Shown: positions 1-60,647 of the stretch, one piece after another
How the letters are laid out: every line of letters begins with the position of its first letter
Numbering within the stretch: the stretch's first letter is position 1
IMG/VR virus record: IMGVR_UViG_3300031825_000011
Span: 1 to 60,647 of that record
Reading direction: 5' to 3' (one strand)
Length of the DNA stretch: 60,647 nucleotides
Source of the DNA: a virus
Taxonomy: Duplodnaviria; Caudoviricetes
The notes under the pieces: model-generated
Database searches by the model: none
The model's input: the letters and a program-made list of their open reading frames with translations, nothing else
What the model was told of the DNA's origin: nothing
Program-made: the position numbers and the translations under genes

Positions 1-236
1 ATAGTATTTTCAGCAGCATCCTTGCTATCAAATGTTTCAAGGATTCTGTTATCAGCCAAAATTGCGTAATAGGCTGGCTCACACTTCTCAATAGGCTGCT
101 GTGATGTGTAATAGTTATAAACTCCATCAGCTTCTGGAATATTTACAAACTCTTGATTTCGGCAGTAATTGCCTTTTTCATCGTGCCATACTTTTACTAT
201 AAAATCTGGCTCACACTTCTCTAATTTTTTATCCAT
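1..236 (-). CDS. Early hypothetical protein, N-terminal part; runs off the window start and probably continues at the window end
   Basis: ATG at 236 overlaps the HNH stop; open to position 1 (MDKKLEKCEPDF...DAAENT); internal EKCEP duplication. Confidence 0.55.
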   Translation of the reverse strand, partial: MDKKLEKCEPDFIVKVWHDEKGNYCRNQEFVNIPEADGVYNYYTSQQPIEKCEPAYYAILADNRILETFDSKDAAENT

Positions 237-765
237 GATTAGCAAACTCCCCATGTAGTTTTAAGGCGGCATCTTCTCTAGCAGATTTAGCATCTTCAAT
301 ATTTTTAAAACACCCTAATGTAATTTGTTTGCCACCATTAGAAATGACAGCAACATAATGTTTATCTCTTTCAACGTATTTAACGCCTTTTATGCCTGTT
401 TTATTGTCTTTTCTGCGTTTTGCATTTCTTTGATTTTCTTCCCTACTGGCAGCCCTTAAATTACATATTCTGTTGTCATCCCTAACGCCATTTATGTGGT
501 CAATAAATTTATCTGATATATCACCATGAACTAAGCTATAAGCAACTCTATGAGCTAAATAATTTTTATTATTAAAATTAATTTCCCTGTACCCGTGTCT
601 GTTTATATTTCCAGCAATTTTTCCAGCTTTCGCTCTTCCTATACTTAATTTCCATGTAAAAATTCCAGTTTCATGGTTGTAATCTATCCACTTACTTAAA
701 ATTTCAGTATCAATTTTATTTGCCACAGTTTTCTTTAATGCTTCCTGTACGGTTACGTTACTCAT
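229..765 (-). CDS. HNH homing endonuclease with C-terminal AP2-like DNA-binding domain
   Basis: AHRVAY...IDHINGVRDDNRICNLR motif followed by NKTGIKGV...LGCF...A..AR..AA..LHGEFA; AT-rich relative to neighbours. Confidence 0.9.
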   Translation of the reverse strand: MSNVTVQEALKKTVANKIDTEILSKWIDYNHETGIFTWKLSIGRAKAGKIAGNINRHGYREINFNNKNYLAHRVAYSLVHGDISDKFIDHINGVRDDNRICNLRAASREENQRNAKRRKDNKTGIKGVKYVERDKHYVAVISNGGKQITLGCFKNIEDAKSAREDAALKLHGEFANHG

Positions 766-824
766 GATTTTTTCCTATCTTTAAAAACCATCTGGTTAAT
801 AAGATTTATGGGCTTGGCGTTGCA

Positions 825-1211
825 CTATGCGGACTCTGCTAGGTCATCGGCAGTTATTTTATGCTCGGTAGATAAGCCAGTTGATTCCCAATACCTACCT
901 GTCACGTGTCGTTTAGCCCAATCATGAAGCAATGTTTTAAGATTGTCTTTTGCCTCTTTAGTAACATCGGCGAATGGGGATGCATCCTCGCATCTTATGT
1001 TGTCGTACAAGTATTCATCTGCTCGTTCAAGGATATTGTCAACGTCAAGATATTGAGTAAAATCTACCGCTTCAAATTCGCAACTGTAATAAGTGCTTCC
1101 TAATTCCAAATTACCATCACAATCAAGCGCATCAATAACTTCACCAATGTCTGAATAGGAAAAGTCCTCTTCATTTATGCTATAGAAAACTTGCTTTACT
1201 TTTTCGCTCAT
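825..1211 (-). CDS. Hypothetical acidic phage protein
   Basis: 128-aa ORF with GAGG RBS, co-oriented with the early left operon. Confidence 0.7.
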   Translation of the reverse strand: MSEKVKQVFYSINEEDFSYSDIGEVIDALDCDGNLELGSTYYSCEFEAVDFTQYLDVDNILERADEYLYDNIRCEDASPFADVTKEAKDNLKTLLHDWAKRHVTGRYWESTGLSTEHKITADDLAESA

Positions 1212-1303
1212 AATTCATTTCCTCTCGTATAAGTGCCAATTAATTGCGCTAAACTAATTAAAATAAATAGGGCTTGATTCTTTACGTGAATCACTCGGTA
1301 TCA

Positions 1304-1387
1304 TCACAACCAGGGTGTGCGCTTTTGTTCTGCCCGATCACGTCTTGCGTTTCGCTTATTACCTTTTGCAGATTTATGCTTTGCCAT
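1304..1387 (-). CDS. Small basic peptide (27 aa)
   Basis: AAGGA RBS; MAKHKSAKGNKRNARRDRAEQKRTPWL. Confidence 0.4.
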   Translation of the reverse strand: MAKHKSAKGNKRNARRDRAEQKRTPWL

Positions 1388-1479
1388 GATATTTCCTTTA
1401 TAAAAAACCCTACCTGCCTCGCTTATGCTTCCGTATGTTCAAGAAGTGTTACCAAGCCTCGCAGAATCGGGATAAACAT

Positions 1480-2073
1480 TTATGCCTCTTTAACGGCAAA
1501 ATAAATATCACGGCACGCAAGCACGTCAGCCATCGCCGTATGCGCGTCATCAAATCCCCTACCAAAGAAATGCTGGTACGCTTCGGTAAGGTTCGGTGTT
1601 TTATTAAAGTTTTTCTTTGCTGCGATCATCTTTTCGGTAGGTGGTAGATTGCACAGTTTTGTTGACAGCCTGGCTGTACATTCAGCCTCGCCAGCTTTCC
1701 ATACATCAGCCAGTTCGTTCCCCATGTAGCGCTTGGCTGCAATGCGGATAATCCTTGCATCAAACTGTTCGTTGTGGCCTATGCGTAAGCGGCTGCCAAC
1801 CAAATCAATCAGTATGCTGGTGGCATCAGCCTCACTTACACCAACGTCCAAGGCATACTCTTGTGTGATGCCGTGTATTTCCGTAATTTCCGGTGTAATA
1901 ACCCATCCGTCAGGCTTGATAATCAAGTCAATCGCCTGAATGGTTTTTTTGCTTTCCAAATCCACCAAGATCGCGGCCAACTGAACAATGTGCGGCTGGC
2001 GTGGGTCGTCTGACGGCTCTGAATACAATGGCAATCCGGTTGTTTCGGTGTCATAAAATGCGGCGAGTTTCAT
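1480..2073 (-). CDS. DEDDh 3'-5' exonuclease (DnaQ-like)
   Basis: ExoI FYDTETTG, ExoII GHNEQFD and ExoIII AHTAMADV motifs. Confidence 0.9.
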   Translation of the reverse strand: MKLAAFYDTETTGLPLYSEPSDDPRQPHIVQLAAILVDLESKKTIQAIDLIIKPDGWVITPEITEIHGITQEYALDVGVSEADATSILIDLVGSRLRIGHNEQFDARIIRIAAKRYMGNELADVWKAGEAECTARLSTKLCNLPPTEKMIAAKKNFNKTPNLTEAYQHFFGRGFDDAHTAMADVLACRDIYFAVKEA

Positions 2074-2284
2074 TAAAGTTTTCCTTTTTAAATACCCAAT
2101 GCCTTGCGTGGGTTAATGTAAGTGCCAATTTTGTGCGGTTGCCTTACGGTCATAAAAAACATTCCATCATCAGGGTATGTATTAAAACCAACCTGCTTAG
2201 ATACCCTGCAGCTAATGCACTTGTATTGCACGCCCCCTGTAAGCGGATTGTTTTTTACACGCTTAATCAGAAGGCGGTACATGG

Positions 2285-3988
2285 TTATGCAGCTTTCGCT
2301 TGTGCAAATGACTGTGTTAGCCAGCGCTGTGCTGTTGGCTTATCAACGCTATAGGTAGTAGCTACCAAGTTAATAATTGCTTCGGCGGTAGGGCGCTTAC
2401 CGATATTAGTAACCACCGTTTTATCTTCACCGGCAGCAGGATCAACACCAATAACGTGCTTGCTAAAGTCGGCTTCATTGATCAGGTTATTGATGGGTGA
2501 GTTTGATAAATCAGCAGCACCAGGCTTTTGCTTAAATTCTTCTTTGGCGGCAATTTCTAGCTTGGCATTAAATTCAGCTTGTCTTGCTGCCGCATCAGCT
2601 TCCACTTTCGCACGAATAGCTATGGCTTTTTCTGCCGCTTCCTGCAGCGCCTTTTCATGCTCGGCAATACGCGCATTCACTGCCAATTTAAAGTCATCAG
2701 CCTGTTTGTAAATCAGAGTTTGCAGATCAGCAAAAATCGGGAATTGGCAATCCAGTGACTTAAACCATGTGAGTTTTGCGCGTAGGTCTTTAGCCAGGTT
2801 ATTTACATGAAGTTCAGCATTAGCCAGCAGGTCATTGATTGCGCCCTGCATACTGTCATAGTTGCGTTTACCTTTAATGGTATTGGCAAAGTCCGGTGTT
2901 GTTTCCAGTATGCGAATCGGTGCGGTTTCTGCTTCAAGTGCTGCGATGATGCCGGTGAATTTCTCTTTCGCCTCGGTGATCATCTTGGTTTTCTTGATTT
3001 TGTCTTGCGTTTCAACGTCACTTTCGAGTTTTAGTGCAGTCTTACGCATATCCTCGCACCAAGCATCAATCATGCGTGCAGCTTCGCCTACGGTAACAGT
3101 CTGTGACAGCATGGCCTCTTTCGCTTGCTTGGCCTGTTCAATGCTATCGCGCAAGTGTTTGGCTGCGGCTTTAGCGTCTACAAAGTCTTGGTCAGTCACT
3201 AACTGGATTGCACGCACGTCAGACAGACGTTTAGCCAGTGCTTGCCCGTACTCTTTCATGTTGTTGGTGGTAATCTCGCCTACGGCCTGTATGAATAGGG
3301 TAGGTAAGCCTTCGATTGTTTTGGCTTCCAGTTTTTCAGCGACAACCGGCGGCGTGTAATTGGCAAGGTCACGGTGAAACTGCGCCCAAATATCAATTAC
3401 AGCCTGTTTGCGTTCCGGCGTGGTGGTGTACCATAGGTGCTTGGCTTCAATCAGGTTGTAATAAGTCGTGACTTCTACACCATCAATGATTTCAACCAGT
3501 ACGTGTTCGGTAGGTGTCTGTGACTTTTCCCACTTGGTTGCACTAAATAGCGTGGTGTCTATTCCGGCAATCAGGCATTGCTGATCCATCTGCAATTTAT
3601 AATGCTCGTCCAGGTCATCACCGGTTTCGCAGGCGCGAATCTCGTCATTGAGTGCTTTATGTTCCCAATTCAGATCGTAATTTAGGGTTAGTCCGTCAAA
3701 CGAGGCGCTTAATGCACCATCGGACGCAGTAATCGGGTACAGTTCACCATCAATCACGGCTTCTGCCAATGGTCGCGCTAACGCTTCGGCGCGGTGTCCG
3801 TCATCAAAACGTTTCTGTGTGGCTGCGTCCACTTCCGCACGCAAGCCGGTAGCGTACTGGTGCTGCAATGCGGCACGGCTTTTGTATTTGCTCTTGCTTG
3901 CGGCGGCTGATACTTCGCTGGCATTGTCGTATTGTTCACGGTGGGCGTGCCATTCAGGCGACCCCTGTACTAAGTTATGGATAATCAT
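2285..3988 (-). CDS. YqaJ/lambda-exonuclease-like recombination nuclease with long coiled-coil C-terminus
   Basis: QGSPEWH, ASE, GH..E, SASFDG, EHK and Y..Q.QQ motifs; adjacent to RecT/Bet. Confidence 0.85.
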   Translation of the reverse strand: MIIHNLVQGSPEWHAHREQYDNASEVSAAASKSKYKSRAALQHQYATGLRAEVDAATQKRFDDGHRAEALARPLAEAVIDGELYPITASDGALSASFDGLTLNYDLNWEHKALNDEIRACETGDDLDEHYKLQMDQQCLIAGIDTTLFSATKWEKSQTPTEHVLVEIIDGVEVTTYYNLIEAKHLWYTTTPERKQAVIDIWAQFHRDLANYTPPVVAEKLEAKTIEGLPTLFIQAVGEITTNNMKEYGQALAKRLSDVRAIQLVTDQDFVDAKAAAKHLRDSIEQAKQAKEAMLSQTVTVGEAARMIDAWCEDMRKTALKLESDVETQDKIKKTKMITEAKEKFTGIIAALEAETAPIRILETTPDFANTIKGKRNYDSMQGAINDLLANAELHVNNLAKDLRAKLTWFKSLDCQFPIFADLQTLIYKQADDFKLAVNARIAEHEKALQEAAEKAIAIRAKVEADAAARQAEFNAKLEIAAKEEFKQKPGAADLSNSPINNLINEADFSKHVIGVDPAAGEDKTVVTNIGKRPTAEAIINLVATTYSVDKPTAQRWLTQSFAQAKAA

Positions 3989-3990
3989 GA

Positions 3991-4953
3991 TTAAGCTACC
4001 TCTCTTTGTTCAGTGCTTTCGTAGTCATTCAGAAAGTCATCTGCTGGTGGTACTTCTGTAAAATCAGCCTCGATCACTTCCAACTGTTTAGCCCATGCTT
4101 CAATCGTTTGTTTCTGTGGTTCTGTCAGCAAGTAACGTGTCTGCAGTTGGTTAATTAAACCGGCTGGTGTTTTCTTACCGCTAGTCACTGCCTCTTTCCA
4201 TGCAGATTCATTCTTGCTGAAATTGGCATCGGTGCAGAATGGCAGGGTTGGCTTCTCGGCAGGCTTTTGTGCTGCGTTAGCATTTTGACTATCCTGCTGT
4301 GGCGTAATGTCAATTTCCTTGCCTTCCATTTCCTCGGCGGTAGGCATTGAACCTAATTCTGGGAATGCTTTACGCAACGCCTGCGCCTCGGCACACTTGG
4401 CTAACTGTGCATAAGGGCGCTTTTTCCACATAGAGTTTGGCTGTGCGCTATCTTTTGATGCAGTCGCATAGTTCTCAAGCCAAAGTTCTTTGGCGTGATA
4501 TTCTGCGATCATGCCGTTTGGCATCAATTTACGAACAGTCACTTTGCACCATTTAGGATAGGTAACAGTTACAGCTTCACGGGCTTTATTGGCTTTCTCG
4601 TATTTGTCGTAATAGCTTTCTGCTTCAAATACCTGTTTAACATCATCGCCAAATACCGGTTCATCAATACCAGCCATTTCACCGCTACGGCTGGCCTGTG
4701 TTCTGTATAAGCCAATGCCAGGCATTACTACATCGCGCATTTCTCTGGCTTTACTGTCATACATCGGTACAAGATGAACAGGCTTTTGCATAATATCCAA
4801 GCCTGCAGCCTTGCAGTAGTTCACTGCCATTTTGATGCTCTCGTCTTTAGCGCCTACATATAAAGACGATCTAAGCACGCCCATTAATTCTGTTTCTGAC
4901 ATACTTAGCGCTGGCAAAGATGCTACCGGCTTCATTTGAATTGCTGTACTCAT
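3991..4953 (-). CDS. bet: Single-strand annealing recombinase (RecT/Bet family)
   Basis: YCKAAGLD..QKPVHLVP, PGIGLYR..A.RSG and W...P..QLAKCAEAQALRKAFP motifs. Confidence 0.9.
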   Translation of the reverse strand: MSTAIQMKPVASLPALSMSETELMGVLRSSLYVGAKDESIKMAVNYCKAAGLDIMQKPVHLVPMYDSKAREMRDVVMPGIGLYRTQASRSGEMAGIDEPVFGDDVKQVFEAESYYDKYEKANKAREAVTVTYPKWCKVTVRKLMPNGMIAEYHAKELWLENYATASKDSAQPNSMWKKRPYAQLAKCAEAQALRKAFPELGSMPTAEEMEGKEIDITPQQDSQNANAAQKPAEKPTLPFCTDANFSKNESAWKEAVTSGKKTPAGLINQLQTRYLLTEPQKQTIEAWAKQLEVIEADFTEVPPADDFLNDYESTEQREVA

Positions 4954-5277
4954 TTGAATACTCCTTACTTATTTTTCAAAGCATTGTTCAAAGCACGCAG
5001 TTTGGTATGTACCAATTTATTGCCGTGCTTCACTGTGCTGTAATATTTATAATCGTCAATCACTCTGATGACGTACTTAAAAGCCAATAGCGCCAAACCA
5101 CCGCTAAGAAAGCCGAAGAAAAGTCCTAAGTAAAACTGGTTCATTGATATATCCTCACTAAAGTTAAGCTGAATAAAGCTACGGTTACTGCTACTGCCAT
5201 CGCCACCTTCACGAATTTGAACTTCTGTTTCTGCAGCCTGGTTACTGGCTGATGTTTAAAATCCACCATAAAATTGC

Positions 5278-6332
5278 TCATTTTGTTTTCCAATCTATGA
5301 TTGCCACTTGGTCGTCATGTAATTTGCAAGGCATCGTTGCTACTGATTCGTTAAAGTAAACCTTGCACCAGCGCTCTTGCTTTGCCAGTTCTGCATCACG
5401 CCATCCAACATAAGTAGATGCGCCAAGGATTAATAAGCCAAGTGCCGCAGCTTCAATAATGGTTCTGGTCATTTCTTCCCCCACAAAATCGCACCAAAAA
5501 TTGACATTAGGGCTACATAGATTAGAAATAAAAGATCATGAACACTAAGAATGTCTGAAATGCTCATTTCATCACCTCGGCAGATTTAAGTTTTCCGGTT
5601 TCACCATCAAAGGTCAGTTTTAGATTAAAACTACCGTCATCACCGCTATTCCAAGACACAATATCCACCCCCTCATTGATTAGAGCGCGAACACTTCTAA
5701 GTAAAATAAGGTCAGGTTTTTGTTCTTGCTTAACTCTGTACTCACTATTCTCAAACCATGCTGGTTTAAATCCGCAATTAATCCATGCGTCATCACCAGG
5801 GTCGCGGTATTGAATTTCAGCACCATCAGCCCACGCTTTAATCACTTCACAATGTTTTTGCTTCATTTCTTCCCCCTAACAATCACATCAAGTGACACGG
5901 TATGCAGATGCTTCTTTTCCTGCTCACGTACATTAGAAATTTGATAGTCGTTATGTGCGGCATAACCGATACCGATCCAGCCGCAGGAACATAGCGGTGT
6001 AATGGTTTCCAAAATGCCAGTGCCTTTTACGTCACGATGCAGAATGTGTGCGTTCATAATGGATTCCTCAAAGGCACAGAATTGTCAGGTGCGAATAAAC
6101 CGCTGATGGCATACTCAACATAAGGATTGAATGGCGCACTGGTTTCCTGATCAGCTTGCGTTGCGTTATAAAGTTCGCGGCAGGCTTTGCTATCTAGTCT
6201 GTGCGGATGGGAATACGCACCGCACCGGCAGGTCATTTGTTCGCGCTTGATTCTGTTGATGTTGGTATTCATATCAATCACCTTATTTGTTTGGGTAATT
6301 GCGTAAATCCAAGAACGCCCAATGCGCATCAC
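5278..6332 (-). other. Cluster of short early-left hypothetical genes (5278-5484, 5564-5866, 5863-6057, 6054-6332)
   Basis: Co-oriented, overlapping start/stop ORFs downstream of the PL region. Confidence 0.65.
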
Positions 6333-6443
6333 AATGTCCAGTTAGTATTGCGAACTGTTTAAATGACATTTGACGCACTGCTTTTAATCTAGGCCATACT
6401 GTTTTCATTTTGCTCACCGTTTGTTTCGTCAGTGATGTAACAA

Positions 6444-6500
6444 TAGCAAATTGCTAAAGCTATTGTCAATAGCAAAATGCTATCAGATAGCAAAATAATT
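6444..6500. promoter_or_regulatory. OL operator cluster (TAGC-N5-GCTA palindromes) / PL region
   Basis: TAGCAAATTGCTA 6444-6456, TAGCAAAATGCTA 6470-6482, degenerate copy 6488-6500; same motif recurs between cI and cro. Confidence 0.75.
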
Positions 6501-6533
6501 GAAAATAATTTTTTGTGCAGGAAATTTAGGCGT

Positions 6534-6557
6534 AAAAAAACCGCCGAACGGCGGTTT
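6534..6557 (-). terminator. Intrinsic terminator of the cI transcript
   Basis: AAAAAAA-CCGCC-GAAC-GGCGG-TTT hairpin; T7 tail on the minus strand. Confidence 0.8.
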
Positions 6558-6578
6558 GAATAGGTTAAGAAATGTAAA

Positions 6579-6743
6579 TTATTTTTCTATAGTTGGTCTT
6601 ACTATTAGCAATTCATAAGCAATAGCAAAACCGAAGGTCATTAAAAGCACGGGCAGACCGGTAATATTATACGATCCGATTATGATCAGGTTCACCAGTA
6701 TTACTAGCGCACCGAATATTCTTAATTTGGTTGATTTTTTCAT
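6579..6743 (-). CDS. Small two-TM membrane protein translationally coupled to cI
   Basis: ATG overlaps the cI stop (TAATG); two hydrophobic segments. Confidence 0.65.
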   Translation of the reverse strand: MKKSTKLRIFGALVILVNLIIIGSYNITGLPVLLMTFGFAIAYELLIVRPTIEK

Positions 6744-7438
6744 TAAACTTTCCTTCCGTTCCACACCCAAAGCACACGGCCTTTAACTTCGACTTCATAT
6801 TCCCCGTTAAGAACATCAACTGTTTTAACGCTAGGGTTGTCGCTGCTGACTTCAAAGAGGCCGTCTAATCGCTGTCGCACTCTTTTGATAAATAGCCTGC
6901 CGTGGGTTTGCAGCACATATACCTTACCATCCATCACCAACTGGTCGCCGGTGTCCACCATTAATATGTCACCCTCAACAAATGTTGGAAACATTGAATC
7001 GCCTACCGCATGAATGAAAGCCAAATTATCTTGGCCTGTATATGGTCTTAACATTTTATCCGCCCAAATTTTATTAATTTTGAGAACGTCTATCACGTAT
7101 TCATGAGTTTGAGCCGACCCATCACCCATACTGGCTACTGCATTCAACAATGGAATGTTAATAATGCCTTCTTCCACACTTACTTCCGTTCCCATTACTT
7201 GCAGATTGGAATCGTGTTGTGCATCAAGCCATCCGGCAGGCACTTTCGCACCTAATTCAAGTTTCCTGGCTAACTTATCCCCAATTCCACGCGCGACCCC
7301 TGTGCTTGAAGGCACTTTATTAAGTATCTGACTAAGATAAGACGGGTTCGTATCGCATAGTTTCGCAACAGCAGCAATCGTGCCGAACTTATCGACCAGT
7401 ATTTTTAAATTCTCTATACGAATTTCATTATTAAGCAT
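6743..7438 (-). CDS. cI: CI-like repressor (HTH + S24 peptidase)
   Basis: N-terminal HTH (PSYLSQI), GDSMFP catalytic Ser and FIKRV Lys; divergent from cro; start placed at MLNNEIR. Confidence 0.93.
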   Translation of the reverse strand: MLNNEIRIENLKILVDKFGTIAAVAKLCDTNPSYLSQILNKVPSSTGVARGIGDKLARKLELGAKVPAGWLDAQHDSNLQVMGTEVSVEEGIINIPLLNAVASMGDGSAQTHEYVIDVLKINKIWADKMLRPYTGQDNLAFIHAVGDSMFPTFVEGDILMVDTGDQLVMDGKVYVLQTHGRLFIKRVRQRLDGLFEVSSDNPSVKTVDVLNGEYEVEVKGRVLWVWNGRKV

Positions 7439-7448
7439 ACCAATACCA

Positions 7449-7527
7449 TAGCAAAAAGCTAGTGTTTTATGAATGTGCAAATTGCTATTACTTTTTGCTT
7501 GCATTTGCATTAGCAATTTGCTATCTT
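7449..7527. promoter_or_regulatory. OR operators and PR promoter
   Basis: TAGCAAAAAGCTA 7449-7461, GTGCAAATTGCTA 7475-7487, TAGCAATTTGCTA 7511-7523; TTGCAT(7499)-17 bp-TATCTT(7522). Confidence 0.75.
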
Positions 7528-7533
7528 ATGCAA

Positions 7534-7761
7534 ATGGAACTTAAAAAATATATAGAACTTGAACGAGGGAACGCTGCAAAACTTGCCAGAAAGATAGGTG
7601 CGCACGCGCCTGATGTATTTGGGTGGGCTTCTGGCATTAGACCCGTTCCCCACAAATACGGTGCTGCAATCGAAAAAGCTACCGATGGCAAAGTAACACG
7701 TAAAGAACTTTTCCCGAATGACTGGCAAGCGATCTGGCCTGAATTGTTGCCAGCCGCTTAA
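7534..7761 (+). CDS. cro: Cro-like regulator (YdaS family HTH)
   Basis: AKLARKIG...W.SG.RPVP....AIEKATDGKVTRKEL.P motif; divergent from cI. Confidence 0.88.
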   Translation: MELKKYIELERGNAAKLARKIGAHAPDVFGWASGIRPVPHKYGAAIEKATDGKVTRKELFPNDWQAIWPELLPAA

Positions 7762-7795
7762 TACTGTTTTTTTTATTTTTTGATACGAGGTTTCT

Positions 7796-8056
7796 ATGGA
7801 CACCAAGTTTTCACGCAGCGGCAATACCGGCGCTAATGGCAAGTTGGATTGTGAAGTGAAAATCCGTTTTGACGCACATACTGAATCAGCGCTGCTAAAA
7901 AAAGCGCGTGAAACCGGTATGAATAAATCTGAATGTGGGCGTTTGCTTATCATGATTGGGTTGTTTGGTCTTGACTATGTAATCAGCTTACAGCAATCAA
8001 AAATTGAATTGGTGGCCGGAATAGGGGCGAATGAGGGGAGCGATCATGCGCACTAA
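7796..8056 (+). CDS. Putative regulator in the cII position (ribbon-helix-helix-like)
   Basis: VKIRFD...L.KKA...GMNKSE..R pattern; GAGG RBS; position after cro. Confidence 0.5.
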   Translation: MDTKFSRSGNTGANGKLDCEVKIRFDAHTESALLKKARETGMNKSECGRLLIMIGLFGLDYVISLQQSKIELVAGIGANEGSDHAH

Positions 8057-8321
8057 TATTACCGATACTTCACTGGACGCATTCAGCGACCTTAAAAAAT
8101 CCAACACACTGCAACAGCAGCAACGCCAGATCATCAACGTCATGATTCCTGAACGTACTTATACGCGCCGTGAATTGGCTTTGTATTCCGGCCTTGAAAC
8201 TTCAACCGTATCAGCCAGGGTTAATTCAATGATTGATATTCATATTGAGGTGGTGGGTAAAAAGAAAGACCCGTTCACTAGCAAAAATGTAGAAGCGCTG
8301 ATGCTGAAAGTGGCAGCTTAA
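8046..8321 (+). CDS. Winged-HTH DNA-binding protein
   Basis: TRRELA..SGLETSTVSARVNSM HTH. Confidence 0.65.
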   Translation: MRTNITDTSLDAFSDLKKSNTLQQQQRQIINVMIPERTYTRRELALYSGLETSTVSARVNSMIDIHIEVVGKKKDPFTSKNVEALMLKVAA

Positions 8322-8419
8322 ATGTTTATCAATGCTGGCAAGGTCGATCAACCTTTTACTGTGATTCAAGCCCACGGTATGCGCCAGCACCCTTTTTCTG
8401 GCTTGATGCAAGGCTTGGT

Positions 8420-9259
8420 ATGAATTTCTATAAACGTTATGTAGGGGATATTCAGCGCGACACAGGGCATCTATCCCTTGCTGAATTTGGTGCGTATGAC
8501 CGCCTGCTTGATCATTACTATGCGACTGAAACGGCATTGCCAGCAGATATAGATGCGTGCTGCAGGATAGCCAGGGCAATGACTAAGGATGAACGTAAGG
8601 CTGTCATCAGTATATTGAACCAGTATTTCAATTCAACTGAACAAGGTTATGTTCAAAAAAGAGCCGACAAAGAAATAGCAGAAGCAAAACCTGCAATGGT
8701 AGCCGCTAGGTTAAATGGCATCAAAGGTGGCAGACCCAAGAAGGAAAAAAACGAAACCCAAGAAAAACCCAATGGGTTTTCAGAAAATAACCCAAGTGAA
8801 ACCCAACACGAAACCTCACCAGAGCCAGAGCCATATAAACCAAATGAATTAACACACAGTAAAGAAACTGGAAAGAGTAATGAGCCATCACAAGCCGCTT
8901 CCGTGTGTTTAGAACTTAAAAATCTTAACTTCCTTGATGTAAACCCATCCCATCCATTGCTGGTAGCCATGCTTGATGCAGGCGCTACTGTGCAGGAATT
9001 TGTTGACGCAGCCAAAACAGCGAATGTTAAGAAATTTCCGTATGTGCTGAAAATGGTTGAAGGAATGCGGAAAGAGGCCGCAGCCAGAAATGTTACCAAA
9101 GGCAATTTTGCAGAAGCGCACAAACGAAATGCTTGGCGCAATAGTGAAGCGCAGATTGTTGAAAAAGCCAAAGAACTTGGAATTGGCACGATGGGGAAAG
9201 GTAAGTTTGAATTGATTGCAGCAATCGACAAAAAACTTGAGCAGAAAGAGAGTGCATAA
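8420..9259 (+). CDS. Replication initiator-like protein (YdaU/DUF1376 family)
   Basis: N-terminal MNFYKRYVGD..RDT.HLSL.E.GAY..LLD.YY and NG.KGGRP motifs; replication-module position. Confidence 0.85.
   Translation: MNFYKRYVGDIQRDTGHLSLAEFGAYDRLLDHYYATETALPADIDACCRIARAMTKDERKAVISILNQYFNSTEQGYVQKRADKEIAEAKPAMVAARLNGIKGGRPKKEKNETQEKPNGFSENNPSETQHETSPEPEPYKPNELTHSKETGKSNEPSQAASVCLELKNLNFLDVNPSHPLLVAMLDAGATVQEFVDAAKTANVKKFPYVLKMVEGMRKEAAARNVTKGNFAEAHKRNAWRNSEAQIVEKAKELGIGTMGKGKFELIAAIDKKLEQKESA
8734..8815 (+). repeat. Iteron-like AACCCAA repeats; candidate replication origin inside the initiator gene
   Basis: About five (A)ACCCAA copies plus the AAAACCC-AAT-GGGTTTT inverted repeat; lambda-like intragenic ori position. 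Confidence 0.5.
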
Positions 9260-9262
9260 ATC

Positions 9263-9467
9263 ATGGCTAAAACTATTTCAGATTCAGTATTAATCAACCT
9301 AGCACCAAAAACCTATTACCGCCCAACTGATATTGCTGTGCAGATGGGTATTGATAACAGCGTTGCCGGTACTGCCTTGCGTGAATTGGCGCGAGGGGGG
9401 GGTAATTGAGCGTGTTAAAGAAAAGCAACGTGTGGTTTACATCACCAAGCAGGAAAGACTGTTTTGA
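9263..9467 (+). pseudogene. Winged-HTH gene frameshifted at a G8 tract
   Basis: As read, stops at ...RGGGN*; with G7 it reads LRELARGGVIERVKEKQRVVY...LF* and its stop overlaps the next TTG start. Confidence 0.6.
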
Positions 9468-10898
9468 CTGAACGCAAATACAGACAACCCACGATTGAAG
9501 AAGCGGTTGAATGTGTAACAAGGATTAGTAATAGCAGGGCAACCAGAAATCAGCAAATTGATTATTGGCGTGAAAAATATGGTGATCAGTATGCAGATGA
9601 AATTAAGTCAAAGGCAACCGTAATTTTATTGAAAAGAAAGGGTAAAAAATGAGTAACGAAGATATGACTTTAGCTAGTGAAATTAAAAACTACCTGAACA
9701 CAAATCCGTTTGCATCCACCCTGGGGGCAAGTCGTCATTTCAAATTAACCCGTACCGAATTTCGTCATTTTTGCAGCAGAACCGGCATTGAATTACCTAA
9801 AGCCATTAGCCGCCGGATCAGAGCAACACTTACACGCAAGCAATGTAATTCTTTTCAACACTGGTCAATCAACTAAGGAGTAATGATGCAAACCACACCA
9901 TTCAAACGTGCGCACATTTTCGTAAACGCAATGAACGCAATCATGTTATCAGGTATGCCGCAATATCTGCAGCGCATTGAACTTGATAACTTAGGCGCAT
10001 ATCGCTCTCGCGGTCACGGCAAGAACATCAACGTCAAGAAGCCAAAGATCAACCTTACAACCAACTGGAAACAGCGCATGGGCGGTCAGACTTGCGGTCA
10101 ACGTGAATGCGCACGCCGAGTAAAACAACTTAATGCGATGGGGAAATAACATGAAAAATAACAAACACAACACCAATGACGAACTGGTTTATATCCAACA
10201 AATCGGGCAGGCCAGCATTGAAAAAAACAAACCTTCAAAAAAGGTGTTACTGAAAAACTACATCAATGCGCTTGCGTTGCGCGTGGACTGGATCGGCATG
10301 GATAAAAAAGTAATTGAAGCTGCCGCCCGTCAAGAACTGGCGAACTGCTAATCATGACGATTACCCCTGTTAAATTGGTCAACGCCATGCGCAACAACAT
10401 CAAGCAGGCTGATGTGATGTTTATGCAGGGCAAATGCTTTCAACTGTACCTAATGCTTTCCGATTTATATCCGCAGGCGGTGGCATGGTACGAACCAATA
10501 CAGGGGCATATCTTCACCGAGATTGACGGCAAGTTTTATGACATTCAGGGCGAACATGAATCCATACCGGCAAATAGCTACCTGTTCGCAGATGAAGAAC
10601 ATACCGCTTTAAAAGATGCTTTTGATTGGGATTATAAAGAGGTGACGGCATGAGTACCCAAGCAGAAATTCACAAAAACAAATTGGAATTGCTGACTTTC
10701 ATGATCGAGCAGTTAGCAGACAAATGTAATTTTGATAATGAGCAGGTGGCAATGCTGGTCGCCGGTATGAAAACACTGGCGCAGCTTGATCCAGATAATT
10801 GCACGGTACAGCAGGCAAGGGTGATTAATCAGGCACTAGCAATTAGTACAGCATGGTCAACTGCAGATAAAACTTGCTGCGATAAGGTGGTGCATTAA
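9464..10898 (+). other. Run of short hypothetical genes (9464-9652, 9649-9876, 9883-10149, 10151-10351, 10354-10653, 10650-10898)
   Basis: Tightly packed or overlapping ORFs in the nin-like region. Confidence 0.7.
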
Positions 10899-11342
10899 TG
10901 AATACGGATCTAATGTTTTCTAGTGAAACGGATATGTGGTCAACACCACAATCATTTTTTGAACGGCTGCATAAAGTTTTCAATTTTAAGACTGATGTAT
11001 GCGCAACCGCAGAAAACACTAAATGCGATAACTTTTATACAGAAGAAGTAAACGGACTAGAACAATCGTGGGGGGGGGGTGTGCTGGATGAATCCACCTT
11101 ACGGTAGAAATATAACTGGTAAATGGGTAGAGAAGGCATACAAAAGCGCAAAAGAAAATGGCGCAACGGTTGTTTGTCTATTGCCAGCACGCACAGACAC
11201 AAAGTATTGGCATGACTACTGTATGAAAGGCGAAATTTACTACATTAAGGGCAGGCTTAAATTTGGTGGCTCAAAAGACGCAGCGCCATTTCCAAGTGCT
11301 TTGGTTGTATTTAGACCGCAAATACAGGACGCATTTATATGA
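10898..11342 (+). pseudogene. dam: Phage DNA N6-adenine methyltransferase (Dam family) split by a frameshift at G10
   Basis: D.WSTPQ..F...F..DVCA in the first ORF; WMNPPYG, LLPARTDT and GRLKF..APFPS in the second; junction at the G tract 11070-11079. Confidence 0.85.
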
Positions 11343-11758
11343 ATAACAAAACATTCATTCTACGCAGCCAATCCGTACTGGATTACTTGATTGAATACCT
11401 ACGCAGTATTGCACTAAGCGAAACGAATCCAATGGCGGTAAGAATTGGTGATGTGAATAGAACACTTGAGCAGAATGCAGCACAGTGGCCTTTACTGGAG
11501 GCCATAGCAGAACAACTTCAATGGCCTGTAGATGGTGAAATGTGCTGGCTAACCAGTGATGAATTTAAAGATATTTTGACAGCGGCTTTTAAAGGCGAAA
11601 AGTTAAGGTTGGCAAAAGGTGTAAATGGCGGTGTTGTGATGCTTGGCTTGAGAACTTCAAAGATGGGTAAAAAAGAGTTTTCAGAATGGCTTGAATTTTT
11701 GAATTGGTTTTGTGCGGATCGCGGTGTGAATATTGATAGAGATAGGAAGGCAGCATGA
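11339..11758 (+). CDS. ninB: NinB-family protein
   Basis: RTLEQNA..W..L..IA.Q..W, G.RTSKM.K.EFSE..E....F.A motifs. Confidence 0.85.
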   Translation: MNNKTFILRSQSVLDYLIEYLRSIALSETNPMAVRIGDVNRTLEQNAAQWPLLEAIAEQLQWPVDGEMCWLTSDEFKDILTAAFKGEKLRLAKGVNGGVVMLGLRTSKMGKKEFSEWLEFLNWFCADRGVNIDRDRKAA

Positions 11759-12078
11759 TTTACCGCAACCGCCGCCTGTTAGATCTAGCGCATCAAGTGA
11801 ACGAATGTCAGTTTCGTTTAGCGCCGTGCCAAGGTTATTCGCCGGACGGTTGCGAACCTGCGCATTCAAATCACTATGAACATGGTCATGGTAAGGGGAT
11901 GAAGTCATCAGACGCACAACACGTAGCGGCCTGCCCATCATGCCATAAACATTATGACGCACACCGGTTGCCAAGAACGTTGGAATTGCAGATTTTTAAC
12001 GAGGCACGTCAACGGACTTTTGAACTGTACCAGCATTCAGGCTGGTTATCTAAAGTGGGTTATAAGGGGGAACTATGA
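11755..12078 (+). CDS. Zn-binding nuclease-like nin protein (YbcO/DUF1364-like)
   Basis: C..R...C, AHSN, G.G.K..D, AC..CH..YD motifs. Confidence 0.7.
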   Translation: MIYRNRRLLDLAHQVNECQFRLAPCQGYSPDGCEPAHSNHYEHGHGKGMKSSDAQHVAACPSCHKHYDAHRLPRTLELQIFNEARQRTFELYQHSGWLSKVGYKGEL

Positions 12079-12715
12079 CTATCAGCATAGCCGAACAGCA
12101 CAGACGGATTCAGGAACATAACGCAAAGATTGCAGAACGCAATGTGATATTGAACCAGATACTTACAATATGCGACACCCCAAAGACCGCAGACCAGATT
12201 GCCAGTGCATTTAATGCTACCGGCGGTAATGTCTTTAGTCAAAACATCACCTTATTAGCGCGGCGTGGCTACTTAAAGGCGTGTGGCATGGTGCTTATTG
12301 ATAAATACCGCAAGCGTACACAGTACATCACCATAAAGTATGACTTTAATGAAGGTTACAAGACTGAAAGCTGTCAGTTAGTAGAGCGTAACCCGAACAA
12401 TCCACACATGAGAATCGTGCACGGTTCTGATCGCATCAAGTGGACACCATGCGCACCAAAAAAACAGGAAGTTCGTATTGGTTCAACTATGGGGATGCTG
12501 TCATGACTATTTATATCGAAGTAGGAAAATACAATAAAAAAAGTGAACCAACAGCTTTTTTTGCTTTTATTACAGATGGAATAACAGGCGGCATAGCGCA
12601 TAACAAAGAGATTAAATCTAAAAAGCAAAAACTGAAAATAGCTAAAGCATTGCTTGAACTCTCTTATGAACTAGAAGCAGAGGCGAGAGAGGGTGAGGCC
12701 AGTCATGCAGGATAG
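12075..12715 (+). other. Two hypothetical genes (12075-12506 wHTH-like; 12503-12715)
   Basis: Overlapping ATGA-coupled ORFs. Confidence 0.6.
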
Positions 12716-13139
12716 CAAATATCTCATTGTGGGCATTGACCCTGATATTCATAAAAGCGGCGTGGCCTTTCTACATTGCCATAACAAGCGCATTGAATAC
12801 TCATGTTTAAACTTCGTGGAAACCTTGAAGTTTATCCGCACCAATAAGGAAGTCATCAAGCGTGTGTATATCGAAGCAGGCTGGTTTAACAAGAAAGCTA
12901 GTTGGCACGCTGCCGAGAATATGAAGGTCGCTGCCAGTATTGGTAAAAGGGTTGGTTCTAATCATGCAGCAGGTCAACTACTGGCGCAATGTATTGAGGA
13001 CGAACAGGTGAAGGTCATTCTGGTGCGCCCGACAAGCAAGAAACTTAATGCAGAAGAATTTAAAAAACGTACAGGCATCAAGACGCGCACGAATCAAGAC
13101 CAGCGTGACGCGATACTTCTTATACACGGAATGGAGTGA
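12693..13139 (+). CDS. RuvC-like Holliday junction resolvase
   Basis: IVGIDPD...SGVA, YIE and RDA..L acidic motifs. Confidence 0.7.
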   Translation: MRPVMQDSKYLIVGIDPDIHKSGVAFLHCHNKRIEYSCLNFVETLKFIRTNKEVIKRVYIEAGWFNKKASWHAAENMKVAASIGKRVGSNHAAGQLLAQCIEDEQVKVILVRPTSKKLNAEEFKKRTGIKTRTNQDQRDAILLIHGME

Positions 13140-13666
13140 TTATGGCAGTCGGTGACGTAAACAGTGACGCAAAAGGTTCAGGGGCTAGGTTTAATACGGG
13201 CAAAGTGCCGGTGGAATTATTGCCATTTCGCATACTGGCCTTAACTACTGAACAAGACACGGTTAAAGAAGCGTTTTATAAATTAGATGCTTATCAGTTT
13301 TCAGGTGATGTGCGTTTTCTGCAATCACTTTTTCAGGACTTGCAGCATCATTGGACAGATTGCGCTTGGGTATTTGACTACGGAAAGCGCAAATATTCAG
13401 AGTGGAACTGGTTGCGCGGAATGAGTTGGTCAATACCGCTGGCCTGCGCCGGTAGGCATTTGATGAAGTTGCGCGATGGGGAGTTGCTGGATGAAGAATC
13501 CGGACTGTCACATTGGGGTCATGTGATGTGCAATTTGGTAATGCTGATCATGTACGCCGAAGTTTACCCAGAAGGTAACGATTTACCGAAGAAGCCCAAA
13601 TCAGATTTTCTTGCTCAAGAGATTATTGAAACTATGCGGAAAGATAGATCATGCAGACCAAACTAG
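13136..13666 (+). CDS. dATP/dGTP diphosphohydrolase-domain protein (DUF5664-like)
   Basis: GARFNTGK, YG..KY..WNW..GM, RHL, D.ESGL.H..H..CN motifs. Confidence 0.8.
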   Translation: MIMAVGDVNSDAKGSGARFNTGKVPVELLPFRILALTTEQDTVKEAFYKLDAYQFSGDVRFLQSLFQDLQHHWTDCAWVFDYGKRKYSEWNWLRGMSWSIPLACAGRHLMKLRDGELLDEESGLSHWGHVMCNLVMLIMYAEVYPEGNDLPKKPKSDFLAQEIIETMRKDRSCRPN

Positions 13667-14658
13667 GTTCATTCATTGAAACGCTTGTGAATATTGCCAT
13701 TGGCTTCACGATTAACTGGATCGCCAATATGTTCATCTTGCCGATGCATGGTTTTAAAGTCACCGGCGGTCAGGCATTCAGCATGGGCTTAATCTTTACT
13801 GTCATATCGGTGATCCGCAGCTACAGTGTGCGCCGGTGGTTTAACAGTTATATCGTCAAGGCCAGCACGGTCATTGCCAAAGAAATTGAACATGAAGTCA
13901 AAACACACTAGATAAAGGGGAACGGTCATGCTAGAAATAATCAGTATTGCAGTATTAATGGCGTTTGCTTATGTATCGGCAGTGATTAGATGCCGTAAAA
14001 CCTATGAACAAGACGCTGCCATGTTGCGCAAGTTTTACCTAAAACAGTTACATGACTACATTGACCAAGACGATTGGACGGACTTTGACATATACAGACC
14101 GCTTAGAGTTGGCTTTTATTTGGTACTGGCAGAGGGCGCACAACGTCATGAAAGCAGGGTACACAAAGCTATGTATTCGCCATTTTACAAAAACTTTATC
14201 AATGAAAGCGGCGTGATTGTGCCGTATAAAGTTACACACTTTAAGGAAATACCGGCTAAACCTAAACATAAGGCAGGAGTTTAATCATGGATAACACTAA
14301 CACGCCAGTAAAGTTTGAAGATGCAGTTAAAGCTAGGTTAAAAGGTATTGTTGCTGAATTAATCCCCGAAGATCGTTGGGATGAATTGGTCAAGCGTAGT
14401 GTGCAGGAATTTGAACAGCAGGAATTGCCAAAATTGGTTAAGTCTGAATTGACTGAAATGTTTAAAGCACAGATACAGGCGCAACTAGCCAGCCCAGATT
14501 ATCAGGCCAAATACGGAATTGATGGGCGCTTATTGGCCTCGGATATGGTAAGCAAACTAATTCAAGAGCAAGCACCGTTAATACTGGCGCAGGTCATTGG
14601 CGGTTCGGTGCAGGCAACAATATGGCAACTGCAAAATAGTGTTTCTAATTACAGGTAA
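13651..14658 (+). other. Small membrane protein (13651-13911) and two hypotheticals (13928-14284, 14287-14658)
   Basis: ORFs with RBSs; the first has two TM segments and an S..RSY.VRR.F motif. Confidence 0.65.
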
Positions 14659-14679
14659 CAAACGGGGGGGGGTGACTAA

Positions 14680-15153
14680 ATGAGAGAAGCATTTGCGCAT
14701 ACATTACGAAGTTCGTTGACGTGGGATGATAGTCATCATGAACGTGCAATCGACAAGCTAACCGCATTCAGTTACGCAGACCGTTTATCTACTTTGTTAT
14801 GGCGGCTTAAATACGGTAATGATTCTAGTGCCTACAAGCCCGTGATATTCCTGTTAGCCAAGACACTCAAGCCATTAAACCGCAATATATCCATCAAAAT
14901 CGCAGAACAGGCTATACACGAATGGCTATTCCCATTATGCCCGACCTGCCAAGGTACTAAAGAACGTATGGCTGGTGAATTGCGCGTAGTGTGCCGCGCC
15001 TGCAGCGGTGTCGGTGTAAACAGATTTTCAGACCGTGAGCGTGAATTAAAAATAGGCGGTCATTTCCCTAAACAGATCCAAAACTTGCATAACCTGATTA
15101 CCGGCAGCGATATAAAGCCTGGGTGTGAAATGCGGAAGCGGTTGGGGAAATAA
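14680..15153 (+). CDS. Late antitermination protein Q-like (Zn-finger type)
   Basis: L.RLKY, A..EW...CPTCQG...CRACSGVG; position upstream of the late region. Confidence 0.65.
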   Translation: MREAFAHTLRSSLTWDDSHHERAIDKLTAFSYADRLSTLLWRLKYGNDSSAYKPVIFLLAKTLKPLNRNISIKIAEQAIHEWLFPLCPTCQGTKERMAGELRVVCRACSGVGVNRFSDRERELKIGGHFPKQIQNLHNLITGSDIKPGCEMRKRLGK

Positions 15154-15156
15154 GCT

Positions 15157-16082
15157 ATGGACAAATATGATTTAGGTTTTTGTCTTTTACTTGTATTAAT
15201 TGCATCCTCTTTGATGTTTATATTTCAAGTGGCAATTCATAAGATTGCAGATGAAAAGAGGCTATGTCAAAAGGTTGGCGGTATTTATCTAAGAACGTAC
15301 GAAGGACTAAGGTGCGTAAAAGATAATGAAATTATTGATGTTAGACCTATAAAGGAATAAACCATGAGCATTAAACAGGAAGATCAAGATACTTTGTTGC
15401 ATTTACTTAGAAATCCAGATGGATGGTCAGACGAAGTAATCCGTGATGCGCGACAAAAGGCCGCGAATGAATTGGAAAGGCTTTGGAAACAAGAAATAAC
15501 AATGAAACATATTGCACTAAACATTGGCGGCGCGTTAGCTGCTAAATAGAAAGGTAAACCATGACCATTTATGTAACCATGATTGATGATAGGCACACTG
15601 GATCGCAAGCATATTTGTTTTCAACTGCAGAAAAAGCTATTGCTTATGCTCATAGCGTGTTAGAAGAAAACAAAGTTAGTGCCGAGTACGTTGACCCTGA
15701 CGACCTTTTTATGAATGAAGAAGAATTGAATTGTGCAGGCTGGTTATTTTATGGCTGCTACAGTACAGAAGGCGATTGCGTTTGGGTAACATCGTCTGAA
15801 ATTGATGCGGAAGGATAAACAATGACCATTGAACATACATTCAACGAATTTACCGAAGGTAAGAATCTGGACACTAACCCATTTCAGCAAGAGGACGGCA
15901 AGCTATACCTACGCTATGACGGCCTGCTGATAAGAAATAATGACGAAGGCGGTGTCAGTGTAGGCTTTAATTGGAAAGGTGAAACTCCGGTATGGTTGCC
16001 TATACCAGAAGTGCGCATTGAGAATAATGCGATTATTAATATCCAGGGCATTGAAGGTCGGCAGAAGATTGATGTGGAATAG
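15157..16082 (+). other. Four short hypothetical genes (15157-15360, 15364-15549, 15561-15818, 15822-16082)
   Basis: Closely spaced co-oriented ORFs, most with RBSs. Confidence 0.6.
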
Positions 16083-16214
16083 TAGCTGGTATAAATAACC
16101 GTTGTAATTATTTTTTAGTCATGTTAAAACGAATCAAGCTGATAAATATACGGGTTATCCGTATGACAACAAAAAACGCCTTTTTTATTTTCTTATAAGG
16201 ATAGGTGCGTCTTA

Positions 16215-16742
16215 ATGCCAGGGTTTAAGTGTGTTGAATGTGAGTGTTTAATCACTGGACTTAGAAAAAATCCTTACGCAAGGTTTCATGGCATGAAGTT
16301 ACTCTGCGAACCATGTAAGAAAGCTATTGAGAAAAAGGCGAATGATTATTTAGCGGAATCTACGCTAAAGGAAATAGAACGAAAAGAACGAAGCATGAAT
16401 ATTATTTATGCTGCTGAAATGCAAATAAAAGGATGGCATACTAAAAAAATGCTTGCTTTTCATGCCGCAAAACGCAGGGCTAGAATAAAAAACGCAGACG
16501 GATTATATACGGCAGAAGATATAGAATATTTACTGCGTATGCAAAATTACCAATGTGTTGCCTGTGATATTGATATTGCAGAAAATTACCATGTTGATCA
16601 TATTTATGCTTTGTCGGCTGGTGGCAGTAATGATAAAAGCAACATTCAACTGCTGTGTCCACAATGTAATTTAAGAAAAAATAAGCAAGACCCGATATTA
16701 TTCTTGCAGAGGCATGGTCTTAATACCTACTGCAGAATATAG
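16215..16742 (+). CDS. HNH endonuclease
   Basis: CVAC...HVDHI.ALS.GG.N...N.QLLCPQCN..K. Confidence 0.88.
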   Translation: MPGFKCVECECLITGLRKNPYARFHGMKLLCEPCKKAIEKKANDYLAESTLKEIERKERSMNIIYAAEMQIKGWHTKKMLAFHAAKRRARIKNADGLYTAEDIEYLLRMQNYQCVACDIDIAENYHVDHIYALSAGGSNDKSNIQLLCPQCNLRKNKQDPILFLQRHGLNTYCRI

Positions 16743-16823
16743 CCGAGCCGAAAGGCGGTTAGGATAACGCGGCAGAAAAGGAACTGTTATCGAGTACGGT
16801 GCGCTTTCAGTAGGAAGCACCAT

Positions 16824-16850
16824 AAAAAGCCCCTTAATTGGGGCTTTTTT
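16824..16850 (+). terminator. Intrinsic terminator
   Basis: AAAAAGCCCC-TTAATT-GGGGCTTTTT. Confidence 0.8.
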
Positions 16851-16916
16851 ATTTATATTCAAATGGGTTAGCTAACCACCCATTTCAAGGTTTAGCACTA
16901 TCTGAGGTAAAACCAG

Positions 16917-17063
16917 ATGAAAAACATTGATGATGCAATAGAAACTTTAACCAAAAAAATCACAGATGATATTAAAGGTGATGACGCTTTAAAGCTGACG
17001 CAAGCCGCGCTTAATTTAGCGCATACGGCACAAGTTTTAAACCAGGTTAAAGCCACTAAATAA
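16917..17063 (+). CDS. Small helical protein (48 aa)
   Basis: GAGGT RBS; MKNIDDAIETLTKKITDDIKGDDALKLTQAALNLAHTAQVL... Confidence 0.6.
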   Translation: MKNIDDAIETLTKKITDDIKGDDALKLTQAALNLAHTAQVLNQVKATK

Positions 17064-17081
17064 GCAGTTATTTTCTGTATC

Positions 17082-17104
17082 AAGCCCCTTAATCGGGGCT
17101 TTTT
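17082..17104 (+). terminator. Intrinsic terminator, near-copy of the one at 16824
   Basis: AAGCCCC-TTAATC-GGGGCTTTTT. Confidence 0.8.
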
Positions 17105-17288
17105 GCTTTTCAACACTATGAGAGCTGGCTTACATCGTAGGTGGCATATTGCAGATGGTAGCTTGTGACTGGCGAACACTTAACAGAATCAGCTTGCCTT
17201 ACACACTTCTACACAATTTATCTCGGTTACAACCGACACAATCAGCACGACAAGTATTGCCAAACGTGCGCTGGACGCTGTAACCAGC

Positions 17289-17382
17289 ACCTATACGCAT
17301 GATTATTGCGCGGAAATTAGAGATATGGGGGTAGCCGATACCTATCTCGCGGCCAAACCAACCAGTAATCAGCCGTATAGGT
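17289..17382 (+). ncRNA. Putative structured RNA element, copy 1
   Basis: ACCTATACG-CA-TGATTATTG pairs with CAGTAATCA-GC-CGTATAGGT. Confidence 0.5.
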
Positions 17383-17595
17383 ATGTTCTAGGCATAGCCT
17401 ATAAGCGATTGCTCACGCTAAATAGCAAAGTACAAGCCTGTGGTGGAAACCCGAATGAAACGAAAGCGATTAGACAACGCTTGGCAGGAAAATCTAACGG
17501 TGGCACACGTAACGGCTAATCAATTCCAATCCGCTACTGCGGTGATTATGCCCTTCGAGGCATTGTGTTGGCAGATCACATAAAAATACTGCCTA

Positions 17596-17713
17596 GTATT
17601 CATACGCATGATGATTTAAAGCAAGATTAATTTCTGCGCTGGACTGGTACACCAAACTCTATGCTAATAAGTGCTAGGCATAACCATACCAAAGTCATCA
17701 GCCGTATGAGTAC
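17596..17713 (+). ncRNA. Putative structured RNA element, copy 2
   Basis: GTATTCATACG-CA-TGATGATTT pairs with AAGTCATCA-GC-CGTATGAGTAC; compensatory changes relative to copy 1. Confidence 0.5.
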
Positions 17714-18040
17714 GACACCCGTTATTCACTACCTCATACATCAGCAGGACACAAATTCCAGTGGTGAATGTATTGCCGCATAGTTGTGGCGCATAAGAAT
17801 AACCAGCCTGTCAAACCCCGTCAGCATATACCAGCATGGGGAGTTGAAAGCGATAGTATCTTGTGAAAAACCAAGAAGCGGACAACTTTAAACCGTGAGG
17901 ACTTACTCATACCAACTCTGCAAGGGTACGCCCGATCACACGCAGATACGCCTTCAAGCCCCTGACGAGGATAGCTTACAGCCTGTGCTGCTGATGGCGT
18001 GAGAAGCACATACCTATTCACCACCCATAAGGGGGTCATC

Positions 18041-18385
18041 ATGAAGAAGTTATTACTGGCTTTGATGTTATTAGCAGTTTCAACCGTAGCAAGTGCAGAT
18101 CATAAATACCTGTCATATATGTACAACGACAATGTAAAAATCACGATTACCAATGTTGAATGTACATTGCCTAAGATTAAAGAACAGTATCAGTGGGTAG
18201 TGTTCGCCAAACGGTCAGACAACAACACGGCATTAATTGGTTGTTATAAAAAGCAGGACGAAAATATGCTTGAAGTTCAATGGCTGGATGGCGATATAAG
18301 TGTATTTCCTGCCAACGTATTTCTAGTTGATCCCATGACTGGTAAATATGTTAAGCCTGGTAGTGCTAGGCGCATAGAAATCTAA
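18041..18385 (+). CDS. Secreted/periplasmic hypothetical protein
   Basis: Signal peptide MKKLLLALMLLAVSTVASA; GGGGG RBS. Confidence 0.7.
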   Translation: MKKLLLALMLLAVSTVASADHKYLSYMYNDNVKITITNVECTLPKIKEQYQWVVFAKRSDNNTALIGCYKKQDENMLEVQWLDGDISVFPANVFLVDPMTGKYVKPGSARRIEI

Positions 18386-18387
18386 CC

Positions 18388-18840
18388 ATGATCCGTGTTG
18401 TCATTGATTCCAAGATTAGCGGCGATGATGGCACGTTGAGTGTGATAGTCGTGCCGGAACTGAAATGGCAGGCTTACACCCTTGAATTACCCTGGCGCGA
18501 TAACAAAAACAACCTGTCATACATACCCGAAGGTGTCTATCAAGTGCGCTGGACACGTTCACCAAGACTTAGCCGCAAATACAAGCGCGACTATTACACC
18601 TACGAAATATTGAACGTACCCAAGCGCGGCGGCATACGCCTACACAGTGGCAACCTTGCCGGTGATGTAGAAAAAGGCATGATCACACACTCACTTGGTT
18701 GCCCGTTAATCGGCTATCAGGTCGGGCGCATGAATAATCAGAAGTGCATCATGGTATCTAAACCAGCTACACGGGCATTTGAAGCATTGCTGAATAAGCG
18801 CCCATTTGAATTAGAGGTGAAACGCAATGGACTTACTTAG
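18388..18840 (+). CDS. DUF5675-family protein, probable endolysin
   Basis: TLELPW..N....S.IP.G.Y, IRLHSGN...HS.GC.LIG motifs; adjacent to a holin-like gene. Confidence 0.7.
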   Translation: MIRVVIDSKISGDDGTLSVIVVPELKWQAYTLELPWRDNKNNLSYIPEGVYQVRWTRSPRLSRKYKRDYYTYEILNVPKRGGIRLHSGNLAGDVEKGMITHSLGCPLIGYQVGRMNNQKCIMVSKPATRAFEALLNKRPFELEVKRNGLT

Positions 18841-19414
18841 CATAGGCGGTGGATTATTAAGCGCGGCAACCGGCGGCGGTCTTTTTGGTGTACTTGGTGG
18901 CCTGATTCAAAAAGGCTTGGACGCATACCATCAGAAGAAACAGGCTGAACTTGATTTAGCCATTCTGAAAGAAAAGAACCTGCACGAACTGGCTTTACGC
19001 GATAAAGACCTAGTGCTAATGGAAATGGAAGCGAAGAACGGCCTTGCACTAGCAGGCTTAAATGCTGAACGTGACATTACCGTTGCCAGTTACAACGCCT
19101 TACATGATTCATACGAAGCTGATAAGTCTAGTTATGCTACCGGCGACAAAGCAAAAAACTCCAAGCTATTCATCTGGGTTGACTTCGTGCGCGGCATGAC
19201 GAGGCCGGTGATTACTTTTTACATGGCGATCCTGTTCACAGTGATTTGCTCTTACATCACATGGCAAGTATTCCATTACGTGCCAGAACTACTTAAAGAA
19301 CCTACATTTTTGGTGACAGCTTTCCTGCAACTGATGGAAGCAACCATCTTTATGACCACAACCGTCATTCTTTGGTGGTTCGCGGCGCGTGGTATTCCAT
19401 TCAAGTCTAAATAA
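18827..19414 (+). CDS. Holin-like membrane protein (3TM holin type)
   Basis: Gly-rich hydrophobic N-terminus, coiled coil, VDFVRG.TRP.IT, two TMs and WWF..R ending. Confidence 0.7.
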   Translation: MDLLSIGGGLLSAATGGGLFGVLGGLIQKGLDAYHQKKQAELDLAILKEKNLHELALRDKDLVLMEMEAKNGLALAGLNAERDITVASYNALHDSYEADKSSYATGDKAKNSKLFIWVDFVRGMTRPVITFYMAILFTVICSYITWQVFHYVPELLKEPTFLVTAFLQLMEATIFMTTTVILWWFAARGIPFKSK

Positions 19415-19441
19415 CCAACCAACAATCATGGAAAGCACATC

Positions 19442-19741
19442 ATGAGCATATCAAATCCAAGCGTGACCGGTGAACGGCGTAAACACGATGACAGTAAATG
19501 GGTACTGGATAAACATATCCCCGTCACCATTCTGATTGTATTCATTAGCCAGGCTGCAGTGTCGCTCTGGTGGGTAGCAACGTTCACCACAAAAACCGAT
19601 TTGCGCATTGAAGCGCTAGAGAAACAAACGGTTGCCTTAAATCTGTTACCGCAACGCATGGCGGCAGTCGAAGCGCAACTAATCGCATCTAACCAACTTT
19701 TACGTGACATACGGGATGACCAGCGTAGTAAAAATAATTAA
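19442..19741 (+). CDS. Single-TM coiled-coil protein (lysis accessory?)
   Basis: W.LDK.IP + TM + heptad repeats. Confidence 0.55.
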   Translation: MSISNPSVTGERRKHDDSKWVLDKHIPVTILIVFISQAAVSLWWVATFTTKTDLRIEALEKQTVALNLLPQRMAAVEAQLIASNQLLRDIRDDQRSKNN

Positions 19742-19756
19742 ATAAGGAGTGCCATC

Positions 19757-20473
19757 ATGAAAGAGCTACCTACGGGCGTTCAGTCAGATCAGGCCAAAAA
19801 GCAAATTGATTGGGAACGTATAAGGGAAGATTACCGTGCTGGTTTTTTTTCAGTACGAGAGATTGCAGCAAAGCACAAGGTATCACATACCGCGATTAAC
19901 AAGAAAGCGAAAGAGCTTAAATGGGAACGCAACCTTAATGCAAAGATTAAGGCCAAGGCAGATGCTATTGTTGCTAAGACTTTAGTTTCCGATAATGTTT
20001 CCAATAAAAGCAAAGTTTCCAGATTGGAAATGGACGAACAAATCATAGAAGTAAACGCACAAGCATTAGCTTTAGTAAAAATGCGGCAGCGTGGTCTTTC
20101 AGCAAAATTCATGCGCGTGTTTGAATGCCTGCTAGATGAAATTGAATGTGTCACGGTTAATCAGCAGCCATTGCAACAGTTAGCGGAAACCGTATTTAGC
20201 AGTCCTGATGATAACAATACCGGCGGCGAAGAAGCGCAAACTTCATGGCAGGCCAAGCGAGTTGAAATGTTTAACCGTTCAATGGGGATGGCAGGCAGGA
20301 TTGATAGCTTTAAGAAACTAATGGATGCAGGTGATCGCGCCCTTGCCGCACAAGATCGAATATGGGGGATTGCCCAAGACGGCAATAAACCTAAAGCACC
20401 TAATCCAAATGAACATTCTTTTGACGGCACAGATAAAGAGTGGGATGAATTTCAGCACGCATTAAGACACTAG
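19757..20473 (+). CDS. terS: Terminase small subunit
   Basis: IDWERI..DYRAG..SVREIA.KH.VSHTAI.KKAK...W.R N-terminal HTH typical of TerS. Confidence 0.8.
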   Translation: MKELPTGVQSDQAKKQIDWERIREDYRAGFFSVREIAAKHKVSHTAINKKAKELKWERNLNAKIKAKADAIVAKTLVSDNVSNKSKVSRLEMDEQIIEVNAQALALVKMRQRGLSAKFMRVFECLLDEIECVTVNQQPLQQLAETVFSSPDDNNTGGEEAQTSWQAKRVEMFNRSMGMAGRIDSFKKLMDAGDRALAAQDRIWGIAQDGNKPKAPNPNEHSFDGTDKEWDEFQHALRH

Positions 20474-20490
20474 CTACACATTAATTACCA

Positions 20491-20513
20491 AGCCCCTTTC
20501 GAGGGGCTTTTTT
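20491..20513 (+). terminator. Intrinsic terminator after terS
   Basis: AGCCCCT-TTCG-AGGGGCT followed by a T run. Confidence 0.8.
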
Positions 20514-20533
20514 ATGCCCCGAAGGAATACATC

Positions 20534-20962
20534 ATGAGTAAAAGCAATACGCTCGAAAATTCAATGTTGTTACTGCTCTTTAATGCGACAACTTTTGCTG
20601 ACATTGCCGAGAATGATACTACGTCACCGGCAACAAATCTGTATGTGTCATTGCACACAGCAGACCCAGGTGAAGCCGGCACGCAAGCCACCAATGAAAT
20701 TGCCTACACCTCTTATGCGCGTGTGGCCGTAGCCCGATCAGGCGCAGGCTGGACAGTGACCGCGAATAGCGTATCACCGGCAGCAACGATTAGCTTCCCT
20801 GCAGGTACAGGCGGTTCAGGTACAGCAACGCATTGGGGTGTTGGTATCGGCGCATCTGGTGCAACTGTATTGCTGTATTCCGGCACAGTGACACCAAACA
20901 TTGTGTGCGGTAACGGCGTTACTCCACAACTTTCTACAGCCACAGCAATCACCGAAGATTAA
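20534..20962 (+). CDS. Virion structural protein (fibre/appendage-associated)
   Basis: LYVSLHTADPG...NE..Y..YARVAV motif, beta-rich T/A/G/S composition. Confidence 0.7.
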   Translation: MSKSNTLENSMLLLLFNATTFADIAENDTTSPATNLYVSLHTADPGEAGTQATNEIAYTSYARVAVARSGAGWTVTANSVSPAATISFPAGTGGSGTATHWGVGIGASGATVLLYSGTVTPNIVCGNGVTPQLSTATAITED

Positions 20963-21092
20963 TCAAATGCGTGATTTATTGGCTATTTTGGGTGGTGTAA
21001 TAGTATTGACCATCATATTTAAATCGCTTGTAGCGCGTTATATGAAGGCAAAAAGGCGCGTTGTCATCATTAAACGGCTAGGAAAGCTGTAA

Positions 21093-21798
21093 ATGACACT
21101 GATTGTTGCAGATCGCGTCAAGGAAACCAGTACGACTACCGGCACTGGTGCGCTGACATTAGCCGGTGCAGTGACAGGCTTTCGTGCCTTTTCTGCCGTA
21201 TGTACCACAAATGATACGTGTTACTACGCGATTCAGGCGGTAGATGGTAGCGGCGCACCGACTGGCGATTGGGAAGTCGGTCTTGGCACTTATTCAGCAT
21301 CCAATACTTTAACCCGTACTGCAGTTCTAGCTTCAAGTAATGCCGGTGCTGCCGTGAGTTTAGCGGCTGGCACGAAGCAAGTATGGCTGGATTTAGCGGC
21401 CTCACAGGTAAAAGCCATCGCTTCTACTGACTATTCCGCACATTTTCTTTTAATGGGGGCTTGATATGACCACCAATACACTTAAAGTCTTGGGGCAATC
21501 TAACCCATCTGCTATTACAGCCACAACACTGTATACCGTACCAGCTTCAACCTCTGCCGTTTTGAGTACCTTGAACGTATGCAATCAGGCTGCATCTGCT
21601 GGTTCATTCAGGATTGCGGTGCGTCCTGCCGGTGCTGTATTAGCAGCGCAACATTATCTTGCTTATGATGTGGTGTTGGCTGCAAATGATTCTATTGCTT
21701 TGACATTAGGTATTACTTTGGCGACAACAGACGTAGTGACTGTTTATGCTAGTTCTGCATCTATGTCATTTAGTGCATTTGGTACGGAAATCACATAA
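21093..21798 (+). other. Two small fibre-associated proteins (21093-21464, 21466-21798)
   Basis: ADRVKETSTTTGTG...WEVG.GT fibre N-terminal motif; TTLYTVP...F..FG.E beta-sandwich motif. Confidence 0.65.
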
Positions 21799-22556
21799 TG
21801 TCAACGCTGTTTTATAGTGATAACACTTACTCCAATAAAATATATCGCGTAAATTCTGACCCGCATTTTTCAAGAGTGTCGTTACTTTTACATTGTGATG
21901 GCACTAACGGAAGCACTACCTTTATAGATTCTAGTTCATCACCAAAAACACTAACTGCTAATGGTAATGCCAATATCAGCACCGCGAAAAGTAAATTTGG
22001 CGGATCTTCTGGCTTATTCGATGGCACAGGTGACTATTTGTCATCATCATATGACGCAGGTTATGACTTGATTGGGTCTGACTTTACAATCGAGGGCTTT
22101 GTATATCCATCTACACTTAGAACCTCTGGTACAAGACTTATATCTACAGGCGGTGGGGCTTTGGCCTGGAACTCAACTAATGGCATTCACGTGTTGTTGC
22201 AGTGCAATGGAACAAGTAATGCATTAGCATTGCAATTATCAAATGGAACTGGATCGCCCATAACTTTTAATTCTAGTGCATTAGCTTTAACAAATAATAG
22301 TTGGCAACACATATCCGCTTGTGTATCTGGCAGCACCGCATATCTAAGTCTAAATGGTGTTGTTGAATCAGCATCCGTTGCTGCCACATCAAGGCCATCG
22401 ACAAACCCCGTATTGAATATTGCAACAATACCAGGGGAAGCTGGTGGCAACACTGTGGCATTTCAAGGTTATATGGATGAAATTAGGATAACTAAAGGCA
22501 CAGCAAGATATACAGCTAATTTTACGCCACCAATAAAATCTTTCCCAAATAGATAG
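21798..22556 (+). CDS. LamG/concanavalin-A-like lectin domain protein (receptor-binding candidate)
   Basis: VSLLLH.DG.NGST.F.DSS, DFTIE, WQHI and GYMDEIRITKG.ARYT.NF.PP motifs. Confidence 0.85.
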   Translation: MSTLFYSDNTYSNKIYRVNSDPHFSRVSLLLHCDGTNGSTTFIDSSSSPKTLTANGNANISTAKSKFGGSSGLFDGTGDYLSSSYDAGYDLIGSDFTIEGFVYPSTLRTSGTRLISTGGGALAWNSTNGIHVLLQCNGTSNALALQLSNGTGSPITFNSSALALTNNSWQHISACVSGSTAYLSLNGVVESASVAATSRPSTNPVLNIATIPGEAGGNTVAFQGYMDEIRITKGTARYTANFTPPIKSFPNR

Positions 22557-22562
22557 CTAGTC

Positions 22563-23867
22563 ATGGCACTCGGATTTTCCCCACTATCCGGTTCGGCATT
22601 AGCTGACTTAGCCGTTGTTGCTGGTTCTGGTGTTGCCACCGGAGTAGGCGCAAGTAGTGGCGTTGCAACTGCCAGTGCAGTAGGTCAATCTAATGTTATT
22701 ACAGCAGGAACAAGTACAGGCACTTCAACTGTCAGTGCGGTAGGCATCAGTTTATTTACTGGCGTAGGTTCTGCCAGTGGCACATCAACAGTGAGTGGTG
22801 TTGCCGGTACAGCAGCAAGTGTTGGTGCATCAGCAGGAACGTCAACAGTTAGCGGTGTCGGTGTTGCATTATTCACCGGCGTTGGCTCTAGTGCTGGCGT
22901 AGCAACGGCTGGTGCGACAGGGCAGGCAAATTCAATAGCAGACGGGGCGGTTAGTGCTACCAGTACCACAAATGCAACAGGCCAAGCCACCGCAGTTAGC
23001 ACAGCAAGCAGTAACGGACAATCAACAGTCAATGCCACAGGGCAATCGTCAGCAATCAGTGATGGGGCGGTAAGTGCAACCAGCACAGCGAATGCAGTCG
23101 GCACGGCATTAACGCAAGGCACAGGCGCGGCAACCGGACTAGCGACTAGTGCCGCAATAGGTAATGCGCTATTCAATGCGACAGGTTCTTCTAGTGGCAC
23201 AGCCAGTGTCAGCGCAACAGGACTATCTAATAGCCTGGCAATAGGTGCGACAACTGGCCTTAGTACCGTAGCGGCAACCGGCAGTGCAATTATTACCAGT
23301 GTCGGCAGTGCGACAGGCGTATCAACCGCAAATGCAACCGGCAAGAGCGATGCAATTAGCGCCGGTAATGCTTCCGGCATTGCTGATGTAAGTGCAACCG
23401 GAACAGCGGTTAAGATTTCAGTAGGTGTGAGTGTAGGAGTATCAACCGCACAAAGTGCCGGTGCGGCCTTATTTAAGGCCAAAGGCACAGCGCAAGGTAC
23501 TTGTAACGTAGTTTCTGGATCACTTGGCATTATTACCGCAGTCGGTGAATGTTCTGGTATTGCCGATGCGTATGCTTACGGTCAAGCAGTCGCAGAAGCA
23601 ATCGCGCAGGCACAAGGCACAAGTACAGCAATCGCCGGTGGTTATAGTCCACAAGCGCCGATTGAAATGCTGCTTGGTAAGGTTTTACTCAAGGCAGCGA
23701 TTGGTTATCAAGCAGTAGATACATGGCCTGCATTGGATAAAACCGAGGTTTATTTACATAACAGCGTAGGCTTTGATGAATTTACGACTAAGCCAACCGT
23801 TCAAGGACAACCGAGCATCAATGCCGCATTGAGGTCACGCTCACCAACAACAAGGAAAGCATCATGA
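22563..23867 (+). CDS. Ala/Gly/Ser/Thr-rich repeat fibre-like protein
   Basis: MALGF.P.S...LA start; many ~20-aa G.S.G.ST..A.G repeats. Confidence 0.75.
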   Translation: MALGFSPLSGSALADLAVVAGSGVATGVGASSGVATASAVGQSNVITAGTSTGTSTVSAVGISLFTGVGSASGTSTVSGVAGTAASVGASAGTSTVSGVGVALFTGVGSSAGVATAGATGQANSIADGAVSATSTTNATGQATAVSTASSNGQSTVNATGQSSAISDGAVSATSTANAVGTALTQGTGAATGLATSAAIGNALFNATGSSSGTASVSATGLSNSLAIGATTGLSTVAATGSAIITSVGSATGVSTANATGKSDAISAGNASGIADVSATGTAVKISVGVSVGVSTAQSAGAALFKAKGTAQGTCNVVSGSLGIITAVGECSGIADAYAYGQAVAEAIAQAQGTSTAIAGGYSPQAPIEMLLGKVLLKAAIGYQAVDTWPALDKTEVYLHNSVGFDEFTTKPTVQGQPSINAALRSRSPTTRKAS

Positions 23868-24187
23868 GTGAGGTCGCAGTTTTATACAAAGGCAATGATA
23901 TGGTGCTGGAATTGTCAGACCTGACCAATGAAACTACCGGCGCAGCTATTAATGATGCCACCGTGACTGTGACCTTGGTTGATGCTGACGGCACAAGTGT
24001 TGTCGGTGATGTATGGCCTAAGACCATGACCTATGTGACCAGTAGCAGCGGTTTATATCGTGCAACCCTGCTGGACACCATGACCTTGACTGAGAATGCC
24101 AAGTATAAGGCCAAGATCAGTGCTAATGCCGGTGACGGGAAGCAGGGGTATTGGGAAAAAGACCTGATATGCAAGATTCGCAAATAG
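23864..24187 (+). CDS. Small beta-rich structural protein
   Basis: ATGA overlap with the upstream gene; Ig-like alternating pattern. Confidence 0.6.
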   Translation: MSEVAVLYKGNDMVLELSDLTNETTGAAINDATVTVTLVDADGTSVVGDVWPKTMTYVTSSSGLYRATLLDTMTLTENAKYKAKISANAGDGKQGYWEKDLICKIRK

Positions 24188-25800
24188 GGCTTGATGAAAA
24201 ATACAGGCAAGCGATTCATGCACTACCGCTGGACAAGTTAAACAACGCTTACAAGTGGATTGAAGGCAAGTATGGCATTGCTGGCAGACGTTGGCTATGT
24301 GCCAATGACCGCTTTTATCTGCTTTGTAAGGTATTGCACCGCAAGGACGCATGGAAACCATGGTTATTGTTGCGCTGCCGCGAGGTGGAAGCAGACCCAG
24401 ATGGTTACTTGGATTTATGGGCGCGTGAGCATTACAAGTCAACGATTATCACGTTTGCAGGCATTATTCAGGAAATCATACTGAATAAAGAGATCACGAT
24501 AGGATTATTCAGTCATACACGGCGCATTTCGATCAAGTTTCTGCGCCAAGTCAAGATTGAACTGGAAGGCAATCAGGATTTAAAAAGCCTGTTTTCTGAC
24601 ATATTCTGGCAGAACCCAAAAGGTGAGGCGCCAAGATGGTCAGATGACACCGGATTAGTGGTAAAGCGTGACACCAACCCGAAGGAAGCGACACTGGAAG
24701 CATGGGGCTTGGTTGATGGTCAGCCTACATCAGCGCACTTTATGCTACGGGTTTACGATGACGTGGTGACACGCGAATCAGTGACGACACCGGAACAGGT
24801 ATTCAAGACCACCGAAGCATGGGAATTATCAGATAACTTGGGTGCGGCACAAGAGGATGGAAGCCCAGGCCGTTCATGGCATATCGGCACACGTTACAGC
24901 TTTGGTGACACCTATCAGTCGATATTAGACCGGAAGGCATTGATACCAAGGATTTATCCGGCAACCAAAGACGGTACGCCGGACGGTGAACCGGTATTTC
25001 TGACACCGAAAGCGTGGGCAGAGAAGAAGCTGAAACAGGGTATTGCGACCATTTCAACGCAAATGCTGCAGAACCCGTTAGCCGGTGATCAGGCGATGTT
25101 CAGGAAAGATTACCTGTTCTTTGTCGAGGTCAGACCGAAAACGCTCAATATATACATTATGGTTGACCCTGCTTCGAGTAAGAAGAAAAGCAGTGACAGC
25201 ACAGCGATTGCCGTGATTGGTGTTGATGCGCAGGGGAATAAGTACCTGCTGGACGGTTATCACCACAAAATGAGTTTAGCGGAAAGATGGGTAGCAATTC
25301 GTACCTTACGCCGCTACTGGATGGCACAAAAAGGCGTGCAGGGCGTATTCGTAGGCTATGAACGCTACGGTATGCGCAGTGACCTAGAACATTTTGAAAG
25401 CCAGATGGAACGTGACCAAGACGCTTTCACCATTAAAGAATTAGCCTGGACGAGTGACGGCAACAATTCCAAGTTTGACCGCATTCAGCGCTTAGAACCT
25501 GACTTTAGAAATGGTCGCTTCTTCCTGATTGCGCAGACAAAAGAACTGACGGCAACACAAGCCAAGTTCAAGAAGGAAGGCAATAGCCACCTGATACTGC
25601 AACCAATCAGACGTTGTGACCATACCGGCAAGGTATATAACCTGACTTTGAATTTTGTTACACAATTCTTAGCTTATCCGTTTGTGTTGCATGATGACCT
25701 TATTGACTGCGTAAGCAGGATTTACGATATGGAAGCCAGAGCGCCGATATTGATTGATGACAAGTTGCTTGAGCCGGAAACTTATGCGGATGGTATGTAA
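24169..25800 (+). CDS. terL: Terminase large subunit
   Basis: Variant Walker A (AREHYKST), Walker B (VYDDVV), IGTRY coupling motif, nuclease MVDPA...D.TA and HDDLIDC. Confidence 0.92.
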   Translation: MQDSQIGLDEKYRQAIHALPLDKLNNAYKWIEGKYGIAGRRWLCANDRFYLLCKVLHRKDAWKPWLLLRCREVEADPDGYLDLWAREHYKSTIITFAGIIQEIILNKEITIGLFSHTRRISIKFLRQVKIELEGNQDLKSLFSDIFWQNPKGEAPRWSDDTGLVVKRDTNPKEATLEAWGLVDGQPTSAHFMLRVYDDVVTRESVTTPEQVFKTTEAWELSDNLGAAQEDGSPGRSWHIGTRYSFGDTYQSILDRKALIPRIYPATKDGTPDGEPVFLTPKAWAEKKLKQGIATISTQMLQNPLAGDQAMFRKDYLFFVEVRPKTLNIYIMVDPASSKKKSSDSTAIAVIGVDAQGNKYLLDGYHHKMSLAERWVAIRTLRRYWMAQKGVQGVFVGYERYGMRSDLEHFESQMERDQDAFTIKELAWTSDGNNSKFDRIQRLEPDFRNGRFFLIAQTKELTATQAKFKKEGNSHLILQPIRRCDHTGKVYNLTLNFVTQFLAYPFVLHDDLIDCVSRIYDMEARAPILIDDKLLEPETYADGM

Positions 25801-25942
25801 GTTTATAAGTATGGGTGATTTGTAAGATAACAGTAGCGTGGACGACCTACCTCACCATTGCAATGGCAACGAGGATAAATAGATGCGGACGCTACTCGGA
25901 TGTAGCAGAGAGTGCGCGCGAAGGCGCAGCCCAATTATTCCA

Positions 25943-25969
25943 AGCCCACCTAAGACGTGGGCTTTTTTT
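25943..25969 (+). terminator. Intrinsic terminator after terL
   Basis: AGCCCAC-CTAAGAC-GTGGGCT followed by a T run. Confidence 0.75.
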
Positions 25970-25987
25970 ATGCCCGAAGGAAACGTA

Positions 25988-27047
25988 ATGTACATTCAAA
26001 CAGTACCAGCAAACTCACCAGTATTGCCTTGGGTGACACACGGCAATCGCATTATGCAGGCTGATCCGATTCGCAAAGAAGTATGTGAGCGTGATGCAGC
26101 AAAGTTCTGTCCTAAAGGCATGGAATATGGAATGCGTGAATCTGATGCTTGGATTGAATGGTATGCGCCATTGAATGAGCCAAAGGAGTAAGTGATGCCA
26201 CAAGCACCCGTACACCGCACCCGTTTATGGAGTGCCGAAGTGAAGCAGGCTGACCCGACACCGGAAGTCAAGATTGACTATGTATTTGGCAATGGTCGAG
26301 TGTTCTTTGAGCCTGGCACTCGCCGTCAACCTTCACAACAGCCGATCAATGCCCCTATCAACGAATGATGACTACGAGGCTTTGCCGGAGTGCATTCGCC
26401 AGTATTACAGCAGACAAGAATATTTATGGTTAAGCGACCAGCAGAAGCAAGACCTGCTACGTGCTGAAACCGAGCCGGACGAGGAATAACGCATGAAAAA
26501 TACGCTACAAATAGCATTGGTGTTTGTTGGAGTGATCCTGCTAGGAATTGCAGTTACTTACATATTTAGGATGGCGGCTAGTGTATCTACACCAATAAAT
26601 CTGCATAGCCCAAAAGCAGGGGTGACTTGTGCCTATATTACTACAGCAGATGGCGCGGCTATTAGTTGCTGGAAAGATTAACGCATGAGCAACATCATTT
26701 TAAGCACCGATATGACCGCAGCAGACAAGGCGCTGCAGATTAAGCGTGAAAACGAGGTGGCTAAGAACGTTGCCGAGTATCTACAAATCATTTACCCAGA
26801 TCATCAATGGGCGTGCAACTGCGACCTGCATGGCGGCGTGGTGCATATCTACAACCTGAATCTATCCGGCAAATGGGGCTTTCTGATGAAGGTGAAAGAC
26901 GTGGTGGAAGATGGCTGGAAAAAGAAAATCATGCAGGCCGGTGGTGAATTGCTTGAACGTTACCGCATGAAGCGCGGCAGCTTTAATCAAGCACAGTATG
27001 AAGCATTGAACGTGGACAAATTTGGCAATCATATCGCGGATAAATAA
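25988..27047 (+). other. Small hypothetical genes between terL and portal (25988-26191, an ORF ending 26489, 26493-26681, 26685-27047)
   Basis: Co-oriented ORFs, some with RBSs. Confidence 0.6.
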
Positions 27048-27049
27048 AA

Positions 27050-29581
27050 ATGGCTGAACAAGAGATTAAACAGGATATATGGCTGAAACGCGCTAGGGAT
27101 GCCTATGACGGTTCAACTAGCTACTTTGACAGCAATATCCGCAGTCAGGTCGAGGCCAACTTGCGCCAAGTGCAAGGCAAGCATCCTGCTAACTCAAAAT
27201 ACCATTCTGATTCGTATAAAGGCCGCAGTAAGCTATTTCGTCCTAAAACACGGACGATGGTGCGCAAAAATGAAGCGATTGCCGCTGCCGCATTCTTTTC
27301 CAATGAGGACGTGGTGTCTATCACCGCAGAGAATGACGCTGACCCGAAACACTTAGCCAGTTCAGAGATTATTGCGGAACTGGTGCAGTATCGTTTAACC
27401 AAGACAATTCCGTGGTTTCAGATTGTCATTGGTGCATATCAGGACGCGATGACTTCCGGCGTGGTGATTTCACACCAATACTGGAAATATGATGCAAAGC
27501 GCGGTATCGACCAGCCATGTGTTGAACTAATCCCGATTGAAAACTTCCGCTTTGACCCTGCCGCTGATTGGACAGACCCCATCAATACTAGCCCGTATCT
27601 GGTGTGGATGATTCCAATGTACTACAAAGACGTAAAAGCACGCATGACGACACTGGACGAAAAGACCGGTGCGCCTAAATGGAAGCCATTGACTGATGGC
27701 GAGATCATGGCAGGCAGCAAGCAGAATAATGACAGCATCAGACAGACGCGCCAGGGTAGTAACCGCACTGATCCGACTGACAACAACACCGATGTAAGCG
27801 AATACAAGATTGTCTGGGTGCATTGCAATGTGATCGAGGACGATGGCATTGACCATATCTACTACACATTAGGCACAGAACACGTACTAAGCAAGCCAGT
27901 ACCATTATCCGAGCAGTATTGGCACGGCAAGCGCCCGTTTGCATTGGGTAGCGCCCTGATTGAAGCACATAAGGCTTATGTCAGCGCGCCGGTGGAATTG
28001 GTGCATGATTTACAGGTGGAAATCAACGAGATTGCCAACCAGCGTATTGATAACGTCAAGTTTGCGATGAATAAACGTTACTTTGCCAAACGCAATGCGC
28101 AGGTCGATATTCGTAGTTTGACCAGAAATGTACCGTCATCCGTCACTTTGATGAATGATATTGACGATGTGAAGGTTTTAGACACGCCGGACGTGACAAG
28201 TTCTAGCTATCAGGAACAGGATAGATTAAACCTAGACTTTGATGACTTAGCCGGTGCATTCAATGGTTCAAGCGTGCAGTCTAACCGCAAACTGAATGAA
28301 ACCGTGGGCGGTATGACGCTATTAAGCGAGAGCGCCAACGAGATCAGCGAGTATCAACTGCGTACCTTCGTAGAAACATGGGCAGAAAAGGTCATTACAC
28401 AGATAGTCATGCTCGAACAGCAGTATGAAACTGACCAGACTATCCTAATTTTTGCCGGTACGAAGGCAAAACTGTACACAAAATATGGCATTTCTGACAT
28501 TACCGATGAATTACTAATGCGCAATATGCTGGTGCGCGTCAACGTGGGCGTTGGTTCTACAAATCCGCAGGCACAGTTTGAGCGCTTTACGATGGGTATG
28601 CGTACCCTGGCTGAAATTGATGCTTCTAGTGTTGGCAGAAAAATCAATGTTGAAGAAGTCACCAAGGAAATCTTTGGCAAATTGGGCTACAAGGACGGTC
28701 AACGCTTCTTTAATGATGCTGATGGCGATCCTCGCGTGGCAGAACTTGAACAGAAATTGCAGGAATTACAGGCCGCACTTGATGCGAAACTTGATCCGGC
28801 AGTGCGTGATGCAACCGTGGCGAAATTACTGGCAGAAGCCGACTATATCAAGTCACAGAAAGTCAGCAAGAACGTGGAAACACAGTTCAGCGCCATGCAG
28901 ACCGGTCAGATTGTGGCAGCAACACCAGCCGTAGCACCGGTAGCTGATGAAGTATTGAAAGGCGCAGGCTGGACACCGATTGCCGGTGACGGCGTACAGG
29001 CCACAGACGTACCGGCAACTGCAATGGGTACGCCGATGCCGGATATTAACCAGAACACTTCACCATTACAGCCAGCCGTACCGACTAGCCCGATGACCGG
29101 CATTGAAACAGCAGAAGCCGATGGGGTGCAGACACTAAAAGGCGGCGGCGTGGTAGAGGGCGCAAGCCCAACCACTACCGCAGACAATATACCGGTAATG
29201 GCAACTGCAGATGAAGGCGTGCTGAACGTAGAAGCTATGGCCTTACTTGGTGAAGATACGCTGAATAAACTGAATGAACTTGGCTTGATGCTTAGACAGA
29301 TGCAAGGCGGTGAAGAAGCGCAGGAAGTAGAAGGCGTACAGCAATTTGCAGACGGCGGCATTGTGCAAGGTCTTAAAGATGGCCTGCATGAACTGATGAC
29401 CGGTGCGAAAGCGCGTGCGGCAGAACAAGAGCGTCAACAACGTGAAGCAGCACAGCCAAAACAACCTAAAAAGACCTTTCAGCAGAAAGTTCAGGAAGCG
29501 GTATCAACACCGGCAACCAATGCTTTACATGAAGCCCTGACCCCACCGCCTGATACTTCAATGGAAACCAAACGCAAATGA
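27050..29581 (+). CDS. Portal protein (podovirus type) with C-terminal extension
   Basis: Size, position after terL, FDP.A, Q.EIN...NQR.DN and ETVGGM..L motifs. Confidence 0.88.
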   Translation: MAEQEIKQDIWLKRARDAYDGSTSYFDSNIRSQVEANLRQVQGKHPANSKYHSDSYKGRSKLFRPKTRTMVRKNEAIAAAAFFSNEDVVSITAENDADPKHLASSEIIAELVQYRLTKTIPWFQIVIGAYQDAMTSGVVISHQYWKYDAKRGIDQPCVELIPIENFRFDPAADWTDPINTSPYLVWMIPMYYKDVKARMTTLDEKTGAPKWKPLTDGEIMAGSKQNNDSIRQTRQGSNRTDPTDNNTDVSEYKIVWVHCNVIEDDGIDHIYYTLGTEHVLSKPVPLSEQYWHGKRPFALGSALIEAHKAYVSAPVELVHDLQVEINEIANQRIDNVKFAMNKRYFAKRNAQVDIRSLTRNVPSSVTLMNDIDDVKVLDTPDVTSSSYQEQDRLNLDFDDLAGAFNGSSVQSNRKLNETVGGMTLLSESANEISEYQLRTFVETWAEKVITQIVMLEQQYETDQTILIFAGTKAKLYTKYGISDITDELLMRNMLVRVNVGVGSTNPQAQFERFTMGMRTLAEIDASSVGRKINVEEVTKEIFGKLGYKDGQRFFNDADGDPRVAELEQKLQELQAALDAKLDPAVRDATVAKLLAEADYIKSQKVSKNVETQFSAMQTGQIVAATPAVAPVADEVLKGAGWTPIAGDGVQATDVPATAMGTPMPDINQNTSPLQPAVPTSPMTGIETAEADGVQTLKGGGVVEGASPTTTADNIPVMATADEGVLNVEAMALLGEDTLNKLNELGLMLRQMQGGEEAQEVEGVQQFADGGIVQGLKDGLHELMTGAKARAAEQERQQREAAQPKQPKKTFQQKVQEAVSTPATNALHEALTPPPDTSMETKRK

Positions 29582-29871
29582 GCCAGAACCAACAGGAACT
29601 AAACGAGATTCAAAAGAAAATCGCTTTGGGCTTTGATGTAGAAGCCTTCTTTAATTCTGACTTGGGCAAATACCTATTAGGGCGTGCTGCCGCTGATGCG
29701 ATTCAGGCCATTGACGAACTGAAAGGCATAGACCCGACACAGACCGAGCGTATCAGAACCTTGCAAGGCATTATTGCCCGTTCAGAAAACTTTGAATTAT
29801 GGCTGCAGGAAGCCTTGATTGTAGGCCAATCCAGTGAAGAACAATTAGACCAAATGAGCAGAAACGAATAA
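29578..29871 (+). CDS. Small head-module protein
   Basis: F.SD.G.YL motif; ATGA overlap with portal. Confidence 0.65.
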   Translation: MSQNQQELNEIQKKIALGFDVEAFFNSDLGKYLLGRAAADAIQAIDELKGIDPTQTERIRTLQGIIARSENFELWLQEALIVGQSSEEQLDQMSRNE

Positions 29872-29937
29872 ACGCAGCATTCAGCTACGTTGCAACCAAG
29901 CCACCTTAACCGGTGGCTTTTTTTATGGAGTAAAGCA

Positions 29938-30891
29938 ATGGCTAAAAATAACGCTACCCAATCGGGCGTGTTGGAAAACGAAACAGAAACAGGGGTACAG
30001 GCTTCACACAATCCCCGTTATGACTTCACGGAACAACTCGCTAATAACAATCATGAAGCAATGCAAGCCGAGTTAGCCGAACAAGGACTAGCCGAACCAA
30101 AACCAGAACCAGCCGCAGCGCCAGAGCCTGCCGCAGAGATTACCAGCGCACCACACGTACTGACCGAGGATGAACTCGCCAGTTATCAGGTGCGCACCAA
30201 GATTGATGGTCAAGAGCAAATTCTGTCAGCGGCAGAAGCGCTCAAGATTTATCAAAAGGACGCAGCCGCCTCAAAACGGCTGGATGAAGTCGCCCGAAGA
30301 AGCGCAGAACTCGAACGGCAAGAAGCAGAACTACGCCAACGAGAAGAAGCATTAAGTGCAATTCCTAACAACCCAACTGCTAATCCATCCTCACTGGACG
30401 ATCAAGCGAATGAGTTAGTTAGTGCCTTGTACGAAGGCGATGAAGAAAAAACCAGAGAGGCAGTGAAAAAGTTATTGGGGGAACGTCAACCGGCTATTCC
30501 GCAACCACAACTTGACATTGACCAAGTAGCCGAGCGTGCGCGTCAGAAAATGCAGGATGACGTGGCGATGAAGGCTTTTATCGACAATTACCAGGACGTT
30601 GTGACTGATCCGTTCTTGGTTCAAATGGCAGATACCCATCGCGCACAAGCGTTGCGTGACGGTAAACCGCTTGATGAAGCCTTGACCTATGCAGGCGATA
30701 CCACACGCGAATGGCTTAAAGCCAAAGGCGTAACGGTAACAGCAAATGACAGGGAAGCCCGTAAAGCCGCCCTTGATCATGTGCCAGCCGCTAGTCAGAA
30801 AACAAGTGTGCCTGAAACAGCCACAGACAGCGAAGCAACTGCATCCGACACCATCCGTGCGATGCGTGAAGCGCGTGGCTTACCCGTTTAA
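29938..30891 (+). CDS. Capsid scaffolding protein
   Basis: Acidic, KIDG.E motif, coiled coil, basic C-terminus; directly upstream of the capsid gene. Confidence 0.8.
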   Translation: MAKNNATQSGVLENETETGVQASHNPRYDFTEQLANNNHEAMQAELAEQGLAEPKPEPAAAPEPAAEITSAPHVLTEDELASYQVRTKIDGQEQILSAAEALKIYQKDAAASKRLDEVARRSAELERQEAELRQREEALSAIPNNPTANPSSLDDQANELVSALYEGDEEKTREAVKKLLGERQPAIPQPQLDIDQVAERARQKMQDDVAMKAFIDNYQDVVTDPFLVQMADTHRAQALRDGKPLDEALTYAGDTTREWLKAKGVTVTANDREARKAALDHVPAASQKTSVPETATDSEATASDTIRAMREARGLPV

Positions 30892-30916
30892 ACAAGATCA
30901 ATAAGGAGTATTAATC

Positions 30917-31864
30917 ATGGCAGGTCAACAAGTATGGGGTACTAACAGCTTAGGCGGTTATATGTACTCACTCAATTTATCAAAGGTTTTGCGCAATGCC
31001 GTACAACCAATGGTGAAATTCCGTCAATTTTGCGATGCAAAAGACGCAACTCAACAAGGCAAAGGTAAAGGCGACAAGTTCCATTGGAACGTGTACAGCG
31101 ATGTAGCTACTCAAGGTGGCGCACTGGCTGAAACCGATGTAATGCCTGAAACCAACTTCACAATCACTCAAGGTGAACTGACTATTACAGAATACGGTAA
31201 TAGCGTGCCTTACAGCGGTAAATTGGATGACTTGTCAGAGCATCCAGTTAAAGAAGTGATCAACAAAGTGCTGAAAAACGATGCTAAAAAAGCATTCGAT
31301 GCTGCCGCTTATGCGCAGTTTGCACTGACACCATTGGTGGTTACACCAACATCAGGCACTTCAACAACTGCCGTGACATTGGCAACTGACGGTACACCGC
31401 CAGCAACCAATAACGTAGCGATGGGTAAAAACCACATCAAAGCTATCGTGGACGTAATGAAGGAACGCAACATTCCACCTTACCAAAACGATGACTACTT
31501 TTCGATTGGTCACCCATCAACTTTCCGTACATTGAAAAATGACTTGGAAGCCGTACATCAATACGTTGAAACCGGCTTCACTATGATCATGAACGGTGAG
31601 ATTGGTCGCTATGAAGGAGTACGCTTCGTTGAACAAACCAACGTTGCCAAGGAAACTTGGACAAATGGCTTGTCAAATTGGGCGTACTTCTTCGGTGAAG
31701 ATACCGTTGCAGAAGGTATTGCCGTACCGGAAGAAATCCGCGGCAAAATCCCAAGCGATTATGGTCGCTCAAAAGGCGTGGCATGGTACTACCTTGGTGG
31801 CTTCGGTCTGGTTCACACCGCCGCAGCACAAGCCCGTATCGTGAAATGGGGTTCAGCAACTTAG
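30917..31864 (+). CDS. Major capsid protein
   Basis: TITEYGNS, HP....L..D and GEIG..EGVRF.E HK97-fold motifs; strong AAGGAG RBS; followed by a terminator. Confidence 0.9.
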   Translation: MAGQQVWGTNSLGGYMYSLNLSKVLRNAVQPMVKFRQFCDAKDATQQGKGKGDKFHWNVYSDVATQGGALAETDVMPETNFTITQGELTITEYGNSVPYSGKLDDLSEHPVKEVINKVLKNDAKKAFDAAAYAQFALTPLVVTPTSGTSTTAVTLATDGTPPATNNVAMGKNHIKAIVDVMKERNIPPYQNDDYFSIGHPSTFRTLKNDLEAVHQYVETGFTMIMNGEIGRYEGVRFVEQTNVAKETWTNGLSNWAYFFGEDTVAEGIAVPEEIRGKIPSDYGRSKGVAWYYLGGFGLVHTAAAQARIVKWGSAT

Positions 31865-31869
31865 TAATC

Positions 31870-31891
31870 AACCGCCTTCGGGCGGTTTTTT
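31870..31891 (+). terminator. Terminator after the capsid gene
   Basis: AACCGCC-TTCG-GGCGGTTTTTT. Confidence 0.85.
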
Positions 31892-31969
31892 CATTCTTGG
31901 CTTATCGTGCCTACTCACGCTGCCAAATAACTTCCTGCATGAGAGGCGTGCAGGATAAAGGAAACTGAA

Positions 31970-32353
31970 ATGACAGTAAAAAACAAAGCCTACGACCATG
32001 CGGCCTACCAAGTACCGGTTGTTTATTCATCCGGCACACCAGCAGGCGCAAATGGCGTTTCTCAAAAGTTTGCGGCATTTACCGCACAAAAACTTAAATC
32101 CGTTACTTTGGGCGTGAATATCGCTAGTACATCAGCGACACAACCGCTTTTGTACACTAAGAGTGGCACAGCAACCGCAACTGCAACCTTGTCTGCTATT
32201 ACATCAGCAGCCATTACACCTAAAAACAATGCGCTGAATATTACCTTAGCGCAAGGTGATCAGTTCTGGGTGGCACATGGCACTGACGCAACAGTAGCAT
32301 TGTCAGTGGCAGTGGAAACTTACGTGGTAGCCGGTGCAGACTTGACAGCTTAA
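31970..32353 (+). CDS. Putative capsid decoration protein
   Basis: Small A/T-rich beta protein directly after the capsid gene. Confidence 0.55.
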   Translation: MTVKNKAYDHAAYQVPVVYSSGTPAGANGVSQKFAAFTAQKLKSVTLGVNIASTSATQPLLYTKSGTATATATLSAITSAAITPKNNALNITLAQGDQFWVAHGTDATVALSVAVETYVVAGADLTA

Positions 32354-32409
32354 CGCCGTCATGCTTAAAAATAGGGGGCAAGTACGCCCCTTATTTTTAA
32401 GGACTGTCA

Positions 32410-32937
32410 ATGTCGCATAACTCTAATTCTTTAATTGACCCCAATACCATAGCGCAAATGTGCGCAGTGGCAGCACAGACACCGGCAGGCATCTTTGTTG
32501 AGTTTGGCGTATATCGTGGCGGTTCAGCGCTTAAATTGTCAGAAGTGGCAATCGCGCAGCATAGAGAATTACATTTATTCGATACCTTTACTGGTATTCC
32601 GTACCGGCAGGATGGTGACAATCATCTGGTCGGTGACTTTGCCGATACCAGCGAAAAGGCGGTGCGTGACTTGATCCCAAGCGCCGTGTTCCATGTAGGC
32701 GTTTTTCCAGACACCATGCCGGAAAGTTTGCCGAAGATTGCGTTTTTACACATAGATGCAGATCAGTATCAGAGTTATGAGAGTGCTATCCGTCTTTTCA
32801 GCCCTTTAATGGTAGTAGGTGGCGTGATGTGGTTCGATGACTATGACTGCCTGCCATCTGCTAATAGGGCGGTGGATGAAGCCTTTCGTGATCGGGTGAT
32901 TACTAACCAGTACGCTAAAGCAATGGTGAGGTTCTAA
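32410..32937 (+). CDS. TylF/MycF-family O-methyltransferase
   Basis: VEFGVYRGGS, LFDTFTG.P, G.F.DT, FLHID.D.Y and FDDY motifs. Confidence 0.9.
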   Translation: MSHNSNSLIDPNTIAQMCAVAAQTPAGIFVEFGVYRGGSALKLSEVAIAQHRELHLFDTFTGIPYRQDGDNHLVGDFADTSEKAVRDLIPSAVFHVGVFPDTMPESLPKIAFLHIDADQYQSYESAIRLFSPLMVVGGVMWFDDYDCLPSANRAVDEAFRDRVITNQYAKAMVRF

Positions 32938-32939
32938 TC

Positions 32940-34463
32940 ATGGTCTGGGATATTAAAGCACCACAAGGCAATGAAGCTGCAAAAATCAAATGGGATATTG
33001 TTGAATATACCGCAGGACGCGGCCTAGATTTAGGTTGCGGTCTATTTAAGACTTTCCCTCATTTTATTGGTGTCGATAACGGGCATCATTGGGGCAATCA
33101 GGGTGTCGATGTAATGGTTGATACCTGCGAAGATTTGAGCATTTTTGCTGATAACAGCATGGACTTCGTGTTTTCTAGCCATCTGCTAGAGCATATACAA
33201 GACACCAGAGCCGCATTAAAAGAGTGGTTACGGGTAGTTAAAGACGGCGGTTATCTGATTTTATATTTACCGCATAAAGATTATTACCCGAATCTAGGTG
33301 AAGCAGGGGCTAATCCAGACCATAAGCATGACTTTTTGCCGACAAGAATTATTGAAATAATGCTGCATTTAGGCGAAAACTGGTCGTTATTGGTAAATGA
33401 AAATCGCAATAACGATAATGAATACAGCTTTTTTCAGGTGTATAAAAAAGGCGGTGACGGTCATTACATGGATAAACTGCTACTCAAGCCGACTAAAACC
33501 GCCGCAGTCGTCCGTTATGGCGCTTACGGTGACGCAATCCAAGCATCCAGTGTAATTGCCGGACTAAAACGATTAGGCTATCACGTCACATTTTATACCG
33601 CAGCACAGGGTTATGAAGTGACCAAGCACGATCCACACATTGATAAATTCGTGGTGCAAGGCAATGACCAAGTGCCAAACCATGAATTAGGCCAGTTCTG
33701 GGCGCACCTCGCTAAGAAATACGACAAGTTTGTAAACCTATCTGAATCAGTAGAGCGTAGCTTGCTGGCCTTGCCTAACACTACGCAATTCAACTGGTCG
33801 CAGGAAATGCGCCATAAGTATCTGGATTGTAACTATCTACAGTTTCAGCACGATATAGCGGATTTGAATCACGCAACACATGACCAATGTTTCTATCCGT
33901 CCGATGATGAAATAGCGTGGGCGAAAAAACAGTATGAAGTATTAGACGGCTATGTTGTTTTATGGTCGCTATCCGGTTCAGCGGTACACAAGGTTTATCC
34001 GTGGATGGATGACGTGATTGCCAAATTATTGCTATCCGATTCAAAAATGAAAGTGGTACTGGTCGGCGGTCATGACGAAGCGTTACTGCAGCAAGGATGG
34101 GAAGGCGAAACTAGGGTGGTAAAGCGTGCCGGTGCGTGGACGATGCGGCAGTCAATGGCATTCGCACAGGTTGCCGATATGGTCATTGGTTCTGAAACCG
34201 GCTTACTCAATGCCGTAGCGTTTGAATCCAATGCCAAGATTGTCATGCTATCCCATAGTTCAGAACATAACCTGACCCGTGATTGGGAAAATACGGTTGC
34301 GCTAGAGCCGGAACATACGCCGTGCTACCCATGCCACCAGATGCACTACACATTCGATACCTGTACGCAATATGGTACGTCCGGCGTGGCGTTGTGCCAG
34401 GCTAATATCAGCGTTGATCAGGTGATGAACGCTTTTTATAACCTAGAAGGAATACTCGCATGA
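32940..34463 (+). CDS. Fusion of class I SAM methyltransferase and GT9 (heptosyltransferase-like) glycosyltransferase
   Basis: LDLGCG, DFVFSSHLLEH, EW.RV.K.GG.L; then RYGAYGD, AD.VIG.ETG..N and C.PC...C...C. Confidence 0.88.
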   Translation: MVWDIKAPQGNEAAKIKWDIVEYTAGRGLDLGCGLFKTFPHFIGVDNGHHWGNQGVDVMVDTCEDLSIFADNSMDFVFSSHLLEHIQDTRAALKEWLRVVKDGGYLILYLPHKDYYPNLGEAGANPDHKHDFLPTRIIEIMLHLGENWSLLVNENRNNDNEYSFFQVYKKGGDGHYMDKLLLKPTKTAAVVRYGAYGDAIQASSVIAGLKRLGYHVTFYTAAQGYEVTKHDPHIDKFVVQGNDQVPNHELGQFWAHLAKKYDKFVNLSESVERSLLALPNTTQFNWSQEMRHKYLDCNYLQFQHDIADLNHATHDQCFYPSDDEIAWAKKQYEVLDGYVVLWSLSGSAVHKVYPWMDDVIAKLLLSDSKMKVVLVGGHDEALLQQGWEGETRVVKRAGAWTMRQSMAFAQVADMVIGSETGLLNAVAFESNAKIVMLSHSSEHNLTRDWENTVALEPEHTPCYPCHQMHYTFDTCTQYGTSGVALCQANISVDQVMNAFYNLEGILA

Positions 34464-35355
34464 AAAACGATAAAGACACAATGAAAGAATCCAATGCAGG
34501 CATGACCGGCGGCACGAATGGTGCGCTAGGCGGCGCAAGTGCAACTGACCTGCAAAAAGGCTTTATCCCTGAACAGCCAGCCGTGGAAAAACACGAATGG
34601 GATATGCCGATGCTGACAGAAAAACCAAAAGAAGGCGGCTTTGTAGGTCGCCCAGAAGGTTGGGAACGCTAATTTATTTTAATGTACATTCATTTAAGGA
34701 GTAACAGCATGGACAAACATTGTGAAAGACCAGATGGCAAAGGTGTAGTACAAGGCGATACCAAGGCAATGCCGGATCGTGGCGTGAATACCGGTGTCAC
34801 TGACACTTACGGTAGTAATCTCGACCAAGGCTATGACAATGGCGGCAGTATCAAATCAAGCACACAAAGCGACAAGTCTGACAAAAGCGCTTAATGCTCA
34901 CTTATCAATCACATGGAGTAACTAACATCATGGCACGTAAACAACCAGTCGTAAAAGCGGCGCAACCAGCAAGTCACAGCACAATGGCAAAAAAAGCGGC
35001 GGATCTCGCTACATCGGCATTGGAATCAGTTGATTTATCTAATGGCACTAAACGTGTAAAACAGGGCGGCGCAAAACTAGACCGCAGCAAGAAATTCTAT
35101 GACGTACACAGTGGCGGCAATGTGAAGTTCGAGCAAGACGGCAAGCTATTCAATCTTGAAGGCAAGCAGGTTGATCTTGATGGCAATTTGGTAGCACACG
35201 AAGTTGTTAAAGTCTTTGAGCAGGTTGGCGATCCGGTTGACTTGGAATCTGCAGAAACATCACTTGTTGAAGCTAAAACGGCAGAACCTGCAGTCGAATC
35301 AGAAAAAACCGAAGGCATGACCGAAGATGACCTGGCTGCACTAGGCGGTAAATAA
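34460..35355 (+). other. Three small hypothetical genes (34460-34672, 34709-34894, 34930-35355)
   Basis: Each has an AAGGA/GGAG RBS. Confidence 0.65.
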
Positions 35356-35357
35356 TC

Positions 35358-36020
35358 ATGACCTTGCGCGAAATCATTGAACTGGTACGCAATGAACTGG
35401 ACGATGCAACCGGTAGCTATTTATGGTCAGATGAAGAACTGATTGAATATGCAGTCGATGCCGAGAATGAAGCCAGTATTCGCGCACGCTTATTGATTGA
35501 TTCCACCACAACGGCAGTGACCCAGATTGCGGTTACTGCCGGTAATCCTGTATTAACACTGGACAGTCGCGTGGTATTTATTCGCCGTGCCAAGTTAGCG
35601 CTGGACGATATTAAACTAGGCCGTGCGCAAATGCGTGACCTTGACAATGCGGTGGTTGGATGGGAAACAGAAACCGGTACGCCGCAACTGTTTGTTACTG
35701 ACTACGAAACCGGCAAAATCCGTTTATATCCAAAGCCAATCGTCAACGACACGCTGAATTTAACCGTACAGCGTATGCCATTAAACGATATGAATGCAAT
35801 GGAAGATACACCGGAAATCCATGTTCGTTTTCACCGTAACCTACGTTACTGGATCATGCACCGTGCTTACATGAAGCAGGACACCGAAACTAAGGACGAA
35901 AAGAAGGCCAAGGAAAACTATGACCTGTTTGAATCCATATTCGGCAAACGCAGTTCTGCCGTGGATGAAGAATGGATTGCACGCGAACAGATGGGCGATG
36001 ATTTTAACGGGGTGTATTAA
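35358..36020 (+). CDS. Head-tail adaptor protein
   Basis: MTL.E.I..VR..L.D....WSD.EL..Y, IRLYP.P and PEI...H..L..W...RAY motifs. Confidence 0.75.
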   Translation: MTLREIIELVRNELDDATGSYLWSDEELIEYAVDAENEASIRARLLIDSTTTAVTQIAVTAGNPVLTLDSRVVFIRRAKLALDDIKLGRAQMRDLDNAVVGWETETGTPQLFVTDYETGKIRLYPKPIVNDTLNLTVQRMPLNDMNAMEDTPEIHVRFHRNLRYWIMHRAYMKQDTETKDEKKAKENYDLFESIFGKRSSAVDEEWIAREQMGDDFNGVY

Positions 36021-37201
36021 TGGCTGACTTCAAAGCATTCCAAGGCTTACGCAATGATGTAAGCGCAGAACGCTTTGCGCCTGCTGATCTGGAAGTGGCA
36101 ACCAATGTCAATCTGGACAATAGCGGCAAACTATTAAGCCGTGACGGATATGTGAAGAAAATCACCGCTGCCGTACATTCATTATGGGCGCATGGCGATA
36201 TTTGCCTGTATGTGCAAGGTGCAAACCTGAAACGCCTGAACAGCGATTTAGTCAGTAGCGTGACCGTGCGCAGCGATTTAAGCAGTGGCCTTGTCATGAG
36301 TTATGACGAGGTGGACAGTAAGATTTATTACAGCAACGGCACGCAGACCGGCATTTATAGCAGTAACGGCAATCGCACATGGGGCATAGTGCCGCCAGTA
36401 TTTCAACCGCTGGCAACCAATGCGTATGGTGATATGTTTGCCGGTACTTATCAGTATGCTTTAACTTACTTACGCGAGGACGGGCAGGAATCAGGTACGG
36501 GAATCGCAGACAAAATCCAGATTACAACAGGCGCAATCACATTCAGTGATATACCGGTGTCGCCTGACCCGACAGTGACCCACAAGGTTATTTACCTGAC
36601 AGAAGCGAATGGCGAGGTGTTATATCGTGCATTGGTATTAACGAATGAAACAACGAGCGCTAATTACAATGGCGGCATAGTACGCACCCCGTTAGATACC
36701 CAATTCTGCCAGCACGCGCCAGCCGGACAGTTAGTCCGTTATTTTCAAGGCCGTATGTATGTTGCACAGAACCAGTGGCTTTTTTACTCAAAAGGCTACG
36801 GGTACGAACTGTTTGATTTACGCGATTACTTTGGCTTTACTAGTGCCATTACCATGCTTGCACCGGTACAGGACGGCTTGTTTATCGGTACAGAAACCGA
36901 AACCTACTTTTTAGCCGGTACGCAGCCGGATCAGATGCAGTTAATCAGTAAATCCAATGTCGGTGTTGTTAAAGGTGCATTGACTTACGTTGCCAGCAAT
37001 CAGGTCAAGGGCTTGGACAATGTAGCAAAACAAAGCGTGCCAGTATGGACTTCGCATTCAGGTATTGTTGTTGGCATCAGCGGCGGCACAATCATTGACT
37101 TAACCCTAGACCGCTACACAATCGGCAAGGCCAACGAAGGCGCGGCATTATTCCGCACCGTCAACGGCATTGACCAGTACATCACCGTTTTACGCAGTTA
37201 G
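36020..37201 (+). CDS. Tail nozzle/stabilisation-type structural protein
   Basis: F.G..N, NV.LD..G....R.G N-terminus; beta-propeller-like; follows the adaptor. Confidence 0.6.
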   Translation: MADFKAFQGLRNDVSAERFAPADLEVATNVNLDNSGKLLSRDGYVKKITAAVHSLWAHGDICLYVQGANLKRLNSDLVSSVTVRSDLSSGLVMSYDEVDSKIYYSNGTQTGIYSSNGNRTWGIVPPVFQPLATNAYGDMFAGTYQYALTYLREDGQESGTGIADKIQITTGAITFSDIPVSPDPTVTHKVIYLTEANGEVLYRALVLTNETTSANYNGGIVRTPLDTQFCQHAPAGQLVRYFQGRMYVAQNQWLFYSKGYGYELFDLRDYFGFTSAITMLAPVQDGLFIGTETETYFLAGTQPDQMQLISKSNVGVVKGALTYVASNQVKGLDNVAKQSVPVWTSHSGIVVGISGGTIIDLTLDRYTIGKANEGAALFRTVNGIDQYITVLRS

Positions 37202-37217
37202 CACTACTAGTTCTAGC

Positions 37218-37271
37218 AACCGCCGCTTGGCGGTTTTTTTTCGTCTATTGACCGCCGCTTGGCGGTTTTTT
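37218..37271 (+). terminator. Tandem duplicated terminators
   Basis: ACCGCC-GCTT-GGCGGTTTTTT at 37219 and 37251. Confidence 0.8.
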
Positions 37272-37288
37272 CATTTAAGGAAACGATC

Positions 37289-38065
37289 ATGACAGTACGT
37301 TTATCCAACGCGCTACGCAATTATGTCAACGAGCAAGGTTCACTCAAGCACGCTTTGCAAGGTGGTAAATTGCTGGTTTATTCAGGCGCACAACCTGCAA
37401 CCCCAGAAACCGCACCATCAGGCACATTGCTTTGCACTTATACGGCAGCAAGCGCGTCACATACCGCAGAAGTGTTGGCAGTGGGTACAGTCACGCTCTC
37501 AACCGGTGCATCTGGTTCAGTCGATACGATTACCGTGGACGGCGTAGATATTCTGCCATCTGCCGTGTCATTCAACACGTCACTGGCGCAGACAGCTTTA
37601 GACTGCATTACTGCAATCAATAAAGCATCAACCAGCCCTAAATACAAAGCCTCTACCGGCGGCAGTGGTGTGATCAACATTACCGCAGCGCGTGGTGCAG
37701 GTGCAGAAGCAAATGGTTTAGTGGTATCAGGTTCATTCACAACCATTACCGGTTCATACGGCAATATGGCAAGCGGTGTAACAGCCGTGAATGGCCTTAA
37801 ATTCGGCGCTTCATCAAGTGGTGTATTAAGTAAAGACGATGCACAAACATGGTCAGGCGTAGCCGCAGCCAGTGGTACGGCAGGTTGGGCGCGTTTTGTT
37901 GGTGCGGTTGCGGATTCAGGCGCGGCAGATTCTACCGATAGCCAGGTGCGTATTGATATGTCAATCAGCACTAGCGGTTCAGATTTAAACCTGACTTCTA
38001 CTGCGATTGCTGCAACAGCGACACAAACTATCAGCGCATTCGCTATCACGTTGCCAGCCAGTTAA
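37289..38065 (+). CDS. Virion structural protein
   Basis: YSG.QP..P...P.GTLL, A.A.GTAGWAR and R.D....SG.DL motifs. Confidence 0.65.
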   Translation: MTVRLSNALRNYVNEQGSLKHALQGGKLLVYSGAQPATPETAPSGTLLCTYTAASASHTAEVLAVGTVTLSTGASGSVDTITVDGVDILPSAVSFNTSLAQTALDCITAINKASTSPKYKASTGGSGVINITAARGAGAEANGLVVSGSFTTITGSYGNMASGVTAVNGLKFGASSSGVLSKDDAQTWSGVAAASGTAGWARFVGAVADSGAADSTDSQVRIDMSISTSGSDLNLTSTAIAATATQTISAFAITLPAS

Positions 38066-38131
38066 TAAAGCAGTTCATGCAGTAAGTGGGCGCTTCGTGC
38101 GCTCACTGTTTCAACTTTCATGGAGTGATTT

Positions 38132-39283
38132 ATGTCAAACGGTGCGGCAGCAATTTTATTACCAAGCTATCTATTAGGGATTTCAGCCCCTAATACCCCG
38201 ATTGCAGGGGATGGTGAAGCCAGTATAGCACTACCGGCATTATCACTTGCAGCCACAGACTATTATGCTTCACTGCCAGCTTTTACCGTTGAGGCCAGTG
38301 GTGTCGGCGGCACAACCACAGACGGCACGAACGTTGAGAAAGACCTACCGGCCTACACCTTATTGGCTACCGGCGTCACCGAAGTTTCAGGCAGCGCCAG
38401 TATCAGTCTGCCAGTATTCAGCATTGATGCCTATTCTGATTCATTCGCGGCATTCTCACTGCCAAAACTGTCTATCAGCGGTTCAGGACTGAATGGCACA
38501 AACGGAACATTCAACCGCAATATTCCGGCATTACTGTTATCCGCATTTTCTAGTACCGAAAACTTAGGTAGCGCGAATATACGCACCGGCGCACTGGTGA
38601 TTGTTGCCGAAGGTAACGGCGGTGCAGTTGGCACACTTGCACGTACTCTAGCCAAATATGGCATTACAGCCGATGGTGAAAACGGCGCAGCCGGAACAAG
38701 CGCATTCAGTTTACCAAGTTTCACACTCGCCACCGAAGGCGCAGCCAACAGTGTAGGCACGGCAACTATCAGCCTGCCAGCCTTGCAACTACTCGCCAAT
38801 GGTTACGCCAGCAACGACAACGATACTTACAATATCTACACGCTCAATACCAATACCGCAGGCTTATCCAGTTATTCCAACTTCAATTTCAATTCGATGA
38901 CCATGTTTAACGGCACAGCACTTGCAGCCGGTGACGGCGGTATTTATGCGCTATCCGGCACGCTGGATGACACTGCGGATATTACAACCAACATTAGCCT
39001 GGGCATCTTTGATTTTGACAGCGCACAGCTAAAACGGGTACATGAATTGTATTTCAACTACCGCAGTAATGGCAATTTGACCGTGACCGTGACTTTGGAT
39101 GATGACGAACAGTATCTATATGAACTGGACGCAACCGGCAAGGATGGTATTTACAACAACCGCTTGAAACTAGGGCGCGGCCTTAAAGCGCGTCATTGGC
39201 AAATCAGTCTTGAAGGTGTCGGCGCAGACTTTGAACTCAACAGCATTTCGACTGAACCGATCCCATTAAGCCGCAAACTATGA
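38132..39283 (+). CDS. Tail-associated structural protein with repeated xSLP segments
   Basis: Repeated G.A.ISLP.F; C-terminal DFDS...KR and K.GRGL..R.W. Confidence 0.6.
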   Translation: MSNGAAAILLPSYLLGISAPNTPIAGDGEASIALPALSLAATDYYASLPAFTVEASGVGGTTTDGTNVEKDLPAYTLLATGVTEVSGSASISLPVFSIDAYSDSFAAFSLPKLSISGSGLNGTNGTFNRNIPALLLSAFSSTENLGSANIRTGALVIVAEGNGGAVGTLARTLAKYGITADGENGAAGTSAFSLPSFTLATEGAANSVGTATISLPALQLLANGYASNDNDTYNIYTLNTNTAGLSSYSNFNFNSMTMFNGTALAAGDGGIYALSGTLDDTADITTNISLGIFDFDSAQLKRVHELYFNYRSNGNLTVTVTLDDDEQYLYELDATGKDGIYNNRLKLGRGLKARHWQISLEGVGADFELNSISTEPIPLSRKL

Positions 39284-40569
39284 AAGAAAATGGCGTAATC
39301 AGGCGCAGGCTGTCCGGCAGTGAGGCAAATCCTTATATTGGATTAGGCCGCAAAATTCTGGGTGAAATGAAAAATATCATGCAGATGGGCGGCATCAAGC
39401 AACTGAACTGGACTAAAGACCTGCAGAATGGCGTGCGTATTGTTGTGTCATCTATCTTCGGGCAGGATGAAGTGCGGATTTTAGTGCCGGTAAATAATCC
39501 GTTATCTGCTACTAACAAACTGGTATTTGACGAGGAAAGCAATGTGCTGGCAATCGTTGGTTACACCATGATTAACGGAATCAGTCATGCAACATTATGG
39601 ATTAATGATGACGAGCCGATAGATTTAGGATTTATCAGCGGCAGTGCGGAAAGTAACGCAACTTATGGCAGCGAAGCATTGGCGGTATCTGCAGATGGCA
39701 GGGTAGTAGTCGGTTCATGTAATGTACTGGAATCTGGCGAAGATACGCTTCATGCGTTCCGCTGGACGCGAGAAACAGGGATGCAAGACCTTGGTACGCT
39801 GCAAAATGATCACCCTGAATATGGTGGGTTAATCAGTTATGCCAATGGTATTTCTGATGATGGCACAGTGATTTCAGGCAGTAGCCAAGAGAATATCGGT
39901 GACGGTTCATATCAGCGTGCTTTTAGATGGACAGAAGAAACAGGTATGGTGGGCATTGGCGGCAGGGGCGGTTATGGCGACCCGATCATTGGTGCGAATA
40001 TCTCAAGAAATGGTCAATACATCGTAGGCCGTGCCAACAACACGCACTTTACTTTACAAACCACAACGTTCAGGTATGCCAATAATGCTTGGAAGTTAAT
40101 GCCGTTCTTAGCCGAAATCGGGAACGATCTTCATGTGCCGTATGCCGTTTCAGATAACGGTGTCGTGGTCGGCTATGCCGGATTTTTTGCAGAAAATAAA
40201 CACGCTTACCTATGGTCGCCGGACGAAGGAAGGAAACTAAGCCTTGGTATTGACACCTTGGCGACTGACATTAGCGCAGATGGTGGCACTGTATTATTGA
40301 CCGGCACATATCCTGCTACAACAAATTCATGGTTATGGACAGCGCAGCAAGGGCGCGTGGATATTGGTGTATTTGGCGCTTATGGTATGTCTGAATATGC
40401 TGATTATATTGTTGGTTCACGCAACGTAAATTTATCCAATGAAGAAGCAGTCAGATGGTCGCAAGGGGATGGTATCGAGGCGCTCAAGCAACTGCCAGGC
40501 CATCAGACCAGCAAGGCCAATCGCGTCAGTTATGTATCAAGCAAACGAAAACTAGAAATTGAATATTAA
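39280..40569 (+). CDS. HAF-repeat beta-propeller protein
   Basis: Repeats of A..VS.DG..VVG...HAFRW...GM.DLG. Confidence 0.75.
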   Translation: MKENGVIRRRLSGSEANPYIGLGRKILGEMKNIMQMGGIKQLNWTKDLQNGVRIVVSSIFGQDEVRILVPVNNPLSATNKLVFDEESNVLAIVGYTMINGISHATLWINDDEPIDLGFISGSAESNATYGSEALAVSADGRVVVGSCNVLESGEDTLHAFRWTRETGMQDLGTLQNDHPEYGGLISYANGISDDGTVISGSSQENIGDGSYQRAFRWTEETGMVGIGGRGGYGDPIIGANISRNGQYIVGRANNTHFTLQTTTFRYANNAWKLMPFLAEIGNDLHVPYAVSDNGVVVGYAGFFAENKHAYLWSPDEGRKLSLGIDTLATDISADGGTVLLTGTYPATTNSWLWTAQQGRVDIGVFGAYGMSEYADYIVGSRNVNLSNEEAVRWSQGDGIEALKQLPGHQTSKANRVSYVSSKRKLEIEY

Positions 40570-40618
40570 ACACAACCGCCCACCGGCGGTTTTTTTACGC
40601 CCATTGAAGGAGTAACAA

Positions 40619-42538
40619 ATGCCAATCGGATTAACAGGTGACGCGAATAGTTTAGTACAGGCAGGATGGGCGCAAGCACAGACCTATGCCTCTACTTCCT
40701 ACAGCGAGGCCACCAGTTTCTTAGGTGAAATTGAAAACGCCGGTAATCAATTACTGGATATTCCTGATATTAGTGTTGACGTATTACCGGTATCAACTTC
40801 GATAACGCCGGTCACATTGCCGGACACACCGGTTGCGCCGGACTTAAACACAGACTTTCCGGCAGCGCCAACCGAACCGACGCTGACTGATGTAAGTGCA
40901 TTGACCATTCCCGATGCGCCGGTATTCACTGCAGACTTGCCGGATATTGATTTAAATATCACTCCGCCTACCGCATTAAGCGCAATTATCCCTACCGCAC
41001 CGGCACTGGATGCAATCGTCATGCCGGACGTGCCGACCATTACTTTACCGTCTGTACCGAGCGCATTCGCCATTAATCTGCCTGACGCACCGGTACTCAC
41101 TATTGCCGATTTTAACGACACACTGGACGACCTTGCAAGCCCACCAAGCGGCACATTTACTTTTGTTGAACCTGCCTATTCCAGCACTTTATTAGACGGC
41201 CTTAAAGCGTTTTTAACTGAATGGGTGAATGGTGCTGCAACAGGTTTAGACCCTGCCGTGGAACAGGCAATTTGGGATCGTGCGCGTGAGCGTGAGGATT
41301 TAAGCGCTACCCGTGCCATTGATACTATCCGCAGCAATATGGCAGGCCGTGGCTTTGCCGTACCACAAGGCGCAATGCAGACTGCCATTCAACTCGCAAT
41401 GCAAGATGCCGCGAACAAAGACAGTGGACTTTCTCGTGACGTCATGCTTAAACAAGCAGACTTGGAACAACAAAATAGGCAATTTGCGGTGACAACAGGT
41501 GTACAGCTTGAAGGCCAATTACTTACTTATGCGAATCAAGTCGCACAACGCGCTTATGAAGTGGCTTTTGCTACCTTACGCGCCGGTATTGACCTCTATC
41601 AAGCCACCGTTTCCGGCTATAACGCCAAAGCCCAAGCCTATTCAATCAAAGCCCAAGTGTGGAAGCAGCGCATTGATGCCGAACTAAGCAAGCTTGAGAT
41701 TTATAAAGCCGAACTGGAAGGCCAAAAACTCATTGGTGAACTCAATGTGCAGCAAGTGGAAATGTACAAGGCTACTTTGCAAGGCGTATTGGCTAATGTT
41801 GAGATTTATAAAGCCCAGGTCGATGCCGCAACCGCTAAATCTGGTATTAACCGCAACTATATTGAACAGTTTGCGGCACAAATCCAAGCCTACGGTGAAT
41901 TGGTACGTGCAAAAGCTACCGAGTATGAAGGTTTTGCCACACAGGTCAAAGCCCAAGTCAGCAAAGCCGATGTATTCAAAGTACAGGCCGATGCCTACAA
42001 ATCACAAGTGGATGGTTACGCAGCCTTGACCGGTGCGCGAGTAGCCGAGCATGAAGCACAGGTAAAAACACAGCAGGAAATTCCATTGAAACTGTTTGAA
42101 AGTCGTGTCAGCGCCTACGAAAAACTGGTGACAGCAGAATCTTCACGCTTGGCTTCACTGAATAACAACTTTGAAACCGAAGGCCGTGTGTTTGCTTCGA
42201 TTGCATCTGCCGAAAGCGCACGCGCTTCTGCCGAAGCCGATATTTACCGTTCTGATGTGCAGTACGTGCTAGGTGAAGCCGGTATTCAGGTACAGGCGGC
42301 ACAAGCCAATGTGACCAAACTCATGAAAGCGGTGGAATTACTGATCGAAAGCATGAAGTCAGGCGCACAGGTATCAGCACAACTCGCCGCTTCTGCCTTG
42401 TCTGCAGTCAATCTTTCTGGTTCTACCTCATACAGCGAAGGCGCTTCTATCAGCAGTTCCGAAGCTAACAACACTAGCGAAAGCACTACCAATAGCACTT
42501 CATTCTCTGAACAACACGAATATCGTCATACGGCTTAA
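40619..42538 (+). CDS. Pro-rich/coiled-coil virion protein (ejection candidate)
   Basis: Pro-rich N-terminus, long helical Y.A repeats, RGF..P.G motif. Confidence 0.6.
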   Translation: MPIGLTGDANSLVQAGWAQAQTYASTSYSEATSFLGEIENAGNQLLDIPDISVDVLPVSTSITPVTLPDTPVAPDLNTDFPAAPTEPTLTDVSALTIPDAPVFTADLPDIDLNITPPTALSAIIPTAPALDAIVMPDVPTITLPSVPSAFAINLPDAPVLTIADFNDTLDDLASPPSGTFTFVEPAYSSTLLDGLKAFLTEWVNGAATGLDPAVEQAIWDRAREREDLSATRAIDTIRSNMAGRGFAVPQGAMQTAIQLAMQDAANKDSGLSRDVMLKQADLEQQNRQFAVTTGVQLEGQLLTYANQVAQRAYEVAFATLRAGIDLYQATVSGYNAKAQAYSIKAQVWKQRIDAELSKLEIYKAELEGQKLIGELNVQQVEMYKATLQGVLANVEIYKAQVDAATAKSGINRNYIEQFAAQIQAYGELVRAKATEYEGFATQVKAQVSKADVFKVQADAYKSQVDGYAALTGARVAEHEAQVKTQQEIPLKLFESRVSAYEKLVTAESSRLASLNNNFETEGRVFASIASAESARASAEADIYRSDVQYVLGEAGIQVQAAQANVTKLMKAVELLIESMKSGAQVSAQLAASALSAVNLSGSTSYSEGASISSSEANNTSESTTNSTSFSEQHEYRHTA

Positions 42539-42550
42539 TAGGACACTATC

Positions 42551-44218
42551 ATGGCAAACGAACAATACAAACCACCTTCAATACTGGATTACAACCGTTT
42601 TGGTAATAAAACGCCAAATTGGGCGGCTGATATGCCGGATAATATCAATCCTGTACCGCAAGCAGTTAGGCCGCAGCCAGTAAAGCAATCGCCGGTGCGT
42701 GCTACGTTACCGATTCCGCAGACACCAGCCAAAGCGCCAAATGTCAGTATGCCGGACGTGAATGTACAACCTTTAGTTGGGCAGAAACCAAATGTATTGC
42801 CTGATGTAGCTGCGCCAGATTTAGGCATTCAAAACTATCTGGCTACGCGCAACCAAGGCGCTGAACAGGCAAGGCTTGCCGGTGGACGTACAGGTGAACT
42901 CGCCTATGCCGTGAGAAACAATCCGGTGACTGATGCGGTTTTATCTGCCGGTAATGCTGCTTTATCGGTAGGTGATGCCGTAGGTCGCGGCGCGGCTGAT
43001 TTGTATGGTGGCATTGCAAATTTTGGTAAAGGCGTAATAACAGGCGACTACACTCCAATAAGCAGTGGCAATGCTGCAGAACAGACAATCGCATCTGCAA
43101 CGAACACAAAACCAGCAAGCGCACCAAAAGCGACACCAGCACAAACAGCGGCAACCAAGCCAGCAGCCAGCGCACCGGCAAAAAATGAAACTACAATCCC
43201 ACAGAACACACAGGCCAAACCAGCCGCAACAAATTCAGGCGTACCGAAACCATCTAAACCAGCCAAAGCCGGTAAGCCTTCTGCTAATCCTGCAGTACAG
43301 ACACAGCCACAAGCACAAGCGCCGGTTGATGGCGACCCTTACGCAGCCTATAAAGCCCGTACCGGTATCGACCTATCTAATACCAGTTTTGCACCAGTGC
43401 CAAGCTATGTAGAGAAGGTTAATCAAACACAAGGTATGGACTTCCAGAATGGTAAGCCTGCCAATGTTGATGGTTCAGCCGTTGTACCGGTAGAAACGCA
43501 AGAGCAATTTAACCAGCGTTGGGCGCAGATTCAGGACTTTTACAATTCACCGGAAGGCCAAGCCGTAGTTGCGGCACGTCAGCAAGGCGATGTAGTAGAA
43601 GTGCAGCGTGGCGACAAGACTTCTTTTACCGATTTGCGTAATGGCGGTGAAAAAGGCATTCAGGACTTTATTGCGGATCAGGCGGCTAAAGATTCTGCCC
43701 TGGCTAAGTCACCTACTTCACCAATGAATAACCGTGAACTGAATCAACTTGATTTGCTGAAACCGAAATTAACGTCTGAAACAGCACTGGCAGAAGCCAA
43801 CATTCGTGAAGCAGGGGCAACAGGTCGCACATTAATTAATGAAGCCGGTGCGAATAAGCGCCATGACTTTTCTGATCAGGAATTGAACGCGATTAAGACC
43901 GGTGTGCAGAAAGACCTATTAAGCAATGACCCTGCCGTGGTCGCCAAAGCGAAAGAACGCTGGCAAGCCATTCAGTCAATCGTACCGGCTAAATACGATG
44001 CAAAAACTGTAAGAAATTATGTTGATGGTGTGCCAGATAGTGAAGATTTAGTTATTTATAACCAGGCTACAGGTCAACCAGTTACACCAAGCGGCACAAA
44101 ACAAAATGCCGCAGCAAAACCATCATTAAGTCAATTCATGGCGAAAGCAAAACTAGCTAATCCTGACTATAGCGATGCTGAATTAAGAACAATTTATACC
44201 GAAAAATACGGGAAATAA
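42551..44218 (+). CDS. Internal virion/ejection protein candidate
   Basis: Low-complexity A/P/Q/K-rich; position just before the giant gene. Confidence 0.55.
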   Translation: MANEQYKPPSILDYNRFGNKTPNWAADMPDNINPVPQAVRPQPVKQSPVRATLPIPQTPAKAPNVSMPDVNVQPLVGQKPNVLPDVAAPDLGIQNYLATRNQGAEQARLAGGRTGELAYAVRNNPVTDAVLSAGNAALSVGDAVGRGAADLYGGIANFGKGVITGDYTPISSGNAAEQTIASATNTKPASAPKATPAQTAATKPAASAPAKNETTIPQNTQAKPAATNSGVPKPSKPAKAGKPSANPAVQTQPQAQAPVDGDPYAAYKARTGIDLSNTSFAPVPSYVEKVNQTQGMDFQNGKPANVDGSAVVPVETQEQFNQRWAQIQDFYNSPEGQAVVAARQQGDVVEVQRGDKTSFTDLRNGGEKGIQDFIADQAAKDSALAKSPTSPMNNRELNQLDLLKPKLTSETALAEANIREAGATGRTLINEAGANKRHDFSDQELNAIKTGVQKDLLSNDPAVVAKAKERWQAIQSIVPAKYDAKTVRNYVDGVPDSEDLVIYNQATGQPVTPSGTKQNAAAKPSLSQFMAKAKLANPDYSDAELRTIYTEKYGK

Positions 44219-44221
44219 ATA

Positions 44222-47200
44222 ATGACCAAACCTACATTCATTGATCCTTTCGATAATGCAGAATCTACCAAACCTGCTTTTGTTGACCCGTTTGAAACAG
44301 ATGCGCCAACTAGCAAGCCAGAACCAAAATCCGGCACAATCCGCAGGGCGATAGGCGATACGGCACTCACAGCACTCAAAAGTACGATTGCCGTACCTGA
44401 AATTGCCGTTGGTCTTGCTGACCTTGTAAGCGGTGGACGTGCCGGTAAGCTTGCCGAGGAAGCAGGCTTTAAGCCCAAACAGGCTAAAGAGTTTATCAGT
44501 GATTATTATAGCCCTGAACAGAAACTTGCAAATCAAAAAGTGCAAGAAGCTGACGGCTTTATTGATACCGCTAAAACTGCATTGCAATACCCATCAACCA
44601 TTTTTCATACCACACTAGAATCATTGGGCGGCATGGGCGTGGGCGGTTTAGGTGCGCGTGGATTAATGGCGGTTGCACCTAAAGTCGCACCGTTTGTTGC
44701 AGGTGCAATAGGTGAAGGTTTAGTAACCGCAGGGCAGAACGCAGAACAGTTAAGACAGGAAACTGATGATGGATTGCTAACCGGAAAACAGGCGGCAATT
44801 ACGGCAGGAAGCGGCGCATTAACCGGCTTAATCAGTGGCGCAAGCGGCAGCATAGCTAAGAAACTTGGCATTGCTGATATTGATACGCTTATTGCAGAAG
44901 GTAAATTAGCAGGCAAAGCAACCGGCTTACCAAAAGCAATCGCAGGCGGCGTTATCAGTGAAGGCTTGCTGGAAGAAATGCCACAATCAGCGCAAGAGCA
45001 GATTGCACAAAACTTATCACTTGATAAACCTTGGGATGAAGGTGTCGGCAATGCTGCCGCAATGGGCGCATTATCCGGCGGCTTAATGGGTGGCGGTGCA
45101 AACGTGCTGAATGCTTTTGGCGGTAAAGACAATACTCAAGTTACACCACCACCAGCACCACCAGCCCCAGAAGGTTCACTGACTTCCGCAGCTACTATTG
45201 CGCAAGCCGTTGGCCTCACTCCACAGCCTGTAACCCCAGACGTTACAGAACAGAAGCCTAATATCGTTGATTCACTAAATGCAGTCGAGGCACAACAGAA
45301 TGGTGTCATGCCTGATACCACTATTGCACCGGAACAACCATTAGCAGAAATACAAGCGCCTACACTTGCGCCGGAACAGGCCGCAGAAAAACAAATTATT
45401 GATGAACAAGCGCAGCAGGCAGCAACTTCACCGCTGAATGATTTACCACAGCCAACAGAAAAACAGGTTGAGGCAGGCAATTACAAAAAAGGCCATATCA
45501 AGTATGACGGCCTGAATATCACCGTAGAAAATCCACAAGGTTCTACCCGTAGCGGTGTCGATGAAGATGGGAAAACTTGGGAAAATACCCTGGCTAACCA
45601 TTATGGTTACATCAAACGCACCAAAGGTAACGATGGCGATAATCTTGATGTATTCGTTGGTGACAAGCCTGCAAACGGTAAAGTATTTGTCATTAACCAG
45701 ACCAAAAAAGACGGCAGTTTTGATGAACACAAAGCCGTTTTAGGTGCGGAAACCGCAGACGAAGCGATTGCAATCTACAAGGCTAACTATGCCGATGATT
45801 GGAATGGCGGCAAATCCGTTACAGAACTGACAACGCCAGCCTTTAAAGATTGGCTGAAAAACGGTGATCCAACAAAGCCATTGGAAACTGTTAGCGCCAC
45901 AAACAATGATGTGGATATGACCAAGGTTGCAATCGGTGAAAAGGTCGATGTAGGCGGCGTACCGTATGTTAAAACTGAAAATGGTTTTGAGCGCGTTACA
46001 AGTGCAACAGAAAATGTTGTCAATGCAACAAGTGTCGATACCACAACCACATTACCAGAACGTGTCGATGAAACTGCAAATGGCGTACAAGTGCCTGCAA
46101 TTAATCAAGCCATTGTTGGCGAGGATGATCTGCCTTTTGATTCTTACGCGCAAAAGAATGTTGATGCTGCAAATAATGCAAAAGCCAACTGGATTTCAGC
46201 ACAGACTGATTTAATTTCAGCCAGAGATATTGCCTTCACGGATTCTGACAAATTATATGAGGATATAAAGCAAAACAGACGTGGCATGACGTTTGAAAAA
46301 GCAACGTCACTGATTGATGCTGCCGAAAAAGATGCGATTGTTGATAGTGTTATTGCAAATAAACTGCGTAATGATATTGCGCCGCTTGCTACAACGAATA
46401 ATGCAGAACCAGCACAACCTGCCGACACAGTTCGCCCATTAGTCGAGCAACTCACTAAACTACGCGCCACCGCAGATAAGCACCCTAGTTTTGATCCGGC
46501 ATTGAAAGCCGCTAAAGACTTTATGGCAGGGAAGAAAGTATCGCCTAGACAGTTCAAGAACTTTGCAAACCTGTTAGGTAAAAAGAACAAAGCATTCCGC
46601 GAAGTATTAATGCAATTACATGACCAGGCTGCAAGCACACCGGAACAATTAGCCGCAAAAGAGAAGAAAAGCAAACTAGCTAAAGCCATGCTGGCAGAAC
46701 GCATGAAGCTGGACACTACAAAAGACGGATTAATGCAGGCAATGGCTAAACTCGGTGGCCTGAATGCTGATAAAGCCAAGTCTGAATTTGGTATAGATCC
46801 TGCCGATATGCGTCAACACGGCGCAGGCATTAAGCGCAGTTTCAATAAAAACGGATTAGACGCTGATACCATGCGCGAACTGCTTAAAGAGCAGGGTTAT
46901 CCAGTAGGTGAAACCGTTGCAGACTTAGGCAATGCGATTGCTGATGCTATGTCAGGCATTGATGTATTGACCGCAGCAGGCCAAGAAGCACTAGCACAAA
47001 AGAAATATGAGGAATATGCTAATGGTATTGATGAATTAAGCGATGACGAACAGGCGTTGCTTGATGAATTAGTGACAAAAGCCACCGCTAAATACGGTGC
47101 GGAAGCGCTTGCAGAAATTGACGCTTCATTGGCTGAATCTATGAAAGGCCAGCCACAACCAGAAATTGAACGCGCATTACTGCGTATGTTAAAAGAGGAG

Positions 47201-50200
47201 TTTGATGATGAAACAGGTAATGCAGGAACTAGCCAAGCTACCGAAGGACAGGCAGGACAAGATACTGAAACTGGCAGCACTGAAAATGGCGGCAGACGCG
47301 CACAGCAAGATGGCGCAGAAATTGAAGGACAAGGAAGCGAAACCAGCCAAGTAGCAGAAGTAACTGATAACTTCACCCTATCAGGCCAAACCAACGAAGA
47401 TATAAACGCAGGCATTGCAGCGCAAGAAGCAGAAGCCAGAGCGCAGCAAGAGCAGGCTAAATCCGATGAAGCCGCACGTATTGAAGCAGAGCGCAAATCC
47501 CGTCAAGAGATTGCCGCTGACAGTTTCGATCTAACTCAAACCGGTAAAGACGCAAAATCTACCAAAGCCAACGATGCAAAGGTTATTGATAACCAGTTTG
47601 CAGGGCAGGGGGATTTGCTTTCACAACCAGCCGAACAGCCTAAATCTGAAACTAAGGCAGCCAACAATATCCAAGACTTAGGTGAGAAAATCGGTGGCGC
47701 ACGTAAAGATACAGCCGTATCAACCGGCACAAAAGCAAAACGTACTGATAAAAATCCAGACGTACCAACATGGGCGAAGCGTTACAACATTACCGAAACC
47801 GTTTATTCAAGTGATGAAAATGAAAATGGAACTTGGTCTATTTATGATTCACGCGACAAAAATAGGTTAGGACTTCCGCGAGAAATTGGCAAAGGCTTTG
47901 CATCAAAAGAAGCTGCAATGGCTGAATTACCGGCCTTGGTCGTAGGTGCAAAACATAGAGTGGTTGCAACCGCACAACGTCCTGATGGCACTTATGGTTA
48001 TGAAATCTACCGCAGTATTAATGACCGCAAGCGCGTCAAGATTGTTGATAAGGTATTTGATGACCGCATTGAAGCCTTAACCTACATGGGCGAACATGCC
48101 GCAGAAATACTTGAAACCAACACGACTTTTGGTGAAGTTGACCTGCCGACACCAGATGATACCAACCGTGTAGGCGTAGCACGCAGAAGCGGTGACGTGA
48201 AAGATACTGATTTCATGGACACTTTCGGCTTCCGTGGCGTGGAGTTTGGTGAGTGGAATAACCAGATAGAGCGCCAACAAGTGATGAATGCCGCTTATGA
48301 TGGACTGCTTGACCTTGCCGAAGTATTGAACCTGCCGCCTAAAGCCTTAACACTGAACGGCGATTTAGCACTGGCATTCGGGGCGCGTGGTCAAGGCTTA
48401 TCAGCAGCAAAAGCGCACTATGAGCGCGATAAATCAGTGATCAACCTGACTAAGATGAACGGCGCAGGTTCACTTGCGCATGAATTTTTCCATGCCTTAG
48501 ACCATTACTTAGGCCGTCAAGACGGTAAAGCATCAAGTGAATGGGTAACAGATAGTGATGGTACTCGTTCATTTAAAGCTAAAGAAGTTGAAGATGATAT
48601 GGTAAGTAGCGGCTTTAGCTACAAATCCAATGTGCGTGAAGAAGTGCGTACTGCCTATAAAGCCCTGATGGAAACCATGTTCAGGAAGGCGACCACCTAC
48701 GTTGAAGATACGCAAGAGGCTGACAAGTTTGTTGCCAGGGCAAAAGATGATTTAGCTTCTAAACTGGATAGCATTCGCAATGAATTGTCTGCGCAGAAAG
48801 ACCCGAAATACTACAAGCGCAATAACAAGCCAGCTACCGCAGAACAATTAGCCGAGTTTGATACCATTGCCAAGCAGTTGCTTGATGGTCAAGGCTTGGA
48901 CGCTGAATATCGCGCCATTGATGACGGCAGAAAGCGTACCCGTAAATGGCAGTTGCCAGCAGGTCGTCATACCAATGATGCACTGGAAAAAATAAGCGCT
49001 ATCTATAAAGCGGTGCGCGGCAGAAATGGATTTGATTCAACCAACCAGAACGGCACAATGGATTACTTGCGCGGCACAATGTCGCGTTACAGTGGTCGCC
49101 TCAAAATGCTGGCAGACGCACAGCAAGGCAATGAAAAAGTCAGACAAGTACCTACCAATTTTGCCTTGAATGCAAAAGAACTGGATCAAGGTCGTGGTAA
49201 GGATTACTGGACAACACCGCATGAAATGGCAGCGCGTGCATTCCAAGGATATGTTGAAGATAAGATTACAGCCACCGGCGGTAAAAGCCCATTCTTAAAC
49301 TACGGCAGGGAAGGCGCAGGTATTTTGACACCGTGGGGCGTTAAGTTCCCATTCCCAAGAGGCGAAGAACGCAAGGCGATTAATGCAGCACTGGATAAGT
49401 TTGTTTCAGCATTGCAGACCAAAGAAACCGACAAAGGCATATCACTTTACAGCCGTAGCAACAACAAAACCGGTGATTCTGGCCTTGGTAACGTCACTGT
49501 TAAGCCAATTAAAACATTAAGCAAAGCTATTCAAACCGCACTTGACGCTGAAAATGCCGTTCAAGTATCTGTTACAGGGGGTAATGTAAATGTCTTACGA
49601 GAAATTGCAAAAACATTCGGAAAACAAATCATCTTTTATAACGAAGCGAACCCTTTCACGCCCTTGGGCGCTGGTGTGCGTGAAAACGGGAGAGTACAGG
49701 TACAGCCTGGAAGAACTGAAAACGATGCTGCCACCGGCACAGTATCAGAAGGCAATCCAGTACAGGGAGAGCGTAGCGAATCCAGTGGACGATCCGACGG
49801 ATTTGTTAACACTGGACTTCCTGGATATATATTTCTCAGAGTTGATGGAAAAAACAACGCGCTCTACATTGTAGGTCATGAGTTAGGCCATAGCTTGCGT
49901 ATGGACGATCCTGCGCTATGGGCGCAGATGGGTAAGCAATTACAGCCTTTAATTAGACAATGGGGTAAGTATAAAGCTGAATCTGGCTATGATTTCAATA
50001 ATGATGTGGAATATGTTGAAGAACTATTCGGTGACATTATCGGTGACAATTTTACCAATCAAGACTTTTGGAATGATGTTGCCGCACAAAGCCCGTCATT
50101 ATTTAAACGCATTGCAAACAAAGCCATTCAGTTATTAAACAAAGTTATTACCGCAATTAAAGACCGCAATGCTAATGCCTTCCTGACAGACGCAACCCAA

Positions 50201-53200
50201 GCCAGAGCGATTATTGCCAATACCTTAGTTAAGTATGCTGACAATGTGAATAAAGGGGTGTATGCCAAGTACGCAAGTGAACTGGACGCTGGTAATAAAC
50301 GTTCAATCAATTCACAGCCAGCTACTTTAAATGCAAACGGCAAACCGATATACTCTACCCAAGAAGGTATTGATAATTTCTGGGAGTGGTTCAATGACAT
50401 TCAATTCAGAGGACTGGCGCAGACGGGTAAAACTGGCGCAGACGGACGAGGAAATGACAGCACTCGCACTGGAACTGGAAAGCAAGCCTACGGACTTGAT
50501 GAACAAGGCCGACCAAGAATCTTCTTTCACGGAACAGCATCCGATTTCAGCGCCTTTGATCTTGAACACGCGCAAAGGAAAGATCGTGGTTGGCTAGGTG
50601 ACGGGGTTTATCTTACTAACGATACCTTACTTGCAGAAAGCTATTCCAATCTAAAAGCAGGTAATGCTGATCCAAATATCATGCCGCTATATGTGGCATT
50701 GCATAATCCGTACTTTGCTACTATCAAAGTCAAGCAAGCGCTTAAAGGCGCGTCCAAGCAGGAAATTACAGACTTCACCGATAAGTTAAAGGCATTAGGT
50801 CATGATGGGGTAGTGCTTGAATACAACGATGAAACCAGTGAAGTCGTTGCATTTTATTCTAATCAAGTGAAATCTGCCGTGGGGAACAACGGTGATTTTG
50901 ATGCTAAAAATGACGATATTCGTTATAGCCGTCCATCTGCCCCAACCTTCTATTCTGCCCTGGCTAAAGCTATCCCATTAGCAAAACAAGACACCATGCC
51001 AGCCGGCCAATGGAAAAACTGGCTAGTAGCTAACGCCGGTAAGATGAATGTCAAGCAGGCTGAACTGCAATGGTCAGGCTTAACCGATTACTTAGACCTG
51101 CAGCAAGGCAAGGTAAGTAAGGCTGATATTCAGCAATACCTTGATGCTAATGGTGTGCAGGTTAGTGAAACTATGCTTGGTGACAAATCAGAAAATGATT
51201 ACCGAGTGCTAGAAGAAAAGTACGATAACGCTGCCGATGCCGTAAATGAGGCTATCCGCAACCATGTTTCATTTGAGGAGCAAGATAGATTACGCGCAAT
51301 TCGTGATGATTACCAAGATCAGATTATAGAAAATGCGAAGAAGGTTGATGCAACTAAATACGCCAAATACACCGTAGCAGGCGGAGAGAACTATAAAGAG
51401 TTGTTGCTGACGCTGCCAGAGAAAACGCCTCTTTCAGATGATGAAAGAAATGAGCTTAATAATCTAGGCATGAAGATGAATAATGACATTGATTTCTCAT
51501 ATAAAGATCAAAAAAGATACAGAGAATTGATGGATAAATCAGCTTTACGAGTTGATAACAATTATAAATCTAGTCATTTTGAACAGCGCAACATTCTCGC
51601 GCACGTAAGATTTGACGAGCGTGTAGATGCGGACGGTAACAAGGTTCTATTCATCAATGAGATTCAATCTGATTGGGGGCAAGAGGGTAAGAAAAAAGGG
51701 TTTGGTGATGGCATAACAATCAAAAAAGACATTAATGGGTTTTATCGCGCATACAGTCGTGATGGTTCTTCTATTGAACTTCGTGTGAATGGCGAAAGAT
51801 TTAGTGCGCTTAGTACAGAGCAAGCAGTTAGGGATGCTTTACCAACTTCATATACGCCCCATGTAATTCCTACCGCCCCATTCGTAACAGAAACAAAATC
51901 CTGGGTATCACTCGCACTCAAACGCATGATTCGTTATGCGGCTGAAAATGGCTTTGATAAAGTAGCTTTAATCAACGGGCAGCAAGCGGCTGATCTTTAT
52001 GATTTGAGTAAGCAAATCAATATGGCTTCTGCTATTGCCAATAATGACGGTACTTACAATCTTATTCTTGAAGATAAAAGCGCGAATGAAATATCTGGCT
52101 ATGCTGGCGGCGGTAAGAAATTAAACGCACAGGAATTAGAAGATACAATCGGTAAAGACTTGGCTGCAAAACTGATTGAGGGCGCGGATAAAAACAAGAG
52201 TAAGCCTTGGCCTAAAAACGCCAGTGTTAATCCAGCATTTTTCACATTGCGCGGTATTGATCTCAAAGTCGGCGGCGAAGGTATGCGTGCCTTCTATGAC
52301 GAAATTGTACCGTCAACGGCACGCGATGTATTACGCAAGCTTGGCGTTAGCCCTCATTCTCTTGGTAGTAAGGCCAAATCTTCTAAGGTAATTGGAAACA
52401 GTAGCTTGGTTGATGCCAAGTTTTTCAGCGATCTGGTTTTGAGTAAGACCTTCATTGACAAGGGGTTCAAAGGCGTTGATTCCGAGAGCAAACGAGTGGT
52501 GCAATCTAAGATGCTCGCTATTGGAAAGGACGACAAGATTCTCAAGTCTGTTATCCGTGCCATCCCCGTTGATGTGATGAACATGCTCAACAGCCAGAAG
52601 CTTTCTGCCGAGATGTTCTTCCATAATCCTACGATGCTCATAAATTACAGTGTAGTTCCACTTAGACCTAATATGCCCACTGCTGTCGATGTGTCCTCTG
52701 CGCTCATACGTGGCATAGCAAGCGCGACTGCAAAAGAAGTTGATAGTCTTGGAATCTCTGATTCTGTTGGTTTTTCTGGTAAAGACAGTGCCGCAACTGG
52801 TACACTTATGGATAGCCATAACATTACTCCTTCTAGTAGTGTTGGGTTAGAGGCTGGTGATGTTAGCGCATCATCAGCTTCGTCTATTATACATCCAATA
52901 CTAATCAATGGAAGCATACAACTCGGCTTCACCATCACCCCTGAACTACGCGCTAAAGCCTTAGAAGGCTTGCCATTATTCAGCCGTCCACAATCCAAGT
53001 TCTCACAAAAATCTACCGGTATTGATATTCGTGACCTGAATGCAGTGGTTGCTAACGTCAATCAAGCCTTGCGTGGCCTGCCTGCAACTTATGTGTTGGA
53101 AGATTACACTAAAGCACCGGCTGAATTAGTCGCGGATATTAAGCGTGATAAAGCCTATGACGCTGCAGGCGCATGGCATAACGGCGAAATATACCTATTC

Positions 53201-56200
53201 CGCAACAACATCATCAATACAAATCATGCCCTGTTTACCATGCTGCATGAATCTACCCATGAAGGCTTGCGCCGTGTATTCGGTAAAGAGATTGATGCGA
53301 CTTTAATGGGCATCTATCTAAGCAATCAGGATATTAAACAGCAGGCAGATAGTTTACGCGCTACACACAAAGACCTGTCACTGGTCGCGTCCGTAGAAGA
53401 AGCGCTGGCAGATATGGGCGGCAACGGTATTAAAGCAAGTGTAATGGATAAACTAATCGCTTTCGTGCGCAATTTCTTACGCAGATTAGGCATGAATCTG
53501 AAAGTATCAGATGGCGAAGTAAGGGCGATTGTTACCCGTGCCTTGGATAGCCTGAAATCACCTAGCAAGGTTACGCATTACACGATTGGTTCTGCTTATT
53601 CCGCAGATAGTTCAGGCGACCAGACTAATACGCCGGAGTTTAAGGCATGGTTTGTGGATAGTAAGGTGGTGGATGAAAATGGCGATCCTCTTGTTGTTTA
53701 TCATGGTACTGGAAATGATTTTAATGAGTTTGAAATTGGAAAAGAAGGCGGCGTTTTCTTTTCTGAATATAAATCAATAGCAAGTGCATTTGCCACAAAT
53801 GTTAGATATGGGAAATTGAAATCTAACATTGATTTAGAAGGATCAAATGTAATGCCTTCTTATTTATCATTGCAAAATCCAATGATTGTAGATTATCAAA
53901 ATAAATATTCTGTTGCAGGGGTTAAATCTGACATAACAAAGGCAAGAAAAAAAGGATTTGATGGGCTTATTATTAGAAGGGCAATGGATTTTGGTGGTAG
54001 AGCAGATCAATATGTGGCTTTTGAGCCTACTCAAATCAAATCTGCAATCGGCAACAACGGCGACTTTGACCCTACTAACCCTGACATTCGCTACAGCCGC
54101 CCAACACCGCGTCTTTCACCCGTAGTTCAACCATCAACACCAAACCAGCAATGGCAAAGCCCAGATAAAAGTAAACTGGATAACGTCATCTATATGCTGC
54201 AAAACAAGTTCGTGGACTTGAAGCGCGTGACGCAGGCTATTCAAAAATCAGGCAATACCATTGAGGATAAATGGAATCCATACCTGTTAGAAGAAAACTT
54301 CACAGGACGTACCGCAAAGCGTACTAAAGATTTTCTCAAGCAGGAATTAGAACCGCTGATGAAATCCATGCAAGCGCGTAAAGTGGAAATGGCTGACTTT
54401 GAAGAATACTTGTGGGCGCGTCATGCCGAAGAACGCAATATCCAGATTGCCAAGATTAATCCGGCAATGCAGGACGGCGGTTCTGGCATGAAAACACAGG
54501 ACGCACGCGATTATCTGGCAAACCTGACACCGGTACAAACAGCAAATTATCAGGCACTTGCCGCCAAAGTGGACGCGATTCTTAAAACTTCACGTCAGCG
54601 CTTGATTAGCTACGGACTTGAAACACCGGAAACGATTGCCGCATGGGAAGGTGCATATCAGCACTATGTACCATTGATGCGTGAGGATATGGATAATGGT
54701 TTTGGCAACGGTTCAGGCCAAGGATTTTCTGTTAAAGGCAATGCTTCCAAACGCGCAACCGGTTCTAAACGTGCCGTGGTGGACGTACTGGCGAACATTG
54801 CGCAACAGGTAGAGCGTAACATCATCCGTGGCGAAAAGAACCGTGTATCAACCGCACTGGTAGGACTAGCGACACTTAACCCGAATAAAGACTTCTGGAA
54901 AGTGGACGTTGTGCCAACAATGCGCACCGTGGTTGCCGGTAAAAATAGTTACGAAGTGCTGTACAACGGTTCTGTGGTGCAGACCTTCACTAATCCGGTT
55001 GAGGCCAATAAGTTCATTCAATGGAATGGCGCAGGCTATACGCTGAATATCGTCAAAGGTCAGGACTTGGTAATGGACGTGCCAGATCCAAGTTACAAAA
55101 ACCGTGACAATGTTGTAGTGGCGCGTATCGTCAATGCCAAAGGCAAGATCGAGGAACATTTTGTCGAGTTTAATACGCATGATGAACGCGCCATGCGTGC
55201 AGCAGCATCTATCAAGAACCTAGACCAAGACCAGATCGGTGAATTGCTTGGTACTGCGTCAAGCATTACCCGTTACTTCTCAAGCATCAACACCCAATAC
55301 AACCCGTTCTTCGGTGTCATCAACATTCTGCGTGACGTACAGGGTTCATTATTAAACCTTAGTTCTACACAATTGGCTGGCAAGCAACTGGACGTATTGA
55401 AAAATACGCCATTGGCTTTGAAAGGCATCTATCAGGATATTCGCAGTGAGCGCAAGACCGGTACACCGACTAATTCATTCTGGTCATTATTGTTTGAGGA
55501 CTTCCAGAAACAAGGTGGGCAGACCGGCTACCGCGATATGTACCGCAATGCGAAAGAACGTGGCGAAGCACTCAAGCACGCGCTTGATCCGACTTGGTGG
55601 CAACAAACGACTGCAGGCAAGATTGTCAGCATTAACGGCATCCTGGCTAAACCTGAACAATTCCTGAAAGAAGCAGGCCAGAAATACATTTTTGATTGGT
55701 TAAGCGATTACAACGAATCAATGGAAAATGCGGTGCGCCTGTCTGCTTACAAGGTCGCACTGGATAACGGCATGAGCAAAGCACAAGCTGCCAGCCTTGC
55801 CAAAAATATCAGTGTGAACTTTAACCGCAAGGGTGAAATGGGCAGGCAAATCGGTTCGCTGTATGCCTTCTTTAATGCGTCCGTTCAAGGTACTGCGCGT
55901 ATTGGTGAAACTTTATTCACAGACAACAACGGCAAACTGACATTAAGCAAAGCCGGTAAAGCGATTGTCACCGGTGGCTTATTGCTAGGTGTCATGCAGG
56001 CTTTAATGTTAGCAGCGGCAGGCTTTGGTGATGATGAACCGCCTGAATTTGTACGTGATCGCAACCTGATTATTCCTTTGGGTAACGGTAAGGCGATTAC
56101 GATTGCCATGCCATTAGGCTTTAATGCCTTGCCTGCTTTCGGACGCATTCTCACTGAATGGGCATTATCCGGTGGTGAGGACACTAGCAAACGCTTCTTC

Positions 56201-56944
56201 CATATTTTTGAAATGCTTGCAGAAGTGACTAACCCGATTGGCAATGCCGGATTATCCATGCAAACAATCACACCAACCATGTTCGATCCGCTTGCTGCTT
56301 TGGCAGAAAACAAGGATTGGACAGGCAGACCGATTGCCAAGATGGATTTCAATTCACAGAAGCCAACAGCAGGTCATACCCGTGCTAAAGATACTGCCAG
56401 TGCTATCAGCAAAGGCTTGTCTTGGGTAGTGAATGAAGCAACTGGTGGCAGCGATTACACCCCAGGCGCTTTAAGCCCGACACCAGACCAGATTGATTAC
56501 TTGCTTGGTCAAATATTCGGCGGTGTAGGCCGTGAATACATGAAGCTGGAACAGTCTGCGACCTCTATTGTGACCGGCGAAGAATTACCGGTGTACAAAA
56601 TCCCATTGGTCGGCAGGTTTTATCTCGATGCAGAAGGGCAATCATCCCAAAGTTCACGCTTCTATGACAACCTGAAATCAGTGTTTGAAACTGAAACGGA
56701 ACTGAAAGGCTTACGCAAGGACGGCCTCGATACATCAGAGTATCGCGCTAATCATCCCGAAGCGGCATTGGTATTCCGCGCTAATTTAGAACAGCGTGAG
56801 ATTAGCCAACTGCATAAATTGCGTTCAGAGAAACTCAAAGCCGATGCTTCACCAGATGAAATCAAGGCGCTGAATGAACGGATCACCGCGAGAATGCTGA
56901 AATTTAACGAACTGTTTAAAACAAGGACAACAGCAGGCGAATAA
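44222..56944 (+). CDS. Giant polyvalent virion/ejection protein (4240 aa)
   Basis: InPase-like (GNYKKGH...YGYI..T.G.DGD..DVF), LPD5-like (D.GEKIGGARKD), LPD1-like (FRGVEFG...AHEFFHALD...HEMAARAF), two further HExxH motifs, two ART-PolyVal-like (F/YHGT...KSA.GNNG.FD) and an LPD38-like C-terminus (LYAFFNASVQG). Confidence 0.9.
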   Translation: MTKPTFIDPFDNAESTKPAFVDPFETDAPTSKPEPKSGTIRRAIGDTALTALKSTIAVPEIAVGLADLVSGGRAGKLAEEAGFKPKQAKEFISDYYSPEQKLANQKVQEADGFIDTAKTALQYPSTIFHTTLESLGGMGVGGLGARGLMAVAPKVAPFVAGAIGEGLVTAGQNAEQLRQETDDGLLTGKQAAITAGSGALTGLISGASGSIAKKLGIADIDTLIAEGKLAGKATGLPKAIAGGVISEGLLEEMPQSAQEQIAQNLSLDKPWDEGVGNAAAMGALSGGLMGGGANVLNAFGGKDNTQVTPPPAPPAPEGSLTSAATIAQAVGLTPQPVTPDVTEQKPNIVDSLNAVEAQQNGVMPDTTIAPEQPLAEIQAPTLAPEQAAEKQIIDEQAQQAATSPLNDLPQPTEKQVEAGNYKKGHIKYDGLNITVENPQGSTRSGVDEDGKTWENTLANHYGYIKRTKGNDGDNLDVFVGDKPANGKVFVINQTKKDGSFDEHKAVLGAETADEAIAIYKANYADDWNGGKSVTELTTPAFKDWLKNGDPTKPLETVSATNNDVDMTKVAIGEKVDVGGVPYVKTENGFERVTSATENVVNATSVDTTTTLPERVDETANGVQVPAINQAIVGEDDLPFDSYAQKNVDAANNAKANWISAQTDLISARDIAFTDSDKLYEDIKQNRRGMTFEKATSLIDAAEKDAIVDSVIANKLRNDIAPLATTNNAEPAQPADTVRPLVEQLTKLRATADKHPSFDPALKAAKDFMAGKKVSPRQFKNFANLLGKKNKAFREVLMQLHDQAASTPEQLAAKEKKSKLAKAMLAERMKLDTTKDGLMQAMAKLGGLNADKAKSEFGIDPADMRQHGAGIKRSFNKNGLDADTMRELLKEQGYPVGETVADLGNAIADAMSGIDVLTAAGQEALAQKKYEEYANGIDELSDDEQALLDELVTKATAKYGAEALAEIDASLAESMKGQPQPEIERALLRMLKEEFDDETGNAGTSQATEGQAGQDTETGSTENGGRRAQQDGAEIEGQGSETSQVAEVTDNFTLSGQTNEDINAGIAAQEAEARAQQEQAKSDEAARIEAERKSRQEIAADSFDLTQTGKDAKSTKANDAKVIDNQFAGQGDLLSQPAEQPKSETKAANNIQDLGEKIGGARKDTAVSTGTKAKRTDKNPDVPTWAKRYNITETVYSSDENENGTWSIYDSRDKNRLGLPREIGKGFASKEAAMAELPALVVGAKHRVVATAQRPDGTYGYEIYRSINDRKRVKIVDKVFDDRIEALTYMGEHAAEILETNTTFGEVDLPTPDDTNRVGVARRSGDVKDTDFMDTFGFRGVEFGEWNNQIERQQVMNAAYDGLLDLAEVLNLPPKALTLNGDLALAFGARGQGLSAAKAHYERDKSVINLTKMNGAGSLAHEFFHALDHYLGRQDGKASSEWVTDSDGTRSFKAKEVEDDMVSSGFSYKSNVREEVRTAYKALMETMFRKATTYVEDTQEADKFVARAKDDLASKLDSIRNELSAQKDPKYYKRNNKPATAEQLAEFDTIAKQLLDGQGLDAEYRAIDDGRKRTRKWQLPAGRHTNDALEKISAIYKAVRGRNGFDSTNQNGTMDYLRGTMSRYSGRLKMLADAQQGNEKVRQVPTNFALNAKELDQGRGKDYWTTPHEMAARAFQGYVEDKITATGGKSPFLNYGREGAGILTPWGVKFPFPRGEERKAINAALDKFVSALQTKETDKGISLYSRSNNKTGDSGLGNVTVKPIKTLSKAIQTALDAENAVQVSVTGGNVNVLREIAKTFGKQIIFYNEANPFTPLGAGVRENGRVQVQPGRTENDAATGTVSEGNPVQGERSESSGRSDGFVNTGLPGYIFLRVDGKNNALYIVGHELGHSLRMDDPALWAQMGKQLQPLIRQWGKYKAESGYDFNNDVEYVEELFGDIIGDNFTNQDFWNDVAAQSPSLFKRIANKAIQLLNKVITAIKDRNANAFLTDATQARAIIANTLVKYADNVNKGVYAKYASELDAGNKRSINSQPATLNANGKPIYSTQEGIDNFWEWFNDIQFRGLAQTGKTGADGRGNDSTRTGTGKQAYGLDEQGRPRIFFHGTASDFSAFDLEHAQRKDRGWLGDGVYLTNDTLLAESYSNLKAGNADPNIMPLYVALHNPYFATIKVKQALKGASKQEITDFTDKLKALGHDGVVLEYNDETSEVVAFYSNQVKSAVGNNGDFDAKNDDIRYSRPSAPTFYSALAKAIPLAKQDTMPAGQWKNWLVANAGKMNVKQAELQWSGLTDYLDLQQGKVSKADIQQYLDANGVQVSETMLGDKSENDYRVLEEKYDNAADAVNEAIRNHVSFEEQDRLRAIRDDYQDQIIENAKKVDATKYAKYTVAGGENYKELLLTLPEKTPLSDDERNELNNLGMKMNNDIDFSYKDQKRYRELMDKSALRVDNNYKSSHFEQRNILAHVRFDERVDADGNKVLFINEIQSDWGQEGKKKGFGDGITIKKDINGFYRAYSRDGSSIELRVNGERFSALSTEQAVRDALPTSYTPHVIPTAPFVTETKSWVSLALKRMIRYAAENGFDKVALINGQQAADLYDLSKQINMASAIANNDGTYNLILEDKSANEISGYAGGGKKLNAQELEDTIGKDLAAKLIEGADKNKSKPWPKNASVNPAFFTLRGIDLKVGGEGMRAFYDEIVPSTARDVLRKLGVSPHSLGSKAKSSKVIGNSSLVDAKFFSDLVLSKTFIDKGFKGVDSESKRVVQSKMLAIGKDDKILKSVIRAIPVDVMNMLNSQKLSAEMFFHNPTMLINYSVVPLRPNMPTAVDVSSALIRGIASATAKEVDSLGISDSVGFSGKDSAATGTLMDSHNITPSSSVGLEAGDVSASSASSIIHPILINGSIQLGFTITPELRAKALEGLPLFSRPQSKFSQKSTGIDIRDLNAVVANVNQALRGLPATYVLEDYTKAPAELVADIKRDKAYDAAGAWHNGEIYLFRNNIINTNHALFTMLHESTHEGLRRVFGKEIDATLMGIYLSNQDIKQQADSLRATHKDLSLVASVEEALADMGGNGIKASVMDKLIAFVRNFLRRLGMNLKVSDGEVRAIVTRALDSLKSPSKVTHYTIGSAYSADSSGDQTNTPEFKAWFVDSKVVDENGDPLVVYHGTGNDFNEFEIGKEGGVFFSEYKSIASAFATNVRYGKLKSNIDLEGSNVMPSYLSLQNPMIVDYQNKYSVAGVKSDITKARKKGFDGLIIRRAMDFGGRADQYVAFEPTQIKSAIGNNGDFDPTNPDIRYSRPTPRLSPVVQPSTPNQQWQSPDKSKLDNVIYMLQNKFVDLKRVTQAIQKSGNTIEDKWNPYLLEENFTGRTAKRTKDFLKQELEPLMKSMQARKVEMADFEEYLWARHAEERNIQIAKINPAMQDGGSGMKTQDARDYLANLTPVQTANYQALAAKVDAILKTSRQRLISYGLETPETIAAWEGAYQHYVPLMREDMDNGFGNGSGQGFSVKGNASKRATGSKRAVVDVLANIAQQVERNIIRGEKNRVSTALVGLATLNPNKDFWKVDVVPTMRTVVAGKNSYEVLYNGSVVQTFTNPVEANKFIQWNGAGYTLNIVKGQDLVMDVPDPSYKNRDNVVVARIVNAKGKIEEHFVEFNTHDERAMRAAASIKNLDQDQIGELLGTASSITRYFSSINTQYNPFFGVINILRDVQGSLLNLSSTQLAGKQLDVLKNTPLALKGIYQDIRSERKTGTPTNSFWSLLFEDFQKQGGQTGYRDMYRNAKERGEALKHALDPTWWQQTTAGKIVSINGILAKPEQFLKEAGQKYIFDWLSDYNESMENAVRLSAYKVALDNGMSKAQAASLAKNISVNFNRKGEMGRQIGSLYAFFNASVQGTARIGETLFTDNNGKLTLSKAGKAIVTGGLLLGVMQALMLAAAGFGDDEPPEFVRDRNLIIPLGNGKAITIAMPLGFNALPAFGRILTEWALSGGEDTSKRFFHIFEMLAEVTNPIGNAGLSMQTITPTMFDPLAALAENKDWTGRPIAKMDFNSQKPTAGHTRAKDTASAISKGLSWVVNEATGGSDYTPGALSPTPDQIDYLLGQIFGGVGREYMKLEQSATSIVTGEELPVYKIPLVGRFYLDAEGQSSQSSRFYDNLKSVFETETELKGLRKDGLDTSEYRANHPEAALVFRANLEQREISQLHKLRSEKLKADASPDEIKALNERITARMLKFNELFKTRTTAGE
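47205..47354 (+). CDS. Nested +1-frame ORF in the giant gene (49 aa)
   Basis: AGAGGAG RBS; MMKQVMQELAKLPKDRQDKILKLAALKMAADAHSKMAQKLKDKEAKPAK. Confidence 0.5.
   Translation: MMKQVMQELAKLPKDRQDKILKLAALKMAADAHSKMAQKLKDKEAKPAK
49590..49874 (+). CDS. Nested +1-frame ORF in the giant gene (94 aa)
   Basis: AGGGGGT RBS 7 nt upstream; overlaps a linker-like stretch of the giant protein. Confidence 0.4.
   Translation: MSYEKLQKHSENKSSFITKRTLSRPWALVCVKTGEYRYSLEELKTMLPPAQYQKAIQYRESVANPVDDPTDLLTLDFLDIYFSELMEKTTRSTL
50394..50597 (+). CDS. Nested +1-frame ORF in the giant gene (67 aa)
   Basis: GGGAG RBS; candidate promoter TTTAAA-17-TATACT; coincides with an insertion in ART domain 1. Confidence 0.5.
   Translation: MTFNSEDWRRRVKLAQTDEEMTALALELESKPTDLMNKADQESSFTEQHPISAPLILNTRKGKIVVG
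52331..52819 (-). CDS. HNH endonuclease nested antisense inside the giant gene
   Basis: C..CG..F...FCS..C Zn finger, EHRRIMEEHLGR.L...EHVHHINGD.TDNRLENL and C-terminal HTH (LTQNQIAEKLGINQATVS); AGAAGGAG RBS. Confidence 0.9.
   Translation of the reverse strand: MAIHKCTSCGTVFTRKTNRIRDSKTINFFCSRACYATYERRGHIDSSGHIRSKWNYTVIYEHRRIMEEHLGRKLLAVEHVHHINGDGTDNRLENLVVLSNSEHLRLHHSFALGINAFEPLVNEGLTQNQIAEKLGINQATVSNYLRRFGLTTKRMRANAKLA
52827..52891 (-). promoter_or_regulatory. Expression signals of the antisense HNH gene
   Basis: Perfect TATAAT (52886-52891), leader hairpin GCTGATGATG/CATCACCAGC, RBS at 52827-52834; no clear -35. Confidence 0.65.
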
Positions 56945-57005
56945 CAGCAAACAAAGCGAAGCCGCCCAAGATGATCCAGCCGATAACCAAAAATAGTTTA
57001 TCCAT
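56916..57005 (-). CDS. Small hydrophobic peptide (29 aa)
   Basis: MDKLFLVIGWIILGGFALFAVIRLLLSLF; overlaps the 3' end of the giant gene convergently. Confidence 0.45.
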   Translation of the reverse strand: MDKLFLVIGWIILGGFALFAVIRLLLSLF

Positions 57006-57125
57006 AGTGACCCTATCTTCAAAATCACATACTAGCAAATTTATCGCTGGTATGTGGGGTATGAATGGGGAACGATTAACCGAACAAATCAGAAGCCGCT
57101 TTACGTGGCTTTTTTTGTGGGAGTA

Positions 57126-58283
57126 ATGATGACTGCCAAAATAGATGAAGCGTTAAAAGAGTGGGCAACAATTAGACAACTGGAATACATTGAAGCGATT
57201 AATGCAACATTAAACCTGCATGAAGCCGCCAGGCAATTAGGCGTATCACGGCAGACAATCCAAAACAGCATGAAACTGTTACGCAAAAAAGCCGCTACAC
57301 AGGGATTTTCGCCGGAACATGGCTATATTCATACTGTACCTGACCCGTTTATTGTAACCGGTATATCGACCTATCATAAAGATACGCGCCAGTGGGTGAA
57401 GTCTAAACTAGACGATAAGAAGCGAGAAGAAGCAATCCGTGAAGGGTTTGAAGTTATGGCAAATGACTTGCCTAGACTTGAAGCGATACGGAAGCCTATA
57501 ACTATACACGATCAGTTATGTAATCTTTTTACCGTCACTGATTTTCACCTGGGGATGCTTGCCAACGAAAAGGAAAGCGGCAACGATTGGGATTTGAAAA
57601 TAGCAGAAGCTACCTTGGTCGGTTGCTTTGAACAGATGATTTTATCATGCCCGAATGCGTCAATTGGTGTCATCAATCAGCTTGGCGACTTCCTGCATAG
57701 CGATGGCATTATGCCGGTGACACCAACCAGCGGTCACATTGTAGATCAGGACGGCAGGTTCGCAAAAATTGTCACGGTTGCACTTCGCTTATTGCGAAGA
57801 ATTATTGATATAGCTTTAATGCGTCATGAAAAGGTTATTGTGCTAATGGCAGAAGGCAATCACGATATTACTTCTAGTATCTGGTTACGAGTAATGTTTA
57901 AAGCGCTGTATGAAAATGAACCACGCATTGAAGTCATTGATTCCGATTTGCCGTATTACCAATACCAGCACGGGAATACGATGCTGGCTTTCCATCATGG
58001 GCATTTATCAAAAAACGATTCATTACCTTTACTGTTTGCGTCACAGTTCCCTAAAGTCTGGGGCAATACCACCAAGCGCTATTGCCATACAGGACACCGC
58101 CACCATGTAGAAGAAAAAGAACACAGCGGCATGAAAGTGATCCAGCACGCAACTTTATCAGCAAGGGATGCTTACGCTTCTCGCGGCGGATGGTTATCAG
58201 AAAGAGAAGCAACGGCTATTACTTATCACAAAGAATATGGACAGGTTGCGAGAACTACCGTGACACCGGAAATGCTGCAATAA
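57126..58283 (+). CDS. HTH + calcineurin-like metallophosphoesterase
   Basis: HEAARQLGVSRQTI HTH; TDFHLG, LGDFLHSD, GNHD, HGH and GHRHH motifs. Confidence 0.85.
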   Translation: MMTAKIDEALKEWATIRQLEYIEAINATLNLHEAARQLGVSRQTIQNSMKLLRKKAATQGFSPEHGYIHTVPDPFIVTGISTYHKDTRQWVKSKLDDKKREEAIREGFEVMANDLPRLEAIRKPITIHDQLCNLFTVTDFHLGMLANEKESGNDWDLKIAEATLVGCFEQMILSCPNASIGVINQLGDFLHSDGIMPVTPTSGHIVDQDGRFAKIVTVALRLLRRIIDIALMRHEKVIVLMAEGNHDITSSIWLRVMFKALYENEPRIEVIDSDLPYYQYQHGNTMLAFHHGHLSKNDSLPLLFASQFPKVWGNTTKRYCHTGHRHHVEEKEHSGMKVIQHATLSARDAYASRGGWLSEREATAITYHKEYGQVARTTVTPEMLQ

Positions 58284-58354
58284 TGTTATTATTGTCGGTA
58301 CGGATAGATTTATTTAATCTGATTATGTTAATATTCGTTCTTTACGAAATTTAG

Positions 58355-58585
58355 TCTTACTATTTTTCTTACCATCGTGCTTGTAAGGCGCGTCAATACT
58401 AGATGATTGATGCTCTCCTTTCGCACCATATCATAGCTTTAAAATCCCCTGTAAACCGCTTATATATTGGCCTTCTGGCCTTTTATATAGCGGTTTTCTA
58501 TTTTGGTAATATCTGGTGATAAGTGGTTGCTTGTGGGCATATAAAGATATATATTCTTACTAAATTCTTACCACCATTCTTACCA
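58355..58585. other. attP: tRNA-Leu-like core plus arm-type repeats
   Basis: Core CTCTCCTTTCGCACCA at 58413-58428 (tRNA 3' end with CCA); (T)TCTTAC(C/T)A repeats at 58355, 58366, 58554, 58565, 58577. Confidence 0.75.
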
Positions 58586-58588
58586 TTC

Positions 58589-59557
58589 ATGGCAACCGTA
58601 CAAAAAACAGCTTCCGGCAAGTGGAAATTTACCGCTACCGTAAACTATAAGCAGCACACCAAGACCTTTGAAACTAAAGCCGAGGGGTATGTGTGGGAAG
58701 AATTGCTGAAAGCCGGTAAAGGTAAAACGCCGTCCATTACGTTCGGCAAATTGCTGGAAAAATACCGTGATGAAGTTTCTGTAAATAAAAAAGGTGAGCG
58801 ATGGGAAAGCATTAGAATCGGATTATTCCTGCGCGATAAGATAGCAGATATTAAAATCGCAGATTTATCTAAGGCTACTTTTGCAGAGTGGCGCGACCGG
58901 CGCTTAAAAGAAGTTTCTGCATTATCGGTACTGCGTGAATGGGCATTACTTAGTCATTGCCTGCAGATTGCGGTGAACGAATGGGAATACCTGCCAGACA
59001 ATCCAATGAAGGGATTGAAAAAACCCAAGGGTGAACCGCCAAGAGATAGGTTAATTAGCCAGGATGAAATTGACCGCTTATGTTTTGCGCTGAATTATAC
59101 GCCCACTGCTGAACTGTCAACCGTCACCAGCAGAATAGGGGCTGCATTCATGTTTGCCATTGAAACGGCATTTAGGGCGCAAGAGATATGTAATTTAAGA
59201 TGGGTTGATATATCTGGCAGGGTTGCCAAGATCAACGATTCCAAGACGTTCGCAGGTGTGCGTGAAGTACCGTTAAGTAGTGTGGCTATGGCAATCGTTC
59301 AGCAGTGCAAGGGAGTTGATAAAAATCTGGTATTCAACATTAAGACCAGCCAGCTAGATGCGCTATTCAGGAAGGCAAAGAAGTTGGCTATGGTTGATGG
59401 GTTGCACTTTCATGATACTCGCGCGGAAGCAATCACGCGCCTTGCTAAAAAGCTGGATATACTAGACTTAGCCAGAATGGTTGGGCATAAAGATTTAAAA
59501 ATGCTCATGGTTTATTACCGTGAATCAGCCAGCGACATAGCCAAAAGGCTAGACTAA
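58589..59557 (+). CDS. int: Tyrosine integrase
   Basis: Catalytic R (TAFRAQEI), K (SKT), HDTR, GH and YY. Confidence 0.95.
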   Translation: MATVQKTASGKWKFTATVNYKQHTKTFETKAEGYVWEELLKAGKGKTPSITFGKLLEKYRDEVSVNKKGERWESIRIGLFLRDKIADIKIADLSKATFAEWRDRRLKEVSALSVLREWALLSHCLQIAVNEWEYLPDNPMKGLKKPKGEPPRDRLISQDEIDRLCFALNYTPTAELSTVTSRIGAAFMFAIETAFRAQEICNLRWVDISGRVAKINDSKTFAGVREVPLSSVAMAIVQQCKGVDKNLVFNIKTSQLDALFRKAKKLAMVDGLHFHDTRAEAITRLAKKLDILDLARMVGHKDLKMLMVYYRESASDIAKRLD

Positions 59558-59730
59558 GCCGCTTTCTGTTTCAGATAATTATCAATATCTTCCGCTATCC
59601 ATTGTGGATGCGCTTTCGGTGTTAGCTTTACCGGCTTCGGAAAGTCAGGTTGATGCTTGATGCACTTGCGAAAGTGATCTATTGATATTCTTAGTTTATC
59701 TGCAGCTTCTTTTGTTTTTAATAGCTTCAT
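59554..59730 (-). CDS. xis: AlpA-family excisionase
   Basis: MKLLKTKEAADKLRIS...DFPKPVKL...W...DIDNYL; convergent with int; not in the ORF track (58 aa). Confidence 0.8.
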   Translation of the reverse strand: MKLLKTKEAADKLRISIDHFRKCIKHQPDFPKPVKLTPKAHPQWIAEDIDNYLKQKAA

Positions 59731-59751
59731 GATCTGTTCCCCGTATTATTC

Positions 59752-60114
59752 TTAAATTGCCATTGCCTTGTCAATTTCGGCATCAATCTTATTGCTGTCA
59801 TTAATATAATCAATATGCCTCAAGGTAATAAATCCTTCCAGGCTATCACTTACGTTTAATGCCTTGGCACGCAGGAAGCGGTAGCGTTCTGCGTCTTTTC
59901 TGTTTTCTTCTACCCGAACCATAAGTCTTACGTTGGCATCAATTAAATCTTGAGTGCATTTATTGTTAAATGTAGAAAGCAGGTCTTTTCTAATTGTTTC
60001 CTGAATATTCAGATGACACATACAGACCTTACCGGCGTAGCCGTAGGATTTATTCGGATCAAGTATTGCGCCTTGGCAGTTTTCGCAGGTTTTCATATTA
60101 ATTACCCCCAACAA
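59752..60114 (-). CDS. Early hypothetical protein (Ead/Ea22-like C-terminus)
   Basis: KDAERYRFLR...D..ID.AM motif. Confidence 0.65.
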   Translation of the reverse strand: MLGVINMKTCENCQGAILDPNKSYGYAGKVCMCHLNIQETIRKDLLSTFNNKCTQDLIDANVRLMVRVEENRKDAERYRFLRAKALNVSDSLEGFITLRHIDYINDSNKIDAEIDKAMAI

Positions 60115-60248
60115 TAATTACCCATCTATCACCATAGTAATACTGCACCCTATTACAGCACTTGCATTGCCTGCGTGCTATTGAACCGTTACCATACAGA
60201 CCGTATTTATAATTATGTAGATTAAATGTGCAAAGTAATCGGTTCATA

Positions 60249-60647
60249 TCATTTCACCTCTTTAAGTGCGCGGATTTGTCTTGCAACATCACCATAAATT
60301 ATCTTTGAAAACCCATTGTTTATAAGATCATCAAAGTGTCTAGCAGCACGTTCCAACACCTCATCATCATGCGCTTGCAGTGATTCGGCTGGGGTGGTTG
60401 CGATGGTGTTTTGGATAATATTAAAAGCCATAAATATATAACCATGAGCATTAGATATTTTTTCTCTAATTTCTTTATTAACTCGATGCCCAAATGCCGG
60501 TACACGCATCCAATGTTCTTTGAATTGTTCGATACGATTAAATGATAATTCCAAAGCCTCGCGCAAATCATGATTGTTGGCTTGGAGTTCATATATTTTA
60601 GTATCTCTCTCTTGAACTTGAGAACATCTAATATTTGTCTGCTGCCT
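60249..60647 (-). CDS. Early hypothetical protein, C-terminal part; frame open to the window end
   Basis: No stop between 60647 and the stop at 60249-60251; ELQANNHDLREAL...EVLERAA. Confidence 0.55.
   Translation of the reverse strand, partial: RQQTNIRCSQVQERDTKIYELQANNHDLREALELSFNRIEQFKEHWMRVPAFGHRVNKEIREKISNAHGYIFMAFNIIQNTIATTPAESLQAHDDEVLERAARHFDDLINNGFSKIIYGDVARQIRALKEVK

What the first reader, a model, noticed from the sequence alone, without database searches (positions are those of the whole stretch)
52331..52915. Complete HNH endonuclease gene hidden antisense and codon-aligned inside the 4240-aa gene, with no intron or intein
Seen: a 162-aa minus-strand ORF with a Zn finger, an intact HNH motif and a C-terminal HTH, plus its own TATAAT, leader hairpin and AGAAGGAG RBS, lies wholly inside the giant ORF, which stays open. 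The frames are exactly codon-aligned (52331-44222 is divisible by 3). All ~25 Leu/Ser codons of the HNH therefore avoid TTA/CTA/TCA, and its TAA stop is the complement of the host Leu codon in VLRKLG. The host frame gains ~190 aa of atypical sequence between EGMRAFYD...LRKLG and Q.GFTITPELR, with no intein Cys/His-Asn ends. Inference: a mobile homing endonuclease that avoids disrupting its host gene by being read through as a neutral linker on the opposite strand, an alternative to splicing.
Basis: partly seen in the sequence, partly recalled or inferred. Interest (0 to 1): 0.92.

Follow-up and report, generated by a model that had tools for sequence, protein, structure and literature searches.

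The report
Backwards HNH gene inside giant gene
A complete, probably selfish HNH DNA-cutting gene lies backwards, codon for codon, inside a phage's 4,240-codon virion-protein gene that stays readable across it, so the host protein is most likely made straight through the invader with no intron or intein.

Summary
The minus-strand ORF 52331-52819 (162 aa) is a real HNH_3 endonuclease with four zinc-ligand cysteines and a C-terminal HTH. It lies wholly inside, and codon-aligned with, the open 4240-aa polyvalent-protein gene 44222-56944.

Relatives lack the insert. P0004 and P0006 have 31-44 aa where the window has about 189 aa. DNA homology to an empty allele resumes at 52919.

The HNH uses 0 of 25 Leu/Ser codons that would be stops on the host strand (P about 4e-5). 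It also uses 0 of 23 Thr/Ala codons that would put Cys into a host protein with 0 Cys in 4240 residues. This argues that the host frame is translated through the insert.

Five more IMG/VR loci show the same layout at other sites. A profile of the host-frame reading finds 1400 protein clusters, mostly giant proteins.

No intron or intein signal was found. The promoter claim is not supported.

The closest published case is the same-strand "ShiLan" hidden HNH (PMC11855218), whose HNH is homologous to this one. I found no paper on the antisense form. Earlier notes of this scan report the same layout on other genomes. Homing activity and expression are inferred, not shown.

The parts
44222..56944 (+). 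Host gene: 4240-aa polyvalent virion protein with InPase, LPD1, two ART-PolyVal domains and LPD38. It is open throughout and has 0 Cys.
52331..52819 (-). HNH endonuclease ORF, 162 aa plus TAA stop, codon-aligned antisense to the host frame.
52718..52804 (-). N-terminal zinc-ligand region (C6, C9, C30, C34).
   Evidence: invariant in 6 of 6 embedded HNHs
52505..52642 (-). HNH_3 catalytic core (aa 60-105, EHVHHINGDGTDNRLENL...H).
52376..52462 (-). C-terminal helix-turn-helix (aa 120-148).
   Evidence: (HTH_24, HTH_23, HTH_3 and others)
52827..52834 (-). Shine-Dalgarno AGAAGGAG, 7 nt before the ATG.
   Evidence: read directly
52850..52881 (.). 14-bp hairpin in the HNH leader, listed by the scan as terminator-like on the + strand. 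Its significance is not shown.
52886..52891 (-). TATAAT hexamer 67 nt upstream of the ATG, with no canonical -35 partner. Its promoter role is unsupported.
52346..52914 (.). Insert proper: host residues 2709-2897, absent from P0004, P0006 and L047. It is read as the HNH on the minus strand and as an extra segment of the host protein on the plus strand.
52012..52918 (.). Block with no blastn homology to the empty allele L047, which is otherwise 87-90% identical. It comprises the insert plus about 330 nt of host sequence on the HNH 3' side and may be a co-conversion tract.

Best explanation
A mobile HNH homing-endonuclease gene (zinc ligands, HNH_3 core, HTH) has inserted backwards into an inter-domain linker of the phage's giant polyvalent virion-protein gene. 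The site lies just after the conserved FYDxIVPxxAxDVL(K/R)KLG module.

The insert is a whole number of codons and is codon-aligned with the host frame. In that register only three HNH codons (TTA, CTA, TCA) would read as stops on the host strand. All three can be avoided by synonymous choice, and the element avoids them. It also avoids ACA and GCA, which would read as Cys in a Cys-free host protein.

The host ribosome therefore reads straight through. This adds about 189 residues (a possibly helical core with floppy flanks) between two modules, so no intron or intein is needed.

The HNH is made from the opposite strand using its own strong ribosome-binding site; its promoter is unknown. It presumably cuts insert-less alleles in co-infecting or resident relatives, and repair then copies the element and some flanking sequence.

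Shown: the anatomy, the empty alleles, the codon avoidance and the recurrence. Inferred: expression, translation through the insert, cleavage and homing.
For: 1. The HNH is real.
- Pfam HNH_3 scores 40.4 bits against a cut-off of 24.8, and PHROG 7545 scores E 2.9e-21.
- tblastn matches 103 phage records, among them annotated HNH endonucleases.
- The AF2 model has pLDDT 79.3, and its top fold hit is I-HmuI, though weakly.

2. Empty alleles exist.
- P0004 and P0006 align up to residue 2708 and resume at 2898-2900, with 31-44 aa in between.
- Among 69 motif pairs in 121 giant proteins, 66 have a 20-86 aa linker. Only 3 have 171-194 aa: P0003, P0009 and P0012.
- DNA homology to L047 resumes at 52919.
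- Contigs in two other runs have loose ends at the same 52919.

3. Selection keeps the host frame open and Cys-free.
- 0 of 25 Leu/Ser codons are forbidden ones (P 3.6e-5 from host-gene usage). Summed over six loci, log10 P is -18.
- 0 ACA of 12 Thr codons and 0 GCA of 11 Ala codons, against host usage of 0.29 and 0.41.
- The host protein has 0 Cys in 4240 aa.
- In 126 giant proteins among the top 150 profile hits, the matched segments hold 0 Cys in 23844 residues.

4. The layout recurs.
- L037-L041 are polyvalent genes. Each holds an intact antisense, codon-aligned HNH that passes the HNH_3 cut-off, at different sites.
- In L041 the insert is clean: 16 uninterrupted homologues have contiguous flanks.
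- A profile of the host-frame reading finds 1400 clusters at E<=1e-3. Of the top 150, 126 are 1000 aa or longer.

5. Controls.
- 0 of 36 IMG/VR HNH relatives sit inside a giant opposite-strand ORF.
- Only 1 of 70 metagenome HNH relatives keeps the aligned antisense frame open across the HNH, and that one is not giant.

6. The HNH frame is the better conserved. Its identity is higher in 15 of 15 pairs when each frame is aligned independently.

7. The insert is more alike than its host between same-site carriers: 49% and 42% against 37% and 37% for the upstream domain.

8. No splicing signal was found: Rfam gave 0 hits at E<=1, and Pfam gave no intein or Hint match.
Against: - There is no expression data. 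No RNA holder was listed.
- The promoter scan finds no sigma-70-type site upstream of the HNH, and the leader fold is not unusual.
- No nucleotide-close filled/empty pair was available, so the left end of the insert is not mapped to the base, and no dN/dS for overlapping frames could be computed.
- Fold support for the HNH is weak (Foldseek E 0.024, TM 0.32), and a profile search of PDB sequences found no HNH structure.
- The codon probabilities assume that the HNH would otherwise share host-gene codon usage. In the GC-richer loci L038 and L040 the stop-avoidance test alone is not significant (P 0.14 and 0.10).
- In the tree the antisense HNHs are not one clade: 2 changes are needed, with weak inner support.
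- The profile used was built from Cys-free sequences, which biases it slightly against Cys-bearing hits.
Confidence: 0.78

Rival explanations
1. Domesticated or relic insert. The HNH arrived once by the route above but no longer moves. The segment is kept as a fixed linker of the host protein, or the HNH now serves the phage, for example in exclusion of rival phages or antisense control of the giant gene.
For: - The core of the host-frame reading is predicted helical with pLDDT 75-81 and is Cys-free like the host. This shows host-side selection.
- No cleavage or expression data exist.
- No canonical promoter was found.
Against: - The catalytic and zinc residues are invariant in 6 of 6 embedded HNHs.
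- The HNH frame is more conserved than the host frame in 15 of 15 pairs.
- The distribution is patchy: only 3 of 69 sites are filled.
- The inserts sit at different sites in different genes.
- The insert is more alike than its flanks between carriers.
- All of these fit ongoing mobility better than a fixed relic.
Confidence: 0.13
2. The insert is removed before the mature protein is made, as a group I or II intron with an antisense ORF, an intein, or translational bypass. On this reading the open frame is incidental.
For: Homing endonuclease genes usually ride in introns or inteins (established knowledge). Antisense HEGs in nuclear rDNA group I introns are described (PMC9548176, search listing and start of abstract only).
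Against: - Rfam gave 0 matches at E<=1 on both strands of 51000-54500.
- Pfam found no Hint or intein match.
- The host protein has no Cys, and the insert ends lack intein nucleophile and His-Asn ends.
- Stop and Cys avoidance in the host frame, and open frames in all 6 loci and 126 giant proteins, would be unnecessary if the stretch were removed.
Confidence: 0.04
3. The giant ORF is not translated across the insert. On this reading the gene is functionally dead or split, and the frame is open only because the insertion is very recent.
For: Polyvalent proteins are modular and may be dispensable (inference). The nearest empty allele differs in the whole block 52012-52918, so the event could be recent in this lineage.
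Against: - The same layout persists in relatives whose HNHs are only 31-38% identical to this one, with both frames open.
- ACA and GCA codons are absent: 0 of 57 Thr and 0 of 74 Ala codons over six loci.
- There are 0 Cys in 23844 matched residues. This is not expected without translation-level selection.
Confidence: 0.04
4. Artefact. The antisense ORF is a chance shadow ORF, or the contig is misassembled.
For: Shadow ORFs of 100-211 aa do occur on the minus strand of this giant gene.
Against: - Those shadows are mostly in another register (my arithmetic) and have no family match claimed.
- This ORF passes Pfam's curated cut-off.
- Only 1 of 9110 windows is free of the blocking codons, and it is this locus.
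- A Logan contig of run X1 (possibly the source sample, so not independent data) covers 51800-53500 with 0 differences. Run X3 holds contigs of the HNH and of the right junction.
Confidence: 0.01

Closest known systems
ShiLan domain and related hidden out-of-frame HNH insertion elements in mycobacteriophage DNA methylase genes (Arsenault, Gosselin, Gogarten 2025, PMC11855218; I read the abstract, sections 6, 18 and 19, and passages)
   Same: - An HNH gene sits inside a host ORF that shows no stop when read through.
- No intron or intein features are present.
- The distribution among relatives is patchy.
- The host-frame reading is unassignable and modelled as a loop.
- The HNHs are homologous. 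The window's HNH matches the hidden HNH in Mantra gp64, a carrier named in the paper, at 37% identity (E 4e-9). It shares a 96/94-supported clade with three same-strand hidden HNHs.
   Different: - There the HNH is on the same strand, in the third frame of the host gene (frame offset 2 in Mantra, Cr-LKS3 and Bombitas). Here it is on the opposite strand and codon-aligned.
- The hosts there are about 500-800-aa methylases of actinophages; here they are multi-thousand-residue polyvalent virion proteins.
- Here the HNH has its own Shine-Dalgarno site; the paper reports no RBS.
- The words antisense, reverse, opposite and complement occur 0 times in the paper's main text.
Free-standing HNH homing endonucleases of phages such as I-HmuI (PDB 1u3e)
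   Same: HNH_3 catalytic core with N-terminal and C-terminal DNA-binding parts. I-HmuI is the top fold match. Relatives in IMG/VR are ordinary stand-alone genes.
   Different: Free-standing genes lie between genes or in introns. This one lies wholly within coding sequence of the other strand. The fold match is weak (E 0.024, TM 0.32).
Intein-borne and intron-borne homing endonuclease genes
   Same: A selfish nuclease gene inside an essential or large host gene, made harmless to the host.
   Different: Harmlessness there comes from RNA or protein splicing. Here no splicing element is detectable, and the insert is apparently kept in the protein.
Antisense overlapping genes in bacteria and viruses (overprinting)
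   Same: Two proteins are read from opposite strands of the same DNA.
   Different: Overprinted genes arise de novo inside an older gene. Here an old, widespread gene family (HNH) was inserted, and the host-frame reading is the newcomer.

Membership tests
HNH_3 endonuclease (PF13392) | Profile match above the curated cut-off. | tested here: met
   40.4 bits against 24.8, E 2.3e-10, aa 60-105. All 5 related embedded ORFs also pass.
HNH_3 endonuclease (PF13392) | Catalytic His/Asn/His of the beta-beta-alpha-metal motif are present. | tested here: met
   H79, H81, H82, N90, N94 and H103 are invariant in 6 of 6. Assigning these to catalytic roles is from recall of the family.
HNH_3 endonuclease (PF13392) | Fold like solved HNH homing endonucleases. 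| tested here: inconclusive
   The model has pLDDT 79.3. The top Foldseek hit is I-HmuI, but at E 0.024 and TM 0.32. A PDB sequence-profile search found no HNH structure.
Homing endonuclease gene (mobile) | Present in some and absent from other closely related alleles at the same site. | tested here: met
   3 of 69 sites are filled. P0004/L047 and P0006 are empty. L041 is filled against 16 contiguous homologues.
Homing endonuclease gene (mobile) | Enzyme cuts the insert-less allele near the insertion site. | not testable with these tools
   Needs an in vitro cleavage or nicking assay.
Homing endonuclease gene (mobile) | Co-conversion of flanking host sequence. | tested here: inconclusive
   The block 52012-52918 is unalignable to L047, while the flanks are 87-90% identical. 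The upstream module is 56% identical to P0004 against 76-91% elsewhere. Ordinary module shuffling could give the same pattern.
ShiLan-type hidden HNH insertion element | Host ORF reads through the insert without a stop. | tested here: met
ShiLan-type hidden HNH insertion element | HNH encoded on the same strand in the third frame of the host. | tested here: not met
   The HNH is on the minus strand and codon-aligned.
ShiLan-type hidden HNH insertion element | HNH homologous to those of the described elements. | tested here: met
   tblastn to Mantra gp64 region: 37% identity, E 4e-9. Shared clade with 96/94 support.
Intein | Hint domain blocks, N-terminal Cys/Ser/Thr nucleophile and C-terminal His-Asn followed by a nucleophile. 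| tested here: not met
   No Pfam match in the 500-aa stretch or in the whole protein. The insert starts VSPH and ends GSIQ|LGF. There are 0 Cys in the protein.
Group I or group II intron | Ribozyme core detectable by covariance model. | tested here: not met
   0 Rfam matches at E<=1 on 51000-54500, both strands. Novel ribozymes would not be seen.
Polyvalent protein (host gene) | Giant multi-domain protein with LPD and ART-PolyVal modules. | tested here: met
   InPase, LPD1, ART-PolyVal and LPD38. 869 relatives at E<=0.001 among 1779 candidates.

The most novel reading that the evidence does not exclude
Antisense, codon-aligned 'stealth' HNH genes are a distinct and widespread class of mobile element. 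They invade coding DNA without any splicing. Their synonymous codon choice is dictated by the host protein on the other strand (no stops, no Cys), so both strands of roughly 500-800 nt stay protein-coding over deep divergence in more than a thousand clusters of mostly giant phage proteins. The host-frame reading may itself have become a folded helical spacer module.
Probability: 0.6. Interest if true: 0.88.

Novelty: new variant of a known kind. Interest (0 to 1): 0.8.

Why it matters
- It would add a third way, besides introns and inteins, for a homing endonuclease gene to live inside an essential or large gene. It would extend the one published splicing-free case (same strand, out of frame) to the opposite strand.
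- It gives a natural, recurrent example of long two-strand coding in which the direction of constraint can be read from codon choice.
- It bears on annotation. Gene callers report only the giant ORF, so these nucleases are invisible in databases, and the host-frame reading looks like an unknown domain (1400 clusters).
- The strict absence of Cys in the host frame gives a handle on what virion-delivered polyvalent proteins must avoid.
- The enzymes may be a source of new site-specific nickases.

Tried and rejected
- Megablast of 50800-54400 against GenBank phages found no match. A tblastn of the 500-aa host stretch found only 2 records, matching only residues 1-150 and 1-139, that is up to the insert.
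For these the antisense HNH is inferred only from the conserved host-frame motif IP(V/I)DV...
- Alignment A1 was too diverse for the search for related loci. The narrower A2 worked.
- The metagenome scan with the HNH protein gave 70 loci but no close relative (best 65% identity) and no further embedded case. They serve as controls only.
- A same-codon test at identical HNH residues gave 43-65% same codon. It had no proper null, so I dropped it as inconclusive.
- The first frame-identity comparison used an alignment built on the HNH frame and was therefore biased. I repeated it with independent alignments.
- Promoter scan: no sigma-70-type site for the HNH. Leader fold: z -1.32.
- PDB sequence-profile search: only a zinc-finger hit and an HTH hit, no HNH structure.
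- Fold search of the host-frame model: nothing (best E 0.91).
- Sequencing runs: no RNA holder was listed. X3 is labelled RNA-Seq cDNA but the tool marks it as probably DNA. The joint 52285->52919 in X3 has a side of only 21 letters, so I do not use it as evidence. Parts without cover in X2 and X4 say nothing.
- Complex prediction, the protein-atlas search and the VIA-align searches were not used.
- Supplementary files of papers were not opened. The GitHub and supplementary tables of PMC11855218 might list antisense cases that I could not see.
- Not in print, as far as these searches go: searches found no paper describing an antisense in-frame HNH in polyvalent or other giant phage genes. The Iyer et al. 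2017 polyvalent-protein paper is recalled only and was not read.
Full report
**1. What is there**

The window is a whole IMG/VR virus record of 60,647 bp, estimated 93% complete. It carries a portal gene, a head-closure gene and other virion genes, then the giant gene, then an exonuclease and an integrase.

The + strand ORF 44222-56944 encodes 4240 residues without a stop. It is a typical polyvalent protein:
- InPase at residues 413-546.
- LPD1 at 1654-1734.
- ART-PolyVal in two stretches, the best-scoring at 2093-2226. The second copy probably lies near 3128-3295, the region that PHROG 21376 matches and that is 32% identical to P0004's ART region.
- LPD38 at 3938-4130.

The minus-strand ORF 52331-52819 (162 aa) lies wholly inside it. 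The offset 52331-44222 = 8109 is divisible by three, so every HNH codon is the reverse complement of one host codon. The TAA stop is the complement of the TTA codon of Leu2704 in ...ARDVL|RKLG.

**2. The antisense ORF is a real HNH endonuclease gene**

- Pfam HNH_3 scores 40.4 bits against a cut-off of 24.8 (aa 60-105). Several HTH families match aa 120-148.
- PHROG 7545, HNH endonuclease, scores E 2.9e-21.
- tblastn matches 103 phage records.
- Four cysteines (C6, C9, C30, C34) and the His/Asn/His positions are invariant among six embedded relatives.
- AlphaFold2 with only those six sequences gives pLDDT 79.3.
- The best PDB fold match is the HNH homing endonuclease I-HmuI, but weakly (E 0.024, TM 0.32). 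A sequence-profile search of the PDB found no HNH structure.
- A strong Shine-Dalgarno site (AGAAGGAG) lies 7 nt before the ATG.
A TATAAT hexamer exists, but the scan finds no sigma-70-type site there.
- The leader hairpin does not make the leader fold unusual (z -1.32).

**3. It is an insertion**

A search with residues 2380-3080 found 869 relatives at E<=0.001 among 1779 candidates; 120 were listed.

Most of these cover only the conserved module that ends FYDxIVPxxAxDVLKKLGG. In the 121 giant proteins held, the motif occurs 98 times in 95 proteins. In 69 cases the next motif, GFxITP, follows. The distance between the two is 20-86 aa in 66 cases. It is 171-194 aa in only three: the window, P0009 and P0012.

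The close relatives P0004 and P0006 align up to residue 2708 and resume at 2898-2900, with 31-44 aa between.

At DNA level the empty allele L047 (the contig of P0004) is 87-90% identical in patches up to 52011 and again from 52919. Nothing between aligns.

Contigs in two other public runs have loose ends at the same 52919. One run also holds contigs of the HNH itself and one that bridges the right junction. These are contigs, so they show presence only.

A Logan contig of run X1 reproduces 51800-53500 with 0 differences. That run may be the source sample, so it checks the assembler, not the data.

**4. The host frame is under selection across the insert**

In the codon-aligned antisense register only TTA, CTA and TCA in one gene read as stops in the other. 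This follows from the genetic code.

- Window genes use these three codons at 4.8% of 16,784 codons. Of 9110 sliding windows of 171 codons, only one lacks them, and it is this locus.
- The HNH has 15 Leu and 10 Ser codons and none is a forbidden one. With host-gene usage, P = 3.6e-5.
- A second and independent signal: the HNH uses 0 ACA among 12 Thr codons and 0 GCA among 11 Ala codons, where the host gene uses them at 0.29 and 0.41. These codons would read as Cys on the host strand.
- The host protein has 0 Cys in 4240 residues, and 86 of 121 giant homologues also have none.
- Over six loci there are 0 ACA in 57 Thr codons and 0 GCA in 74 Ala codons.
- In the 126 proteins of at least 1000 aa among the top 150 profile hits, the matched segments hold 0 Cys in 23,844 residues. 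The rest of those proteins hold 81 Cys in 307,363 residues.

An untranslated or spliced stretch would not need to avoid Cys.

Two caveats apply:
- In the two GC-richer loci the stop-avoidance test alone is not significant (P 0.14 and 0.10).
- The profile was built from Cys-free rows.

**5. The arrangement recurs**

The host-frame reading of the insert matches segments inside 7 of the 120 listed homologues (E from 1.6e-47 to 8e-6). They share a conserved motif IP(V/I)DV.., the antisense of HH(I)NG(D/N).

A scan of IMG/VR with that reading returned six loci. Five of them (L037-L041) have giant open frames of 1683-3427 aa on one strand and an intact, codon-aligned HNH on the other.
- The giant frames carry LPD, InPase, RadC, MuF_C or ART-PolyVal domains.
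- All five antisense ORFs pass the HNH_3 cut-off.
- The insertion sites differ. L039 and L040 interrupt an ART-PolyVal domain.
- L041 interrupts the same module as in the window, about 100 residues earlier. There 16 uninterrupted homologues have directly contiguous flanks (gap -2 to +3 aa, against 220-225 aa in L041).

A profile of the host-frame reading (8 sequences) against 1.84 billion representatives finds 1400 proteins at E<=1e-3, 383 at <=1e-10 and 35 at <=1e-30. Of the 150 listed, 126 are at least 1000 aa and 88 at least 2000 aa.

Controls:
- Among 36 IMG/VR loci found with the HNH protein itself, 0 have a giant ORF on the other strand and 0 are hidden on the same strand.
- Among 70 metagenome loci, 1 keeps the aligned antisense frame open across the HNH (187 aa, not giant).

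**6. Which frame leads**

With each frame aligned independently, HNH-frame identity exceeds host-frame identity in 15 of 15 pairs. The HNH frame has more identical residues in 14 of 15. The conserved positions in the HNH frame are the metal and catalytic ligands.

The host-frame reading is modelled with low overall confidence (pLDDT 58.8). It has a helical core at 75-81 and disordered flanks. It resembles no solved fold (best E 0.91).

Between the three same-site carriers, the insert is more alike (49% and 42%) than the upstream host module (37% and 37%). This fits transfer of the element between diverged host alleles.

Against P0004, the module just upstream of the insert is 56% identical, while other blocks are 76-91%. 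This could be a co-conversion tract or ordinary module shuffling.

**7. Not an intron or intein**

- Rfam gives 0 matches at E<=1 on both strands of 51000-54500.
- Pfam finds no Hint or intein domain.
- The insert begins VSPH and ends GSIQ|LGF, and the protein has no Cys at all.

**8. Mechanism proposed**

The element is a homing-type HNH gene that lives backwards inside coding DNA. Because it is codon-aligned, purely synonymous choices in the HNH make it transparent to the host ribosome. The host therefore carries about 189 extra residues in a linker.

The HNH is translated from a minus-strand transcript by way of its own RBS. It cuts empty alleles in co-infecting or resident relatives (this phage has an integrase), and repair copies the element.

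Shown: anatomy, empty sites, codon avoidance, recurrence. Inferred: transcription, translation of both frames, cleavage, homing.

**9. What is known**

The closest published case is the ShiLan domain (PMC11855218). It is an insertion in mycobacteriophage methylase genes that reads through without stops and hides an HNH in the third frame of the same strand.

The window's HNH is homologous to those:
- It matches the hidden HNH in Mantra gp64, a carrier named in the paper, and in Bombitas gp109 and cyanophage Cr-LKS3 g59. In all three the match is on the host gene's strand at frame offset 2.
- In the tree, all six antisense and all three same-strand hidden HNHs fall in one clade with 96/94 support. 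The two layouts are not resolved into separate clades within it.

The paper's main text holds none of the words antisense, reverse, opposite or complement. Seven literature searches found no description of the antisense form. Supplements were closed.

Earlier notes of this scan report the same antisense layout on at least eight other genomes, so within the scan it is a repeat finding on new DNA.

**10. Verdict**

I rate it a new variant of a known kind: a hidden, splicing-free HNH insertion, here antisense and codon-aligned in polyvalent proteins. Interest is 0.8. My confidence in the main reading is 0.78; the untested part is expression and homing activity.

Noticed in passing
window 44222-56944: The 4240-aa polyvalent protein contains no cysteine at all. 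86 of 121 giant homologues also have none, and 126 giant profile hits average 0.026% Cys outside the insert. The reason is unknown; it may be linked to delivery through the virion and periplasm.
   Followed up: partly
window 44222-56944 against P0004, P0011, P0016, P0006: The giant protein is a mosaic. Blocks 76-96% identical to relatives alternate with blocks that are absent or only 24-56% identical. Breakpoints fall at module borders, one of them at the insert.
   Followed up: partly
L041:5881-6549: An antisense HNH sits in the middle of the conserved module (after ...MIRWAAEN). In 16 uninterrupted homologues the flanks are directly contiguous. This is a clean filled site inside a domain rather than in a linker.
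   Followed up: partly
L039:5917-6582 and L040:5923-6465: An antisense HNH interrupts an ART-PolyVal domain after the GLYFAES motif. The Pfam match stops at profile position 49-70 of 140. Homologues have 52-100 aa there against 166-180 aa in L040.
   Followed up: partly
L062:684-1160 (metagenome contig) and L045:2219-2971 (Cylindrospermopsis phage Cr-LKS3 g59): Same-strand hidden HNHs of the ShiLan type occur outside actinophages. One is inside a 561-aa open frame of a metagenome contig. One is at frame offset 2 inside an annotated cyanophage DNA methylase.
   Followed up: partly
window 52850-52881: A 14-bp GC-containing hairpin followed by a T-rich tail on the + strand is scored as terminator-like inside the giant ORF. 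On the minus strand it lies in the HNH leader, between the TATAAT hexamer and the RBS.
   Followed up: no
window 44605-47496 and 55885-56352, minus strand: Several 114-211-aa shadow ORFs lie antisense to the giant gene in the register offset by 2. They are not codon-aligned and I sought no family match. They are probably chance products of codon bias.
   Followed up: no
P0005 (3239 aa): This protein carries three copies of the module that precedes the insert in the window (matches at 176-496, 731-1074 and 2319-2630).
   Followed up: no
window 58523-59557: An integrase (PHROG 1, E 3e-54) lies next to an exonuclease at 57054-58283. The phage is therefore probably temperate, which would let a prophage copy meet superinfecting relatives.
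   Followed up: no
window 51800-53500 in run X3: One wastewater run holds contigs of the HNH (52512-52810, 8 differences) and of the right junction. It also holds contigs that share only the flank from 52919 onward. Filled and differently linked alleles may therefore co-occur in one sample.
   Followed up: partly
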